Assembly (NCBI GenBank): GCA_041483195.1
Contig: JBGPFC010000008.1
Span: forward strand, 64,467-128,466
Direction of reading: 5' to 3'
Source: Candidatus Eiseniibacteriota bacterium
Lineage (GTDB): Bacteria; Eisenbacteria; RBG-16-71-46
Length of the DNA: 64,000 bases
This document shows, piece by piece, positions 1-64,000 of this stretch. A program made the translations under genes and the position numbers. Position 1 is the first letter of the stretch. Each line of letters begins with the position of its first letter. The notes under the pieces were generated by a model. It did no database searches and was not told where the DNA came from. It was given only the letters and a program-made list of their open reading frames with translations.

Positions 1-19
1 GCCAGCCGGCTCGTCCCGA

Positions 20-505
20 TCAGGCCGGGTCGACCAGGAACAGCTTCTGGCCGAACTCCACCGGATGGGCGTTCTCCACCAGGATCTCGACCACCCGTCC
101 GCGCACTTCCGACTCGATCTCGTTCATGAGCTTCATGGCTTCGATGATGCAGACCGTCTGGCCCACCTCGACCATGCTGCCCACTTCTGCATAGAGATCG
201 GCGTCGGGCGCGGGCGCCCGGTAGAAAGTCCCGACCATCGGAGACGTGATCGCGACGAGCCGCTCGCTTTTCGCGGGAGCCGCGGGGGCGTTCGCGCCCG
301 GGGCGTGCCCCGCTCCTGCCGTCACCGGAGCGGGGGATTGACCGGCCGCGCCCGCGGCCGGAAACGCCACGGATACCGGAGCGCCTGGTTGGGCGGAGAT
401 TCGAACCGCCCTGCCGCCGGAACTGACCTCGATCTCACCGATGCCGGTGCGCTGAACCAGGCGGATGAGCCGACGAAGCTCCGCGAAATCGATGCCGCCT
501 GGCAT
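20..505 (-). CDS. accB: Acetyl-CoA carboxylase biotin carboxyl carrier protein
   Basis: Has ITSPMVGTFY and the EAMKLMNEI biotinylation motif, with an Ala/Pro linker. ATG at 505 chosen; GTG at 601 is an alternative start that adds a basic N-terminus. Confidence 0.95.
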   Translation of the reverse strand: MPGGIDFAELRRLIRLVQRTGIGEIEVSSGGRAVRISAQPGAPVSVAFPAAGAAGQSPAPVTAGAGHAPGANAPAAPAKSERLVAITSPMVGTFYRAPAPDADLYAEVGSMVEVGQTVCIIEAMKLMNEIESEVRGRVVEILVENAHPVEFGQKLFLVDPA

Positions 506-581
506 CGCGCTTCCGGCGTTATCGTCGCGGTTGGGAGTCGACTTGACCGGTTTGCTGGTGCGCGCGGCGCGGCGCGCGCGC

Positions 582-1034
582 TTAGGTCTCGCGGGCGGCA
601 CGGGTGAGGTGCCCCGCCAGCGCCCGAAGCGCCAGCCGGTAGCTGTCGGCGCCGAACCCCTGGATCACGCCCAGGGCGACACCCGACACGGTGGATGCAT
701 GACGGAAGCTCTCTCTCGATTGGGGATTCGACACGTGCACCTCGACCACCGGCAGACCGGCCGCCGCGACCGCATCGCGCAGCGCGACGCTGCCGTGGGT
801 GAGCCCTCCCGGGTTGAGCAGGACGCCGTCGGCGTGCGTCCTGGCATCGTGGAGCGCGTCGATCAACACACCCTCATGGTTGGACTGGCGACAGGTGACC
901 TCGCAGCCGAGCTCCGCGCCGAGACTCTGAAGTCCGCGATCGATGCTCTCCAGCGTGGTGTGGCCGTACACTTCCGGCTCGCGGGTACCCAAGGCGTTGA
1001 GATTGGGGCCGTGCAGGACGAGGATGCGGGGCAT
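582..1034 (-). CDS. aroQ: Type II 3-dehydroquinate dehydratase
   Basis: [31 protein letters not shown] and EVHVSN motifs. Confidence 0.97.
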
Positions 1035-1060
1035 CGAGCCTCGACGATCGCCGCGCCCGC

Positions 1061-2164
1061 TCAGGCGCAGGCGCCAGCTTCAAGCAGCGCCGCCTGCACG
1101 AGGCGGCCGGATATCAGGCGCGGCACGCTAGCATGGCCCACCCGAGGCGTCAACACCCAGCGCACTCCCGAAGCGCTTCGCTTCTTGTCCTGTCGCATCG
1201 CGGCCAGCAGGCGGGACAGCGGCGTCGGCGGCATGCGGCGTGGAAGCCCGAGCGCATCGAGCACAGCTTCGAGCCTCGCACGCGCGGCGGGATCGAGGCC
1301 GGCCACGCGCACCGAGAGTGCGGCGGCGACTCGCATCCCGATCGCGACCGCCTCGCCGTGCAGCGGTCCGCGGTAGTCCCGGCTGGCTTCGATGGCGTGT
1401 CCCAGCGTGTGCCCGAAGTTCAAGGCCGTCCGCCCGCCGCGCCGGCGTTCGTGCTCGTCCCGCCGCACGACGCGGGCCTTCGCGCGGATGGCGCGTTCGA
1501 TCGCGCCAGCGAGCGCGTCGGGCTCTCCCGCCGCGAGCGCGACGAGATGCCGCTCGATCCAGGCGAACAGGCGCGGGTCCACCGCCATGCCGGCCTTCAC
1601 GACCTCCGCGAGACCCGCGCGGCGCTGCCGCGCCGGTAGCGTGGCGAGCAGGTGCGGATCCACCAGCACCCCGACCGGCTGGTGAAACGCGCCCGCCAGA
1701 TTCTTCCCGGCGGGGAGATCGACCGCGGTCTTCCCCCCGACGCTGCTGTCCACCTGTGCGAGCAGGGTGGTCGGCAGGGCGATCCAGTCCACGCCCCGCA
1801 GGTAGGTCGCGGCCGCGAACCCGGCGAGATCGCCGATCACGCCGCCGCCGAGCGCGACGATCGCGTCCTCGCGATCGAGACCCAGCTCCGTGAGGCGGTC
1901 CCAGAGGCGCGCCAGCTGCGCCGATCCCTTGGTGCGCTCCCCGGGCGCGAGCACGATCGCGGTCGCCGTGAGTCCCGCGCCCCGGAGCGACCGCAGCGCC
2001 CGCCCCGCGTGGAGCCGCGCGACGTTGCGATCGCTCACCACCGCGAATCTCCGCGCGCGCGTGACGAGTCGCGCGAACGACCCGAGCCGGACGAGCCCGC
2101 CGGGATCGATGCGCAGACGCGAACGCCGGGACGCGGACGGATATCGGATGACGAGATCGGCCAT
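1061..2164 (-). CDS. aroB: 3-dehydroquinate synthase
   Basis: [41 protein letters not shown] and HGEAVAIGM motifs. Start trimmed to ATG 2164. Confidence 0.96.
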
Positions 2165-2205
2165 CGGCGCACTATACACAACCGGTTGCCGCGCGGGATC
2201 GCGCG

Positions 2206-3417
2206 CTACGGGCGCGACGGCGGAGCGGGCGGGGTCTTGAGTTGCTGGAGCTCCCGGTGGAGGCGCTGGATCTGCCGCTCGATCTCGGCGATGCGGCTCG
2301 GAGTGGGCTTCGAGTCGGCGGGAGCCACCGCCTCCGCCGCCCACTGCGGCATGGAATGCGGGGACTCGCCGAGCACGGCGCGGCCGACGTGCTGGATTTC
2401 GTCCCGCACCCAGACGAGATCGACGGTCGTGCCGGGCGGCGTGGATGCGACCCAGCGCGCGAGCTGGCCCGGGTACTCGACGCGCTCCCGGTCGAATCCC
2501 ACGATGAGGTCGCCGCGCCGGAGCGCGAGCCGGGCGGCAGGCCCCGCGGGTTCGACGGTCTCGACGAGCGCGCCGATCGGCACGCTCAGGCCCGCCTCGG
2601 TCTCGCTCTGGACGCTCGCGCCACTGGTGCTCACGCCCAGGTATCCGTGGTGCACGCGTCCGTCGCGCCTGAGGCTCTCGTACACCGGACGCACGTTCTC
2701 GACGGGCAGCACGAAGCTCATGCCCGCGGGGCGTCGCTCGCCATCGGGCGCGGCGCCGGCGCCGGGCACGCCGAGCTCGCCCTGGATGATGCCGACCAGC
2801 TCGCCCCGCGTGTTGAGCGCGGCGCCCCCGCTATTGCCCGGATAGACGGTGTTGGTGAGCTGCAGCAGCGCCATCCGCGGCTCGGGATAGCGATACGCGA
2901 CGTACCCGACGGACTGCGTGGGCTGCGCGCGGTACGAGGTCCCGAGCGCGATCGCCCAGTCACCCACCTGGGGCGGGCGCTCCTCCGCGAACCGAATCGG
3001 CGGAAGGCGGAGCTGGGGCACGCGGAGCAGCGCGAGATTGAACACCGGATCGACCCCGACGATGTCGGCGTCCACCTGAAGCCCGTTCACGCTGCGCACC
3101 AGGACCCGATCCGCGCCCAGCACCACGCTCGCGGTGGTGAGGATCAGGTTCTCGTCGACGGCGACGCCCGATCCGACGCGGGTGTGCAACCGTTGCTCGG
3201 CACCGTGGGTGCGCGAGGCGGCCACCGCGACCGCCCGTTGCGCGAAGACGGAGACCACCGAGGCGCGTGCGGCGAGGGTGATCTGATCGACGTCGGTCTG
3301 AAGCGCGGAAAGAGCGCCCTGCGCGAATCCGGGCGCGGCATACACCAGCCCGATCCCGAGGCACAGAGACGCCAGCGTGCGGCGCACCGGCGTCACCCAG
3401 CGGAACCGGCGTCGCAT
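2206..3417 (-). CDS. HtrA/DegS-like trypsin-fold + PDZ exported protein, apparently lacking catalytic His and Asp
   Basis: Signal peptide, GSGV, PGNSGG, PDZ domain (GYLGVS...GPAARLALRRGDLIV) and a C-terminal coiled coil. Reads TTASVV in place of TNxHVV. Confidence 0.88.
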   Translation of the reverse strand: MRRRFRWVTPVRRTLASLCLGIGLVYAAPGFAQGALSALQTDVDQITLAARASVVSVFAQRAVAVAASRTHGAEQRLHTRVGSGVAVDENLILTTASVVLGADRVLVRSVNGLQVDADIVGVDPVFNLALLRVPQLRLPPIRFAEERPPQVGDWAIALGTSYRAQPTQSVGYVAYRYPEPRMALLQLTNTVYPGNSGGAALNTRGELVGIIQGELGVPGAGAAPDGERRPAGMSFVLPVENVRPVYESLRRDGRVHHGYLGVSTSGASVQSETEAGLSVPIGALVETVEPAGPAARLALRRGDLIVGFDRERVEYPGQLARWVASTPPGTTVDLVWVRDEIQHVGRAVLGESPHSMPQWAAEAVAPADSKPTPSRIAEIERQIQRLHRELQQLKTPPAPPSRP

Positions 3418-3428
3418 GCGATGGCTCC

Positions 3429-4052
3429 TCAGAACGAGATCACGGCCTTCTCGCCCTGCACGCCATTCGGCGATCGCGACACCGTCGCACGGCCGCGATG
3501 AAGCGTCACGGGGTCGAGGATGAATTCGACGTCCTCGCTGTGATCGAAGAGGCTGTCGGAGATTGCGGCGCCCGACGCGTTCGCCAACAGCTGGCGGCCG
3601 GCCGCGGGCGCGCTCTGATCAAGCCGCGCGGAACCACGCGCGGCGACCGGGCTCACGATCTCGGGCTCGCGCAGCGCCCGCACGGAATTCCCGGTGGGGA
3701 GGGTGCGGTGGCCACGCGGCAACGCGCCGAGCCATGGGAGGACGAGCGACACCACGAGGGCCGCGAGCGCGGCGGCCGCCGTGATCGAGACCCAGTGCGG
3801 GCTCGCGGCCGGGAAGCGATCGGGCGCCGGAGCCACGCGCCGCGTGCGCGCCAGCACCCGGTCGAGCAGATCGGGGGCGGCTTCGAGGCGGGGCAGTGCG
3901 CCCGCGATCTCGACCGCCCGCGAGAATTCCTCGTACTCCTGCCGGCACGGGACGCATGCGCCGAGGTGCGCTTCCAGCCACTCGCGCTCGGCCTGCGTGG
4001 TCTCGTCGTCCCAGTAGGATCCAAACAGCCGCCGGGCCTGCCCGCATTTCAT
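3429..4052 (-). CDS. Zinc-binding (zf-HC2/ZAS) transmembrane anti-sigma factor
   Basis: N-terminal MKC...HLGACVPC (HxxxCxxC) and one TM helix. The start overlaps the sigma factor stop. Confidence 0.9.
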   Translation of the reverse strand: MKCGQARRLFGSYWDDETTQAEREWLEAHLGACVPCRQEYEEFSRAVEIAGALPRLEAAPDLLDRVLARTRRVAPAPDRFPAASPHWVSITAAAALAALVVSLVLPWLGALPRGHRTLPTGNSVRALREPEIVSPVAARGSARLDQSAPAAGRQLLANASGAAISDSLFDHSEDVEFILDPVTLHRGRATVSRSPNGVQGEKAVISF

Positions 4053-4684
4053 GAGGAACCTTCCCGTCGAAGCAGCGGTTGAAGTTTTCGCTTCAGCATG
4101 CTCCGCGCACGGTTGATGCGCGAGCGCACCGTGCCGCCCGGAATGCTGAGCACCTGTGCAATCTCCTCGTACGGCAACCCCTCGATATCGCGCAGCACCA
4201 GCGCCAGCCGGTATTTCTCCGGCACCGTCGCGATCGCGAGCCCCATCGCCTCCTGCAGCTGCTCGCGCTCCATCCGGCTCTCGCGGCCCTCGGTCGGATC
4301 CGCCAGCTGAATCGCGCTGTCCTTGAGCGCCTCCTGGAGTGCGTCCAGGCTGAACCAGTTGCGTCTTCGTACTCGCCGGCGAATCTCGTTCTTCGCGAGG
4401 TTCGCCGCGATCGTGAAGAGCCACGTCGAGAACTTGGAGCCGCGCCGGTAGTTTCTCCGGTGGACGAACACACGCACGAACACCTCCTGCGTGATGTCGT
4501 CTCCGCATTCGCGATCGTTCAGCACCCGGCCCACCAGGTTGATGACGCGACCTTGAAAGCGGCGGACCAACTCCGAGAACGCGCGCTCGTCATCCTCCGC
4601 GACGCGTCCCATGAGATCCTCGTCGGAGAGGCTCAGGATGGTCGGTGCGGCGGTATCACGATCGGGCGCCACGGGCTCAGTCAC
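4049..4684 (-). CDS. ECF RNA polymerase sigma factor (RpoE/SigW-like)
   Basis: DDITQEVFVRVF, FSTWLFTIAAN and YEEIAQVLSIPGGTVRSRINRAR motifs. Confidence 0.95.
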   Translation of the reverse strand: MTEPVAPDRDTAAPTILSLSDEDLMGRVAEDDERAFSELVRRFQGRVINLVGRVLNDRECGDDITQEVFVRVFVHRRNYRRGSKFSTWLFTIAANLAKNEIRRRVRRRNWFSLDALQEALKDSAIQLADPTEGRESRMEREQLQEAMGLAIATVPEKYRLALVLRDIEGLPYEEIAQVLSIPGGTVRSRINRARSMLKRKLQPLLRREGSS

Positions 4685-4692
4685 CCTCGTGT

Positions 4693-4720
4693 GCTACCCC
4701 GGGGAGCGGGGGCAGTTCCA
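4693..4720 (-). promoter_or_regulatory. Putative ECF (autoregulatory) promoter
   Basis: Minus strand reads GGAAC-N17-GTAG just upstream of the sigma factor GTG start. Confidence 0.5.
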
Positions 4721-4725
4721 CGGCG

Positions 4726-6396
4726 TTAGGGAAGGCCATCGAGCTTCGATCTCACCCGGAGATTGCCGTGATCCGCGGCCAGGCTCCGGCGGTACTGATC
4801 GCGGGCCAACTCGATGAGGCGCATGTCTTTGTAGACATCTCCCAGGTGCTCGTACACGACCGGGTCTCCCCCGCTCAGTCGGATCGCGCGCTCCAGCTCG
4901 CGCCGCGCGTCCTCGAGACGACCGAGCCGATAGTAGACCCATCCCATCGAGTCCACGTATGCCCCGTTGTCCGGCTCCCGCTCCACGGCCCGCCGGATGA
5001 GCGCCTCGGCCTCGGGAAGATCGCGATCGTGATCGGCGAGCAGGTAGCCGAGAAAATTGAGCGCAGAGGGACTGTCGGGCCTGGCTGCGAGCACATCGCG
5101 CGCCGCCCGCTCCGCACCCGCGAGGTCACCGAGTTGCTCGCGACAGTACGAGAGATCGAGCCCGATCTCGACTTCGGCGGGAAAACGGCGCAAAGTTTCG
5201 CTCCAGATCTGGGACGCCTCGGGGAAGTGCTTCTGCGTCTGCTCGATCCGCCCGAGCAGCAGCCGTGGCCCGAGCGAGTCGGGGGCCATCTCGATCGCGC
5301 GTCGCGCCGCCGCCAGTGCCGGCTCATTCTCTGCCGCCACCGCATGGGCCCGCGCCAGGAGCATCGGCCCCCGGTAGTCGTTCGGATGGCGTCGCGACCA
5401 GCCGTCGGCGAGCTGGACCGACTCGCGATTCCGCCGGTTCCGGGCCAGCACGTCGAGACGCCGGTCCAGATTCTCGGGATCGTCCGGCCCCAGCCGCGCG
5501 ATGCGGTCGAGCAGCTGAAATCCCTCGGTCGATCGACCGAGCCTGAGCGCGAGATCGGCCTCGACGGCCAGTGCGTCAGCATCCTCGGGTCGCGCGCGCG
5601 TCACCCGCTGGGACTCCCGGTAGGCGTCCGCGAAGCGCTTCTCGTCGATCAGGAGCGCCACGAGCCGCTGGCGCGTCGCATCATCGCCATCGTGGATCTT
5701 CAGGTGGCGCTGATACAGATCGATCGCCTCGCGCGGATGGCCGAGGCCCTCTTCGATCCAGCCCTGCAGGAAGAGAACCCCGGGACGGAGCGGATTGCCT
5801 GCGGCCGCCTGGGTGAGCGCCGACTTCGCGGCCGCGAAACGCCCCAGGCGCGCCTCGGCCGCCGCGAGTTGGAACCAGGACTCGCCGTCCTCCTCGTCGA
5901 GCGCGACGATGCGACGGTAGGCCCTGGCCACCACGTCGAATCGATCCAGTTCTTCGCCAATCCGGCCGAGCGTCTTGAGATATTCGACGTGATCGGAGTC
6001 GGCGGCGACCGCGGCTTCCAGCGCGTCCAGCGCCTCAGCCGAACGGCCCAGATTGAAGAGCGCGGAGCCTTCGAGCCACAGCGCGCGCGGGTCTCGCGCA
6101 TCGATCGTCAGCGCTCGCTGTGCGAACTCGAGCGAACCCGACGCGTCACCCAGCCGCGCGGCCGTCTCGCTCAATCGTCGCGCAGTCGCGATGGATCGCG
6201 GGTCGAGAGAGAGGGCACGATAGTACTCGCCCAGCGCATCGGTCCCGGCGCCACGCTCTTCGAGCAGCCGGCCCTGCGCGTATCGGCGCAGGGCCTCCTC
6301 GCTCGGAAACTGTGACGCCGCGGCGGCGGTGTCGCCGCCGGGCGCGGGGCTGGTGGTCGCGGCGCTGACCAACAGGCTGAGTGCGATATGCCACAT
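4726..6396 (-). CDS. Exported tetratricopeptide-repeat protein
   Basis: Signal peptide and many TPRs; ALNFLGYLLAD...YVDSMGWVYY...EHLGDVY C-terminus typical of envelope TPR proteins. Confidence 0.9.
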   Translation of the reverse strand: MWHIALSLLVSAATTSPAPGGDTAAAASQFPSEEALRRYAQGRLLEERGAGTDALGEYYRALSLDPRSIATARRLSETAARLGDASGSLEFAQRALTIDARDPRALWLEGSALFNLGRSAEALDALEAAVAADSDHVEYLKTLGRIGEELDRFDVVARAYRRIVALDEEDGESWFQLAAAEARLGRFAAAKSALTQAAAGNPLRPGVLFLQGWIEEGLGHPREAIDLYQRHLKIHDGDDATRQRLVALLIDEKRFADAYRESQRVTRARPEDADALAVEADLALRLGRSTEGFQLLDRIARLGPDDPENLDRRLDVLARNRRNRESVQLADGWSRRHPNDYRGPMLLARAHAVAAENEPALAAARRAIEMAPDSLGPRLLLGRIEQTQKHFPEASQIWSETLRRFPAEVEIGLDLSYCREQLGDLAGAERAARDVLAARPDSPSALNFLGYLLADHDRDLPEAEALIRRAVEREPDNGAYVDSMGWVYYRLGRLEDARRELERAIRLSGGDPVVYEHLGDVYKDMRLIELARDQYRRSLAADHGNLRVRSKLDGLP

Positions 6397-6552
6397 CGCA
6401 TCGAGGGTAACACGCGCCGCGTTCGCGCCGGAAGCGGCACGGCTGGTTCGCGCGCCCGAGACTCTGATGAGTGGAAAAGTTCTGCCATGACGAGAATTCG
6501 CGAAGGTGGTATGAATGGACGGGACGTCCCCTCGGGTCGCAGGCAGGTGGCC

Positions 6553-7959
6553 ATGCAAACCTCAGAGCCCCAGGCGCGCATTCTCGTCGTCGACGACGAG
6601 CCGCAGACCGCGGTCGCCATCGAGCGGATGGTCGCGCACTTCGGTCACGATGTGGTGGGAGCCGACTCCGCGGAAGCCGCGATCCGTCACTTCACCGGGT
6701 CGTCGATCGACGTCGTGCTCACCGATCTCAACCTGGGACGAACCGACGGACTCGAATTGCTCCGCCGCATGCAGGAGCACGATCCCACCGTCCCGGTCGT
6801 GCTCATTACGGGGTACGCCACCGCGAATTCGGCCATGGAGGCGATTCAGGCCGGCGCCTACGACTACCTTCCCAAGCCCCCCACGCTCGAAGCGATTGGC
6901 GCGCTGCTCCGGCGTGCGATCGAGAAGAAACGAAACACCGAGGCGAATCGGCGGAGCGAGCTGGTTCCCGAAGTGCCCGGTCTGCTCGACGAGATCGTCT
7001 CGGGCAAGTCATCCCGCATGCTCGACGTCTACAAGGTGGTCGCGCGGGTTGCCATGGCCCGAAGCAGCGTGCTCATCCTCGGGGAAAGCGGAACCGGGAA
7101 GGAGCTGGTCGCGCGCGCCCTCCATCGCAGGAGCCCGCGCGCCGACCGCGACTTCGTCCCGGTCAACGTCTCGGCGATCCCGGAAGGGCTGCTGGAGAGT
7201 GAACTGTTCGGACACGTGCGGGGAGCCTTCACCGGCGCATCGTCCTCGCGCCGCGGCCTCTTCGATCAGGCCCACCTCGGCACGCTGTTCCTGGACGAGA
7301 TCGGCGATCTCACCATCACGTTGCAGGCCAAGCTGCTGCGCGTGCTCCAGGAGCATCGCTTCAAGCCGGTCGGCAGCAACGAGGAAACGGAAGTGGACGT
7401 GCGCGTGGTCGGCGCGACCCATCGCAATCTCGAGGAGATGGTGCGGCTGGGGCGGTTTCGCGAGGATCTCTATTACCGGCTCAACGTGGTGTCGGTCTCG
7501 CTCCCGCCGCTGCGCGAACGGCGCGAGGACATTCCGATCCTGATCGAGCATTTCCTGCGCAAGTACTCGCAACAGACCGGGCGGCCCGCACCCGGAGTGT
7601 CGCCCGAGGCGATGCGCCGCGCGATGGACTTCCCATGGCCCGGCAACGTCCGCCAACTCGAAAACGTGATCGAGCGCGCGGTGGTGCTCTCCACACAGGG
7701 AGTGATCGGACCCGAGGCCATGCCGCCGCGCCTGCCCTGGAGCGGCGGAGCGATCGCGGTGGATCGGGCCGAATTTCCGAGCCTCGACGAGATCATCCAG
7801 CGCTACGTCGAGGAGGTGCTCGCTCACACCGGGGGCAATCGTACGCGCGCGGCCATGATTCTCGGCATCTCCCGGCGCACGCTCCACAGGATGGCAGAGC
7901 GCGAGCGTCAGGGGGCCACGCGTGGCAGCGACGACTTGACCCACATCGGGCAAGACTGA
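6553..7959 (+). CDS. Sigma54-dependent response regulator (NtrC/AtoC family: REC, AAA+, Fis HTH)
   Basis: ILVVDDE, GESGTGKE, intact GAFTGA, LFLDEIG, WPGNVRQLEN and GNRTRAAMILGISRRTL motifs. Confidence 0.96.
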   Translation: MQTSEPQARILVVDDEPQTAVAIERMVAHFGHDVVGADSAEAAIRHFTGSSIDVVLTDLNLGRTDGLELLRRMQEHDPTVPVVLITGYATANSAMEAIQAGAYDYLPKPPTLEAIGALLRRAIEKKRNTEANRRSELVPEVPGLLDEIVSGKSSRMLDVYKVVARVAMARSSVLILGESGTGKELVARALHRRSPRADRDFVPVNVSAIPEGLLESELFGHVRGAFTGASSSRRGLFDQAHLGTLFLDEIGDLTITLQAKLLRVLQEHRFKPVGSNEETEVDVRVVGATHRNLEEMVRLGRFREDLYYRLNVVSVSLPPLRERREDIPILIEHFLRKYSQQTGRPAPGVSPEAMRRAMDFPWPGNVRQLENVIERAVVLSTQGVIGPEAMPPRLPWSGGAIAVDRAEFPSLDEIIQRYVEEVLAHTGGNRTRAAMILGISRRTLHRMAERERQGATRGSDDLTHIGQD

Positions 7960-8140
7960 CGCTCAAGTTCCAACACTCTCCTGCTACCCAAGTTGTAGCG
8001 GCACCCGCGCCGGGCTGGGACATTTCGGCGCTGCGACGCCAGACGACACGGCCCGCCCGGGAATAGATTGGCCGAGCGCGAGTCCCGCAACCCTTTACCA
8101 TACGAAACGATGAGAACTACGGCCTGCGATTCTCCATCGC

Positions 8141-8156
8141 TGGCATGTGAGTTGCG
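8141..8156 (+). promoter_or_regulatory. Sigma54 -24/-12 promoter
   Basis: TGGCATGTGAGTTGC: GG-N10-GC, close to the TGGCACG-N4-TTGC consensus, about 180 bp downstream of a sigma54 activator gene. Confidence 0.75.
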
Positions 8157-8166
8157 GCTATCTTCT

Positions 8167-8387
8167 CTATGGGGTGGACAGTCTTCCCCGCATGGACGCG
8201 GGTACGTTTGGCAACCGAGCAGACGCCGCATGAGAAGTTGGGGCCACAGACCGAGGCGCGGCGGCGCGCAGGTTGCGATTGTCTGTCGTCACCGTGTGAG
8301 GGGCACGGAGAATCCGAGGGGCCTGTCCCGATCGCGTGTGGCGGCAGTTTGGGAGCGGGGGGCGAGTGCCCCCCGCTTCATTTTCTT
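8167..8387 (+). ncRNA. Putative sigma54-dependent small RNA
   Basis: Bounded by the sigma54 promoter and a plus-strand intrinsic terminator. Contains several complementary segments and no convincing ORF. Confidence 0.6.
8352..8387 (+). terminator. Rho-independent terminator
   Basis: GGAGCGGGGGGC-GAGT-GCCCCCCGCTTC followed by ATTTTCTT. The U-tract is on the plus strand only. Confidence 0.85.
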
Positions 8388-8410
8388 GTGACCCTCGGCC
8401 GCTCCGCGAG

Positions 8411-10129
8411 CTAGTCGTTCCGGGGCGCGCGTCGGGCCCGGCCGGGTCGGCGACCGTATGCCCCGGGCGCCGGTTTCGCGATCGCGGGTGGCGCTTCGCG
8501 CATGGCGGGCGCGGCCGGCTCATGCGCCGGCGAGTCCTCGTGCTCGTCCACGTCCTCGGGCGCTTCCGATCCGGTCGATTCTTCCGGCGTGGCCTCCGGC
8601 GCGTCCTCGAACCTGACGGGTTCCGACAGGTCGGGCACGGCCTCGGGATGAAACTCCTCCTCGACTGGGGACGGCTCGATCGCATACGGATCGACGTGAC
8701 GCTCCTCGATCGGGCCCTCCGGTCTGCCCACTTCTTCGAGCTCGTCCTCCTCGTAAGCCGGCGGAACAGGTTCGATCTCGCGCGGCTCGACTTCCGGCGG
8801 CTCGATCGCGCGCCGACGCGGAGCCACCGGCGCCCGTAGCGGCGCCCGCAGCGGCGCACGTTCGACCACCGCCTCGCGCTCGACCACCGGCGCACGCTCG
8901 ACTACCGGCGCGCGCTCGACCACCGGCTCCGCGCTCTCCACCATCGGAGCTTCGTCGCCACGCGGCCTCCGACCGCGACCGCCGCGTCGTCCGCGGCGCC
9001 GGCGCCGGCGCATCTCATCGCTCTCATCTTCGGTCACGACCTCGGCCTGCGATTCGACGGCAGGCGCGGGCGTGGTCACGTGCCCTTCCCGCGATTCACG
9101 GACGCGCGGCTCACGCTCGCGAGGTTCGCGCTCGCCTCCCTCTCGGGCCGGCCGCTCGCCCCGCTCGCTGCCCACGCGATCGAGCGCGTCGCGTGCCGCG
9201 GCCTGCTCCGCCTCCTTCTTGTTGTTGCCCTTGCCCTCGCCGAGCGCCCGCCGCCCGACCAGCACCTCGACCATGAAGTGCTTCGAATGATCGGGGCCCA
9301 TCTCACTGCGGATCCGATAGACCGGATGCGTGCGGAACGTGCTCTGCACGTACTCCTGCAGGTGGCTCTTGTAGTTCGTGTGCCGCTTGTCCGCGACGAT
9401 CTCAGGCGCGTCGCGCAGCAACCACCGCTGGATGAAGGCCCGAGCTGCCTCGAACCCCTGATCCAGGTAGATCGCGCCGATCACGGATTCGAATGCGTCG
9501 GCCAGGATCGAGAGACGCTGCCTCCCGCCCGATTCGATCTCGGAGTGGCTCATCAGCACGAAACGCCCGAGGCCCATCGCCAGCGCGCGTCGCGAGAGGA
9601 TGGCCTTCGACACCAGCAGCGACTTGGTCTTCGTGAGCTGGCCTTCGTGCTCCGTGGGATGTTGCCGGTACAACGACTCGCTGGTCACCAGTCCCAGCAC
9701 CGAGTCGCCCAGGAACTCCAGACGCTCGTTGGATTCGCGGGGACCCTGCCCCGTCACGCTCAGGTAGGAGCGGTGGGTGAGCGCGAGCTTGAGCAGCTCG
9801 AGCCGATTGAAGGTGATGCCGTAGTGGCGCCCGAACTCGGCGAGGATGCGGGCTTCCTGCTCGCTGGTCCCGATTCTCGCGGCGCGCTGCTCAGGGGCGC
9901 GGCGCGGCGGCGCGAACAGCGACCGCAGCCAGCTCCATAGCGAGAATCCCCGGCGGGGCGGCGGCGGTTGCGGTCCGCGCGGCCGGCGCCTGCCCCCGCG
10001 GCGGCGGCGTCCTACGTCGCGGCCTTCATGGCCAGAGTCACGTTGTGTCCCCCGAACCCGAACGAGTTCGAGAGAGCGGCCCTCACGCGCAGCGCGCGGG
10101 CCTGGTTGGGAACGAAATCGAGGTCGCAT
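8411..10129 (-). CDS. rnc: Ribonuclease III with long C-terminal low-complexity extension (start uncertain)
   Basis: ALTHRS, NERLEFLGDSVL, ADAFESVIGAIYLD and dsRBD (NYKSHLQE...KKEAEQAAA); canonical position after fabF. Confidence 0.93.
   Translation of the reverse strand: MRPRFRSQPGPRAAREGRSLELVRVRGTQRDSGHEGRDVGRRRRGGRRRPRGPQPPPPRRGFSLWSWLRSLFAPPRRAPEQRAARIGTSEQEARILAEFGRHYGITFNRLELLKLALTHRSYLSVTGQGPRESNERLEFLGDSVLGLVTSESLYRQHPTEHEGQLTKTKSLLVSKAILSRRALAMGLGRFVLMSHSEIESGGRQRLSILADAFESVIGAIYLDQGFEAARAFIQRWLLRDAPEIVADKRHTNYKSHLQEYVQSTFRTHPVYRIRSEMGPDHSKHFMVEVLVGRRALGEGKGNNKKEAEQAAARDALDRVGSERGERPAREGGEREPREREPRVRESREGHVTTPAPAVESQAEVVTEDESDEMRRRRRRGRRGGRGRRPRGDEAPMVESAEPVVERAPVVERAPVVEREAVVERAPLRAPLRAPVAPRRRAIEPPEVEPREIEPVPPAYEEDELEEVGRPEGPIEERHVDPYAIEPSPVEEEFHPEAVPDLSEPVRFEDAPEATPEESTGSEAPEDVDEHEDSPAHEPAAPAMREAPPAIAKPAPGAYGRRPGRARRAPRND
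8850..8945 (-). repeat. Imperfect 18-bp tandem repeat encoding (P/A)VVER(A/E) in the RNase III tail
   Basis: tcgaccaccg-type units recur every 18 bp; translation EPVVERAPVVERAPVVEREAVVERAP. Confidence 0.8.
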
Positions 10130-11259
10130 TGAGGATCCAGTTGTTCGAGGTTGGTCGTCGGAGGGACGATCCCGCGCGCCAGGGTCAGCGCCGTCACCAC
10201 GGCTTCGAGTCCGCCGGCGGCACCCAGCAGGTGGCCGGTCATGGACTTGGTCGAGCTCATCATCAGCTTGCGCGCGTGCTCGCCGAACACCCGCTTCACC
10301 GCCACGACCTCGATGGGGTCGCCGGTGGGAGTCGAGGTGCCATGGGCGTTGATGTAGAGCACGTCTTCCGCCGGGATGCCGGCGTCTGCCAGCGCGCGCT
10401 GCATCGCGCGCGCCGCGCCGTCACCATCCGCGCTGGGCGCGGTGATGTGGAATGCATCCGCGGATGCGCCGTAGCCGCTGAGCTCGCAGAGAACCGTCGC
10501 GTTGCGGCGCCGGGCGTGGTCCTCGGTCTCGAGGACGATCACGCCCGCGCCTTCGCCGATGACGAAGCCGTCACGATCCTTGTCGAACGGACGGCTGGCT
10601 CGCTGCGGGTCGTCGTTTCGTGTTGAGAGTGTGCGCGCATTGCCGAATCCAGCCAGCGCCATCGGCGTGATGGTGGATTCGCTGCCGCCCGCGAGGATCA
10701 CGTCGGCATCCCCGGCGCGCAAGAGGCGCAGCGCTTCGCCGATCGCGTGTGCGCCCGATGCGCACGCCGAGACCGTACAGAAGTTGGGTCCCTTGAGACC
10801 GAACTGGATGGACACCTGCCCGGCGCCCATGTCCGAGATCATCATCGGGATGAAGAACGGGCTGACCCGGCCCGGACCGCGTTCGACCAGAATGCGGTGC
10901 TGGGTCTCGAAGGTTTCCATTCCGCCGATCCCCGAGCCCACGATGACGCCGATGCGATCGCGGTTCTCGGCATCCAGATCGAGCCCGGAGTTCCGGATCG
11001 CTTCATGGCAGGCGACCACCGCGTACTGAACGAAGCGGTCCATGCGCTTCGCGTCCTTGCGGTCGATCACCCCTTCCGTCGAGAACCCCTTCACTTCGCA
11101 CCCAAAGCGGGTGCCGTACTCCGAGGTGTCGAATCGAGTGATCGGACCGGCGCCGGACACTCCGGCGATCAGCTGCTTCCAGAACGATTCGGTGTCGTTC
11201 CCGAGCGGGGAAATCACACCCGCCCCGGTGACGAACACCCGCCGCTCATGACTGGACAT
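10012..11259 (-). CDS. fabF: 3-oxoacyl-ACP synthase II
   Basis: SACASG, INAHGTST, KSMTGHLLGAAG and SNSFGFGGHN motifs. Confidence 0.97.
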   Translation of the reverse strand: MSSHERRVFVTGAGVISPLGNDTESFWKQLIAGVSGAGPITRFDTSEYGTRFGCEVKGFSTEGVIDRKDAKRMDRFVQYAVVACHEAIRNSGLDLDAENRDRIGVIVGSGIGGMETFETQHRILVERGPGRVSPFFIPMMISDMGAGQVSIQFGLKGPNFCTVSACASGAHAIGEALRLLRAGDADVILAGGSESTITPMALAGFGNARTLSTRNDDPQRASRPFDKDRDGFVIGEGAGVIVLETEDHARRRNATVLCELSGYGASADAFHITAPSADGDGAARAMQRALADAGIPAEDVLYINAHGTSTPTGDPIEVVAVKRVFGEHARKLMMSSTKSMTGHLLGAAGGLEAVVTALTLARGIVPPTTNLEQLDPQCDLDFVPNQARALRVRAALSNSFGFGGHNVTLAMKAAT

Positions 11260-11355
11260 TGATGGTCGGCTCTCCGTTGCCTCGAGTTCCGCCCGCGCGC
11301 GGCGCAGCCACTACACGTTGCCGGAACGCGCGGCGCTCGCTGCGGATCTCCCGCC

Positions 11356-11604
11356 CTAGGACTGGGCGGCGGCGTGTGACTTCAAGTAGTTCATCGCGTC
11401 GCCGACGGTCTTGAGCTTGTCGGCGTCCTCGTCCGGAATATCGATCCCGAACTCTTCCTCGAGCGCCATCACCAGCTCGACGATGTCGAGCGAATCGGCG
11501 CCCAGGTCTTCGATGAACTTCGCGTCCGGGGTCAACTGCTTGGCCTCGACTTCGAGTTCCTTGGCGATGATCTCCTTCACCCGGTCTTCACTGAATGTCG
11601 CCAC
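11356..11604 (-). CDS. acpP: Acyl carrier protein
   Basis: [23 protein letters not shown] start with GGAGGTG RBS. Confidence 0.97.
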
Positions 11605-11649
11605 CTGATTCACCTCCTGTTGTGGTTCGAGAAGTGCCATTCCATTCGA

Positions 11650-12429
11650 CTACATCACCATTCCGCCGTCCACCGTCCACACCTGCCCGGTGACGTACGA
11701 AGCGCGCGGCGAAGCGAGAAACCCGACCACCTCCGCGACTTCCTCGGGCCGGCCCAGTCGCCCGAGCGGAATGCGTCCCAGCAAGGCGGTCTTCACCGGT
11801 TCGGGAAGCGAGGCGGTCATCTCGGTCTCGATGAAGCCGGGACACACCGCGTTCACCGTGATCGCGCGCCCGCTCAGTTCCCGGGCCAGCGACACCGTGA
11901 GGCCCAGCAGCCCCGCCTTCGAGGCCGCGTAGTTGGCCTGCCCGGGGTTTCCGATCAGGCCGACGACCGACGAGACGTTCACGATGCGGCCGTAGCGCGC
12001 CTTCATCATGGGGCGCACCACCTCGCGACAGCAACGGAAGGCGCCGGTGAGGTTGGTCTCGAGCACCTCGTGCCACTGCGCGTCGGCCATGCGCATGAAC
12101 GCGCCGTCGCGCGCGAGGCCCGCGTTGTTCACGAGCACGTCGACCCGCCGCAGCTCGGCGAGCGCGGTTCCGAACGCCGATTCGACCGAGGCGGTATCGG
12201 AGACATCGGCCGCGAACGCGCGCGCCGGGTGCCCCGCGGCCCGCAGGCTCTCGACCGCGGCGCCCGCACGCTCCTGATTGCGGCCGAAGATCGCGACCGT
12301 CGCGCCGCGCGCGCCCAGCGTCCGGGCGATGGCGAGCCCGATCCCGGTCGCGCCGCCGGTGACGAACGCCACCTGCCCCGCGAGCTCCCGGCCGGCCACG
12401 GTCGCGGCGGCGCCGAGCGTTTCGGACAT
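11650..12429 (-). CDS. fabG: 3-oxoacyl-ACP reductase
   Basis: [12 protein letters not shown] and GQANYAASK motifs; fab operon context. Confidence 0.95.
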
Positions 12430-13385
12430 CAGGCCCTCCCCGCGGCCGGAAGCGCGGCGTTGAGCGCCGCCAGCGTCGCGCTCAGCGACTCCGGGTCGTC
12501 GACGTTCCACGAGGCTGCATCGCGGTCCAGCGTGCGCAACAGGCCGCGCAGCACGCGGCCGGTGCCGACCTCGACGAAACCCTGCGCCCCGCCCGCGAGC
12601 ACCAGGCGCATCGATTCCTCCCAGCGCACGGCGCCCAGCAACTGGCGCTCGAGCGCCGAGCGGATCTCGTCGGCGCGGCGCACCGGCGCGGCATCCACGT
12701 TCGTGATGACGGGGCAGCGCGCGTCGCGCAGCGGCGTGTCGGCGAGCGCGGCGGCCAGCCCCAGGGCGGCGGACGCCATCAGCGGCGAATGGAACGCTCC
12801 GCTCACCTCGAGCCGAATCGCGCGCTTCGCGCCCCGCGCGCGCGCGATCTCGCACGCGCGCTCCACGCCCGCGACTTCCCCCGAAATCACGATCTGCCCG
12901 GGAGCGTTGAGGTTCGCCGCCTGCACGACTCCGGCCGCCGACGCTTCCAGGCACAACGCGTCCACCGCCGTGCGATCGAGCCCCAGGATGGCCGCCATGG
13001 TGCCGGGGCGCTCGATTCCTGCGCGCTGCATGAGCTCGCCGCGACGACGCGTGAGGCGCAGCGCGTCCTCGAAGGCAATCGCACCCGCCGCGACGCATGC
13101 CGAATACTCGCCGAGACTGTGACCCGCCACCCAGTCGGGCCTGAGCCCCGCGGCCTCCAGCAGCCTGAACGCCGCGACGCTGTGCGCGAGGAGCGCGGGC
13201 TGTGCGTTCACCGTCATGCGCAGCTCGGCTTCCGGGCCTTCCCAGCACAGGCGCGACAGCGGGAAGCCGAGCGCGCGGTCGGCCACTTCGAACGCCTCGC
13301 GAGCGAGCGCGTACTGCGTGGCGAGCGCGCGACCCATTCCGACGGCCTGCGCGCCCTGGCCCGGAAACACGAACGCGAGCTTCAC
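12429..13385 (-). CDS. fabD: Malonyl-CoA:ACP transacylase
   Basis: [16 protein letters not shown] and VSGAFHS motifs; GTG start overlaps the fabH stop. Confidence 0.96.
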
Positions 13386-14449
13386 TCGCCCGCCCCTCGC
13401 GCCGCGGTGGCGGGCTCGGCGAGCCGGGATGCGATCCGGGTCCTGGGGGTCCAGCGCGCCACCGAGGCACCCCAGGTCACGCCGCCCCCGAACGCCATGA
13501 AACCCACGAGATCGCCCTGCTTGAGCCGGCCTTCGCGCACCACCTCGTCGAGACTGATCGGGATCGACGCAGAGGACGTGTTGCCGTAGCGGTCGATGTT
13601 GACGATCACTTTCTCGGGCGGCGTGCCCAGCCGTTCGCGCACCGCGTCGATGATTCTCAGGTTGGCCTGATGCGGGATGATGAGGTCCAGCTCGTCTGGC
13701 GCGAGCCCCGCCACATCGAGCGCGCGGCGCATGCTGTCTTCCATGGCGCGCACCGCCACCTTGAACAGCTCCCTGCCGCGCATGTGAATGAAATGATCCC
13801 GCGCCTCGACGGTCGCCGCCGAGGCCGGCGTGCGTGATCCCCCCGCCGGCACCTCGAGCACGCCGCCGAGTTCCCCGTCGCTCTGGATCACGATCGCGAG
13901 CAGCCCGTCGCCGGGGGCGCACGGACGCAGCACCGCCGCCCCGGCCCCGTCGCCGAACAGCACGCAGGTATTGCGGTCGGTGTAGTCCGTGATGCGCGAC
14001 AGCGTCTCGACCCCGATGACTAGCACGGTCTCGGCCTGCCCGGTGCCGATCATCCCGCGCCCGATCGAGAGCCCGTACATGAACCCGGTGCACGCCGCGA
14101 ACACGTCGTAGGCCGCGGCGCGGCGCGCGCCCAGCGCGGCCTGCACCGTGCACGCGCAGGATGGCAGGACGCGGTCCGGGGTCGTGGTCGCGAGCACGAT
14201 CTGATCGACGTCCATCGGCGTCAGCCCCGCGCTCTCGAGCGCGCGCCGCGCCGCGATCAGGGCGAGGTCGGAGGACGCCTGCTCGGGGGCCGCGATGCGC
14301 CGCTCGCGAATCCCGGTGCGCTCGAGGATCCACTCGTCGGAGGTCTCGACCATTTGTTCCAGCTCGCGATTCGTGAGCACGCGATCGGGCACGTACATGC
14401 CGGTCCCCGCGATGGTCACCCCGCGCAGCGCGTCAGGCCGCGGTGTCAT
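13382..14449 (-). CDS. fabH: 3-oxoacyl-ACP synthase III
   Basis: [23 protein letters not shown] and YGNTSSAS motifs. Confidence 0.96.
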
Positions 14450-15458
14450 GGTCCGCCTCGATCTCTTCCCGGATGTGCTCGTTCACGCGCTGGTCGACGA
14501 AGCGCGTCAGCGTGCGAATGGCGCTGCGAAACGCCCGCGCGCCGCTGCGGCCGTGACCGATGAAGCAGACGCCGTTGACGCCCAGCAGCGGCGCGGCGCC
14601 GAACTCTTCCCAGTCGATCTGCGCGCGGAGCCGGCGCAGCGCCGGCATCATGAACAGCGCGCCCACCCGGGCGAGGAGGTCGCGGCGCAGTTCCTCGCGC
14701 ACCTTGTGCGTGAGCAGACCGACCACGCTCTCCGCGGTCTTCAGCACGACGTTGCCCGTGAATCCGTCCGTCACGACCACGTCGCAGCTGCCCTTGAACA
14801 CGTCGCGGCCTTCGACGTTGCCGATGAAGTTGAGGTGCTGTGCGCGGCGCAGGAGCGGCAGCGTTTCCTGGACCAGACCATTGCCCTTCGAGTCTTCTTC
14901 GCCGATCGAGAGCAACCCGACCCGCGGGTTCTCACGCCCCAGCAGGTAGCGCGCGTAGACCGATCCCATGTGGGCGAACTGCACCAGGTAGGACGCCTTG
15001 CACTCGGCGTTGGCTCCGACGTCGAGCACCACCGTGCCGCCGGCGGGATTCGGCATGAAGGCGGCGAGCGCGGGGCGCGTCACCGATTCGAGCCGGCCGA
15101 GACCGAGCAGCGCGGTCGCGACCACCGCGCCGGTATTGCCCGCGCTGAAGATCGCATCCACGCGGCCTTCCTTGTGGAGTTGTGTGAGCATGCCGAGCGA
15201 GGTGCGGCTCTTGCGGCGCGCAGCCGCCACGGCTTTCTCGTCCATCTCGATCCGCTCGGGGGCGTGCACGACCTCGATGGGAAAGCCGCCGGCGCGCGCG
15301 TGGCTGAGCGCGGGGCGGATCTCGCTTTCGTCGCCGACCAGCGTGACGCGAAAACGGCCCGGCATCTGGCGAAACGCCAGGACCGTGCCCTCCGCCACCA
15401 CCGAGGGGCCGAAGTCCCCCCCCATCGCGTCAATGCCGATGTGCGGGAGGTTGGCCAT
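14433..15458 (-). CDS. plsX: Phosphate acyltransferase
   Basis: IDAMGGDFGP, SAGNTGA, DVGANAE and DGFTGNV motifs. Confidence 0.96.
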   Translation of the reverse strand: MANLPHIGIDAMGGDFGPSVVAEGTVLAFRQMPGRFRVTLVGDESEIRPALSHARAGGFPIEVVHAPERIEMDEKAVAAARRKSRTSLGMLTQLHKEGRVDAIFSAGNTGAVVATALLGLGRLESVTRPALAAFMPNPAGGTVVLDVGANAECKASYLVQFAHMGSVYARYLLGRENPRVGLLSIGEEDSKGNGLVQETLPLLRRAQHLNFIGNVEGRDVFKGSCDVVVTDGFTGNVVLKTAESVVGLLTHKVREELRRDLLARVGALFMMPALRRLRAQIDWEEFGAAPLLGVNGVCFIGHGRSGARAFRSAIRTLTRFVDQRVNEHIREEIEADHDTAA

Positions 15459-15475
15459 GGATGGCGCCGGTCACC

Positions 15476-15658
15476 CTACTCTTCGCGCGGCGGTGTGATC
15501 TCTTCGCCGTCGTAGTAGCCGCAGTTGGCACAGATGCGGTGCGGCTGCTTGGGGCTGCTGCAGTGGCTGCAGGCATTGAGGCCCGGAGCCTTGAGCTTCC
15601 AGTGCGTGCGCCGCTTCTTGCCGCGCGTGCTCGAATGCCGCCGCTTCGGTACCGCCAT
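15476..15658 (-). CDS. rpmF: 50S ribosomal protein L32 (zinc-ribbon type)
   Basis: MAVPKRRHS...CSHC...HRICANCGYY. Confidence 0.97.
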   Translation of the reverse strand: MAVPKRRHSSTRGKKRRTHWKLKAPGLNACSHCSSPKQPHRICANCGYYDGEEITPPREE

Positions 15659-15706
15659 GAATTCATCCTCCCTCGCGCCGCGCGGTCACCCGCCGCTCTC
15701 CGGCGC

Positions 15707-16174
15707 TCAGCTGTGTGCGCAGGGCTCCAGGTTGCGGTCCGCCCCACAGACGGGGCACAGACCCCGGCAATCCTCGCGACAGTGGGGCGCGAGCGGTAGC
15801 TCGAGCAGCAACGTCTCGCGCGCCTCGTCGCTCATGTCCAGGTGCCGGCCGTCGTGGAACTTCATGTAGTGATCCCGTTCGAGCGCCTCTTCCTCGAAGC
15901 GCCGGCCCGAACTGGATCGCTCGGCGTAGAGATCGAGCTGCGGCGTCACATGCAGCTCGAACCCACGCAGGCAGCGCACGCACTCGAGCGCGGCCACGGC
16001 ATCCAGCCGGCCCCGTACCGAGACCTGCTCGCCGTTCTTTTCGACCTCGAACGTACCCCGGACCCGACCCGACCACTCCGCTTGCGGGAGGCCCAATTCG
16101 GCGGCCTCGCACTCGAGACCCAGCCGATGCCAGCCGGGGGAGAGTGCCGCGAGGTCAATCGAAAATGCGGACAT
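15707..16174 (-). CDS. yceD: YceD/DUF177 family protein
   Basis: ECVRCL and HCREDCRGLCPVCGADRN motifs; lies upstream of rpmF. Confidence 0.9.
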   Translation of the reverse strand: MSAFSIDLAALSPGWHRLGLECEAAELGLPQAEWSGRVRGTFEVEKNGEQVSVRGRLDAVAALECVRCLRGFELHVTPQLDLYAERSSSGRRFEEEALERDHYMKFHDGRHLDMSDEARETLLLELPLAPHCREDCRGLCPVCGADRNLEPCAHS

Positions 16175-16213
16175 ACAAAATGAGCCCGCCAGAGCGGGGC
16201 CCGGAATGTGGGC

Positions 16214-16242
16214 AACCTAACACAGCCCCCGGCTTTCGTCTA
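16214..16242 (-). promoter_or_regulatory. Putative sigma70 promoter of the yceD-rpmF-fab operon
   Basis: Minus strand TAGACG-N17-TAGGTT with a TG extension. Confidence 0.5.
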
Positions 16243-16279
16243 GACGAGCGGGCCCGCCAAGCTGACCGCCGCGAGCGCA

Positions 16280-16702
16280 TCAGCGCGAGAGCGCGGCGAC
16301 CCCGAAAAACAGCTTCACCTCGCGCTCGCCGCTCGCGGGACCGTCCGAGGCGTGCACCGAATTGCGCCCCTTGCTCTCGGCGTACAGCTTGCGGATGGTG
16401 CCCGCCGCCGCTTGCTCCGGATCGGTCGCGCCGATGACCTCACGCAGGAAGGCGACCGCGCTCTCGCGCTCGAGGCAGGTCAGCATCACGGGGCCAGAGG
16501 TCATGAAGTCGACCAGCTCGTTGAAGAACGGCTTTCCCAGGTGTTCGGCGTAGAAGGTCTGGGCCTCCTCGCGGGTCATGCGGCCGAAGCGCGCTTCGAC
16601 GATGCGGAACCCGCGCTCCTCGACATGGGCGAGGATCTTCCCAATCAGGTTTCGCTGGACCGCATCGGGTTTGACGATGAACAGGGTGCGCTCGACTGCC
16701 AA
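16280..16702 (-). CDS. ndk: Nucleoside-diphosphate kinase
   Basis: ERTLFIVKPDAV, GTIR and NSVHASD motifs. Confidence 0.97.
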   Translation of the reverse strand: MAVERTLFIVKPDAVQRNLIGKILAHVEERGFRIVEARFGRMTREEAQTFYAEHLGKPFFNELVDFMTSGPVMLTCLERESAVAFLREVIGATDPEQAAAGTIRKLYAESKGRNSVHASDGPASGEREVKLFFGVAALSR

Positions 16703-16745
16703 GGTGCTCTCCTTCGGGTTGTGGGACTCCGTTCGGAGTCCCGTA

Positions 16746-17828
16746 TCAGGGCGTGCCGGGGCGTCTCCGGGGACGGCGCTTGCGGGCCGCGGCCGCTTTG
16801 GTGCGCGCGCCGCGCGCGGTGGCCCCCACGCGCCCGCGCCGCGAAGCCGACCGCGGACCCGACGCGCGTGGCCGGGTGGCGGACGCTCGCCGCGCTGGCG
16901 CGCCGGGCTTCGCGGCGACGCGCGCGCGATGACGCCGTCGCTCCAGCGCTTCCGCGATCAGCGATGGGATTTCGGATGGAATGCGGGCGACCGGGACGCC
17001 GGCGGCCGCGAAGGCCGCCATCTTCTCCGCCGCCGTGCCGGTCCCGCCCGAGATGATGGCGCCCGCGTGACCCATGCGCTTGCCGGCCGGGGCCGTCTGC
17101 CCGGCGATGAAGGCGACCACCGGCTTCTTCACGTGGCGGCGGATGAAGAGCGCGGCCTCTTCCTCATCGGTTCCGCCGATCTCCCCCATCAGTACGATCG
17201 CCTCGGTGTGCGGGTCGGCTTCGAACAACGCGAGCGAGTCGATGAAGTTCGTGCCGATCACCGGATCGCCGCCGATGCCGAGGCAGGTGCTCTGTCCGAG
17301 CCCGGCGCGGGTGAGCTGGTGGACGACCTCGTACGTGAGCGTTCCGCTGCGCGACACCACGCCCACCGGCCCGGGCTTCGCGATGTGCCCGGGCATGATG
17401 CCGACCTTCGACAACCCGGGCGAGAGCAGCCCCGGACAGTTCGGTCCCACCAGCCGCGGCCGCCCGTTGCCGTTGCGCTCGCGCAGCCGTGCGATGTGGT
17501 GATAGGCCGCCGTCGCGTCGCGCACCGGAACCCCCTCGGTGATGCACACGATCAGCGCGAGTCCGGCGTCGGCGGCCTCGAAGATGGCGTCGGCCGCGAA
17601 CGGGGCGGGCACGTAGATGACCGACGCGTTCGCGCGCGTCGCGGCGACGGCCTCGGCGACGCTGTCGTACACCGGGACGCCGTGCACGCGCTCGCCCCCC
17701 TTGCCGGGCGTGACCCCGGCCACGACGCGCGTGCCGTATGCGAGCATCTGCTCCGTGTGGAACGCGCCGTCGCGGCCGGTGATGCCCTGCACCACGAGTC
17801 GCGTGCTCTTGTCGACGAGGATGCTCAC
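16746..17828 (-). CDS. sucD: Succinyl-CoA synthetase alpha subunit with basic C-terminal tail
   Basis: [21 protein letters not shown] and RMGHAGAII motifs; GTG start overlaps the sucC stop. Confidence 0.96.
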
Positions 17829-18985
17829 GCGCCCACCTCCTGCGCCTTCGCGATCACGGCGCGCACACCCTCGTCCATGCTGGTCGTGGCCGAGAGTCCG
17901 TGATCCGCGAGGATCTTGCGCGCCAGCTCCTCGTTGGTGCCGGTGAGGCGGATGACCAGCGGCACCTCGAGCGGAGATTCGGCGAGCGACTGGACGATGC
18001 CGTTGGCGACGTCGTCGCAACGCGTGATGCCGCCGAAGATGTTGAAGAGGATCGCCCGCACCCGCGAGCCCCGCTCGCCGTCGCGCGCGTCGGTGGTGAT
18101 GATCCGGAGCGCGGCCGTCACCTTGTCCGGGTTCGACGAGCCGCCGATGTCGAGGAAATTGGCGGGCTCGCCCCCGTAGTGCTTGACCAGGTCCATGGTC
18201 GCCATGGCCAGACCCGCCCCGTTCACGACGCAGCCGATGTCGCCGTCGAGCTTCACGTAGGAGAGTCCCTTCTCGCGGGCGAGCCGCGCGCCCGCCGTCT
18301 CCTCGTCCGGATCGCGCCAGGTGGCCCAGTCGCGATGCCGGAAGTCGGCGTTGTCGTCGAGGATCACCTTGGCGTCGAGGGCGACGACCCTGCCCTCCGG
18401 CGTGATCGCGAGTGGATTGATCTCGGCGAGCTGGCAGTCGGCCTCCTGGTACACGCGCCACAGCTTGAGCAGCACGTCGGCCGCCTGCTGCACCAGCTTG
18501 CCGTCCTTCAGCACCGGCTGAAACAGGGCGCGCGCCTCGTAGGGCCTGAGGCCCTCGAGCGGAATCGGGCGCCTGAGGATCTTCTCGGGAGCGGTGCGCG
18601 CGACCTCCTCGATCTCGACTCCGCCCTCCGCCGACAGCATGATGAGCGGCAGCTTGCGGCTGCGATCGAGCACGATCGAGAGGTAGAGCTCGCGCGCGAT
18701 CTCGGCGGCCTGCGCCACCAGCACCTTCCGCACCCTGAGCCCCTTGATGGTGAGCGCGAGGATGTCGCGAGCCTTCTCGAACGCCTCATCGGGCGAGTGC
18801 GCGAGCTTCACGCCGCCCGCCTTGCCGCGCCCTCCCACCAGAACCTGGGCCTTGATCACGACCGTCCCGCCGATCGAGGCCGCCACGTCGCGCGCCTCCT
18901 CGGGAGTGCTCGCGACCTGCCCGGGCAGCACCGGCAGGCCGAAGCGGGCGAACAACTCCTTTGCCTGGTACTCGTGAAGGTTCAT
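17825..18985 (-). CDS. sucC: Succinyl-CoA synthetase beta subunit
   Basis: [29 protein letters not shown] and [10 protein letters not shown] motifs. Confidence 0.97.
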
Positions 18986-19019
18986 GTCTCCCTCGGTCCG
19001 CGGGCCGCCCGCCTGGCGA

Positions 19020-20504
19020 TCAGTTGTTGTCGATCTGGGCCCGCTGCAGGCGGCCGCTGAAATCCACGTAGATGCTCTTCCACTCGGTGAAGGGGTCGAG
19101 CATGGTGTGACCCGCTTCGCGATGGCCGTTTCCGGTGCCGCGCGTCCCGCCGAACGGCAGATGGGTCTCGGCGCCGGTGGTGCCGTGATTGACGTAGACG
19201 ATGCCGGTGTCGAGATCCCGCATCGCGGTGAATGCGCGATTGACGTCGGCCGTGAAGATCGAGGACGAGAGCCCGTAGGCCGATGCGTTGTTGACCTCGA
19301 CCGCATGCTCGAGCCCGCGCACCTTCACCATCGCCAGCACCGGGCCGAAGATCTCTTCGACGGCGATGCGCGCGTCGGGCGCGACGCCGGTGAAGACGGT
19401 CGGACGGTAGAAGTGACCCTTCGCGAGCGCGGCGTCCGATGGACGCTCGCCGCCGGCCTCGATCCGCCCGCCCTCGGCGAGCCCGATCCGCACGTAGCTC
19501 TCCACCGTCTGCACCTGCCCCGCGTTGATGAGCGGGCCCACCTCGGTCGCGGGATCGAGTCCGTCTCCCAGCCGCAGCTGTTTCGCGCGCGCGGCCACCC
19601 GCTGCGCCAGCTCGTCGTGCACGCGCTCGTGCACCAGCACCCGGCTGCACGCCGTGCACCGCTGGCCGGTGGTCCCGAACGCGCTCCAGACGATGGCGTC
19701 GGTCGCGAGTCCGAGATCGGCGTCCTCCATCACGATCACCGCGTTCTTGCCGCCCATCTCGAGCGAGACCCGCTTGCCCAGCTTCCCGGCGCGCTCGTTG
19801 ATCGAGAGCCCGACCTCGGTCGAACCGGTGAAGGAGATCACGTGGATCCCGCGATGCTCGACCATGGGATGGCCGACCTGCGATCCGCTGCCGAACACGA
19901 GATTGAGCACGCCCGACGGGAGCCCGGCCTCCTCGAAGATCTTCGTGAAGTGGAATGCCATCTCGGGCGTGTCCCCGGCGGGCTTGAACACCGCGGTATT
20001 GCCCGCCACCAGCGCCGGCATCAGCTTCCACGAGGGAATCGCGAATGGAAAATTCCAGGGGGTGATGATCCCGGCGACGCCGACCGGCGCGCGGACCGAC
20101 ATCGCCCACTTGTTCGGCATCTCGCTCGGGGTGGTGACGCCGTACATGCGACGCCCCTCGCCGGCCGCGAGGTAGGCCATGTCGATGCCCTCCTGCACGT
20201 CGCCGCGGGTCTCGGCGAGCACCTTGCCCATCTCGCGCGTCATCGCGCGAGCCAGCTCTTCCTTGCGCGCGCGGATGATCTCGCCCGCGCGGTAGACGAT
20301 CTCCGCGCGCTTGGGCGCCGGCGTGAGGCGCCATCCGCGGTAGGCGGCGGCGGCAGCCTGCACGGCGTCGTCCACGTCTTCGGGACCGGACGCCGGAAAG
20401 CTCCCCAGCGCCTCGCCGGTGGCCGGGTTGTGATTCACGAAGGTCTTGCCGGAGCGCGCGGAAATCCAGCGCCCCCCGAGATAATTCAGGAAGGTGTCAG
20501 GCAT
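19020..20504 (-). CDS. NAD(P)-dependent aldehyde dehydrogenase
   Basis: ITPWNFP, FTGS, LEMGGKN, GQRCTA and EEIFGPV motifs. Confidence 0.95.
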   Translation of the reverse strand: MPDTFLNYLGGRWISARSGKTFVNHNPATGEALGSFPASGPEDVDDAVQAAAAAYRGWRLTPAPKRAEIVYRAGEIIRARKEELARAMTREMGKVLAETRGDVQEGIDMAYLAAGEGRRMYGVTTPSEMPNKWAMSVRAPVGVAGIITPWNFPFAIPSWKLMPALVAGNTAVFKPAGDTPEMAFHFTKIFEEAGLPSGVLNLVFGSGSQVGHPMVEHRGIHVISFTGSTEVGLSINERAGKLGKRVSLEMGGKNAVIVMEDADLGLATDAIVWSAFGTTGQRCTACSRVLVHERVHDELAQRVAARAKQLRLGDGLDPATEVGPLINAGQVQTVESYVRIGLAEGGRIEAGGERPSDAALAKGHFYRPTVFTGVAPDARIAVEEIFGPVLAMVKVRGLEHAVEVNNASAYGLSSSIFTADVNRAFTAMRDLDTGIVYVNHGTTGAETHLPFGGTRGTGNGHREAGHTMLDPFTEWKSIYVDFSGRLQRAQIDNN

Positions 20505-20572
20505 GGGTCTTCTCCAGGGCGGGGCGCGCGGCCGCGGTCAGGGCTCGATCGGGAGACCGCTTCAGGAAGGCG

Positions 20573-20589
20573 TGCATGCACCCAGCCAA
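20573..20589 (-). promoter_or_regulatory. Possible sigma54 promoter for the ALDH-sucCD operon
   Basis: Minus strand TTGGCTGGGTGCATGCA (GG-N10-GC) about 70 bp upstream of the ALDH ATG; imperfect match. Confidence 0.3.
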
Positions 20590-20719
20590 AAGGACGGGAT
20601 AAGGTACTGGCGCGCCACGCGCGACGCAAGCATGAACGGTCCACCTATCCGTCCGCTACGCAGGCTCGCGCCTCTACGTGCCCCCGAAGACAGCGTACGC
20701 GGTAAAGATTCCCCGGGCT

Positions 20720-20929
20720 CTACTTCTTGTCCGCGTCGGCGGTCTTCTCGGACGACGGACCCGCCGCCGAGCCGTCGGTCCTCCCAGGCGATGGACCGGT
20801 GGCCGAGCCGCCTTTCGGTGGGCGCGGATCTCTTGGTCCGGATGTCGGCTGATATCCGAATCTTCCATGCCGTGGAGCCGTCGGTGCCGGTCTCGGACCT
20901 TTGTCCTTGCGATTGATCTTGTCGCTCAT
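20720..20929 (-). CDS. Small Pro/Gly-rich hypothetical protein
   Basis: Starts 1 nt after the upstream stop; contains GYQP...PPKGGS. Confidence 0.6.
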   Translation of the reverse strand: MSDKINRKDKGPRPAPTAPRHGRFGYQPTSGPRDPRPPKGGSATGPSPGRTDGSAAGPSSEKTADADKK

Positions 20930-20930
20930 C

Positions 20931-21524
20931 TCAGTCCTCCGCTTCGAAGAACTCCATGAACTGGCAGTCCTCCATTCTCAAGACCATCCCAAAGTTCCCT
21001 TCAACTCTCTCCACAAACTGGCGTTGCGTGTTCACCCGCCAAACATCTTCGACGTAGACCTCTTGCGGCACGGGATAGGACGAGGCGAATGACCGCACGC
21101 CAAAGTAACCGCCGAATCGTTCACCATTCTTCATGTGGAAGAGCATCCAGCACGCCCGCCTCTTCGAGAAGAAGTAGTCCCACGCGGATCGGAAGGGGTG
21201 CTGAATCCAGCGGGTTGCGAATCGGGACATTCGAATGTGAAACACGAGAATGGCAAGTGTGGCTGGCGAAAGCACAAGAATTAGTAGCGTGGCGATAGCG
21301 AATCGAACCGGGTGTTCAGTCAGCGCGCGACTCGCAACAAGCCATGCGACAAGCCAGAACCACAGCCCTAAATTGAGCATGCTGAAGGTGATCGCCTCGA
21401 GGATCGCGGCGCCAGGGTCTCTCGACTCTGAGGGCACGAGGAGGTCGTAGGTCTTGAGCGCTACGAACCCCGGCACAACGAAGGCGACGAAGAGTTGGAG
21501 GCTCTTGAAGGTAAGCTCGGGCAT
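20931..21524 (-). CDS. Membrane protein, DUF6338-like
   Basis: FVVPGF, three TM segments, SAWDYFF, GGYFG..SFASSYP..EVYVE; GGAGG RBS. Confidence 0.75.
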   Translation of the reverse strand: MPELTFKSLQLFVAFVVPGFVALKTYDLLVPSESRDPGAAILEAITFSMLNLGLWFWLVAWLVASRALTEHPVRFAIATLLILVLSPATLAILVFHIRMSRFATRWIQHPFRSAWDYFFSKRRACWMLFHMKNGERFGGYFGVRSFASSYPVPQEVYVEDVWRVNTQRQFVERVEGNFGMVLRMEDCQFMEFFEAED

Positions 21525-21621
21525 GATCCCTCCCTACACGGGGGGCGAAGTATCTACTCAACGTCCCGAGGGAGCAGGATACACGAACGGCGAATGAATC
21601 AGATCTGGCTCGCCGAGTGCT

Positions 21622-22110
21622 CTACTCCTCCAGCGCCGACTTGCCTTCGACGATGCGCCGCACCAGCGCGGAAGTGCTGAGGCCCTCGCGCAGCGGGACG
21701 CTCACCACCCGGCCGCCGCGCGACTCCACGAATTCGCGGCCCACGATCTGTTCCACCGCCCAGTCGCCGCCCTTCGCGAGCACGTCGGGCGCGACCTCGC
21801 GGATCAGGCGCTCGGGAGTGTCGTCATCGAAGATCACCGCCAGATCCACGCACGCGAGCGCCTCGAGCAGCCGGGCGCGCTCGCCCTGCGGCTGAAGCGG
21901 CCGAGTCGGCCCCTTCAGCCGCCGCACCGAGGCATCGGAGTTGACTCCCACCACCAGCCGGTCGCCCAGCGCGCGCGCCGCTTCGAGGTACTCGACGTGG
22001 CCGACGTGGAGCAGATCGAAGACGCCGTTCGTGAAGACGATGCGCTCGCCAGACAGGCGCCAGCGCTCGATCGCCTCGCGCGCCTCGCGCGGCAGGACCG
22101 GCTCGGTCAC
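21622..22110 (-). CDS. rfaE2: D-glycero-beta-D-manno-heptose 1-phosphate adenylyltransferase
   Basis: FTNGVFDLLHVGH, GVNSDASVRRLKG and KGGDW motifs. Confidence 0.94.
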   Translation of the reverse strand: MTEPVLPREAREAIERWRLSGERIVFTNGVFDLLHVGHVEYLEAARALGDRLVVGVNSDASVRRLKGPTRPLQPQGERARLLEALACVDLAVIFDDDTPERLIREVAPDVLAKGGDWAVEQIVGREFVESRGGRVVSVPLREGLSTSALVRRIVEGKSALEE

Positions 22111-23114
22111 CCGGCGCGCTCCGCCAGCGAGCGCAGCAGCTCGTCGCGCGTGCATGACGCCGTGCCGACCTCGCGGATCACGACGCCGGCGGCGTGGTTC
22201 GCGAGGAAGCACGCGGCGGGCAGTTCGGCGCCCGATGCGAGCCCGAGCGCGACCACGCTCACCACGGTGTCGCCCGCCCCGGTCACGTCGAACACCTCGC
22301 GCGCGACCGTCGGGAGATGCGTGATCCGCCCGCCCCGCTCGAAGAGGCTCATGCCTTCCGGGCCGCGCGTCACCAGCACCGCGCCCGCGTCGAGCCGCCG
22401 CTGCAACCCCCAGCCGACTTCGAGCAGGCTCGCCTCGTCCACGATGCGGCGGCCCTGGACGTAGCCCGCCTCGTACTGGTTCGGGGTGAGAATGCTCGCG
22501 CCGCGATAGGCGTCGATGTGGCTCTCCTTGGGATCGACGCACACCGGGAAGTCGTGGCTCCGCGCCAGCGAGAGCGCTGGATCGAGCGTGCCCGGATGGA
22601 TCAGGCCCTTGCCGTAATCGCTCACCACCAGCGCCTCGCAGCCCGGAAGCTCGTCCGCCAGCGCGCCGATCGCGCGCGCCAGCGCCTCGCCGCCGAGTTC
22701 GGCCCGCGATTCGCGATCCGCGCGCACCACCTGCTGAGAGTGCGCGATGATGCGGGTCTTGACCGTGGTCGGCCTCGTGGCATCGACCACGACCCCGCGC
22801 GGATCCACCCCGCGCGCGGCGAGCGCGCGAGCGAGCGCGCGCCCGTCGTCGTCGTCTCCGACAACCGCGATCAGGATCGGCTCCGCGCCGAGCGCGCGGA
22901 GGTTGGCTGCGACGTTGCCGGCGCCGCCCAGCGTGAAGCTCTCCTTCTCGATCTCGACCACCGGCACCGGGGCTTCCGGCGAGATGCGTTCGACTCGCCC
23001 CCACAGGTAGCGGTCGAGCATCAGGTCACCGAGCACCGCGACGCGGCGTCCGGCAAAGCGGTCGACGGTGGCGCGGAGCGCGCCGAGATCGAAGTGCGTC
23101 GAGGTCTCTGGCAT
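22107..23114 (-). CDS. rfaE1: D-glycero-beta-D-manno-heptose 7-phosphate kinase
   Basis: GDLMLDRY, RISPEAPVPVV, SDYGKG and DVTGAGDT motifs. Confidence 0.95.
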   Translation of the reverse strand: MPETSTHFDLGALRATVDRFAGRRVAVLGDLMLDRYLWGRVERISPEAPVPVVEIEKESFTLGGAGNVAANLRALGAEPILIAVVGDDDDGRALARALAARGVDPRGVVVDATRPTTVKTRIIAHSQQVVRADRESRAELGGEALARAIGALADELPGCEALVVSDYGKGLIHPGTLDPALSLARSHDFPVCVDPKESHIDAYRGASILTPNQYEAGYVQGRRIVDEASLLEVGWGLQRRLDAGAVLVTRGPEGMSLFERGGRITHLPTVAREVFDVTGAGDTVVSVVALGLASGAELPAACFLANHAAGVVIREVGTASCTRDELLRSLAERAG

Positions 23115-23123
23115 GGGCGGCGG

Positions 23124-23207
23124 ACGCTACACCGCGCGCGAAACGCGGTCAAAATGCGCGGCACCGCGCGCGCGCGGCTTGACGCTCGCGGTCCCCGCCC
23201 CTAGCGT
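23124..23207. promoter_or_regulatory. Back-to-back divergent sigma70 promoters (probably leaderless mRNAs)
   Basis: Plus strand TTGACG-N17-TAGCGT-N7-ATG(23215); minus strand TTGACC-N17-TAGCGT-N9-ATG(23114). Confidence 0.7.
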
Positions 23208-23214
23208 CGGCGCC

Positions 23215-24141
23215 ATGTCCATCATGCTCGAATCCTGTCGCGGCGCCGACCTCGGCGCGCTGCGCGCGCTGATCGCGGAACCCTCGATCGAGAGCGAGTT
23301 CGCCTTCGTGCAGGCGCCCGGCGAGCTCGAGCACAAGCTGACTTCGAACTTCTGCGTCCCGGAGGCTTCGCTGCTCGCGCGCGCCGCGGGCGAGCCGGCG
23401 GGGATCTGCGTGACCTACCTCCTCCCGCGCGCGAACGGCGGCTCGTGGGCCGCGCTGCGCGTGGCGGTCGCCGCGCGGCATCGGCGGCGGGGCATCGGCC
23501 GCGCGCTGTTCGACGCCGCGCGCGCGGCGCTCGCCGCGCGCGAGATCCCGGGCGGGCTGCGCGAGCTCGCGCTCGGCGCGTGGCGCCCGAACGCCGAGGG
23601 CACCGCGTTCGCGGCGTCGCTGGGCTTCCGCCACGCGCGCTGCTTCTGGCGCATGGAGCGCGCGCTCGAGCCGGTGCCCGATGCGCGCTGGCCGGAGGGC
23701 GTCACGCTGCGCGTCTTCGACGGGAGCGAGCGTGCGATGGAAGATTGGACCGAGGCGTACAACGATTCGTTCGCGGAACACTATCACTTCGTTCCGGGCA
23801 CCATGGAGCACTGCCGCGAGATCGTCTCAGATCCGACGTTCCTTCACGACGGGGTCGCCTTCGCGTACCGCGACCGGCGCTGCGTGGGGTTCTGCCGCAA
23901 CCAGCGTGAGGGGCGCGCCGGCGTGATCGGCGCGCTCGGCACGGTGCGGGCCGCGCGCGGGATCGGCCTCGGCCGCGCGCTGTTGCGATGGGGCGTCGGC
24001 TATTTCGCGGCCCGCGACTACGACCGCGTGGAGCTGCTCGTGGACGGCGAGAACGAATCCGCGCTCGCGCTCTATCGCTCGGAGGCGTTCGCCGTCGCGC
24101 GCACCCGCGACATCTGGACGCTCGAGCCGCTACCGCGCTGA
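23215..24141 (+). CDS. Tandem-GNAT N-acetyltransferase (MshD-like fold)
   Basis: Two acetyl-CoA motifs (RRRGIGRAL, ARGIGLGRAL) and VDGENESALALY. Confidence 0.85.
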   Translation: MSIMLESCRGADLGALRALIAEPSIESEFAFVQAPGELEHKLTSNFCVPEASLLARAAGEPAGICVTYLLPRANGGSWAALRVAVAARHRRRGIGRALFDAARAALAAREIPGGLRELALGAWRPNAEGTAFAASLGFRHARCFWRMERALEPVPDARWPEGVTLRVFDGSERAMEDWTEAYNDSFAEHYHFVPGTMEHCREIVSDPTFLHDGVAFAYRDRRCVGFCRNQREGRAGVIGALGTVRAARGIGLGRALLRWGVGYFAARDYDRVELLVDGENESALALYRSEAFAVARTRDIWTLEPLPR

Positions 24142-24717
24142 TCCGAAATCGAAGCGCTGCCGGCACCACACGGCGATCGGCTTTCCATCCTTGAGCGCGG
24201 GATAGAACCGCATGGCGAGCGCGCAATCGCGGGCGGCCGCGACCAGTGCAGGAGATTCGCTCCCGCCGGCCCAGCGCGCGTCGGTCACGGCGCCGTCCTC
24301 GCCGACGCGCACGTCGAGATCGACCGAGGCCGGCCCACCCTCCTCGGTGCGGGCGATCCGCGCGCGCGTGCGCGGGATGGGCGGCTTGAGTCCCTCGTCC
24401 ACCACCAGCGCCGGCGCCGGCAGCGGCTCTGCGCTCACGGTGTCCGGCTCCGCGGCGGGAAGGCCGACGGCGATCGCGGCGGGAGGCGCCGGGGTCACGC
24501 GCTGCATCCACACGCGCACGGTTCGCGGCGGAGCGACATGGAGCGGGACGCCCCGTCCGCTGTCGCTCATCACCTCCACCGGGAGCGACATGGAGCGCGC
24601 CTCGGGGATGCGATGCCGGTCGCAACCGGCGATCGCAGCCGGCGCGAGCCAGAGCCCGATGGCGAGCCCTAAGCGAATCGCGATCGCGGGCGGCGCGGGT
24701 GATGGAATCTGTCGCAT
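24130..24717 (-). CDS. TonB C-terminal domain protein
   Basis: N-terminal hydrophobic segment, Pro-rich linker, V.V.EDGAVTDA...MRFYPALKDGKPIAVW. Confidence 0.7.
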   Translation of the reverse strand: MRQIPSPAPPAIAIRLGLAIGLWLAPAAIAGCDRHRIPEARSMSLPVEVMSDSGRGVPLHVAPPRTVRVWMQRVTPAPPAAIAVGLPAAEPDTVSAEPLPAPALVVDEGLKPPIPRTRARIARTEEGGPASVDLDVRVGEDGAVTDARWAGGSESPALVAAARDCALAMRFYPALKDGKPIAVWCRQRFDFGSAR

Positions 24718-24828
24718 CCCGTCACGCTAGGCGCGGCGGAACGCCGGGGCAAGGCGACGCGCGGCAGGCACGGCGGGCCGCTTGTTTCGCGGGCTCGGAC
24801 TGTTCTAGAGTGCGTGAGGAGTCGAGCC

Positions 24829-24954
24829 ATGAAGAACTCGCCGCTCACCCCCCGTCCCGGCACCGCGTGCGAGACGTGCGCGCCGGCCCGGGTCTGCCGC
24901 ACGCGCCCCGGCGCCGGGTGCCGTGCGCCGCGCGCCGAATCGAGTGGCGCATGA
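24829..24954 (+). CDS. Unannotated 41-aa Cys-rich peptide
   Basis: GAGGAG RBS (24816-24821). Translation MKNSPLTPRPGTACETCAPARVCRTRPGAGCRAPRAESSGA; the stop overlaps the next ATG (ATGA). Confidence 0.55.
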   Translation: MKNSPLTPRPGTACETCAPARVCRTRPGAGCRAPRAESSGA

Positions 24955-25964
24955 CGCCCCGCGAGCGGGTATGGGCCGCGTTGCGCGGCGAATGGGTGGA
25001 TCGCCCGCCGATCTCGTTCTGGGGTCACGTCTACCACCGCGAATCGTCGGCGGACGAGCTGGTGGCCGCGACGCTCGAGCGCCAGGCCACGTACCTCTGG
25101 GATTGGGTGAAGCTCAACCCGCGCAAGCACTATCACGTCGAGCCGTGGGGGGTGCGCTACCGCTACAGCGGGCGCCCCGACGAAAAGCCCGTGCTCGACG
25201 CATGGCCGGTGCGCGAGCCCGGAGACTGGTCCGCGATCACGCGCCGGGCGCACGATCAGGGCGCGCTCGGCGAGCAGATCGAGGCGGTGCGCCTGCTGCG
25301 CCGCTCGCTTCCCGCGGACGTTCCGCTGGTCGCGACCGTGTTCACCCCGCTCGCGATCCTGGGCGAGATGGTCGAGCATCCCGCGACGCTCTCCGCGCAC
25401 ATGAGCAGCCACCCGGAGCGGGTGCGCGCGGCACTGGACGCCGTGACCGAGACGTTCGAGCCGCTGGTGCGCGCGCTGTTGCGGGCGGGCGCGGACGGCA
25501 TCTACTTCGCGACCGTGGACTGGGGCTCGCGCGACCTCATGACGCCCGAGCGCTACCGCGAATGGGCGCGGCCCTCGGATCTGCGGCTGATCGGCGCGGC
25601 CGCCGGGGCGCCATTCAACGTCCTGCACGTCTGCAAGCGCAACAATCTGCTGTTCGAGGTCGCCGACTACCCGGTGAGCGCGCTGTCGTGGGCCGCGACC
25701 GATCCCACCAACCCCTCGCTCGCCGCGGCGCTGCAGCGGACGCGTGCGGCGGTGATGGGCGGGATCTCGCACGACGACGCTTTGCTGGCGCCCGGTCCCG
25801 AGCGCGCGCTGGACGAATTTCGCGCGGCGCTCGCGGCGACCGGCGGACGCCGCTGGCTCGCGGCCCCGAGCTGTTCGATCCTGCCATCGACCGCGCCGGG
25901 CCATCTGGCCGCGCTGCGCGCCGCGGCCGAGGAAGCGCTCGCGCCCGCCCGAGGCACGGCATGA
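24951..25964 (+). CDS. Uroporphyrinogen decarboxylase (URO-D/MtaA superfamily) protein
   Basis: MTPRERV.AAL.G..VDRPPISFW.H, TVFTPL, GADGIYFA, NVLHVC, MGGI and APSCS. Lacks the canonical HemE WxMRQAGR motif. Confidence 0.8.
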   Translation: MTPRERVWAALRGEWVDRPPISFWGHVYHRESSADELVAATLERQATYLWDWVKLNPRKHYHVEPWGVRYRYSGRPDEKPVLDAWPVREPGDWSAITRRAHDQGALGEQIEAVRLLRRSLPADVPLVATVFTPLAILGEMVEHPATLSAHMSSHPERVRAALDAVTETFEPLVRALLRAGADGIYFATVDWGSRDLMTPERYREWARPSDLRLIGAAAGAPFNVLHVCKRNNLLFEVADYPVSALSWAATDPTNPSLAAALQRTRAAVMGGISHDDALLAPGPERALDEFRAALAATGGRRWLAAPSCSILPSTAPGHLAALRAAAEEALAPARGTA

Positions 25965-26575
25965 ACGCCGCGCTCCCGCTCCGGCTCCGGGCGGCGCTAG
26001 CCCTCGCGCTCTGCCTCGCGGCGACTTTCGTGTCGTCCGGGGTCGCGCGCGCGCAGTCCGGCGAAAAGACTCCGCCGCCGCCGGCGCCGCGTGCGCCGGA
26101 GATCGTGGCGCGCACGCCGCAGCCGCACGTTCATGTCTACGGACAGGTGATCATCGGCGAGCGGGCGCCGGATTTCAGCCTCGACGGCGCGGACGGACGG
26201 ATCATCCGGCTCGCGCGCTTCAAGGGCGACTGGGTGCTGATCGTGTTCGCGGATCGCAAGGAGACGCTCGCGCCGCTCGGATCGATCGACGAGGAGCTGC
26301 GCGGGCTCGGGGTGCGCCTCCTCGGGGTGTGTCACGAGAAGTCGCATACCCTGCAGACCTTCGCGGCGCGTGACAGCCTGCACTTCGCGCTCGGCGCCGA
26401 TTTCAGCACCGAGGTCTCCGCGCTCTACGGGCTCTTCGATACGCAGCGCTCCGTGATCAGCCCCGGATTTCTCCTGATCGATCGGGAGGGCATCGTGCGA
26501 ATGGCCCTGCTCGGTCAGAATCTGCCTCCCGATCACATCGCGCGCCTCGCGCGCTACGCGGTCACCGGGCTCTAG
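25961..26575 (+). CDS. Exported AhpC/TSA (peroxiredoxin-like) protein without peroxidatic Cys motif
   Basis: Signal peptide, IGERAPDFSL, L..FKG.WVLIVF, FLLIDREGIVR; ATGA coupling to the upstream gene. Confidence 0.8.
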   Translation: MNAALPLRLRAALALALCLAATFVSSGVARAQSGEKTPPPPAPRAPEIVARTPQPHVHVYGQVIIGERAPDFSLDGADGRIIRLARFKGDWVLIVFADRKETLAPLGSIDEELRGLGVRLLGVCHEKSHTLQTFAARDSLHFALGADFSTEVSALYGLFDTQRSVISPGFLLIDREGIVRMALLGQNLPPDHIARLARYAVTGL

Positions 26576-26713
26576 CGTCTCGGCATCGTCGGGCCACCCG
26601 CGCCCGACACGGCGGAATGCACGCCGCGACCCGCGCATCATGTAATTCGCCACGCGCGAGACCGCGCCGCGCGTGCGACGCGCTCATGCTCGCGCGATTC
26701 CGGCCGCGCCATC

Positions 26714-26741
26714 TCAAGTCGTCTCCCTCCCGCGCCGATAA
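26714..26741 (+). promoter_or_regulatory. Sigma28 (FliA/WhiG/SigD)-like promoter
   Basis: TCAA-N16-GCCGATAA with a consensus -10. Confidence 0.6.
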
Positions 26742-26798
26742 TTCCCGCACGCGCGACCCTGAGGTCTCGGGTCGACACCCAACGACTTGGAGGGATTC

Positions 26799-27413
26799 AT
26801 GAGGTTTCCGGGCTTCCTGCTGGCCACCGCCGTGGCCACCACCATTTCAGTGCAAGGGGGGGACAACGTCGGCAATGAACCGGCCCCCACGGTCGAGCCG
26901 CCGGCCGCTCAGAGCCTGCGGCTCAAGCCGCCCGAGCCGCCGAGCGCCGACATCGATGTCGGAGACGCTGCGCCCAACTTTTCGTTTCAGACCGAGGACA
27001 ATCGCTGGCGGAGACTGCGCGAGCTGTTGCTGCAGAATCCGGTCGTCATCGTGTTCGGCGCAGACGACGCGGAGCTGCGCGCGCTCGACCGCCAGCGCGA
27101 CGCGCTGCTCAAGCTCGGGGTGCTGCCGGTCGCGGTGCTCGACGTTCGCAACGGCAGCGCATGGTCCGCCGCGCATCGCCTCGCGCTGCGCTACCCGGTG
27201 ATTCCCGATCCGCGTCGCGTGATCGCCGGACAGTTCAACACCCTCGATCCCGACGACCAGAGCACCCTGCCCGCGTGGTTCGTGATCGATCGTCGCGGAC
27301 TCGTGCGGGCCGTGCGGCGCGGGGCGATCTCCGTCGAGCGCTTTCCCCGGCTCGTCGCCGGCGCCCTCGGCCTGCCGGCGCCCGACGCCAGCCTGCCGAC
27401 CCACTCACGCTGA
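26799..27413 (+). CDS. Second AhpC/TSA-like protein, cysteine-free
   Basis: VGDAAPNFSF, PVVIVF, YPVIPDP and PAWFVIDRRGLVR; GGAGG RBS. Confidence 0.8.
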   Translation: MRFPGFLLATAVATTISVQGGDNVGNEPAPTVEPPAAQSLRLKPPEPPSADIDVGDAAPNFSFQTEDNRWRRLRELLLQNPVVIVFGADDAELRALDRQRDALLKLGVLPVAVLDVRNGSAWSAAHRLALRYPVIPDPRRVIAGQFNTLDPDDQSTLPAWFVIDRRGLVRAVRRGAISVERFPRLVAGALGLPAPDASLPTHSR

Positions 27414-27429
27414 GCGCAGGACCCTTTCG

Positions 27430-27466
27430 ACGAACGCCCGCCCCCGACATGGGAGCGGGCGTTCGT
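27430..27466. terminator. Hairpin between convergent genes
   Basis: ACGAACGCCCGC...GCGGGCGTTCGT inverted repeat. Confidence 0.6.
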
Positions 27467-27493
27467 GTGCGGGCGCCGGACTCGGATTCGCGT

Positions 27494-29848
27494 TCAGGCG
27501 GCGCGGCCCCGCGCGCGGAGGGTGTCTCCGAGCTGACGGAGCACGCGGTCGAGGTCCTCCATCGAGAACGGCTTGGCCATCACCATGTCCACGCCATGGG
27601 CCTGGGTCGTGACCTCCTCGAGCTGGAAACCCCAGCCGGTCACCATCACCACCGCGACGTCCGGGCGCCGCGATTTCACGGCGAGCGCGAGATCCCAGCC
27701 GTTCACCTCGGGCATGCCGAGGTCGGAGAACACGGCGTCGAATTCCATGCCCGCGAAGCGCTCGAGCCCGGCCGCTCCGCCCAGCGCCACCTCGACGTCC
27801 TGACCCATCAGCCTCAACAGGTCGGCGGTCACCGAGAGCACCGGTTCCTCGTCGTCGACCACCAGCACCCGCAGTCGTGGTAGCGGACCGCGGGGCGGCG
27901 GCGGCGCCTCGGTCTCGGCCGGCGCGCCGGCCGGGAAGCGCAGCGTGAATTCGGTGCCGAGGTGGCGCTCGGACTCGACCGTGATCGATCCGTGGTGCCG
28001 CGTCACGATCCCGTATGCGACCGAGAGCCCGAGGCCGGTACCCTGCACGGTCTTGGTCGTGAAGAACGGATCGAAGATCTTCCCGCGGGTCTCGTCGTCC
28101 ATGCCGATGCCGGTGTCGCGAATGCTCACCCGCACTTCGCCACCCTCGGACTCGGTGGCGATCCGGATCTCGCCGCCCCACGGCATCGCGTCCACCGCGT
28201 TGAGGACGAGGTTGGTGAACACCTCTCGCAGCTCTGAGCCGTTGCCAGCGATCGGCTGGCTCGCCGCCAGATCCAGCTCGACGTCGAGCGTCACGCCGTT
28301 GCGCTTCGCCCCCGCCTCCCACGCGGGGCGGGTCAGCTCGACCACCTCGCGCAGCACCTCGTTCACGTCGAGCGCCTCGAAGCGCTCGTCGTGGCGCACC
28401 CGCGTGAACTCCTGGACGCGCCGCACGGTGTGGGCCCCGTCGAGCGCCGCCTGCTCGACCACCTGCAACTGCCGGCGCGATTCCGGCTCGTTCGCGGTCT
28501 GGAGCAGGAGCTGGGTGCGGCCGAGGATCGCCGCCAGGATGTTGTTGAAATCGTGCGCCACGCCGCCCGCCATCTCGCCCAGCGCGTTGAGCTTCGCGGA
28601 CTGCACCAGCTGAGCCTGGGTCTCGCGCAGCTCGACGAACGCCGCGCGCATGTCCTCGTAGAGCCGGGCGTTCGCGATCGCCGCGCTGCACTGCCCCGCG
28701 AACAGCGTCGCCAGCTCGAGATCCTCGCCGACGAACGAGCGTCCGCCGGTGCGCACCAGGGTGATGACGCCCACGACCTTCTCGCGGGTGACGAGCGGCG
28801 CACACAGCAGCGACGAGCGCTCTTCCGGCGTGCCCGGCACCTGGACCGCGCGGGGATCCTGCTCCGCCCCGTTCACGATCTCGCCGCGCCCGGCGAGCGC
28901 GACCGCGCCGGTGATCCCCTCGCCCATCCGCAACCGCACCGCCATCATCTCGTCGCGGTAGCGTTCGACGTCGCACACCACGGGCCGCAGCATCTGCTCG
29001 GCTTCGTCGAACAGGAACACCGTGCACTCGTCGGTCTGGATCACCTCGCGGACCTGTTGCGCGATGGTCTCCAGAATCGTGTTCAACTCGAGCGAGTTGA
29101 CGACCGCGTGGCTCACGGTGAGGAGCGCTCCGAATTTCTCCTTCTGGCGCTTCTCGTGCTGGAGCAGCTCCGCCATCGAAGGATCGGCGAAGGCCTGCTC
29201 CGGCTTCCGGGCAAGCACCAGGTACCAGCCCGCGAGCGCGCCCGCGTGGACCAGCTGCACTCCGGTCGCGAGCAGCTCGTCGGCGGGCGCGAGCGCGAGC
29301 CGCACGCGGCCCAGCTGGACGCGAGCGCCCAGCGGGCTGTCCGCGCGCAGCTGGCGCTCCACCCAGTCGCGGCACTCGGCGTGCAAGAGATCGTTCAGCG
29401 CCCGGCCGCGCAGCGCCTCGGGCGCGGCCCCGTAGCTCGCGGTGAACGCCTGATTCGAGAACCGCACGTGGCGCTCGCGGTCGAGAATGAGCAGCGGCGC
29501 GGGAACCGTGTCGATGAGCGGCGCGAGCGAGTGCTCCAGCACGGGCCAGGGGTCGGTCGCGGCAGGCAGGCCGCGCGAGATCTCGGGTGGGAGGATCAGG
29601 GTGAGCATCGCGCGCCCGATCACGCAGGGGTCAGCCCCCATTCCCGCCCAGCGGCGGGCCGCCTCGAGAATGACGGTGCGAGCTGGCCGCGCGCGGCTGC
29701 TCGCGAGGGCGCCCGATAAAGCCGAGAGCAGCGCCTCGCTCTCGGCCTGCGCCCGGTCAGGCCCCAACGCGAGCGCAAGCTCACGCGCCAGGCCGTGCTC
29801 CAGGGCGTTCCGGTGCCGGCGAATGAGACGGACGAGTGAGGGGGTCAA
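27494..29848 (-). CDS. Cytoplasmic hybrid histidine kinase (PAS-GAF-HisKA-HATPase-REC)
   Basis: GVAHDFNNIL, FTNLVLNAVDAM, DTGIGM, FDPFFTTK, GTGLGLS and a C-terminal receiver domain. Confidence 0.93.
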   Translation of the reverse strand: MTPSLVRLIRRHRNALEHGLARELALALGPDRAQAESEALLSALSGALASSRARPARTVILEAARRWAGMGADPCVIGRAMLTLILPPEISRGLPAATDPWPVLEHSLAPLIDTVPAPLLILDRERHVRFSNQAFTASYGAAPEALRGRALNDLLHAECRDWVERQLRADSPLGARVQLGRVRLALAPADELLATGVQLVHAGALAGWYLVLARKPEQAFADPSMAELLQHEKRQKEKFGALLTVSHAVVNSLELNTILETIAQQVREVIQTDECTVFLFDEAEQMLRPVVCDVERYRDEMMAVRLRMGEGITGAVALAGRGEIVNGAEQDPRAVQVPGTPEERSSLLCAPLVTREKVVGVITLVRTGGRSFVGEDLELATLFAGQCSAAIANARLYEDMRAAFVELRETQAQLVQSAKLNALGEMAGGVAHDFNNILAAILGRTQLLLQTANEPESRRQLQVVEQAALDGAHTVRRVQEFTRVRHDERFEALDVNEVLREVVELTRPAWEAGAKRNGVTLDVELDLAASQPIAGNGSELREVFTNLVLNAVDAMPWGGEIRIATESEGGEVRVSIRDTGIGMDDETRGKIFDPFFTTKTVQGTGLGLSVAYGIVTRHHGSITVESERHLGTEFTLRFPAGAPAETEAPPPPRGPLPRLRVLVVDDEEPVLSVTADLLRLMGQDVEVALGGAAGLERFAGMEFDAVFSDLGMPEVNGWDLALAVKSRRPDVAVVMVTGWGFQLEEVTTQAHGVDMVMAKPFSMEDLDRVLRQLGDTLRARGRAA

Positions 29849-29888
29849 CGAGACTCTCCGCGGGCCGAAGGTGGGTCGTCGGTGCGAG

Positions 29889-29916
29889 GTATCGTCAGGA
29901 GCCGCCGGGGGCTTGA
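29889..29916 (-). promoter_or_regulatory. Sigma28-like promoter
   Basis: Minus strand TCAA-N16-GACGATAC, 40 bp upstream of the kinase start. Confidence 0.5.
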
Positions 29917-30133
29917 TCGCTTTGGGTGTTCGCGGGCGCCGGAACCGGGCCGTTGGGCGACCGCCATGCGGTCCCCTGGGCGCATGAAATGATCTCTTGC
30001 GAATGACGGCCCCGCACGCCTAACGTCATCGACGTGAGCAGGGCGGGACCGGGCCGACCCGGTTCCGCCCTGCTCTCTTTTCTCCGCAACGACCGGGGCA
30101 ATCTCGACACGAAGGCCCCTGGGAGAAGATGCG

Positions 30134-32386
30134 ATGAAGCTCGATCGTCGGGCGGCCGCGGTTCTCGCGGTCGCGGTCATGTTGCTCGCGGCGGCGTGCG
30201 CCCGCCGTGCGAAAACCATCGTTGTCGCGAATCGACCCCCCGAGATCAGTCTGAAGAGCAGCTCGCTCCCACCCGCGCGCGCGGGCGAGGTCAGCCGCCT
30301 GATGCGCTGGACCGCGAGCGATCCCGAAGGGCGGATCGATCATTACCTGTACGCGGTCGATCCGCGTGCGATGGATCGCGCGGACGACGGATGGACGCGG
30401 ACCGACGAGACCTCGTACGTGATGAGCGTGCCGGCGCACGACGCCGCGACCCTGCCCTCGGGACGCAGCGGCCACCTGTTCGCGGTGCGCGCCGTGGACG
30501 CGGGGGGCGCGCTCTCGGCGCCAGCGTGGGTGGCGTTCGGGGATTCGTCGGCGACCATCCCGCCGACGGTCCAGATCCTCTGCCCGCGACCCAGCGACTT
30601 GGCTCGCGCGTACCTGCCGCCGTCGTTTCGAATCAACTGGGACGGCATCGACCCGGATGGAGTCTTCACTCAGAAACCGGTGAAGTACAAGTACCGGCTC
30701 TTCACCGACAACGGCCCGGACTTCAATCTCTCGACGATTCGGGCGCGACCCGACTCGGTCCGGCGCTTCTACGCTCCCCAGTTCGCGGACTGGGACTCGG
30801 TCGGGGGTGATTCGACCTCGGTCAGTTACTCCAATCTGACCATCGATGCTGAGTACATCTTCGTGGTCGTGGCGTTCGACGAGGCGGGCGCCTATTCGCC
30901 GGTGTTCTCGTTCAGCACCAACATGCTCTACTTCCGTGTGATCCAACCGAATTCGCTCGGCCCCCCGCTCACCATGTTCGGCTCGGGGTTCTCCTACACG
31001 TATGCCACCGGAAGCATTCCGCCGAATCCGGCCCCGGCACTCACCGTCGATGAGCCGGCCGACCAGCCGCTGACGTTCAGCTGGTTCGCGATGCCGTTTC
31101 CCTCTTCGTGCGACGGACTGCTCCGGTATCGCTGGGCGCTCGACATCGCCGACATCGGTGACGAGACCCCGCGCTCGAACGAGGCCACGGACTGGATGCA
31201 CTGGAGTCAGTGGAGCGACGCCGCGACCTCCGCCACGGTCGGCCCGTTCAATCCGCCGGGCTTCAAGCGGCAGAGTCATCAGTTCTACATCGAGGCCGAT
31301 GACCCGGTGGGATTGCGCAGCCTCGGCACGTTCGGGTTTCGCGTGAGCCGCGCTCCGTTCGACGACGATCTCCTGATCGTGGACGACACGCGCTATCTGC
31401 CGGATCAACGGACATTCCCCACCCCGTGCATGAACGCGCCGATCGGAGCGTGGCCCACCGCGGCGGAGCTCGACACCTTCCTCTATGCCCGCGGCGCATT
31501 CCCCTGGCGCTGCTATCCCGCGGGCACGATGAGCACGCCGGGGATCTTCAACGGCTATCACTACGACACGCTCGGCACGCGCGGACTGCCGGGCGTGGTG
31601 CCTTCGCTGCTGGTGCTGAACCGCTACCGCCACGTGCTGTGGCTGGTCAACAACGCCGCCGCGAGCAACTTCAAGGCACCGACCGATCCCACCGACCCGA
31701 CCACCGCGATGCGCTACATGTCGGAGCCGGGCAGGATCAACGTGCTCGCGGCCTACGTCGCCCAGGGCGGGCAGCTCTGGCTCGCGGGCGCCGGTGCGGG
31801 CAGCGCGAATCTCAGGCCGTGGAACAAGACCAACAACGACGCAGTTCCGCCGACGCTGGCTCTCACGTTCTCGAATGCGAACGGCGAGCTGGTCCCCGGG
31901 CGGTTCATTTACGACGTGAGCCACTGGCGGTCGGAATTCAAGCAACTGCGCGCGACCGTGCAGATCAATCGCAGCCTGGGCCGGCTCACCGGCAGCCCGG
32001 GACTCTATTCGCTGCTTCCGCCCAAGATGGAGACCAAGTCCGTGGCCACCGATCCGCTCCCGCCGCTGCGGACCAGCTCGAATTTCTACCAGACCCAGTC
32101 CGACATCGAATTCCTCAGTCTCCCGAATATCATCATGGAAGGCGGCGGGGCGGTGCTCGACACGCTGTACGCGGCGGCCGGCGGCACGCTGCCATTCGGC
32201 CAGATCGCGGCGAACATGACCTACTATCACGGTTCCGAGAACGCGCCGCTGGTCTTCACCGGGTTCAACCTCTGGAACTTCCGGCGCGCGGAGTGCATTC
32301 AGCTGGTGGATTTCGTGCTGCAACAGGTCTGGGGTCTCAGCCGCGACCCCGATCCGCGGCTCGCGCAGCCCGTCACGCGCAGGTAG
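30134..32386 (+). CDS. Large lipoprotein with repeated FN3/Ig-like modules
   Basis: Lipobox LLAAAC; repeated W...DP.G...Y.Y...F.V.A.D.AGA.S modules; strong GC3 codon bias. Confidence 0.8.
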   Translation: MKLDRRAAAVLAVAVMLLAAACARRAKTIVVANRPPEISLKSSSLPPARAGEVSRLMRWTASDPEGRIDHYLYAVDPRAMDRADDGWTRTDETSYVMSVPAHDAATLPSGRSGHLFAVRAVDAGGALSAPAWVAFGDSSATIPPTVQILCPRPSDLARAYLPPSFRINWDGIDPDGVFTQKPVKYKYRLFTDNGPDFNLSTIRARPDSVRRFYAPQFADWDSVGGDSTSVSYSNLTIDAEYIFVVVAFDEAGAYSPVFSFSTNMLYFRVIQPNSLGPPLTMFGSGFSYTYATGSIPPNPAPALTVDEPADQPLTFSWFAMPFPSSCDGLLRYRWALDIADIGDETPRSNEATDWMHWSQWSDAATSATVGPFNPPGFKRQSHQFYIEADDPVGLRSLGTFGFRVSRAPFDDDLLIVDDTRYLPDQRTFPTPCMNAPIGAWPTAAELDTFLYARGAFPWRCYPAGTMSTPGIFNGYHYDTLGTRGLPGVVPSLLVLNRYRHVLWLVNNAAASNFKAPTDPTDPTTAMRYMSEPGRINVLAAYVAQGGQLWLAGAGAGSANLRPWNKTNNDAVPPTLALTFSNANGELVPGRFIYDVSHWRSEFKQLRATVQINRSLGRLTGSPGLYSLLPPKMETKSVATDPLPPLRTSSNFYQTQSDIEFLSLPNIIMEGGGAVLDTLYAAAGGTLPFGQIAANMTYYHGSENAPLVFTGFNLWNFRRAECIQLVDFVLQQVWGLSRDPDPRLAQPVTRR

Positions 32387-32511
32387 TCGCCCGCTTGACG
32401 CGCTCCCGGCGCGCGACCTAGCTTTTCGCGCGTCGGCTCCCGCGCGCCAGCGGCGCGCCATGTCGCGCCATTTCGCCCTCGCGCATCACTCCGCCCCCGC
32501 GGAGCACGATC

Positions 32512-34023
32512 ATGTTGAGCTGCGTGCGCACCGCAGCGTTGTGGGGCGTCGAAGCGTTTCCCGTCGAATGCGAGATCGACGTCGGCCCCGGTCTGCCGGG
32601 GTTCATCATGGTGGGTCTCCCGGATGCGAGCGCGCGCGAGGCGCGCGAGCGCGTGTGGCCGGCGCTGCGGAACTCCGGCTTCAGCCCGCCCGATCGCCGC
32701 GTCACCGTGAATCTCGCGCCCGCCGAGCGCCGCAAGGAGGGCGCGTCCGCCGATCTCGCGGTCGCGCTCGGCATGCTGGTCGCGACCTCGCAGGCGCCGG
32801 GAGTTCGCCTCGATGGCGTCGGCGCGATCGGCGAACTGGCGCTCGACGGCGCGCTGCGCGCGGTGCGCGGCACGCTCCCGCTCGCGGAAGCGCTGTGGCG
32901 GGCGGGCGCAACCACTCTGCTGTGCGCGACCGATGCCGCGCCCGAAGCCGCTCTGGTGGCGGGACTCACCGTGCATGCCGTCTCGCGGCTCGCCGAGGCG
33001 GTCGACTGGCTACGCGGCGGCGAGCTTCCGATCGCATCGCCCGCGCCGCCCGATGCGGAAGCCGAGCGCGCGGAAGGCCTCGCGGAGGTGCGCGGACAGG
33101 CGATCGCGCGCCGCGCCCTCGAGATCGCGGCGGCAGGCGGGCATCATCTGCTGCTGGTCGGTCCGCCCGGCGCGGGAAAGTCGATGCTCGCGCGGCGCCT
33201 GCCCGGCATCCTTCCACCGCTCGAGCCCGACGAGGCGCTGATCGTCACGCGGCTGCATTCCAGCGTGGGCCTCCGCCCTCCGGGGCGCGGCCTGATGCGC
33301 GGGCGGCCCTTCCGCGCGCCGCATCACTCGCTGTCGCGCGCGGGGCTGGTCGGCGGCGGCAATCCGCTGCGGCCCGGCGAGCTCTCGCTCGCGCATCTCG
33401 GCGTGCTCTTTCTCGACGAGCTGTCCGAATATCCGCGCCTGCTGCTCGATGCACTGCGCGAGCCGCTCGAGACCGGAAGCGTGTGGCTCTCGCGTGCGTC
33501 GGGGTCGGCGCGGTTTCCGGCCCGGGCGCTGCTGGTCGCAGCGATGAACCCCTGCAAGTGCGGCTGGCTCGGTCATCCCAAGCGCGGATGCAAGTGCACG
33601 CCCACCGATCTTGCGCAGCATGCCGCGCGCGTGAGCGGTCCGGTGCTCGATCGGATTGATATTCAGATCGAGGTGCCGGCGCTGACCTCCGCGGAGCTGC
33701 TCGCGGCGTCAGCTGGCGAATCGAGCGCCGCCGTGCGCGAGCGCGTGATCGCGGCGCGGGCGATCCAGCGTGCGCGGGGCGCGCTCAATGCGGCGCTGCC
33801 CAACGCGGCGCTGCGAGAGTGCTGCACGCTCGACGACACGGGGCGTCGCCTGGTCGCCGATGCCGTGGATCGCGGCGGGATGAGCGCCCGCGCGGTGCAC
33901 CGCGCGCTGCGGGTGGCGCGCACCATCGCGGACCTGGCGGGCGAGGAACGCATGAGCGCGCTGCGGATCGCCGAGGCGCTTCAGTATCGCGCGTACGAGG
34001 CGCGGAGGTTCGCGCCACGTTGA
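32512..34023 (+). CDS. comM: YifB/ComM Mg-chelatase-like AAA+ ATPase
   Basis: VGLPD, VNLAPA, GPPGAGKSMLA, PFRAPHH, LFLDE and AMNPCKCG motifs. Confidence 0.94.
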   Translation: MLSCVRTAALWGVEAFPVECEIDVGPGLPGFIMVGLPDASAREARERVWPALRNSGFSPPDRRVTVNLAPAERRKEGASADLAVALGMLVATSQAPGVRLDGVGAIGELALDGALRAVRGTLPLAEALWRAGATTLLCATDAAPEAALVAGLTVHAVSRLAEAVDWLRGGELPIASPAPPDAEAERAEGLAEVRGQAIARRALEIAAAGGHHLLLVGPPGAGKSMLARRLPGILPPLEPDEALIVTRLHSSVGLRPPGRGLMRGRPFRAPHHSLSRAGLVGGGNPLRPGELSLAHLGVLFLDELSEYPRLLLDALREPLETGSVWLSRASGSARFPARALLVAAMNPCKCGWLGHPKRGCKCTPTDLAQHAARVSGPVLDRIDIQIEVPALTSAELLAASAGESSAAVRERVIAARAIQRARGALNAALPNAALRECCTLDDTGRRLVADAVDRGGMSARAVHRALRVARTIADLAGEERMSALRIAEALQYRAYEARRFAPR

Positions 34024-34123
34024 GCGAGGCGTCGGGTATTGACCGCTCCGGCGCGCCGGGTCTAGTCTGCGCTCTCCGAAAACTTTGCCACACAGTCGAC
34101 GGCCCACATGAATGGAGGACGTC

Positions 34124-34984
34124 ATGCAGCTGGAGATCAGCGATGGCACCCCGTGGTGGCTGAGTCCCGACATCTGGGTGACCGAGACCATCGGAGGGAC
34201 CACGACGGTCGTGTCGCAGCCCGAGGTGGGTAAGACCTACCGCGTCTGGGCCAAAGTCGAGAACATCACCGTCGGCACCCCCATGGATGCCGTGGACGCC
34301 GTCGTTTCCTTCTACTGGGCGGATCCGTCCACGGTGGTCACGCTCGCCACCGCGACGCTGATCGGCACGGCCACCGTGACGTTGCCCCCTGGGAACACCG
34401 ATGTGGAGTGTCCGATCGACTGGAGCCCGAGCTGGGTCAACAACGGTCACGAGTGCCTGGTCGCGACCGTGGATCATCCGGCCGACCCCATCACGCCGCC
34501 GCTCGGTGGCGCCGCGGCCTTCGATCCCCCGAATCACCGGCAGATCGCCCAGCTGAATCTCAGCGTTCTGCTGCCACTGCCCGGGCCGCGGCCGTGGATG
34601 ATGATCTATCCCTTCGGCGCCGGATTCCCCGGCGAGCGGCGCCACGGCAAGGCGCGGCTCAAGGTGCGCAGATTGCCGCTCGCGGGACAGGAACGCCTGC
34701 TGCGGGCGCGCGGCTTCAAGCGGCTCCCGGCCGAGATGAACGGCATCCGCAAGTTCGGGATTCAGCCGTACAACGCAGGCGACTGCGTGAAAGAAACCGG
34801 CCGCCCCTCGTTGCCCCTGTCGGAGAAGCTGCGCGGGCTGCGGGGCATGGCGCTCGCGGTCCAGCTTCCGCGAAAGCCGCAGGCCGGGACCGCGGCGCTG
34901 TTCGTGGTCGAGCAGCTCGACGGGAAGCGGGCCGCGGGCGGTGTCGGCCTCCTCATCTTCGCGGGGCGAGGGAAGTCGCGCTGA
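34124..34984 (+). CDS. Hypothetical protein with Ig-like N-terminal domain
   Basis: GGAGG RBS before ATG 34124; WW.SPDIWV...V.FYWADPS...GHECLVA...RQIAQLNL pattern. Confidence 0.75.
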   Translation: MQLEISDGTPWWLSPDIWVTETIGGTTTVVSQPEVGKTYRVWAKVENITVGTPMDAVDAVVSFYWADPSTVVTLATATLIGTATVTLPPGNTDVECPIDWSPSWVNNGHECLVATVDHPADPITPPLGGAAAFDPPNHRQIAQLNLSVLLPLPGPRPWMMIYPFGAGFPGERRHGKARLKVRRLPLAGQERLLRARGFKRLPAEMNGIRKFGIQPYNAGDCVKETGRPSLPLSEKLRGLRGMALAVQLPRKPQAGTAALFVVEQLDGKRAAGGVGLLIFAGRGKSR

Positions 34985-35220
34985 GAGGGCGCGGCTCGGC
35001 CGCTCTCTTCGATCAGCCGCTCGAACATCGGCGCCCAGATCGGCGAAGCCCCCGGCCGACCCCGGGGGCTCGACTTGGTCTGGGCCTCCGTGCTCCAATG
35101 GGGAGGCTCATCCGGCGCTTCCGATCCCGGATTGAAATGACCCCGAAGTATCGAGCTCCGCGCGCAAGCGTTCCGCGACCGACGATCCCCACGGGTGGGC
35201 GCGACGACGTGAGGGGTACG

Positions 35221-36120
35221 ATGCGAATCGTTCATCGATTCCGAATCCTGATCGCCGCGGCATCGCTGTTCGTCCATGCGCCCCGCGCCGCGGCGCAGGA
35301 GCCGATGCGGTACATCTACGACTCCCCGGAATCGAAGCTCGACAAGCGATACGAGTACCACTGGGAGATTCTGAGGACGGCGCTCGAGCGGACCCAGGGC
35401 AGATACGGCACCTACGTCATGGAAAAGTCGGTCTCCATGCCCGAGCAGCGCCAGTCGTTCGAGCTGAAGCACGCGACCGGCAAGCTGACGGTGATGTACC
35501 TCGGAACCAATCCCGAGTTCGAACGCGACCTGATTCCGATCCGCATCCCGGTCGACAAGAACCTCGGCGGGTATTGCGTGTTCCTCATTCGAAAGGACGA
35601 GCAGAGCCGATTCGACGCGATCCGGACGCTCGAAGACCTGAAGCGCTTCACGTACGGCCTCGGCCTGGGCTGGATCGACGTCGAGATCCTGAGGCACAAC
35701 GGCTTCAAGGTCGTCACCGGCTCCGACTACGACGGGCTCTTCTCGATGCTCGCCAACGGACGGTTCGACATCTTCCTGCGGGCGACCGTCGAGGTCCTCG
35801 ACGAAGTCGCGCAGCGCATCGACAAGATGCCCGATCTTTCGATCGAGCAGAACCTCCTGCTCTACTATCCGCTGCCGATGTACTTCTGGTTTTCGAAGAC
35901 GCCGGAGGGTGAGCGATTGGCGTCCCGGGCCCGGGAGGGAATGCTCGCGATGATCCAGGACGGCACCTACGACCGGATCTTCTTCAAGTACCAGAAGTCC
36001 AAGATCGATCGGCTCGACCTGCGCCATCGCAAGCTCTTCCGCATCGAGAATCCATTCCTGGTTCCCGAGACGCCCTTCGCGGACAGGCGACTGTGGTTCG
36101 ACCCCACGGCGGCCCGATGA
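35221..36120 (+). CDS. Periplasmic solute-binding-protein-like (family 3-like) protein
   Basis: Signal peptide; IPIRIPVDK, G.G..W.DVEIL..NG, LFSMLANGRFD and LLLYYP.PMYF. Confidence 0.75.
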   Translation: MRIVHRFRILIAAASLFVHAPRAAAQEPMRYIYDSPESKLDKRYEYHWEILRTALERTQGRYGTYVMEKSVSMPEQRQSFELKHATGKLTVMYLGTNPEFERDLIPIRIPVDKNLGGYCVFLIRKDEQSRFDAIRTLEDLKRFTYGLGLGWIDVEILRHNGFKVVTGSDYDGLFSMLANGRFDIFLRATVEVLDEVAQRIDKMPDLSIEQNLLLYYPLPMYFWFSKTPEGERLASRAREGMLAMIQDGTYDRIFFKYQKSKIDRLDLRHRKLFRIENPFLVPETPFADRRLWFDPTAAR

Positions 36121-36193
36121 GGCGCGGCGCACGTGATCCGGCTCCCCTGACGCGCCGGTTCACCCCCCTGATGCGCCGCATCGGGAGTTCCCG

Positions 36194-38434
36194 ATGATCC
36201 CCCGCAAGAGTTCCGTCGCGGTGCTGGTGATCACCGTGCTCGTGGTGGCGGCGACGCTTCTGATGGGAGCGCTGGGGGCGTTTTCGTACCGGGCCGACAG
36301 CGAGCGGGAGTGGCGCGAGCTGCGGGTCCGAACGAACCGCGTGGCAGACCAGCTGTCGGTGGGCCTCGCGCTTCCCCTCTGGAACTTCGATCGGGCGCAG
36401 GTCGACAAGGTCATCGAGAGCGCGATGACCAGCCCCGAAGTTTACGCCGTAGTGGTCCGCCAGAACGACGTCTCGTCGCCGGGGGGCGTGATCGTTCATG
36501 GGCGAATCCGGGATGCGGCGTGGCACGTCGTGGCCACCGACCGCGAGCTGGCGGCCGGGGAGCTCCTGCTCGCGGAACGGCAGATCACCGCATCGGACGC
36601 CTCGCTCGGCTCGGTGCGTGTGTTCTCCACGCCGCGCTTTCTCGAGGAGAACCTGCGCCGCGGCCTCTACTCCCTCGAGCTCCGGATCCTGATCCTCGAC
36701 CTGATCCTGATCGTCAGCCTGTTCGCGATGCTGTGGTGGATCGTGATCAAGCCGCTCCAGACGGTCGAGCAGTACGCGGTCGCGGCGAGCTCGGGGGAGC
36801 GCATCGGCGCGGGAGCGCGCGCGCGGCGGTTCCACGGCGAGCTGGAGAGCCTGCGATCGTCGATCGAGAAGACCATCGATCTGCTGGACGCGCGATTCGC
36901 GGCGCTCGGGAAGAACCAGGCCATGCTCACCTCGGTGCTGAACTCGGTGCCGCAGTCGATCTTCTGGAAGGATCGCGACGGCGTGTACCTGGGTTGCAAC
37001 GAGGTGTTCGCCGGCGCCACCGGCCTGGGAGGTCCGGCGGCGGTCGTCGGGAAGACCGACTCCGATCTTCCGTGGCCGCGGGAGGCTGGCGAGGTCTATC
37101 GCGCCGACGACTCGGAAATTCTGCGGACCGGGCGGCCGCGCCGGCACGTCATCGAACCGCTTCGAGAGGCCGGCGGGAAACAGCTCTGGATCGACACAAC
37201 GAAGGTGCCGCTGCTCGATGGGGACGGCAGGCCGTACGGGATCCTCGGCGTGTACGACGACGTCACCGAGCGAAAGCGCGCCGAGGAATCGCTTGCCGAG
37301 AGCGAGGAGCGCTTCCGATCTGCGATGTTCAACTCGGCGATCGGCATGGCCCTCGTCGCGCCGGATGGCCGCTGGCTCGAAGTCAATCCCGCGCTGTGCC
37401 GGATCGTCGGCTACGCGCGCGCGGAGCTGCTCGCCACGAACTTCCAGGCGCTGACCCACCCCGACGATCTCGACGCCGATCTCGATTTCGTGCGCGAGCT
37501 GCTGGCGGGAACCCGCTCGACCTACGAGATGGAAAAGCGCTACATGCACCAGGACGGGGCCATCGTCTGGATCCGGCTCAACGTCTCGTTGGTGCGCGAT
37601 GCGGCGGGCGATCCGGTGCATTTCATCTCGCAGATGCAGGATATCACGGAGCGGCGGCGGGCCGAGGAAGCGATCCGGACGATGAACGCCGAGCTGGAGC
37701 GGCGCGTGCGCGAGCGAACCCTCGAGCTCGAATCCGCGAACCGCGAGCTCGAGGCGTTCTCGTACTCCGTCTCCCACGACCTGCGCGCCCCGCTGCGCGC
37801 GATCATTGGGTTCTCCCGGATCGTGATGGAGGAGTACGGGGCGCACCTGCCCCCGGAGCCGACCCGGCTCCTCGGCATCGTCGAGGACAACACCCGCCAG
37901 ATGGGCAGCCTGATCGACGACCTGCTGGCGTTTTCCCGGTTGGGCCGCCAGCCCCTGACCCGGGAGGAGGTCCACCCGGGAGCGATCGTCGAATCCGTCG
38001 TGCAGCTGCTGCGTGCTGGCGAGCGGCCCGAGCGGGTCGTGGAGGTGTCCATCGATGAGCTTCCGCCGTGCGAGGCCGACCCGGCGCTGCTGCGACAGGT
38101 ATTCACGAACCTGCTGTCGAATGCTTTCAAGTACACTCGGCGCCGCGATCCGGCGAGCATACGGGTCGGCTCGTTCGCGAGCGCGACCTCGGGAGATCGT
38201 GTGTATTTCGTCGAGGACAACGGCACCGGATTCGACATGCGCTACGTCGACAAGCTGTTCGGCGTGTTCCAGCGCCTGCACAAGTCGGATGAGTACGAGG
38301 GCACGGGCGTCGGCCTGGCCATCGTCCAGCGGATCGTGCATCGGCACGGCGGACGCGCCTGGGCGGAGGGGCGGATCGAAGGCGGGGCCAAGTTCTACTT
38401 CACGCTCACGGGAGGCGCGGATGGGGGTCGCTGA
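36194..38434 (+). CDS. Membrane sensor histidine kinase with two PAS domains
   Basis: Two TM helices, two [34 protein letters not shown] and GTGVGL. Confidence 0.94.
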
Positions 38435-38870
38435 TGGCGGGATCGTCGAGGTGCTGCTGGTCGAGGACAACCCCGCCGACGTGGAGTTGACCCTCAGGGC
38501 GTTGCGCAAGAATCAGCTGGGCGGCTCCGTGCAGGTCGTGCACGACGGGGCGGAGGCGCTGGACTTCCTGTTCGGCGATGGGGCCTACGCGGGCCGCGAC
38601 CCGCACCACGTCCCCAGGGTGATCCTTCTCGACCTCAAGCTGCCCAAGGTGGACGGGCTCGAGGTGCTGAAGCGGATCAAGGCCTCTCCCGCGACGCGGG
38701 CGATCCCGGTCGTGGTGCTCACGTCGTCGCAGGAGGACCGGGACCTGAGCGAATGCTACCGCCTGGGCGTCAACAGTTATATCGTGAAGCCCGTGGATTT
38801 CGAGCAGTTCACCGATTCCGTCAGGCAGCTCGGACTCTACTGGCTGCTCCTCAACAAGGTTCCAAACTGA
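38421..38870 (+). CDS. Single-domain response regulator (Rcp1-like)
   Basis: [23 protein letters not shown] and [12 protein letters not shown] motifs. Confidence 0.93.
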
Positions 38871-38883
38871 CGCCGGAGCCGAC

Positions 38884-40428
38884 ATGCCCACCCCGCTGAG
38901 AGCGCTCGTCGTCGAAGATCGTCCCTCCGACATCGAACTGATGACGCGGGTGCTGCGCGCCGACGATTTCGTCCCCGAAATCGTCGCCGTGGAGACCGAG
39001 CGGGACTACCTGACGAATCTGAGCCGGGGATGGGACGTCATCCTCTCGGATTACTCGATGCCGCAGTTCAATGCGACCCGGGCGCTGTCGCTGCTCCAGG
39101 AAGCGGGCCTCGACATTCCGTTTCTGGTCATCACCGGGAGCATCAGCGAAGAGGTCGCGGTCGAGTGCATGAAGCAGGGGGCGACCGACTATCTGCTCAA
39201 GGATCGGCTCACGCGCCTGGGGCCGGCGGTGCGGCGCGCCCTCGCCGAAAAACAAATGCGGCAGCAGCGCCTGGAAATGGAGGCGCAGCTCCGGCAGTCC
39301 CAGAAGATGGAGGGAATGGGCCGCCTCGCGGGCGGCATCGCGCACGATTTCAACAACCTGCTGACGATCATCTGCGGCTACACGGAAATGGTGCTGTCGA
39401 GACTCGAGCCCGAGAGCGAAGCCGTGGATTACCTGCGCCAGGTGCAGGGCGCGACCGACCGGGCGCGGAACCTGACCCAGCAGATCCTCGCGTTCAGCCG
39501 CAAGCAGATGCTCGAGACGCGGGTGATCAACCTGAACGCGGAGGTCTCGTCGATCGAGAGCATGCTCCGGCGTTTGATCGGCTCCGACGTCGAGATCGTG
39601 ACTCACCTCGACCCGCTGCTCGGCAACGCGAGGGCCGATTCCGCCCAGGTCCAGCAGGTGCTGCTGAACCTCGTCGTGAACGCGCGCGACGCGATGCCGC
39701 AAGGCGGAACGCTCACGCTCCAGACGGCCAACATCGTGCAGGACGATGCCGCGGCGTCCCGCCGGCCGGAGCTGCCGGCGGGCGAGTACGTGATGCTGGC
39801 CGTCCGTGACACCGGTTCCGGAATGCCCCCCGACACGCTCAGCCACGCGTTCGAGCCGTTCTTCACCACCAAGTCGGCGGGCCAGGGCACCGGCCTCGGC
39901 CTGGCGACCGTGTTTGGAATCGTGAAGCAGCACGGCGGACACGTGGCGGCCGTCTCCGAACCCGGCCGGGGAACCGTCATTCAGATTTATCTCCCCCGCA
40001 CGCACGAGGCCTACGACGAGCCCGAGCTCATCCCGGCCCCGCGTTCGGCGGGCCGGCACTCCGGGACCATCCTGCTCGTGGAGGACGAAGATTCCATCCG
40101 GAGCATGATCGCGAGGGTGATCGGCAAGGAAGGGTATCGGGTGCTCGAGGCCGAGAACGCGCGTCACGCCGAGCAGATCGCGTCAGAGTACTCGGGCCCG
40201 ATCGACCTGCTGCTGACCGACGTGATCCTCCCGGGGATGCGCGGCACCGAGCTGCACCGGCGGGTTCGCGCGAATCGGCCCAGCCTCAAGGTGCTCTACA
40301 TCTCGGGCTACTCGGACAACGTGATCGTCGAGGACCAGGACGCCATACCTTCTGAGTGCTTCCTGCAGAAGCCATTCCGGCTCGGCGATCTGAATCAGCG
40401 CATCGATCAGTTGCTCGATCATCCCTGA
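38884..40428 (+). CDS. Hybrid kinase REC-HisKA-HATPase-REC
   Basis: [22 protein letters not shown] and FEPFFTTK; N- and C-terminal receiver domains. Confidence 0.93.
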
Positions 40429-40488
40429 TCCGCCGTGCCGGCCGCCCGGCGCGCTTCGGCCCAGCGGCGGGTCCGGCCCGAGGCCCAC

Positions 40489-41511
40489 ATGCTGAGACTC
40501 GCGCTGCTCGCCGTCCTGGTGGTGGTGTCGTCGCCTCCCGCGCGGGGCGCGGCCGCCCCGGATTCCACTTCGGCGGTCGCAGAGCTCGGGCGCGAGGCCG
40601 TGGCCCTGCGGCCGCTCGCGAAGTCGCGGCTCGTGAGACGGTTTCTCGCGGCGAGCGCCGGACTCCCGTCGATCGCACCGCGCACGCTCACCTACGATTC
40701 TTCGCGCACGCGCTACTACAACGAAAGCGAGGCGACCGCTCTGCCCGACACGGCGCGCGCGCACATGCTCCAGCGCACGCTGGATGAGAGCTTCTACTAC
40801 ACCACGCGCTACGGCTCGCCGCTCGCGTACTCGCGCGCGCTCGAGTTGCTCGCGGCGCATGGGCTCGCCGACATCGGGGGCCGGCGCATCGCCGACTTCG
40901 GCTATGGCACGGTGGGGCATCTGCGCCTGCTCGCGAGCCTCGGGGCGGACGTGCACGGGATCGAGGTGGACCCGCTGCTGCGGGCACTCTATTCCTACCC
41001 GGGCGACCAGGGCGCGATCGAAGGCGCGGGCGGCAGGCGCGGAACGCTCACGCTCCACTCCGGCCGCTTCCCGGCCGAGCCCGAGATCACGGAGGCGGTC
41101 GGCGGCGGGTACGACCTGTTCCTCTCGAAGAACACGCTCAAGAACGGGTACCTTCATCCCGCCCGGCCCGTGACCCCCCGCATGCGGGTTCAGCTCGGCG
41201 TCGACGACACGTCGTTCGTCCGCCACCTCGCCGGCATGCTCCGGCCGGGCGGGCTCGTCATGATCTACAACCTGTGCCCGGCTCCCGCGCCGCCCGACCA
41301 GCCGTACATTCCATGGGCCGATGGCCGATGTCCGTTCGCACGCGCGCTGTGGGAGAGCGCGGGCTTCGTGGTGCTGGAGTTCGACCGCGACGATTCCCCC
41401 GCGGCGCGCGCGATGGGGCATGCGCTGGGCTGGGATCGAGGCGAGAATCCCATGGACGTCGAGCACGACCTGTTCGCCACCTGGACGCTGGTGCGGAAGA
41501 GAGGCGGGTGA
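40489..41511 (+). CDS. Exported protein with class I SAM-methyltransferase-like fold
   Basis: Signal peptide; IADFGYG, VHGIEVD, YDLFLS and LRPGGLVMIY. Confidence 0.65.
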   Translation: MLRLALLAVLVVVSSPPARGAAAPDSTSAVAELGREAVALRPLAKSRLVRRFLAASAGLPSIAPRTLTYDSSRTRYYNESEATALPDTARAHMLQRTLDESFYYTTRYGSPLAYSRALELLAAHGLADIGGRRIADFGYGTVGHLRLLASLGADVHGIEVDPLLRALYSYPGDQGAIEGAGGRRGTLTLHSGRFPAEPEITEAVGGGYDLFLSKNTLKNGYLHPARPVTPRMRVQLGVDDTSFVRHLAGMLRPGGLVMIYNLCPAPAPPDQPYIPWADGRCPFARALWESAGFVVLEFDRDDSPAARAMGHALGWDRGENPMDVEHDLFATWTLVRKRGG

Positions 41512-41923
41512 CGCTCTTCCGGTGATCGCGTCGGCCGCCGAGCGCTGCGGACCCGATGCGTTCACAGGGGCCGAACCCGGTGGCCGGCACAATCGCGCGC
41601 GGCTCGGGTTCAGGGTCGCCACACAAAGTTTATCAGCGCCGAAACCCGCCACGCTTCGATTCAGAGTGCCTCGAGATCACGGCGCGCTCGTCCAAAATCA
41701 GCGATGCGGGGCACTCGCTTCCGAATTTGTCCTTCCCTTCGGCGGCTCGCGCCCCGTACCCTGATGTCAGAATATTGCGAGATGCGGTTTTCGTCGTCTC
41801 CGCCGCGGGCCCGGAGCGACGATGTGGTGCTGCCCTCCCAACCACATGAGTTTAGGAGTCCGTGCACGGAGCCACCCCAGGCTCATGCATGTCATTCGCG
41901 GTTCACCACAGCCGGAGGAAAGT

Positions 41924-44836
41924 ATGACACCCAGGACACTGCGGCGCACCTCGCTCACTGTTGCGCTGGTGGCGGCCATGGTCGCGCTGGTCGCGACGTA
42001 CGCCCCCCGTTCCGCCACGGCGCAAGACACCGGCCCCATCTACCTCAGGGGAAACCAGGCTGTTCAGGACGATCGCATTCAGCTGCTCCGCGAGGAGTTC
42101 CGTGAGCGGCAGAAGGAAATCCGCGAGCAGACCGAGCGCGCGAAGCACGCGAAGCATGCAAAGCAGGCGCACGGACGGAAGGCCGAACAGTCCACCACGA
42201 ACGATGACTACGCCGGCCGCAGCGCATCGCTGGCGCGTTCCGCTTCGCCATTCGGCATCGATCGCATTCTTGTCGCCCCGACAAACGTCAAGGCCAACGA
42301 CAAGACCGGCGATGCTGTCGGCGCCGGACAGGCGGAGCAGAGCAGCGCGTTCCTCGGCCTCAACGGCCTGTGCGCGTGGAATGACGGCCAGGGTTTCAAC
42401 CTGACCCCGCAGGACGTGCAGGGCTACGGCTGGTCGAACGACGGCGGTGCGACCTGGACCGACGGCGGCATTCCGCTCAAGAGCGGCACCATCGCGACCT
42501 GGTCGAGCGATCCGTCCGTCACGGTCAACGAAAAGACCGGCGACTTCTACTACACAGGGCTCACCACGAACACGGGCACCAACAACAACGGCGTCGCGGT
42601 GGCGCGTGGCCATTTCACCGCCGGCGTGTTCGGGTGGGACGCGACGACGCAGGTGGCCGCCGGCCCCGGCGCCAGCCAGGGATTCGACAAGGAGTGGATG
42701 TGCGCCGATTCGTCCAACGGCAACCTCTACGTCACCTGGACGCTGTTCGTCCCCGGTGCTGACAACATTTTCTTCTCGCGCTCCACGAACAACGGCGCCA
42801 CCTGGAGCGCTCCGCTCCAGATCAACGGCACGTGGGAAAGCGGCCTGGTATCCGGCTCGCGCCCGATGGTGGGACCGAACGGTGAGGTCTACGTCCAGTA
42901 CACCGCGATCGGCCCGGTGGATGCCGACTCGGTCAAGATCGCCAAGTCCACGAACGGCGGCGCCAGCTTCTCGCCGGCGGTGGTGGCCATGACCGAGTAC
43001 GACAACTACTTCACCGGCGGGCCGGGATTCAATCGCCCGCGCGCGGTCACGTTCGCGTCCGGGGCCGTGGATCGCAGCACGGGCCCGAATCGCGGCCGCG
43101 TGTACATGACGATCCAGGACTGCGTGAACTTCTACGGCGATGGATTCTTCATCAACAGCGGCAGGAGCGAGGTCGAGGTCAACAACGGGTTTGCCAACGC
43201 GACACCGTTCACGATCGGTCAGACGCTGCGTGGCTCGCTGACCCTTGTGACGGACCAGGACTGGTTCAGTTTCCCCGCGACGATGGGGACGACTTACCTC
43301 TTCTACGTAGACTCGCTCCGGACCACAAGCCTCAGATACCAGATGCGTCTCTACTGCCCGAACGACACGACGATTCTGTCACGCCTCGCATCCAGTGGCG
43401 CCCAGGCCACCACTAGCGCGCAGAATTCGCACTCCCTGATCGTGTGGACCGCCCCGACCACGAATACCTATTACCTGCGCATGATCCCGTTGACGGTGAG
43501 TGCCGTCAACGGCGGCTACCGCATCCTGACCGGCACGCATGCGCCGAGCGGGTCGGACGTCGCCCGCGACACGCGCGACGTCATGATGTCGTCTTCGGCC
43601 AACGGCGTGACGGGGTGGAGCCCCCGGGTGCGCGTGAACGACGATCTGGCGCTGTACGACAACTGGCTGCCCGAGGTGGCGGTCCCGTGCGACGGCAAGC
43701 CATACATCATGTGGTTCGACTGGCGGGACACGCCGGCCTCATGCTTCGGCGGTACCAATATCTACCTCTCGCGCTCGACCGACGCCGGCGCAACTTGGGC
43801 GGCGAATCAGACGGCCACCACTGCGACCACCGCCAACTGGACGCAGGTGGCCAGCAACATCGCGCCGAACCAGGGCGACTACAACGGCATGTACGGCGGC
43901 GACTGCGTCGCCCTCTCCATGGCCGACGGCCGCCTCGGCGACGCCGACGTGTTCACCGCCCGGATCACCACCGGGTTCACGCTGAGCGGCTGCCCCGGCG
44001 ATCAGGTGGTGGTCGCGTCAACGACCTTCAGCGGCGGCGTTACCGTGAACAACCTGAACCAGATGTTCGGCAACACCTACACGTACACGGTGTCGGTGGA
44101 TCGCAACTGGCCCGGCTTCCCGGCGACGAGCAACGTCTCCACGGGAGCGCTCGGATCCGGCGCGATTCCCATCTCCATCCCGGTTCCGGACTCCGCGGCG
44201 CACCTCGAAGTCGTGAGGGTGTGCGTCACGGTCTCGCAGGATGGCGCGTGCGTGTCGCAGTGCTGCTTCAACCTCACGGTGACCAACCCGACCACCGGAG
44301 CGCTGGCGTCGCTCGCAAGCTCGAGCGCCGAACCCGGCCACGTGAGCCTGAGGTGGTTCGTGCAGGGCTCTTCGGCGGTGAAGGTGTACCGCACCGAGGA
44401 CGGCGCGGGCTGGACTTCGCTGGGCATGGTCTTGCCGAGCGCAGGCTACGTGAACTTCGAGGACACGAACGTCCGCGCGGGGATTCGGTACGGGTATCGC
44501 CTCGGCATTCCCTCGGGTGGCAGCGAGATCCTCGCCGGCCAGACGTGGGTCGAGGTTCCGCTCACCGCCGAGTTCGCGCTCAGTCGCGTGTTCCCGAATC
44601 CGGCGTCGGAAGGCTTCTCGGTCAGCTTCTCGCTGACGAGCAAGGCTCCCGCGACGCTGGATATCATCGATCTGAGCGGACGCCGCGTGCTGACGCGCGA
44701 GGTCGGCTCGATGGGCGTCGGCCGTCATACGCTCTCGCTCGAGACCGAGACCGGCCGTCTGCCGATCGGCGTGTACGCGATCCGTCTCACGCAGGGTCAC
44801 AGCGTGGCGAAGGCCAAGGTCAGCGTGCTGCGCTAG
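41924..44836 (+). CDS. Secreted Asp-box (BNR/sialidase-like) protein with inserted PPC-like domain and C-terminal T9SS/FlgD-like sorting domain
   Basis: GGAGGA RBS and signal peptide; SNDGGATW, STNNGATW, STNGGASF, STDAGATW; EVEVNN..DQDWFSF; VFPNP...DLSGRRV...GVYAIRL. Confidence 0.85.
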   Translation: MTPRTLRRTSLTVALVAAMVALVATYAPRSATAQDTGPIYLRGNQAVQDDRIQLLREEFRERQKEIREQTERAKHAKHAKQAHGRKAEQSTTNDDYAGRSASLARSASPFGIDRILVAPTNVKANDKTGDAVGAGQAEQSSAFLGLNGLCAWNDGQGFNLTPQDVQGYGWSNDGGATWTDGGIPLKSGTIATWSSDPSVTVNEKTGDFYYTGLTTNTGTNNNGVAVARGHFTAGVFGWDATTQVAAGPGASQGFDKEWMCADSSNGNLYVTWTLFVPGADNIFFSRSTNNGATWSAPLQINGTWESGLVSGSRPMVGPNGEVYVQYTAIGPVDADSVKIAKSTNGGASFSPAVVAMTEYDNYFTGGPGFNRPRAVTFASGAVDRSTGPNRGRVYMTIQDCVNFYGDGFFINSGRSEVEVNNGFANATPFTIGQTLRGSLTLVTDQDWFSFPATMGTTYLFYVDSLRTTSLRYQMRLYCPNDTTILSRLASSGAQATTSAQNSHSLIVWTAPTTNTYYLRMIPLTVSAVNGGYRILTGTHAPSGSDVARDTRDVMMSSSANGVTGWSPRVRVNDDLALYDNWLPEVAVPCDGKPYIMWFDWRDTPASCFGGTNIYLSRSTDAGATWAANQTATTATTANWTQVASNIAPNQGDYNGMYGGDCVALSMADGRLGDADVFTARITTGFTLSGCPGDQVVVASTTFSGGVTVNNLNQMFGNTYTYTVSVDRNWPGFPATSNVSTGALGSGAIPISIPVPDSAAHLEVVRVCVTVSQDGACVSQCCFNLTVTNPTTGALASLASSSAEPGHVSLRWFVQGSSAVKVYRTEDGAGWTSLGMVLPSAGYVNFEDTNVRAGIRYGYRLGIPSGGSEILAGQTWVEVPLTAEFALSRVFPNPASEGFSVSFSLTSKAPATLDIIDLSGRRVLTREVGSMGVGRHTLSLETETGRLPIGVYAIRLTQGHSVAKAKVSVLR

Positions 44837-44863
44837 TCGGCTCGTAGCTTCAGAGGCACCCGG

Positions 44864-44897
44864 GAGGGCCGGCGCGCGAGCGCCGGCCCTCTTCGTT
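44864..44897 (+). terminator. Intrinsic terminator
   Basis: GAGGGCCGGCGC-GCGA-GCGCCGGCCCTC followed by TTCGTT. Confidence 0.8.
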
Positions 44898-44920
44898 GGT
44901 GCGCGCGTGCGCCGGCCGGA

Positions 44921-45340
44921 TCAGATGTCGAGCACGAGGCGGCAGCGGCACGCGCGCGGCTCGAGGTCGAGCTCGAGCGCGTGGTGCGAGACGGCCTTCA
45001 GCTCGCGTAGAAAGGTCTGGCGCGCAGGGTCGCGCGGCACACCCTCGAGCCGCCCGGAGAGGGTCGTCGGGGTCAGGCGTTCCACCACGGCGCGGGTCCA
45101 CACCGCCCGGCGCAGATCGGCCTCGAGCAGCGCGGTGTTGAGCCAGTGCACCATGAGATCGCGGGGGTCGTCGCCCTCGAGCTCGATCTCCACTTCCAGC
45201 TCGGGCTCGCCGGCTGGAGCCTCGATCGTCTGTGCGAGCAGCGCCTCGGCCGCGAGCGCGTACAATCGCTCCGGCGTCGCGGCCCATACCTCGAGCCCGA
45301 GATCGGCGGTATGGTCGAACGTTTGAAAGCCCTCGCTCAT
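44921..45340 (-). CDS. Archease
   Basis: DHTADLGLEVW, WLN.LL and ELKAVSHH...LVLDI motifs. Confidence 0.9.
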   Translation of the reverse strand: MSEGFQTFDHTADLGLEVWAATPERLYALAAEALLAQTIEAPAGEPELEVEIELEGDDPRDLMVHWLNTALLEADLRRAVWTRAVVERLTPTTLSGRLEGVPRDPARQTFLRELKAVSHHALELDLEPRACRCRLVLDI

Positions 45341-45368
45341 GCCGGAGAGTGTACGCGAGACCGCGGCG

Positions 45369-46088
45369 TTACAGGAGTTGCCGCGAGCGCAGGCTCACCA
45401 CGCCGCGCTCGGCGACGATCACGTGATCGAGAACTCCGATCCCGACCAGCTCGCCGACCTGCACCAGGCGCCGGGTGATCGAGAGGTCCTCCTCGCTGGG
45501 CTCGGGATCGCCGCTCGGATGATTGTGCACCAGCACCACGCTCGCCGCCGAGTGGAGAATCGCAGGCAGGAACACCTCGCGCGGATGAACGATCGAGGCG
45601 TTCAGGCTGCCGATCGAAACGGTCTCGCGGCACTGCAGCTCGTGACGCGCATTGAGCAGCAGCACGACGAAGTGCTCCTTGCGCGCGCGGGGAAGGTCGC
45701 GCACCTGGGCCAGCACGTCGTCCGGGCCGCGGATCGCGGCGCTGGTCGCCGCGCGCTCGCACGCACGCCGCCCGAGCTCGAATGCCGCGGACAGGGCCGC
45801 GGCGCGGGCGGGGCCGATTCCCTGCACCCGCAACCAGCGTGCGGACGACCATCGCGCCAGCTCGGAGGGCGGCTGGCGCGCGAGCCGCCGCCCGATGCGA
45901 AGCGCGCTGCGCCCCGCGCTGCCGGTGCCGACCACCAGCGCGATCAGCTCGGCGTCGGCGAGCGCCCCGGCGCCCCGGGCGCGCAACTTCTCGCGCGGCC
46001 TGAGCCCCCCCGGCCCGTGCGCTGGCGCCGGGGCCATCACGCCGCCGGCCGCGGCGAACGGCGCCGATGGGAACTCTTCGCTTTTCAT
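45369..46088 (-). CDS. radC: RadC/JAB-domain protein
   Basis: RPREKL...AL.DAELIAL, GIGPA, VHPREVF and HNHPSGDPEPS.ED. Start uncertain (46088 or 46038). Confidence 0.93.
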   Translation of the reverse strand: MKSEEFPSAPFAAAGGVMAPAPAHGPGGLRPREKLRARGAGALADAELIALVVGTGSAGRSALRIGRRLARQPPSELARWSSARWLRVQGIGPARAAALSAAFELGRRACERAATSAAIRGPDDVLAQVRDLPRARKEHFVVLLLNARHELQCRETVSIGSLNASIVHPREVFLPAILHSAASVVLVHNHPSGDPEPSEEDLSITRRLVQVGELVGIGVLDHVIVAERGVVSLRSRQLL

Positions 46089-46178
46089 CGTGGGAGGATC
46101 TCGGTCATAATCTCGCGTTCGGTCCGGTCGCGCGGACTCTCGCCCCTCAGGGGCATTCGATCCATCGGAGGCGGCTGC

Positions 46179-47096
46179 ATGCGACGTGCCATACTCGGGT
46201 CTGCGGTGGCGTTGTGCGCGGCGGGGTTGCTCGCCACCGACGCCGGAGCACCCCCTCAGGTCGTGAACCTCGTGAACGGTATCGGGCTGATCGATTACAC
46301 GCGCAAGCCCGACTTCAAGGTCGGCGACTGGGTGCGCTACCACATCACGGCCCGCAGCGTGCTCGGCGCGCGCGACGACTACATGGTCACGGTGGTGATC
46401 GCCGGGGAAGAAACGTTCTGGGGTGAGGACGGGTTCTGGGTGGAGTCCTGGACCGAACCGATCGACCGGGCTCCGCAGGCGATCGCGACGTTCATGTCTT
46501 TCGCGGTCTTCGGTGACACCCTCCCGCTCCCGCACATGACGCTCTACCAGCGCAAGAGCATCAGCGAAGTGACGGAGGACGGACGGCCGGTGGAGACGCT
46601 CGCGCGCCGCCCTCCTGGGAGCCTGAAGGCGCGCTCACCGATCGACGATCAAGTCCATTGGAGCATCGACACGCTGGGCGTCGACACGGTGAGCGTCCCC
46701 ACCGGCCTGTATCAGTGCGCCAAGGTGCTGACGCGTCAGGGCAAGGGCGCGAAGACCGACGTGGGTGACAGCACGCTCTACACCGAAGTGCACGACGAGC
46801 GCGTGACGTACATCTCGCGCCAGGTGCCGATCACGAGCCTGGTCCGCGAAGACATCGACTACTGGTTCCAGCGTCGCACGTGGCAGATCGGCCGCTCGCA
46901 GGAGGCCGCTCCCATGCACATGATGGAGCACTCGACCGGGACGGCGCGCCTCGTGGGGTTCGGAAGCGGCATGGTCCCGCGCCTGGTACCGCCCGAGAAA
47001 CAAAAAATGGTGCGAGCCCAGCAGGCGGGAGCGCCGCCGAAACCCGCACGCGGTCCGGTTCCCGCGAAGCGCGCGCCGCCGCGCGGCTCGGGATGA
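46179..47096 (+). CDS. Exported hypothetical protein
   Basis: GGAGG RBS and signal peptide; FKVGDWVRY and VSVPTG.Y.C.KV. Confidence 0.75.
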   Translation: MRRAILGSAVALCAAGLLATDAGAPPQVVNLVNGIGLIDYTRKPDFKVGDWVRYHITARSVLGARDDYMVTVVIAGEETFWGEDGFWVESWTEPIDRAPQAIATFMSFAVFGDTLPLPHMTLYQRKSISEVTEDGRPVETLARRPPGSLKARSPIDDQVHWSIDTLGVDTVSVPTGLYQCAKVLTRQGKGAKTDVGDSTLYTEVHDERVTYISRQVPITSLVREDIDYWFQRRTWQIGRSQEAAPMHMMEHSTGTARLVGFGSGMVPRLVPPEKQKMVRAQQAGAPPKPARGPVPAKRAPPRGSG

Positions 47097-47132
47097 CGAG
47101 CCGCTGGCGCGCGCCGACCCCGGTCGAGCGCG

Positions 47133-48059
47133 TCAGCCGAGGTTGTCGCCACCCTCCGACTCGAACAGGCCGCTCGCGAATGCTTCCGGGTCGAAGGCGT
47201 CCCAGTCTTCGAGGCCCTCGCCCAGACCGATCACGCTGATCGGCAGCCCGAGCTGGTCGGCGATCGCGAGCACCACGCCGCCTCGCGAGGTTCCGTCCAG
47301 CTTGTTCACCGCCAGGCTCGTCACCGGAATCGCCCGCTGAAATTCGCGCGCCTGTTGCAGGCCGTTCTGGCCGAGCGTTGCGTCGAGCACCAGCAGCACG
47401 TGGTGCGGAGCGCCCGGCACGACCCGCGCGCACACCCGGCCCACCTTCTGAAGCTCCGCCATCAGGTTGTGCTTGGTGTGCAACCGCCCCGCGGTGTCCA
47501 CCAGCACCACCTCGATCCCGCGCGCCCTCGCCGCCGTGAGCCCGTCGTGTACGACCGCCGCGGGATCGCTGCCGTCACGCGCGCGCAGCATCTCGACCCC
47601 GGCGCGCGCGGCCCACACTTCGAGCTGCTCCGCCGCCGCCGCGCGAAACGTGTCGGCCGCGATCAGCAGCGTGGAGCGTCCGGCGCGCGCGAACCTCGCG
47701 GCGAGCTTGCCGCCGAGCGTGGTCTTCCCGACCCCGTTCACCCCGATCAGCAGCGCGACCCAGGGCCGCTCCACGCCCGGCTCGAATCGCGCGAGATTCC
47801 GCCCGAGCATCTCGGCGGCGGTGGCCTCGAGCGCGTGGCGGAGATCGAGCGCTGGCTCGCGGCGCATGCGCTCGCCCGCGAGCTGGATCAGGCGCTCCGC
47901 GGTCGCGGGGCCGACGTCGGCGGCGAGCAGCGCCTCCTCGAGGCGCTCGCGGGCCTCGGCGTCCACCGCGCCGCTCCGGCCGAGCGCGGCCCCCAGCGAT
48001 TGCTCGAGCCGTTCGCGCGTGCGCTGGAGCCCGCTGCGGAATCGCTGCCAGAGGCTCAT
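47133..48059 (-). CDS. ftsY: SRP receptor (short NG-only form)
   Basis: GVNGVGKTT, DTFRAAA, DTAGRLH and KLDGTSRGG motifs. Confidence 0.96.
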   Translation of the reverse strand: MSLWQRFRSGLQRTRERLEQSLGAALGRSGAVDAEARERLEEALLAADVGPATAERLIQLAGERMRREPALDLRHALEATAAEMLGRNLARFEPGVERPWVALLIGVNGVGKTTLGGKLAARFARAGRSTLLIAADTFRAAAAEQLEVWAARAGVEMLRARDGSDPAAVVHDGLTAARARGIEVVLVDTAGRLHTKHNLMAELQKVGRVCARVVPGAPHHVLLVLDATLGQNGLQQAREFQRAIPVTSLAVNKLDGTSRGGVVLAIADQLGLPISVIGLGEGLEDWDAFDPEAFASGLFESEGGDNLG

Positions 48060-48120
48060 GGCCGCATCGCGCGAGATCCCGCCGGGAGACGGCCCGGCCC
48101 TCGTGGCCGGTGTCGCACGC

Positions 48121-51100
48121 TCAGGGTGTGACCGCCCCCACCAGCTCGGCCTCGTTCCCGTTCGACGAGGGCGCGCCTGCGAACTTCACGGAGACCAGCT
48201 TCGAGACGCCCAGCTCCTGCATCGTCACGCCGTAGAGGTTGCCGGCGGACTCCATGGTCTTCTTGTTGTGCGTGATCACGATGAACTGGGTCTTCGCGCT
48301 GAATCGCTCCAGCATGCGCAGGAAACGATCCACGTTCGCGTCGTCGAGCGGCGCGTCGACCTCGTCGAGCAGGCAGAACGGGGATGGCTTCACCAGGTAG
48401 ATCGCGAACAGCAACGCGATCGCGGTGAGCGCGCGTTCGCCCCCCGACATCAGGCTGATGCTCTGCAGGTGCTTGCCGCGCGGCTTGGCCGCGATCTCGA
48501 TCTCGCACTCGAGCGGGTCCTCGCCCATCATGCGCAGCTCGGCGTCTCCGCCCTCGAACAGCGTCGTGAAGATGTCGCGGAAATGCACCTGCACCTTCGC
48601 GAAGGTCTCGCGAAACAATTCGCTCGCGGTGACGTTGATCTTCTCGATCGCCTCGAGCAGCTGGACGCGGGCGCTGGTGAGGTCGGCGCGCTGCTGCACC
48701 AGGAACTGGTAGCGCTCCTTCTTCTTGGTGTAGTCGTCGAGCGCGAGCAGGTTCACGGCACCCAGCGTACGGAATCGCTCGCGCGCCTCCTCGATCAGCG
48801 CCCGCGCGGCGGGCTCGTCGAAGCCTTCCGGAGCGGGCTCCGGCGTCCATGCCTCGGGGTCCATCTGGTACTCGGCGCGAAGGCGCTCGAACGTGCGTTC
48901 CAGCTCGGCGTGTGCCTGTACGCGGTCGAGCTCGATCTGGTGGAGCAGCTCGCCGAGCTCGGTCTGCTCGAAGCGGCGCTGCCGTGCCTCGTCCTCCGCG
49001 GTCTGCACGTCGGCCTTGAGACCCTGGAAGCGTTTCTGCAGCTCGACCACCCGATCGCGCTGGCTGGACTCGACCTCGAGCAGTCCGGTGAGACCGGCCG
49101 CGAGGCCGGCCACCTGCGCCTCGATCTCCGCGATCTGAGCGAGGGCGGTGCTCTGTTCCTCGGCGCGGGCGGCGAGCCCCGCCTCCAGCTCGCGTCGCGT
49201 CTGCTCGGCGCGCGCCCATTGCGCCTGCCACTCCCCTTCTTCGCGGGACAGCCGCAGCAGATTCTCCCGCGCCTGCTGCGCGACCGTCGCGACCTGTTCG
49301 CGGCGTGCTTCGAGGGCGCGCACCGCGCCGTCGAGATCCGAGAGCTCGCTGCGCGCACGGTCGAGCTGGCCCTGATACTCGGCGAGATCGCTCTCGGCGC
49401 GGAGCAGCGCGCGGCCGAGCGACTCCAGCTCGGTGTCGACCACCCCGATCTCGCGGCCCCGATCCTCGGCTTCCGCGCCGGCCCAGCGCCGCTCGCGGGA
49501 GGCGGCTTCGAGATCCCGGCCCAGAGTCTCGAGCGCGCCGCGCCTGGCGCTCACCTCGGCGTCGGCCAGCGCGCGTTGCCCGGCCAGCCGCTGGTGCTCC
49601 GCCTGGATCGCCGCCCCTTCGCGCTCCTGCCCCTCGATCGCGAGCGCGACCTCGGCGAGCTGTCCGGTGAGATCCCGGATCTGGGTCTCGCGGTGGAGCA
49701 GCCCGGCGAGGTTGCGCGCCGATCCGGCCCGCACCCGGCCGCGTTCCCACACCTCGCCGTCGAGGCTCACGAAGCGCAGCCCGCCCTCGCTGCGCGCGGC
49801 GAGCCGCGCCGCGCTCGCGCGGTCTTCGACCACGACCACCGCGCCGAGCAGCCGCTCGACCAGCGCCCGGAACCGCGAATCGCAGCGCACCAGGTCGGAG
49901 GCGCGGCCCACCACCCCCTCACCCTCGGGCGATGGGGGCAGCGCTCCGCTCGTGAGCGTCGAGAGATCGAGGAGCGTCGCGCGACCGCTCTCGAGCGTGC
50001 GCAGGTGTTCGAGCGCCTGCTCCAGCGCCGCGCGATCATCGACCAGCACGAACGCCGCGGCCTCCCCCAGCGACGCCTCCAGCGCATCGAGGTAACGCGC
50101 CGGGACTTCGAGCACGTCCGCCACCACGCCCGTGACGCCGGCCGGTCGCGCCGCGCCGCTCAACAATGCCTTCACGCCCTCGGACACGCCTTCGAAATTC
50201 CGCTTCAGCTCGAGCAGCGTGTTGAGGCGCGACTCTCCGGCGGCCGACTCTTCGCGCAGTCGCGACAATCCGGCGGCGGCGTCGCGGCCCCGGCCACCGA
50301 GGCTCGCGATCGCGCCATCGACCTCGCCCAGCGCCGTATCCGCCTCGTCGAGCTCGAGCTCGAGCCCGGCACGGCGCTGCTCGCCTTCACTCTGCGCCCG
50401 GGACAGCTCGGCGAGTCGCGCCTCGAGTTCGGCGCGACGATTCGCCGCGGCATCGCGGCGCTCGCCCAGCGAGAGCTGCCGCTCGCGAATACGATCGCAC
50501 GCCCCGCGCTTGTCGGCCTCCGCCGAGAACAGATCGAGCGAGAGCTGCTTGTGGTCGGACACGATCTCGCGGCGCCCGCGCAATTCGCCTTCGACCGCGA
50601 GCAGATCGCGCTCGGCGGATTCCGCCGCCAGCTGCGCGGCATCGCGCGCTCCCGACAGCTCGGCGCGCTTCGCTTCCGCCTCGCGCTCGCGCGCCGCCAC
50701 CTCGGCGAGCCGTTCGCGCATGCGCGCGGCCTCGGCCCCGGCCTCCGCGGCGCGGCGCGCCAGCCCGGACGCGCGCTCGCCGAGCAGCACCACCTGGTGC
50801 TCTGCCTGACTGCGCGTTTCCTCGCGATCGCGCAGTCCGCCCTGCGCGGTCGCGAGCTCGCGCTCGAGCTCGAGCAGCGCGAGCTTCTGATCGTTGAGCC
50901 TCGCCTCCAGCGCGCCAAGCGCAGCGGTCACACCCTCGCGGCGCACCGCCTCCTCCTGCCACTGCTCCTTCGCGTCCACCTCGCGGCGCTTCAGCGCCGC
51001 GACCTGTCCGGCGGTGAGCCGCAGATCGAGGTCGCGGATCTCGTCGCGCAGCCGCTGGTGCCGGCGCGCCTTGCCGACCTGCCGCGCGAGCGAGCGCAGC

Positions 51101-51702
51101 TCGCGCTCGAGCTCGAACACGATGTCGTTGAGCCGCGTCAGGTCGCCCTCGGTGGCGTCGAGCTTGTGGAGGGCCTCCTTCTTCCGGCTCTTGTACTTGG
51201 TGATGCCCGAGGCCTCCTCGAACAGGAACCGGCGATGCCCCGAGTTGTCGGAGAGGACGTGATCCACCATCGAGCGCTCGATCACCGAGTAGGCGTGGCT
51301 GCCCATGCCGGTGTCGAAGAACAGGTCGCGAATGTCCTTGAGCCGGCACGGCGTCTTGTTGAGGAAGTACTCGCTCATGCCGGAGCGGAACACGCGGCGC
51401 GCGATCGTGACCTCGCTGAACTCCGTCGGCAGGATTCCGCGATCGTTCTTGAACGTGAGGTGCACTTCGGCGAGCCCGAGCGGCTTGCGGGCGGGTGAGC
51501 CGTTGAAGATCACGTCTTCCATCGAGTCGCCGCGCAACTGCTTGGCGCTCTGCTCGCCCATCACCCAGCGGATCGCGTCGGAGACGTTGGTCTTGCCGCA
51601 GCCGTTGGGGCCGATCACACCGGTGATCCCCTCGCCAAACACCAGCTGGGTGCGGTCCACGAACGATTTGAATCCCTGGAGCTCGAGCTTATAGAGAAAC
51701 AT
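48121..51702 (-). CDS. smc: Chromosome segregation protein SMC
   Basis: GFKSF, GPNGCGKTN, coiled coils and hinge, MSGGE and LLDEVDAPLD. Confidence 0.97.
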   Translation of the reverse strand: MFLYKLELQGFKSFVDRTQLVFGEGITGVIGPNGCGKTNVSDAIRWVMGEQSAKQLRGDSMEDVIFNGSPARKPLGLAEVHLTFKNDRGILPTEFSEVTIARRVFRSGMSEYFLNKTPCRLKDIRDLFFDTGMGSHAYSVIERSMVDHVLSDNSGHRRFLFEEASGITKYKSRKKEALHKLDATEGDLTRLNDIVFELERELRSLARQVGKARRHQRLRDEIRDLDLRLTAGQVAALKRREVDAKEQWQEEAVRREGVTAALGALEARLNDQKLALLELERELATAQGGLRDREETRSQAEHQVVLLGERASGLARRAAEAGAEAARMRERLAEVAAREREAEAKRAELSGARDAAQLAAESAERDLLAVEGELRGRREIVSDHKQLSLDLFSAEADKRGACDRIRERQLSLGERRDAAANRRAELEARLAELSRAQSEGEQRRAGLELELDEADTALGEVDGAIASLGGRGRDAAAGLSRLREESAAGESRLNTLLELKRNFEGVSEGVKALLSGAARPAGVTGVVADVLEVPARYLDALEASLGEAAAFVLVDDRAALEQALEHLRTLESGRATLLDLSTLTSGALPPSPEGEGVVGRASDLVRCDSRFRALVERLLGAVVVVEDRASAARLAARSEGGLRFVSLDGEVWERGRVRAGSARNLAGLLHRETQIRDLTGQLAEVALAIEGQEREGAAIQAEHQRLAGQRALADAEVSARRGALETLGRDLEAASRERRWAGAEAEDRGREIGVVDTELESLGRALLRAESDLAEYQGQLDRARSELSDLDGAVRALEARREQVATVAQQARENLLRLSREEGEWQAQWARAEQTRRELEAGLAARAEEQSTALAQIAEIEAQVAGLAAGLTGLLEVESSQRDRVVELQKRFQGLKADVQTAEDEARQRRFEQTELGELLHQIELDRVQAHAELERTFERLRAEYQMDPEAWTPEPAPEGFDEPAARALIEEARERFRTLGAVNLLALDDYTKKKERYQFLVQQRADLTSARVQLLEAIEKINVTASELFRETFAKVQVHFRDIFTTLFEGGDAELRMMGEDPLECEIEIAAKPRGKHLQSISLMSGGERALTAIALLFAIYLVKPSPFCLLDEVDAPLDDANVDRFLRMLERFSAKTQFIVITHNKKTMESAGNLYGVTMQELGVSKLVSVKFAGAPSSNGNEAELVGAVTP

Positions 51703-51993
51703 CCGTGTCCCCTTCCGCTCTGCGCCCGCGGGAGCCGAGGCCGCGGAATGGCGCAATCAAGGCTGCTCGTTGCAGAGATGTCGGTGCGGTGCCAAAGCGC
51801 GACGTCTGATCCAACCGACCCCAGGCGCCCAAACGGACCGCCTTCGGCGCGAGGTGTCGCCACCGCCGCGCGAGGCCTAAGCCGGGCCGCTTCCATGGCC
51901 ACTGTGGGCTGCCTGTGGAGCGTGAACTTATCCACGATCCGCGAGGCTGGCAATCGTTTTCTTGGGCAGCCCGAGCCGCGGCTCATCCGCCGC

Positions 51994-53406
51994 TCAAGGG
52001 TCGCGCGCCGCTCCGAACGCCCGTGCGAGGGATCCGACCGCTTCGTCCATCTCGTCTTCGGCCAGCGTTCGCGGGTCCAGCCGCCAGCGCCCCCCGCGCG
52101 TGGTGCCGATCACGGGGGGTTGAGCGGCGCGCGCGAGTCGCTCGAGATCCTGCGCGGTTCGGCCCTCCTGCTTCAGCTCGACCACCCAGCCCGGCAGCTT
52201 CTGCATGGGCAGCGCGCCGCCGCCCGCCTCGCCGTCGCCACGCACCACGCGCGTCGCGAGCCCTGGGATCGCGGCCGCCAGCGCGTCGGCCAGACGCCTC
52301 GCGCGCGGCTCGAGCTGGTCGGGAGTGGCGCGCAGCATCGCGAGCGCCGGGATCTCGCGCGCGGCGCGCGCGGGATCGGCGTAGAGCGGAAGCGTCGCCT
52401 CGAGCGCCGCGAGCGCGAGTTTGTCGAGCCGGAGCGCCCGCGCGAGCGGGTCCTTCCGCAGTCGCTCGATCCAGCGCCGGCGTCCGAGCACCAGCCCCGC
52501 CTGCGCCCCGCCCAGCAGCTTGTCCCCGGAAAACGTGACGAGATCGGCCCCCGCCGCGAGGCTCTCCCCGACCGTTGGCTCGTGCGCGATCCCGAAGGCG
52601 GCGAGATCCACGAGCGCGCCGCTGCCGAGATCCTCGATCAGCGGAATGCGATGATCCCGGGCGAGGCGGGCGAGCTCGTCGAGCGCCGGTCGCGCGGTGA
52701 AACCCGCGATCCGGAAATTGCTGGGGTGGACGCGCAGCACCGCTCCGATGTCGTCGTGGCGTTCGATCGCCCTGGCGTAATCGCGCAGGTGCGTGCGATT
52801 CGTGGTGCCCACCTCGAGCAGGCTGGCCCCGCTCTTCTCCAGGATTTCGGGAATGCGAAACGAGCCGCCGATCTCGACCAGCTCGCCGCGCGAGACCAGG
52901 ACCTTTCGCCCCGCCGCGAGCGCCGAAAGCGCGAGCAACACCGCCGCGGCGCCGTTGTTCACGGCCAGGGCGGCCTCCGCGCCGGTGAGGCGCGTGAGCC
53001 AGCGCTCGACGCCGAGGCCGCGGACGCCGCGCGCACCGCTCTCCAGGTCGTACTCGAGGCTCGAGTATCCCCGCGCCACGGCATCCACCGCCGCGCGCGC
53101 CGCGCTCGCGTATGGCGCACGGCCGAGATTGGTGTGCAGCACGACCCCGGTGGCATTGAGCACGCGGCGCATCCGGGGCCGATGCTGCGTGTCCGCGCGG
53201 GCCGCTGCGCTCGCGGCCAGCGCCGCGGGATCGGCCGCGTCGGCCGCGCCGGTCCGAAGCCGCTCGCGCGCGTCGGCCAGCTCCGCGCGCACCGCCTCGA
53301 CCACCAGCGCCCGGGGCAACCGCCGCAGCGTTTCGGCCAGCGCGGGGTGGCGGAGCAACGTTTCGACGGCGGGCAACGTGCGCAACCGGAGGCGGGCGGT
53401 GGCCAT
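51994..53406 (-). CDS. selA: L-seryl-tRNA(Sec) selenium transferase
   Basis: VLNATGVVLHTNLGRAP, VSRGELVEIGGSFRIP, EVGTTNRTH and FSGDKLLGG motifs. Confidence 0.97.
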   Translation of the reverse strand: MATARLRLRTLPAVETLLRHPALAETLRRLPRALVVEAVRAELADARERLRTGAADAADPAALAASAAARADTQHRPRMRRVLNATGVVLHTNLGRAPYASAARAAVDAVARGYSSLEYDLESGARGVRGLGVERWLTRLTGAEAALAVNNGAAAVLLALSALAAGRKVLVSRGELVEIGGSFRIPEILEKSGASLLEVGTTNRTHLRDYARAIERHDDIGAVLRVHPSNFRIAGFTARPALDELARLARDHRIPLIEDLGSGALVDLAAFGIAHEPTVGESLAAGADLVTFSGDKLLGGAQAGLVLGRRRWIERLRKDPLARALRLDKLALAALEATLPLYADPARAAREIPALAMLRATPDQLEPRARRLADALAAAIPGLATRVVRGDGEAGGGALPMQKLPGWVVELKQEGRTAQDLERLARAAQPPVIGTTRGGRWRLDPRTLAEDEMDEAVGSLARAFGAARDP

Positions 53407-53527
53407 GGCGCCATCTTAGACGCACGGCCCCGCGCCGGGCCAATCGCGGCGCGGCGCGCCCGGCCCTGCCGGCCCGGCGGGCCGGGCGGGCCCGATCGCC
53501 CCCCCGGTCGATCCCTGCACTCGGGGG

Positions 53528-53555
53528 TCATTCCGGCCGGGGTACGTGCCGAAAC
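53528..53555 (+). promoter_or_regulatory. Possible sigma28-like promoter
   Basis: TCAT-N16-GCCGAAAC, same spacing as the sites at 26714 and 29916. Confidence 0.4.
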
Positions 53556-53622
53556 CCATGCAAAGTCGTGGGCACGGCCTTCGGTCCCGGAACGATGGCC
53601 CCACTGACATGGGGAGAGTTTC

Positions 53623-55623
53623 ATGCTGGCCATGCCTAGGGTCGGAGCCTGGCTCCTGCCCCCGGTCACACTGCTCATGCTCTCGGGAATCGCGCTGGCG
53701 GCGGGCCCGAACGCGTCCGACGACAACCCGTTCGCGCTGGTGCGCGAGCAGCAGGTCGTGACCGGCGCCTCGAAGCGACCGCAGCCGCTCTCGGAGACTC
53801 CGTCCTCGGTCACGGTCATCACCGCGGCCGACATCGAGGCGCAGGGCTTCCACACCCTCGCCGACGCGCTGCGATGGGCGCGCGGGCTCTACGTCACGTA
53901 CGATCGCAACTACAGCTACCTCGGCGTGCGCGGACTGCAGCGCCCCGGTGACTACAACAACAAGGTGTTGCTCACCCTCGACGGCCACGCGATCAACGGC
54001 AATCTCTTCGGCGATGCGGCCTTCGGTCCGGAGCTCGGGCTCGACATGGAAATCGTCGAGCGCATCGAGATCGTCCGGGGTCCGGTCTCCGCGCTCTACG
54101 GAAGCAACGCGGTGCTCGCCGTCGTGAACGTCGTGACGCGGCAGCCGCGCAGCGAACCCGGCCTCTCCGCGACCGCGCGTGCGGGAAGCGGCGACGAGCG
54201 TCGCGGCTTCCTCGCGCTCGCGTGGTCGAGACCCGGATGGCCGCAGTGGAATCTCACCGGGTCCTATCTCGACACGCGAGGATTCGACCTCTTCTTCCCG
54301 GAATACGCCCCGCCCTCCGGCGTGTCGGGGGAAGCGCGGGGGCTCGACGGCGAGCGCGACGCCAATTTCTTCGGGACCGCGGAATGGATGGGCGCGCGGC
54401 TCGCGGTCAAGGTGAATCGCCGGGACAAGCACATTCCGACCGGATCGTACGGCACGACTTTCGGGGATTCGCGCACCGGCACCACCGACGGCCACGACTT
54501 CGTCGAGCTGTCCGGCCGGCGCAAGCCGGGCGAGCGCGTGGAGCTCGACGGGCGCGCCTACTGGGACGCGCTCCGATACAGCGGCATCTACGTGTACGGC
54601 GCGCCGGGCTCGACCACGCTGAACCACGACCTCGGCTACGGCGACGCGTTCGGCACCGAGTTGCGCGTCAACTGGTCGCCGGGGGTGCGCCAGGTGGTGA
54701 CCGGCGGGATCGAAGCGCGCTGGCATCCGCGGCGTCTCCAGCAGAACTGGGACGATGGTCTCTCGGCGTTCTACACCGACAAGAACGTCGATGGACGCGA
54801 AAACGCGGCGTACCTCCAGGATGAGATCCGCCTCGTCCGGGGCCTGCGCATCACGGCCGGCGCGCGGATCGACGACGATTCGCGCTTCGATCCGGTATTC
54901 AGCCCGCGCCTCGACGCGGCGTGGCAGCAGAGCCTCCGCACCTCGTGGAGACTGCTGGCCGGCACCGCGTACCGCGCGCCCAGCGTGTACGAAACCGATT
55001 ACGCGCACGGAACCCAGATTGGAAACATGGCGCTCCTGCCCGAGCGCGTGCGTTCGATGGAGCTTTCGGTGGTGCGGACGGTCGGCCGCGTGAGCGGCAC
55101 GCTGGCCGTCTACCACAGCCGCGTCCTCGACCTTATCGACTACGAATCGATCGATACCCTCGGCACGCTCCAGTTCCGCAATCGCGAACAGGTGCGGAGC
55201 CAGGGGATCGAGGGAGATCTCGACTGGGTCCCCGCGGCCGGCATCCGGGTCCGCACCGACCTCGCCTGGCAGCGGAGCTGGGACGCGATCTCGCGCGCCT
55301 GCCTCACGAACTCGCCGCGGTGGAACGGACACGTGCTCGTATCCCACGCGCCGGCGGGCGGCCGCCTGTCGACCGGCGTGGGGATTCGCGCCCTCTCGCC
55401 GCGCCGCACGCTGGCCGGACATCGCACCGCGTCCGCGATCGTCACCGACGCGCGCATCGGGTGGAGATGGAGCCCGGGGCTGAGCGCGGCATTCGAGGTG
55501 CGCAACCTGCTCGGGGCGCAGTTCGGGGATCCGGCCTCCCGCGAGTTCGTGCAGGACCAGATCATGCAGGACGGGCGCGCGCTGTACCTCACCCTGTCGT
55601 TCCTTCCCGGGGCGGGCCGATGA
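53623..55623 (+). CDS. TonB-dependent receptor
   Basis: Signal peptide; plug domain (VTGASK..Q...TPSSVTVIT..DI, RIEIVRGP.SALYG.NA); beta-barrel with C-terminal LYLTLSF. Confidence 0.92.
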   Translation: MLAMPRVGAWLLPPVTLLMLSGIALAAGPNASDDNPFALVREQQVVTGASKRPQPLSETPSSVTVITAADIEAQGFHTLADALRWARGLYVTYDRNYSYLGVRGLQRPGDYNNKVLLTLDGHAINGNLFGDAAFGPELGLDMEIVERIEIVRGPVSALYGSNAVLAVVNVVTRQPRSEPGLSATARAGSGDERRGFLALAWSRPGWPQWNLTGSYLDTRGFDLFFPEYAPPSGVSGEARGLDGERDANFFGTAEWMGARLAVKVNRRDKHIPTGSYGTTFGDSRTGTTDGHDFVELSGRRKPGERVELDGRAYWDALRYSGIYVYGAPGSTTLNHDLGYGDAFGTELRVNWSPGVRQVVTGGIEARWHPRRLQQNWDDGLSAFYTDKNVDGRENAAYLQDEIRLVRGLRITAGARIDDDSRFDPVFSPRLDAAWQQSLRTSWRLLAGTAYRAPSVYETDYAHGTQIGNMALLPERVRSMELSVVRTVGRVSGTLAVYHSRVLDLIDYESIDTLGTLQFRNREQVRSQGIEGDLDWVPAAGIRVRTDLAWQRSWDAISRACLTNSPRWNGHVLVSHAPAGGRLSTGVGIRALSPRRTLAGHRTASAIVTDARIGWRWSPGLSAAFEVRNLLGAQFGDPASREFVQDQIMQDGRALYLTLSFLPGAGR

Positions 55624-56543
55624 TCGCGGGACCTCGGCGCGCGCGGCGGTTCGCACTCGTCGCGGCGCTGCTCGTGCTCGCCGCGCCCGCCGGGCGGCCG
55701 GCGGCGGCCGGGACCGTGGTGCTGCTGCGCTCGCGCGCGCTCGCACCCTTCGATTCGGTCGCGGCCGGCTTTCACGACCGTTACTCGGATGCCGTCTACG
55801 ACATCACCCTCGATGGATCCGACCCGGTCGAGCTGATCCGCGACGTCTCGCGCCTGCGCCCCGAAGCGGTGGTGGCGGTCGGACTGCGCGCCTCGCTGTT
55901 CGCGCGCGACAATTTCCCCCGCATCCCGCTCGTCCACACCATGGTCGTCGATCCGGCGCGCCACGACCTGGTGGGCGCGTGGATCACGGGCATCTCGTCG
56001 GACGTCCCGCCCGCGCAGTCGCTCGAGGCCCTCCATCGAGCCGCCCCCGACGTGCGGCGGGTCGGCGTCGTGGTCGGACCCGCCGGCGCCGGGGGCGTCC
56101 TGCGTCAGGCGCGCCAGGCGGCTCGGCGAATCGGGATCGTCCTGATCGAGGCGCCGATCCCGGATCTCGCGGCGCTGCCGGGGCGCGCGCGCGAGCTGGT
56201 CGAGCGCGTCGACGCGCTGTGGCTGCTCGCGGACCCGACCGTCGCGACCCCCGAAGGATTTCGGTTCCTGCTCGACCTCTCGCTCGCGCATCGCAAGCCG
56301 CTGCTGGTGTTCGCGGAGCCGCTGGTGCGCGCGGGAGCGTTCGCCGCGCTGTGCCCGGACTACGGGTGGATCGGCGAGCGCGCGGCCGAGGCGGTGCGCC
56401 GCATCCAGGCCGGTGAGCGCGCCGGCGACATTCCGGTCGCGAGCCTCAAGCGCACGCGGCTGGTCGTGAACCTCGCGACGGCGAGAGCCATCGGCCGCAC
56501 GGTGCCGTCGGACGCGGTCGAAGCCGCGGCGGTGGTCCCATGA
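55620..56543 (+). CDS. ABC_sub_bind-type periplasmic binding protein
   Basis: Signal peptide; VRRVGVV, DALWL..D.TV and LVVNL.TARAIG; ATGA coupling on both sides. Confidence 0.85.
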   Translation: MIAGPRRARRFALVAALLVLAAPAGRPAAAGTVVLLRSRALAPFDSVAAGFHDRYSDAVYDITLDGSDPVELIRDVSRLRPEAVVAVGLRASLFARDNFPRIPLVHTMVVDPARHDLVGAWITGISSDVPPAQSLEALHRAAPDVRRVGVVVGPAGAGGVLRQARQAARRIGIVLIEAPIPDLAALPGRARELVERVDALWLLADPTVATPEGFRFLLDLSLAHRKPLLVFAEPLVRAGAFAALCPDYGWIGERAAEAVRRIQAGERAGDIPVASLKRTRLVVNLATARAIGRTVPSDAVEAAAVVP

Positions 56544-59050
56544 TCGACATCCGCCGCCGGCTGGCCGGGGTGCGCGTCCGGCTCGGGATCCTCCTCTTCA
56601 GCGGAGTGATCCTGGTCGGCATCGGCTTCTACGCGCTGCTGCTCACGCTCACCCGGCAGTGGCTGTTGCAGGAGCTCGACGCGCGCAGCCGCACGCTCAC
56701 CGGCTTGCTCGCGACCCGCGTCGCGACGCCGCTGATGCTCGAGGACCGCCTCGATCTGGGCGACGAGCTCGCGCGCGCCGCGCGGGAGCCCGATGTGGTC
56801 GGCGCCGCGGTCTATCACGGCAACGGCAGCACGGTCGCGGAGAGCGTGCGCGACCGCGCGCTGTGGGCGCGCATTCCGTGGTCGCCGTACCCCAGTCATC
56901 GCGAGGAGACGCTCGCGGTTCACGCGCAGCGGATCGCGGGGCACGGACTGCTCGAGGTGGTCGCGCCGGTGACGCGCGCGCCGAGCGTCGTCGGCTCCCC
57001 GATCGCGGAAGCGGGTGAGCTCGCGGGCCTCGGCGAGGCGCCGGGCGCGTCTCACCAGCCCGAGCGCGTGGGCTGGGTGCGCATGGTGATTTCCACCGCC
57101 CGGGTCGAGGCCGCGGTCGCCACCGCGCGCCGGATCGGGCTCACGCTGATCGTGACCGCGCTCGGACTCTGGCTCATCCCGATCTCGGTGCTGATCCGAG
57201 TGATGGTTCAGCCGCTGCGCGAGGCGAGCGAGCTCGCGCGCGAAATCGCGGCGGGCCATCTCGACCGCCGCCTCCCGGTGCGCAGCGACGACGAGCTCGG
57301 GGCGCTCGCCCACTCGATGAACAGCATGGCGGGCGAGCTCTCCGCCGCGCAGTCACGCGCCCGCACCGAGGCCGATGCGCTCCGGGTCGCGAGCGAAGCC
57401 GTCGTCGCGATCGCGCGCGAGGCGCGAGCGGCGGACGACCCCGCCAGCATGTTCGGCGTGGTGGCCGGTCAGGTGCGCCGCATCACCGCCTGCCGCGGGG
57501 TCGCGCTGGTCTCGGCCACCGATGACGATCCGCTGCTGCGCATCGCCCTGCTCGACCCGCCGGGACCCTGGGCCGAGCTCGCGCCCGGCGCGCCGCTCGA
57601 TCCGGCGATCGCGAAGCGGCTCGCGCGGCTCGGCGACCAGCCGTTGCGCATCCCGCTCTCCGGCGAAGCCGGCGCGCTCGCCCGCGGACTGGTGCGGGAC
57701 GGGTTCGCGACGATGCTGGTGGTGCCGCTCGTCATCGAAGCCGGCCCGCCCGCCGCGTTGCTGCTGCTCGCGGACCGGGACGATGCTTTCGCCTCGACCG
57801 AAGTAGACGTCGTCGCCGGCCTCGCGACGCATCTCGCCTCCGCGCTCCAGGCATCGCAGCTGCGCGAGCGTCTCGAGCACGCGTTCGACGAGCTGCAGAC
57901 CGCGCGCGGGCAGCTGGTGCGATCCGAGCGCCTGCGCGTGGCCGGCGAGATGGCCTCCGGCATCGCGCACGAGTTCAACAACGTGCTCGCCGCGATCCTG
58001 GGCCGCGCGCAGCTGCTGCGCCGCGACGTGCGGCGCGGCACGCTCCAGCCGGAGGCGTTGCTGCGGGCGCTCGAGATCGTCGAGCGCGCGGCGCGCGACG
58101 GCGGCGAAACGGTGCGACGGCTGCGCCAGTTCGGCGATGGCGGCGAGCCCACCGACGCGACGGCCGTCGACATCGACTCCGCGATGCGCGACGCTGCAGA
58201 GTTCACGCGCATGAGATGGCACAACGAAGCGCAGGCGGCCGGCCGCGAGATCACGCTCGCGTTCGAGTCGACCCCCGAGGCCTGGGTGCAGGGACGCAGC
58301 AGCGAGCTGCGCGAGATCTTCACGAACCTGATCCTCAACGCGATCGACGCGCTCCCGAATGGCGGACACATCCGGCTCGCGTCCCATGCCGATGGCGGGC
58401 AGGTGCAGGTCACCGTCGAGGACGACGGGCGCGGGATGGACGAGGAGACGCGGCGGCGGGTGTTCGACCCCTTCTTCACGACGAAGGGTGAGCGCGGCAC
58501 CGGCCTCGGACTCTCGGTGACCTACGGCATCGTCCAGCGCCACGGCGGCACCATCGTGATCGAGAGCGAGCCCGGCCGCGGCACGCGGGTCCGCATGACG
58601 TTCCCGCTCGCGCGCGCCCCGCAGCAGGCGATCGAGCCGGTCGTCGCGGAGTCCGCGGCGTCCGGCGTGTCGCTCGACGTGCTGGTGGTGGACGACGAGC
58701 AGCCGGTGCGCGACCTGCTGGTCGACATCCTCGTCATGCTCGGGCATCGTCCGCGCGCCTTCGACAGCGGTGAGGCGGCGCTTTCGCGGTTCCGCGCCGG
58801 GGCGTTTCAGCTGGTGCTCACCGACATCGGCATGCCGGGCATGAGCGGCTGGCAGCTCGCGCGCGCCATCCGCGGGCGGGATCCGGAGGTCATGCTGGCG
58901 TTCATCACCGGGTGGGGGCAGGACGTGGCCGCCGAGGCGGTGCGCGATGCCGGCGCCGACGCCGTGGTGAGCAAGCCGTTCACGATCGAGGACGTCGAGG
59001 CGCTGGCGCGCGCCGCCGCGGAGCGGGGCCCAGGTCGTCGCGCCGCTTGA
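56540..59050 (+). CDS. Membrane hybrid histidine kinase (HAMP-GAF-HisKA-HATPase-REC)
   Basis: Two TM helices, DELG.LA.S.N.M HAMP, GIAHEFNNVL, FTNLILNAIDA, FDPFFTTK and a receiver domain. Confidence 0.93.
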   Translation: MIDIRRRLAGVRVRLGILLFSGVILVGIGFYALLLTLTRQWLLQELDARSRTLTGLLATRVATPLMLEDRLDLGDELARAAREPDVVGAAVYHGNGSTVAESVRDRALWARIPWSPYPSHREETLAVHAQRIAGHGLLEVVAPVTRAPSVVGSPIAEAGELAGLGEAPGASHQPERVGWVRMVISTARVEAAVATARRIGLTLIVTALGLWLIPISVLIRVMVQPLREASELAREIAAGHLDRRLPVRSDDELGALAHSMNSMAGELSAAQSRARTEADALRVASEAVVAIAREARAADDPASMFGVVAGQVRRITACRGVALVSATDDDPLLRIALLDPPGPWAELAPGAPLDPAIAKRLARLGDQPLRIPLSGEAGALARGLVRDGFATMLVVPLVIEAGPPAALLLLADRDDAFASTEVDVVAGLATHLASALQASQLRERLEHAFDELQTARGQLVRSERLRVAGEMASGIAHEFNNVLAAILGRAQLLRRDVRRGTLQPEALLRALEIVERAARDGGETVRRLRQFGDGGEPTDATAVDIDSAMRDAAEFTRMRWHNEAQAAGREITLAFESTPEAWVQGRSSELREIFTNLILNAIDALPNGGHIRLASHADGGQVQVTVEDDGRGMDEETRRRVFDPFFTTKGERGTGLGLSVTYGIVQRHGGTIVIESEPGRGTRVRMTFPLARAPQQAIEPVVAESAASGVSLDVLVVDDEQPVRDLLVDILVMLGHRPRAFDSGEAALSRFRAGAFQLVLTDIGMPGMSGWQLARAIRGRDPEVMLAFITGWGQDVAAEAVRDAGADAVVSKPFTIEDVEALARAAAERGPGRRAA

Positions 59051-59086
59051 CGCGGGTGGCCCGGCCGCCGCCCGCCCTCGCCGGCG

Positions 59087-59791
<705 letters not shown>

Positions 59792-59792
59792 G

Positions 59793-60593
59793 TCACACCC
59801 CCGCGCCCAGGTCGGCGTGGACCTCTTCGCCGAGGTAGGCCTCGACCACCCGCGGATCCCGGCGGATCTGTTCGGGCGTGCCCTCCGCGATCTTCACGCC
59901 GTAGTCCAGCACCGCGATCCGGCGGCAGATGCCCATCACGACGCGCATGTCGTGCTCGATGAGCAGGATCGTGACCTGGAACCGCTCGCGGATGTCCTCG
60001 ATCAGCCGCATCAACTGCTCGCTCTCCTGCGGGTTGAGCCCGGCGGCCGGCTCGTCGAGCAGCAACAGCCGCGGCTTCCCCGCGAGCGCGCGCGCGATCT
60101 CGAGCCGGCGCTGCTGGCCGTACGGCAGGTCCGAGGCGGTGGTGTCTGCCCACTCCGCGAGCCCCATGACCTCGAGCAGCTCGCTCGCCTCGCGCTGGAT
60201 CCGCGCCTCGTCGCGCGCGAACCGCCCGGTGCGGAAGATCGCGTCGGCGATCCCGGCCTGCGCGTGCTGGTGGGCCGCGATGCACACGTTGTCGCGACAG
60301 CACCGCGATCCGAACAGGCGGATGTTCTGAAACGTGCGGGTGATGCCGCGGCGCGCGATCGCGTGGGGCTTGAGGCCCGCGATCGACCGGCCCTCGAACA
60401 GGATGCTGCCGCCGGTCGGCGCGTAGGCGCCGGTGACGACGTTGAACACCGTGGTCTTCCCCGCGCCGTTCGGGCCGATCAGGCCGAACAGCTCGCCGCG
60501 CGCGATCTCGAGCGTCAGGTCGGCGACCGCCTTGAGGCCGCCGAACTGCATCGTGACGCGATCGAGGTGCAGCAGGACGCCTTCGGCCGCCAT
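59793..60593 (-). CDS. livG: Branched-chain amino acid ABC transporter ATPase
   Basis: GPNGAGKTT, RTFQNIRLF, LPYGQQRRLEIARAL and DEPAAG motifs. Confidence 0.93.
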   Translation of the reverse strand: MAAEGVLLHLDRVTMQFGGLKAVADLTLEIARGELFGLIGPNGAGKTTVFNVVTGAYAPTGGSILFEGRSIAGLKPHAIARRGITRTFQNIRLFGSRCCRDNVCIAAHQHAQAGIADAIFRTGRFARDEARIQREASELLEVMGLAEWADTTASDLPYGQQRRLEIARALAGKPRLLLLDEPAAGLNPQESEQLMRLIEDIRERFQVTILLIEHDMRVVMGICRRIAVLDYGVKIAEGTPEQIRRDPRVVEAYLGEEVHADLGAGV

Positions 60594-60594
60594 G

Positions 60595-61578
60595 TCAGGC
60601 CCCGGCCGCCCGCGGGCGCCTGAGGAACCCCGGCAGCGAGAGCTCGCGGCTGCCGAGCAGTCCCTGGGGACGCGTGATCATGAGCACGATCAGCATCAGC
60701 GAGTAGATCACCATGCGGTAGTCCTTGACCGGCCGCAGCACCTCCGGCATGAGCGTGAGGACGATCGCCGCCAGCACCGAACCCGAGATGCTGCCCATGC
60801 CGCCCAGCACCACCATCGCGATCACCTCGATGCTCTTGAGGAAGGTGAACGAGTTGGGGTTGAGGTACGAGAGGAAGTGCGCGAACAGTCCGCCCGCGAT
60901 CCCCGCGAAGAACGAGCCGATCACGAACGCGATGACCTTGTAACGGGTGGTGTCCACCCCCAGCGCCTCGGCCGCGATCTCGTCGTCGCGGATCGCGAAC
61001 AGCGCGCGCCCATGGGTGCTCCGCGCGAGATGGAGCGAAAGCACGATGACCGCCGCCACCGTGAGGCCCACCCAGAAGAAGTTGACCCAGCCCGGGATCC
61101 CGGGCAGCCCGCGGGCGCCCCCCACCGCATCGACGTTGAGGATGAGCACGCGGATGATCTCGCCGAATCCGAGCGTCACGATCGCGAGGTAATCGCCGCG
61201 CAGCCGCAACGACGGCAGGCCCACCAGGTAGCCGGCGAGCGCGGCCAGCAGGCCGCCCGCGATCAGGGCCGCCACCAGCGCGAAGCCGTGCGCGATCACC
61301 GGCGGCACGCCGGCCGCGACCAGCGTCTCGGCCCAGCGCTGGCCGGCGTGGATCGTGACCATCGCCGAGCTGTACGCGCCGACCGCCATGAACCCGGCGT
61401 GGCCGATCGAGAACTGCCCGGTGAACCCGTTGATCAGGTTGAGCGACACCGCGAGCACGACGTTGATCCCGCACAGCATGACGATCTGCATGAGGTAGGG
61501 ATTGAGCATGCGCGGCAGCGCGAGGTCGAGCACGAGGAGCGCCGCCACCGTGCCCGCCGCCCACGCCGCGTGACGCAC
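60595..61578 (-). CDS. livM: Branched-chain amino acid ABC transporter permease
   Basis: GQFSIGHAGF and LRLRGDYLAIVTLGFGEI motifs. Confidence 0.93.
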   Translation of the reverse strand: MRHAAWAAGTVAALLVLDLALPRMLNPYLMQIVMLCGINVVLAVSLNLINGFTGQFSIGHAGFMAVGAYSSAMVTIHAGQRWAETLVAAGVPPVIAHGFALVAALIAGGLLAALAGYLVGLPSLRLRGDYLAIVTLGFGEIIRVLILNVDAVGGARGLPGIPGWVNFFWVGLTVAAVIVLSLHLARSTHGRALFAIRDDEIAAEALGVDTTRYKVIAFVIGSFFAGIAGGLFAHFLSYLNPNSFTFLKSIEVIAMVVLGGMGSISGSVLAAIVLTLMPEVLRPVKDYRMVIYSLMLIVLMITRPQGLLGSRELSLPGFLRRPRAAGA

Positions 61579-61579
61579 G

Positions 61580-62482
61580 TCAGACCTTTTCCGCGACGTG
61601 CTGGCCGAGAATGCCCGCGGGGCGCACCAGCAGGATGACGATCAGCAGTATGAACGCGATCGCGTCGCGCCAGGTCGGCGAGAGGTAGCCGACGACCAGC
61701 ACCTCGGCGATCCCCATGACCAGCCCGCCGATCACCGCGCCCGGGATGTTGCCGATCCCGCCCAGCACCGCGGCCACGAACGCCTTGAGTCCCGGCATGA
61801 TGCCCATGTAGGGCTCGATCTTGGGATTCTGCAGGGCCACCAGGACGCCGGCGGCCGCGGCCAGCATGGAGCCCAGCACGAAGGTGAAGGTGATGATGCG
61901 GTCCACCGAGATCCCCATGAGCGCGGCGGCGGTGTGGCTGTGGGAAACGGCGCGCATCGCCTTGCCGACCCGGGTGTGCAGAACGATCATGCGCAGCAGC
62001 ACCATCAGCACGACCGACACCACGAGGATGATGATCTGCTGGTTCGAGATGGTCACGCCCCCGCCCAGCGCCACGTTGTGCGCCGGGATGATCTGGGGGA
62101 AGAACTTGGGATCGGCGCCGAACAGCATCAGCCCGCCGTTTTCGAGCAGCAGCGATACGCCGATCGCCGTGATGAGCGCCGCGAGCCGCGAAGACTTGCG
62201 TACCGGCTTGTACGCGGCGCGCTCGATGAGCGCGCCGGTGGCCCCGCACGCCGCCATCGAGATCAGCAGCACCAGCAGCGCGCCCGCGGGCGTCGGGTGT
62301 TGCGCAGCGCCCATCCAGCGCGCGGCGTAGTACGCGAAGAACGCGCCCAGCATGTACACGTCGCCGTGCGCGAAGTTGATGAGCTTCAGGATGCCGTACA
62401 CCATCGTGTAGCCCAGCGCGATCAGGGCGTACACGCTCCCCAGCGTCACGCCGTTCACCATCTGCTGGAGGAACTCGGACAC
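61580..62482 (-). CDS. livH: Branched-chain amino acid ABC transporter permease
   Basis: YALIALGYTMVYG..INFAHG and KAFVAAVLGGIG motifs. Confidence 0.94.
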   Translation of the reverse strand: MSEFLQQMVNGVTLGSVYALIALGYTMVYGILKLINFAHGDVYMLGAFFAYYAARWMGAAQHPTPAGALLVLLISMAACGATGALIERAAYKPVRKSSRLAALITAIGVSLLLENGGLMLFGADPKFFPQIIPAHNVALGGGVTISNQQIIILVVSVVLMVLLRMIVLHTRVGKAMRAVSHSHTAAALMGISVDRIITFTFVLGSMLAAAAGVLVALQNPKIEPYMGIMPGLKAFVAAVLGGIGNIPGAVIGGLVMGIAEVLVVGYLSPTWRDAIAFILLIVILLVRPAGILGQHVAEKV

Positions 62483-62498
62483 GGAGCGGGGCCGCGGC

Positions 62499-63710
62499 CT
62501 AGAAGGGCTGAATCGTCGTGTTGTAGACCTTCTTGCCGCCCTTGATCTCGATCACCACGGCCGGCTTGGTCGCGTTGCGGTTCTCGTCGAGCGTGATGGT
62601 CCCCGTCACGCCGGCGTAGCCCCTGGTGGCCGCGATCAGATCGCGGAGCTTCTGCTCGGCGGCCGCGCGCGCCGGGCTCCCCGCCTTCGAGGACGCCAGC
62701 CCCTTGAATCCCTCGGGATCCTGCTCGGCGAGCTGTTCCATGCTGTGGAACAGCACGTTCGCAGCGTCGTAGGCCAGCCCGCCGATCGCGTCCGGGTCGC
62801 CGTTGAACTTCGCGCGGTAGCGGCGCAGGAAGCCCTGTAGATTCGAGTCCGGGTAATCGAGCGCCCAGTGGTTCGAGTAGTAGCAGCCGTTCAGCGCGTC
62901 GCCGCCGATCTCGAGCAGCTTCTCGCTCTCCCATCCGTCGCCGCCGATGAGCGGCGCGGCGATCCCGAGCTCACGCGCCTGCTTCGCGATCAGCCCCACC
63001 TCGGTGTAGTAGCCGGGCACGATGACGGCCTCTGGCTTCTTGCCCTTGATCTTGGTGAGCGCCGCGCGGAAGTCCGCATCGCCCGAGCTGTACGACTCCT
63101 CGACGATCACGGTGCCGCCCATCGCGGTGAAGCCCTCCGTGAAGTACTTGGCGAGGCCGATGCTGTAGTCGTTCTTCACGTCCTTGAGGATCGCCACCTT
63201 CTTGAGCTTGAGATTCTCGGCCGTGAACTTCGCCATCACGTGGCCCTGGAAGTCGTCGAGGAAGCATACGCGGAAGATGTGATCGCCCTTCTTCGTCACG
63301 TCCGGGTTGGTCGAGGATGGCGATATCATGGGCACTCCCGCCGCCTGGCAGATCGGACCGCCCGCGAGGCTGCGCGAAGACGCCACCTCGCCGACCACCG
63401 CGATCACGCGATCCTGGTTGATGAGCTTCTGCACGACCGTGGCGGCCTCCTCGGCCTTGCTCTGGTCGTCCTCGACCACGAAGCGCACCGGCAGGCCGCC
63501 GATCTTGCCTTCCTTCGCGGCGGTCAGCTCGTCGAGCGCGATCTCGACGCCCGCCTTGGTCGACGTGCCGAAGGTGGCCTCGCCACCGGTGAGCGAGTCG
63601 TACTCCCCGATCACCAGCTCGTCCTTCGCGGCCGGGCCGCAGCCGATGGCGACCAGGGACAGCAGGGCAATGGCCGAAACGCCGAGGCGCAGCCGGGTAG
63701 GTGAGGTCAT
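62499..63710 (-). CDS. Branched-chain amino acid ABC transporter binding lipoprotein (LivJ/LivK family)
   Basis: Lipobox VAIGC; GEVASS.S, ISPSSTNP.VT and FRVCF.D.FQG; start ATG 63710 with AAGGAG RBS. Confidence 0.92.
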   Translation of the reverse strand: MTSPTRLRLGVSAIALLSLVAIGCGPAAKDELVIGEYDSLTGGEATFGTSTKAGVEIALDELTAAKEGKIGGLPVRFVVEDDQSKAEEAATVVQKLINQDRVIAVVGEVASSRSLAGGPICQAAGVPMISPSSTNPDVTKKGDHIFRVCFLDDFQGHVMAKFTAENLKLKKVAILKDVKNDYSIGLAKYFTEGFTAMGGTVIVEESYSSGDADFRAALTKIKGKKPEAVIVPGYYTEVGLIAKQARELGIAAPLIGGDGWESEKLLEIGGDALNGCYYSNHWALDYPDSNLQGFLRRYRAKFNGDPDAIGGLAYDAANVLFHSMEQLAEQDPEGFKGLASSKAGSPARAAAEQKLRDLIAATRGYAGVTGTITLDENRNATKPAVVIEIKGGKKVYNTTIQPF

Positions 63711-63859
63711 GGTCCGGATCTCCTTCCGTGTCGCGCCCGGCGGGCGTTGGCACGCGCGCCGGGCGCTTCCGGTCGTGGGACGGGCGGCCATCGGACCGCC
63801 GCAGGATTCGAGAAGAGCCGGCAACAGGTAGCACGCGCTCGCGCGCGGACGCAAGAGGA

Positions 63860-64000
63860 TGTTGTTGGCAAGACTAAGTGACCGCTTTTGACACGACTAT
63901 CTGTCCGCTTTCAGGCGGCAGCGCCGGAAGCCTCGATTCTGGCGCGTCCGCGAGGATCGAACACCCCCAGGCATCGGCGCCCCCACCAGACCGAGTGAGA
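63860..64000 (-). mobile_element. End of an IS1202/ISNCY-like insertion sequence (truncated by window edge)
   Basis: Terminal TGT at 63860; repeated boxes TGACCGCTTTT (63879) and TGTCCGCTTT (63902). A minus-strand ORF end SHSVWWGRRCLGVFDPRGR...stop at 63911 resembles ISNCY transposase C-termini. Confidence 0.6.

What the first reader, a model, noticed from the sequence alone, without database searches (positions are those of the whole stretch)
7960..8390. Unannotated sigma54-dependent small RNA directly downstream of an NtrC-type activator
Seen: a sigma54 promoter TGGCATGTGAGTTGC (8141-8155) and a plus-strand terminator (8352-8387) enclose ~220 nt with no credible ORF. The region contains nested complementary segments: GGACAG 8176/CTGTCC 8323, GCAACC 8211/GGTTGC 8271, CGCCGC 8224/GCGGCG ~8260 and CCGTG 8292/CACGG 8304. 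A hairpin CCGC-AUGGAC-GCGG (8188-8201) presents an ANGGA motif in its loop. Known: cbrB-crcZ in Pseudomonas and the Pxr locus in Myxococcus have the same activator-then-sigma54-sRNA layout, and CsrA/RsmA binds ANGGA in loops. Inference: a new sRNA controlled by the adjacent regulator, possibly a protein sponge. It converges on the 3' end of rnc.
Basis: partly seen in the sequence, partly recalled or inferred. Interest (0 to 1): 0.75.

Follow-up and report, generated by a model that had tools for sequence, protein, structure and literature searches.

The report
Candidate sigma-54 small RNA, unverified
Between a sigma-54 activator gene and the RNase III gene of an uncultured bacterium lies a promoter-to-terminator unit of about 220 bases that looks like a small regulatory RNA of a well-known kind, but its conservation and expression could not be tested.

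Summary
The sequence features are real. A −24/−12 motif, TGGCATGTGAGTTGC (8141-8155, +), is the only exact TGGCAY-N5-TTGC match in the window (shuffles expect 0.16). A 12-bp hairpin with a T-run (8352-8389, +) follows. The ~220 nt between them hold no credible ORF. The unit sits 182 nt behind a complete NtrC-type activator gene (receiver Asp, Walker A/B, GAFTGA, Fis-type HTH) and converges on rnc.

The best reading is an activator-dependent sigma-54 small RNA gene, laid out like NrsZ, Pxr and CrcZ (confidence 0.55).

- Only 1 of its 5 helices is favoured in the folding ensemble.
- The ANGGA hairpin has pair probability 0.03.
- GGA motifs are not enriched (4 seen, 5.0 expected).
- Without the terminator the RNA folds no better than shuffles (z −0.54).
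- No Rfam family matches.

Conservation is untested. My single genome scan returned only distant homologues of the activator (36-47% identity), and no DNA of close relatives could be fetched. If real, this is a new member of a known kind, of modest interest.

The parts
6553..7959 (+). NtrC-type response-regulator / sigma-54 activator gene (468 aa; the longest ORF starts at 6388)
   Evidence: Pfam finds Response_reg, Sigma54_activat, AAA_lid_14 and HTH_8. The 468-aa form is the one in the protein database (P0001). The translation shows the receiver Asp (VVLTDLN), Walker A GESGTGKE, GAFTGA and Walker B DEIG. It reaches no NCBIfam equivalog cut-off; the best is AtoC at 451 bits against a cut-off of 714.
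7983..7999 (.). Dyad GCTAC-N7-GTAGC, centred about -176 from the predicted start. It could be an activator site or a small hairpin behind the activator gene.
   Evidence: Found by my own dyad scan. It is speculative: there is no comparative support.
8007..8031 (.). Dyad GCGCCG-N13-CGGCGC, centred about -148; a candidate upstream activator site.
   Evidence: Speculative. A 21-nt near-match of 8002-8022 at 17293-17313 lies inside a long minus-strand ORF, 16746-18461, that I read as sucD, so I take it as chance.
8141..8155 (+). -24/-12 sigma-54 promoter-like motif TGGCATGTGAGTTGC
   Evidence: It is the only exact TGGCAY-N5-TTGC match in the window; shuffles give 0.16. It sits in a local GC dip of 52% at 8100-8149, against 70% for the window. 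The consensus TGGCAC-N5-TTGCW is as quoted in PMC4253122.
8167..8387 (+). Predicted non-coding transcript of about 220 nt. The start is inferred as 12 nt after the -12 C. The end is inferred in the T-run.
   Evidence: Inferred from promoter and terminator geometry. There is no Rfam family, no coding signal, and no protein homologues in two plus-strand frames.
8167..8195 (+). 5' stem-loop that begins at the predicted +1, with loop CAGUCU (8179-8184)
   Evidence: It is present in both the MFE and the centroid structure. Folded alone it gives -12.9 kcal/mol and z = -1.97, with 6 of 200 shuffles as good. The loop's unpaired probability is 0.95. I chose the sub-window after seeing the fold.
8283..8347 (+). 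Long internal hairpin
   Evidence: -35.3 kcal/mol, z = -3.32, 0 of 200 shuffles as good. I chose the sub-window after seeing the whole-RNA fold, so the z-score is optimistic.
8352..8389 (+). Intrinsic terminator: 12-bp G+C-rich stem, GAGU loop, T-run ATTTTCTTGT. The T-run is on the plus strand only.
   Evidence: z = -5.3. The stem also lies 32 nt behind the rnc stop codon on the minus strand, where no T-run follows it.
8411..10129 (-). Convergent RNase III gene (rnc) with a disordered acidic/proline-rich C-terminal tail of about 250 aa. It is the last gene of a minus-strand fab cluster.
   Evidence: Pfam Ribonucleas_3_3 and dsrm. NCBIfam RNaseIII at 247 bits against a cut-off of 166. Translation. 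fabF, acpP, fabG, fabH and plsX are identified.

Best explanation
The gap between the activator gene and rnc holds an independent gene for a non-coding RNA of about 220 nt, transcribed by sigma-54 RNA polymerase.

Proposed mechanism (every step is inferred; none was shown here):
1. The adjacent orphan response regulator is phosphorylated on its receiver Asp by an unlinked kinase.
2. It assembles on sites 100-180 bp upstream. The candidate sites are the dyads at 7983-7999 and 8007-8031.
3. It uses ATP and its GAFTGA loop to open the -24/-12 promoter at 8141-8155.
4. Transcription starts near 8167 and stops at the intrinsic terminator at 8352-8389.
5. The RNA folds into a 5' hairpin, a weak central domain, a long hairpin (8283-8347) and the terminator.
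6. It most likely acts in trans by base pairing with mRNAs, as a regulatory output of that two-component pathway.
For: - Promoter: the only exact TGGCAY-N5-TTGC match in 128 kb of both strands (0.16 expected). It is in the 451-nt gap directly behind the only sigma-54 activator gene I found in the window, and points away from that gene.
- Activator: it has every catalytic and sigma-54-contact motif.
- Terminator: a canonical terminator with its T-run on the same strand lies 185 nt after the predicted start. It is one of two strong ones in 60 kb.
- No downstream target gene: no Pfam-supported or coding-like plus-strand gene follows before about 22 kb, so the promoter cannot serve an mRNA there.
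- Not coding: the gap's ORFs look non-coding by composition and codon usage. They have no Pfam hits (5 of 5 ORFs empty at E up to 1) and no real homologues. The two plus-strand ORFs inside the transcript end at or beyond the terminator.
- Unusually long gap: four other convergent pairs of Pfam-supported genes in the window have gaps of -12, 36, 80 and 84 nt, against 451 nt here. I computed these from the coordinates.
- Likely conserved neighbourhood: activator and FabF homologues share identical longest-contig lengths and at least one listed source in 6 pairs, two of them on contigs of 7,509 and 5,524 nt.
Against: - No DNA from close relatives could be examined, so conservation of the promoter, terminator and structure is unknown.
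- The body of the RNA folds no better than shuffles (z = -0.54).
- A terminator is expected between convergent genes anyway, so it is not independent evidence for a separate RNA gene.
- The motif departs from the consensus (T for C in TGGCAC; G after TTGC). With one mismatch allowed, the window gives 2 matches against 1.3 expected.
- rpoN was not among the ORFs scanned in the window, and the rest of the genome is out of reach.
- Among 18 distant homologous loci, only 1 had a sigma-54-like motif within 700 nt behind the regulator gene (6 of the 18 loci held less than 700 nt there). In that locus the motif precedes an 89-aa ORF with a signal-peptide-like start, not a non-coding RNA.
- There is no expression data.
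Confidence: 0.55

Rival explanations
1. There is no separate RNA gene. The -24/-12 match is a chance motif in a lower-GC spacer. The hairpin at 8352-8389 is simply the shared terminator of the convergent activator and rnc transcripts, so 7960-8390 is a long 3' UTR or spacer.
For: - A terminator between convergent genes is expected.
- No other plus-strand terminator with a stem longer than 5 pairs lies between the activator's stop codon at 7959 and 8352, so activator mRNA probably runs to 8387 in any case.
- The hairpin sits 32 nt behind the rnc stop codon.
- The motif is only mildly unusual on a whole-window basis: 14 of 100 shuffles have at least one exact match.
- The RNA body is no more structured than shuffles.
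Against: - A chance motif would have to fall in this 451-nt gap, on this strand, behind the window's only activator gene. That is roughly 0.16 x 451/128,000, or about 6e-4, before allowing for the gap's lower GC (my arithmetic).
- The gap is 5 or more times longer than the four other convergent gaps between Pfam-supported genes.
- The T-run is on the plus strand only.
Confidence: 0.27
2. The promoter is real but the RNA acts in cis. It converges on rnc and shares the terminator hairpin with it. It would then control the 3' end of the rnc/fab transcript by transcriptional interference or by forming an RNase III-sensitive duplex, rather than acting on distant targets.
For: - The unit ends 22 nt before the rnc stop codon.
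- On the minus strand the hairpin has no T-run and no other minus-strand terminator was found in 7500-9000. rnc transcripts may therefore read into the RNA gene and become fully complementary to it.
- The activator-fabF neighbourhood seems conserved.
Against: Purely positional. There is no evidence that rnc transcripts extend past the hairpin. The strong plus-strand terminator argues that the RNA itself does not enter rnc.
Confidence: 0.08
3. The transcript is an mRNA for a small protein. The candidates are the leaderless 81-aa Cys-rich ORF 8169-8414 and the 53-aa ORF 8230-8391.
For: - An ATG lies 2 nt after the predicted start.
- In the distant locus L018 a sigma-54-like motif behind the regulator gene precedes an 89-aa ORF with a signal-peptide-like start.
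Against: - GC by codon position and codon usage look non-coding.
- No homologue of the 81-aa ORF among 5.8 billion proteins.
- No real homologue of the second frame among 1.84 billion representatives: the 2 hits are long tandem-repeat proteins.
- No Pfam hit.
- The 81-aa ORF's stop codon lies 23 nt beyond the terminator's T-run, and the 53-aa ORF's stop codon lies at the T-run's end. Terminated transcripts would lack a stop codon.
Confidence: 0.04
4. The RNA is a CsrA/RsmA-type protein sponge.
For: One AUGGA could sit in a hexaloop (8192-8197) if the CCGC/GCGG stem forms.
Against: - That stem has pair probability 0.03.
- GGA occurs 4 times against 5.0 expected (77% of shuffles reach 4). ANGGA occurs twice (16% of shuffles reach 2).
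- No CsrB/RsmY/RsmZ-type family appears even at E up to 10.
- No csrA was seen among the ORFs scanned in the window, though my scan of ORFs of 50-135 aa covered only 5 of the 7 coding-like small ORFs.
Confidence: 0.03

Closest known systems
[quoted passage not shown]
   Same: The order is the same: activator gene, then a sigma-54 promoter, then a small RNA on the same strand, ending against a convergent gene. NrsZ was also found by scanning intergenic regions for TGGCAC-N5-TTGCW.
   Different: There is no sequence or structure similarity: no such Rfam match at E up to 10. NrsZ is processed into short repeated forms, and no internal repeat is seen here. The activator here is not an NtrC equivalog (430 bits against a cut-off of 559) and has no adjacent kinase. 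Nothing here has been shown experimentally.
Pxr of Myxococcus xanthus (downstream of the sigma-54 regulator nla19; PMC5568312, passages read)
   Same: The sRNA gene lies behind an NtrC-like regulator gene. The spacer holding a sigma-54 promoter is 262 nt there, and 207 nt here from the activator's stop codon to the predicted start. Both have a multi-stem-loop RNA and a high-GC genome.
   Different: Pxr is 108 nt; this RNA is about 220 nt. No homology was detected. The lineage is different: the closest named FabF hits are Candidatus Eisenbacteria.
CrcZ/CrcY of Pseudomonas (CbrB- and sigma-54-dependent protein-sequestering RNAs; PMC6296734, abstract and passages read)
   Same: A sigma-54 activator drives a non-coding RNA and depends on upstream activator sites.
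   Different: By the passages read, CrcZ and CrcY work by sequestering the Crc protein. That they do so through repeated A-rich motifs is my recall; I did not scan for such motifs. The only sponge-type repeat I tested, GGA, is not enriched. That crcZ lies directly downstream of cbrB is recalled, not seen in the passages I read.
Qrr1/LuxO of Vibrio and GlmY/GlrR of enterobacteria (PMC10162802 and PMC4152352; search listing and abstract starts only)
   Same: Sigma-54-dependent sRNAs activated by response-regulator activators.
   Different: The gene order differs (recalled: qrr1 is divergent from luxO; glmY lies upstream of glrK). There is no Rfam match here.

Membership tests
Activator-adjacent sigma-54-dependent sRNA (functional kind: NrsZ, Pxr, CrcZ) | -24/-12 promoter (GG-N10-GC, TGGCAC-N5-TTGCW) upstream of the RNA | tested here: met
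   TGGCATGTGAGTTGC at 8141-8155 is the only exact TGGCAY-N5-TTGC match in the window. This is sequence level only.
Activator-adjacent sigma-54-dependent sRNA (functional kind: NrsZ, Pxr, CrcZ) | Neighbouring gene encodes a competent sigma-54 activator (AAA+ domain with GAFTGA, plus a DNA-binding HTH) | tested here: met
   Pfam domains; motifs read in the translation.
Activator-adjacent sigma-54-dependent sRNA (functional kind: NrsZ, Pxr, CrcZ) | Non-coding, ending at its own terminator | tested here: met
   Composition, codon usage, the absence of homologues and the positions of the stop codons; terminator.
Activator-adjacent sigma-54-dependent sRNA (functional kind: NrsZ, Pxr, CrcZ) | A transcript exists and depends on rpoN and on the activator | not testable with these tools
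   No expression data. The lineage appears to be uncultured: its closest named relatives are metagenome-assembled genomes.
Activator-adjacent sigma-54-dependent sRNA (functional kind: NrsZ, Pxr, CrcZ) | Promoter and RNA conserved behind orthologous regulators | not tested
Only indirect evidence of a shared neighbourhood exists.
Known Rfam sRNA families (including Pxr, CrcZ, NrsZ, Qrr, GlmY/Z and CsrB/RsmZ, if present in Rfam 15; their presence there is recalled) | Covariance-model score at or above the family's gathering threshold | tested here: not met
   No family reaches gathering in the whole window. The best match at E up to 10 is asX1, at 25.9 bits against 70, resting mainly on the terminator hairpin.
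CsrA/RsmA-sequestering RNAs (CsrB/RsmZ type) | Many GGA/ANGGA motifs, preferentially in hairpin loops | tested here: not met
   4 GGA against 5.0 expected; the only loop candidate has pair probability 0.03.

The most novel reading that the evidence does not exclude
The orphan activator and this RNA form a conserved module fixed at the 3' end of the rnc/fab operon throughout Candidatus Eisenbacteria. The RNA, by sharing the terminator hairpin with rnc or pairing with rnc read-through transcripts, would tie a two-component signal to RNase III or fatty-acid-synthesis expression. That would be a sigma-54-driven convergent RNA controlling the cell's double-strand RNase.
Probability: 0.07. Interest if true: 0.6.

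Novelty: new member of a known kind. Interest (0 to 1): 0.3.

Why it matters
If real, this would be a first candidate regulatory RNA for an uncultured candidate phylum (probably Candidatus Eisenbacteria). A full-text search for 'Eisenbacteria' found 81 papers. None of the 15 listed has the word in its title, and none of those titles or abstract starts concerns small RNAs. I did not examine the other 66.

It would also assign a direct target to an orphan sigma-54 response regulator whose homologues of 59-75% identity fill the 119 non-self hits listed.

It would add no new principle. The activator-then-sigma-54-sRNA layout is established for NrsZ, Pxr and CrcZ.

Tried and rejected
- Genome scan for relatives. 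None is usable for covariation. Only 1 of the 18 had a sigma-54-like motif behind the regulator gene, and that one drives a small ORF.
- blastn of 7960-8410 against the rest of the window and the 18 loci. It gave only short chance matches. The best, 21 nt at 17293-17313, lies inside a long ORF that I read as sucD.
- blastn of 8100-8400 against plasmids: no match.
- HMMER search of the 107-aa frame. The 2 hits are long tandem-repeat proteins with 10 and 6 matched stretches. I rejected them as repeat artefacts.
- duplexfold of the RNA against the activator's start region, the activator's 3' end and the rnc 3' end. None beat shuffles (fractions 0.32, 0.61 and 0.92). The 11-of-12 complementarity between 7947-7958 and 8179-8190 is within chance for a 461-nt region (my estimate).
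- The 70%-identical direct repeat 8125-8151 / 8274-8300 and the inverted pair 8123-8135 / 8307-8319. I took both as chance.
- The Rfam asX1 match (E = 0.094). Rejected: 25.9 bits against a gathering score of 70, and it rests on the terminator.

Full report
**What is there.** The window has 70% G+C.

The ORF 6388-7959 (+) encodes a response-regulator-type sigma-54 activator with Response_reg, Sigma54_activat, AAA_lid_14 and HTH_8 domains. The form held in the protein database is 468 aa and starts at 6553 (P0001). Its translation shows the receiver Asp context VVLTDLN, Walker A GESGTGKE, the sigma-54 contact loop GAFTGA and Walker B DEIG. It reaches no NCBIfam equivalog cut-off: AtoC scores 451 bits against 714, and NtrC 430 against 559. 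It is therefore a generic NtrC/AtoC-type activator.

The gene stands alone on the plus strand. Upstream lie a minus-strand TPR protein, an ECF sigma factor, an anti-sigma factor and an HtrA-like protease. Downstream, converging on it, lies RNase III (8411-10129, −). RNase III is the last gene of a minus-strand cluster holding fabF, acpP, fabG, fabH, plsX, rpmF and yceD. No histidine kinase gene is adjacent.

**Check of the observation.**
- Promoter. The −24/−12 motif TGGCATGTGAGTTGC (8141-8155, +) is the only exact match to TGGCAY-N5-TTGC on either strand of the window. Shuffles give a mean of 0.16, and 14 of 100 have at least one match. Allowing one mismatch to TGGCAY-N5-TTGCW gives 2 matches against 1.30 expected.
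- Terminator. The hairpin at 8352-8379 has 12 pairs (10 G-C) and is followed by ATTTTCTTGT. Only one other stem of 12 or more pairs was found in 60 kb. Its z-score against shuffles is −5.3. The T-run is on the plus strand only. On the minus strand the same hairpin lies 32 nt behind the rnc stop codon and is followed by CCCAAACTG.

**Is it coding?** Evidence against a gene in the gap:
- ORF 8169-8414 (81 aa) has GC by codon position of 0.66/0.63/0.72. The three neighbouring genes have 0.66-0.77/0.47-0.53/0.81-0.84.
- A codon-usage log-odds score trained on 27 genes of the window gives −0.22 for this ORF. True-frame 81-codon windows average +0.47 (n = 137) and false frames −0.49 (n = 685). The other four ORFs of the gap score −0.28 to −0.69.
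- None of the 5 ORFs tested has a Pfam hit at E up to 1.
- The 81-aa ORF has no homologue among 5.8 billion proteins of 44-142 aa.
- The 107-aa frame 8068-8388, which contains the 53-aa ORF 8230-8391, gave 2 hits among 1.84 billion representatives. Both are long tandem-repeat proteins matched in 10 and 6 stretches, which I judge to be artefacts.
- The 81-aa ORF's stop codon (8412-8414) lies beyond the terminator's T-run, and the 53-aa ORF's stop codon (8389-8391) at its end. Terminated transcripts would carry no stop codon.

**Is it a known RNA?** No Rfam family reaches its gathering score anywhere in the window. At E up to 10 over 7900-8500, six weak matches appear. The best is asX1 at 25.9 bits against a gathering score of 70 (E = 0.094), and its well-paired part is the terminator hairpin. 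None of the six is a Pxr, CrcZ, NrsZ, Qrr, GlmY/Z or CsrB/Rsm-type family.

**Structure.**
- The whole RNA (8167-8390) folds at −108.8 kcal/mol, z = −2.07, with 10 of 200 shuffles as good.
- Without the terminator, z = −0.54 and 54 of 200 shuffles are as good.
CGCCGC/GCGGCG has 0.09, CCGUG/CACGG 0.12, GGACAG/CUGUCC 0.00, and the CCGC-AUGGAC-GCGG hairpin 0.03.
- The fold that does recur has four parts. First, a 5′ hairpin starting exactly at the predicted +1 (8167-8195; z = −1.97). Second, a weak central domain (8205-8282; z = −0.47). Third, a long hairpin (8283-8347; −35.3 kcal/mol; z = −3.32; 0 of 200 shuffles as good). Fourth, the terminator.
- I chose those sub-windows after seeing the whole-RNA fold, so their z-scores are optimistic.

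**Sponge idea.** GGA occurs 4 times against 5.0 expected, and ANGGA twice against 0.72 expected, with 16% of shuffles reaching 2. The one loop-presented ANGGA depends on the helix with probability 0.03. I find no support for a CsrA-type sponge.

**Context that favours a separate RNA gene.**
- The promoter motif lies 182 nt behind the stop codon of the only sigma-54 activator I found in the window, and points away from it.
- No Pfam-supported or coding-like plus-strand gene follows before about 22 kb.
- The convergent gap is 451 nt. Four other convergent pairs of Pfam-supported genes have gaps of −12, 36, 80 and 84 nt (coordinates).
- The window's second-best motif, TGGCACGTCGCATGCA (46191-46176, −), lies about 65 nt upstream of the probable start of a minus-strand radC gene, which is followed by an archease gene. 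If that site is real too, simple motif matches are informative in this genome.

**Relatives.**
- Only 1 of the 18 had a sigma-54-like motif within 700 nt behind the regulator gene, and 6 of the 18 loci had less than 700 nt left there. That one, L018, precedes an 89-aa ORF with a signal-peptide-like start.
- The protein database does hold closer homologues of the activator: the 119 non-self hits listed have 59-75% identity.
- The FabF search gave four named hits at 81-86% identity, all 'Candidatus Eisenbacteria bacterium' (P0144, P0163, P0187, P0202). That is the probable lineage. A type IX secretion sorting domain in the window is consistent with it.
- Comparing the two tables, six activator/FabF pairs share an identical longest-contig length and at least one listed source: 7,509, 5,524, 25,887, 36,400, 39,410 and 459,762 nt. 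For the two short contigs this places the two genes within a few kb of each other. The activator-rnc-fabF neighbourhood is therefore probably conserved down to 61-75% activator identity. This is an inference from table values, not from sequence, and it says nothing yet about the RNA.

**Interpretation.**
- Most likely (0.55): the gap holds an activator-dependent sigma-54 gene for a non-coding RNA of about 220 nt that acts in trans by base pairing. The sequence shows the promoter motif, the activator's competence, the terminator and the lack of coding signal. The start site, the activator sites (dyads at 7983-7999 and 8007-8031), dependence on this activator, and the mode of action are all inferred.
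- Main rival (0.27): a chance motif in a long 3′ UTR or spacer, with an ordinary shared terminator.
- Minor rivals: cis or antisense action on the rnc 3′ end (0.08), a small-protein mRNA (0.04), and a CsrA sponge (0.03).

**Comparison with known systems.**
- NrsZ. [quoted passage not shown]
- Pxr. Also the same layout: downstream of the sigma-54 regulator nla19, with a 262-nt spacer holding a sigma-54 promoter (PMC5568312, passages).
- CrcZ. Functionally similar: CbrB- and sigma-54-dependent (PMC6296734, abstract and passages).
- It works like these but belongs to none of their sequence families.

**Verdict.** This is a plausible, unverified new member of a known kind, and I score its interest at 0.3. 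Two things stayed unchecked. The first is conservation and covariation in close relatives, for which no DNA was available. The second is the presence of rpoN, hfq and csrA outside the window.

Noticed in passing
window 46176-46191 (-), with 45369-46113 (-) and 44921-45340 (-): A second sigma-54-like motif, TGGCACGTCGCATGCA, lies about 65 nt upstream of the probable ATG (~46113) of a minus-strand radC gene (RadC JAB and UPF0758_N domains). An archease gene follows directly. This may be a second sigma-54 promoter. The 585-aa plus-strand ORF 45339-47096 that overlaps it has no Pfam hit and is probably spurious.
   Followed up: partly
window 30036-30085 (+): This is the strongest terminator-like hairpin in the window: 18 pairs (14 G-C), then TCTTTTCTCC. 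It sits in a divergent intergenic region, about 55 nt upstream of the ATG at 30134 of a 750-aa ORF with no Pfam hit and a hydrophobic, signal-peptide-like start. It could be an attenuator or leader, or the end of another small RNA.
   Followed up: no
window 8411-10129 (-): RNase III is 572 aa as the longest ORF. The catalytic and dsRBD domains occupy residues 101-318. A C-terminal tail of about 250 aa, acidic and proline-rich with repeats (VVERAP repeats), follows them, and an Arg-rich N-terminal stretch may lie before the true start.
   Followed up: no
tables (no window coordinates): Six activator/FabF homologue pairs share identical longest-contig lengths and at least one listed source. This implies that the activator-rnc-fabF neighbourhood is conserved in relatives. 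The closest named FabF hits are Candidatus Eisenbacteria MAGs.
   Followed up: partly
window 51994-53406 (-): A selenocysteine synthase gene (selA) is present, but no tRNA or other Rfam family reaches its gathering score anywhere in the 64-kb window.
   Followed up: no
window 2206-4684 (-): An ECF sigma factor (4049-4684), a zf-HC2 anti-sigma factor (3429-4508, whose longest ORF overlaps the sigma gene) and an HtrA-like trypsin/PDZ protease (2206-3417) form an envelope-stress-type cluster two genes upstream of the activator.
   Followed up: no
L018 5273-5592 (+): In a Nitrospirae MAG, a sigma-54-like motif TGGCACGTCCCGTGCT lies 35 nt behind a 44%-identical activator gene. It precedes an 89-aa ORF with a signal-peptide-like N-terminus. 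The layout is activator-then-sigma-54-promoter again, but with a small protein as the product.
   Followed up: partly
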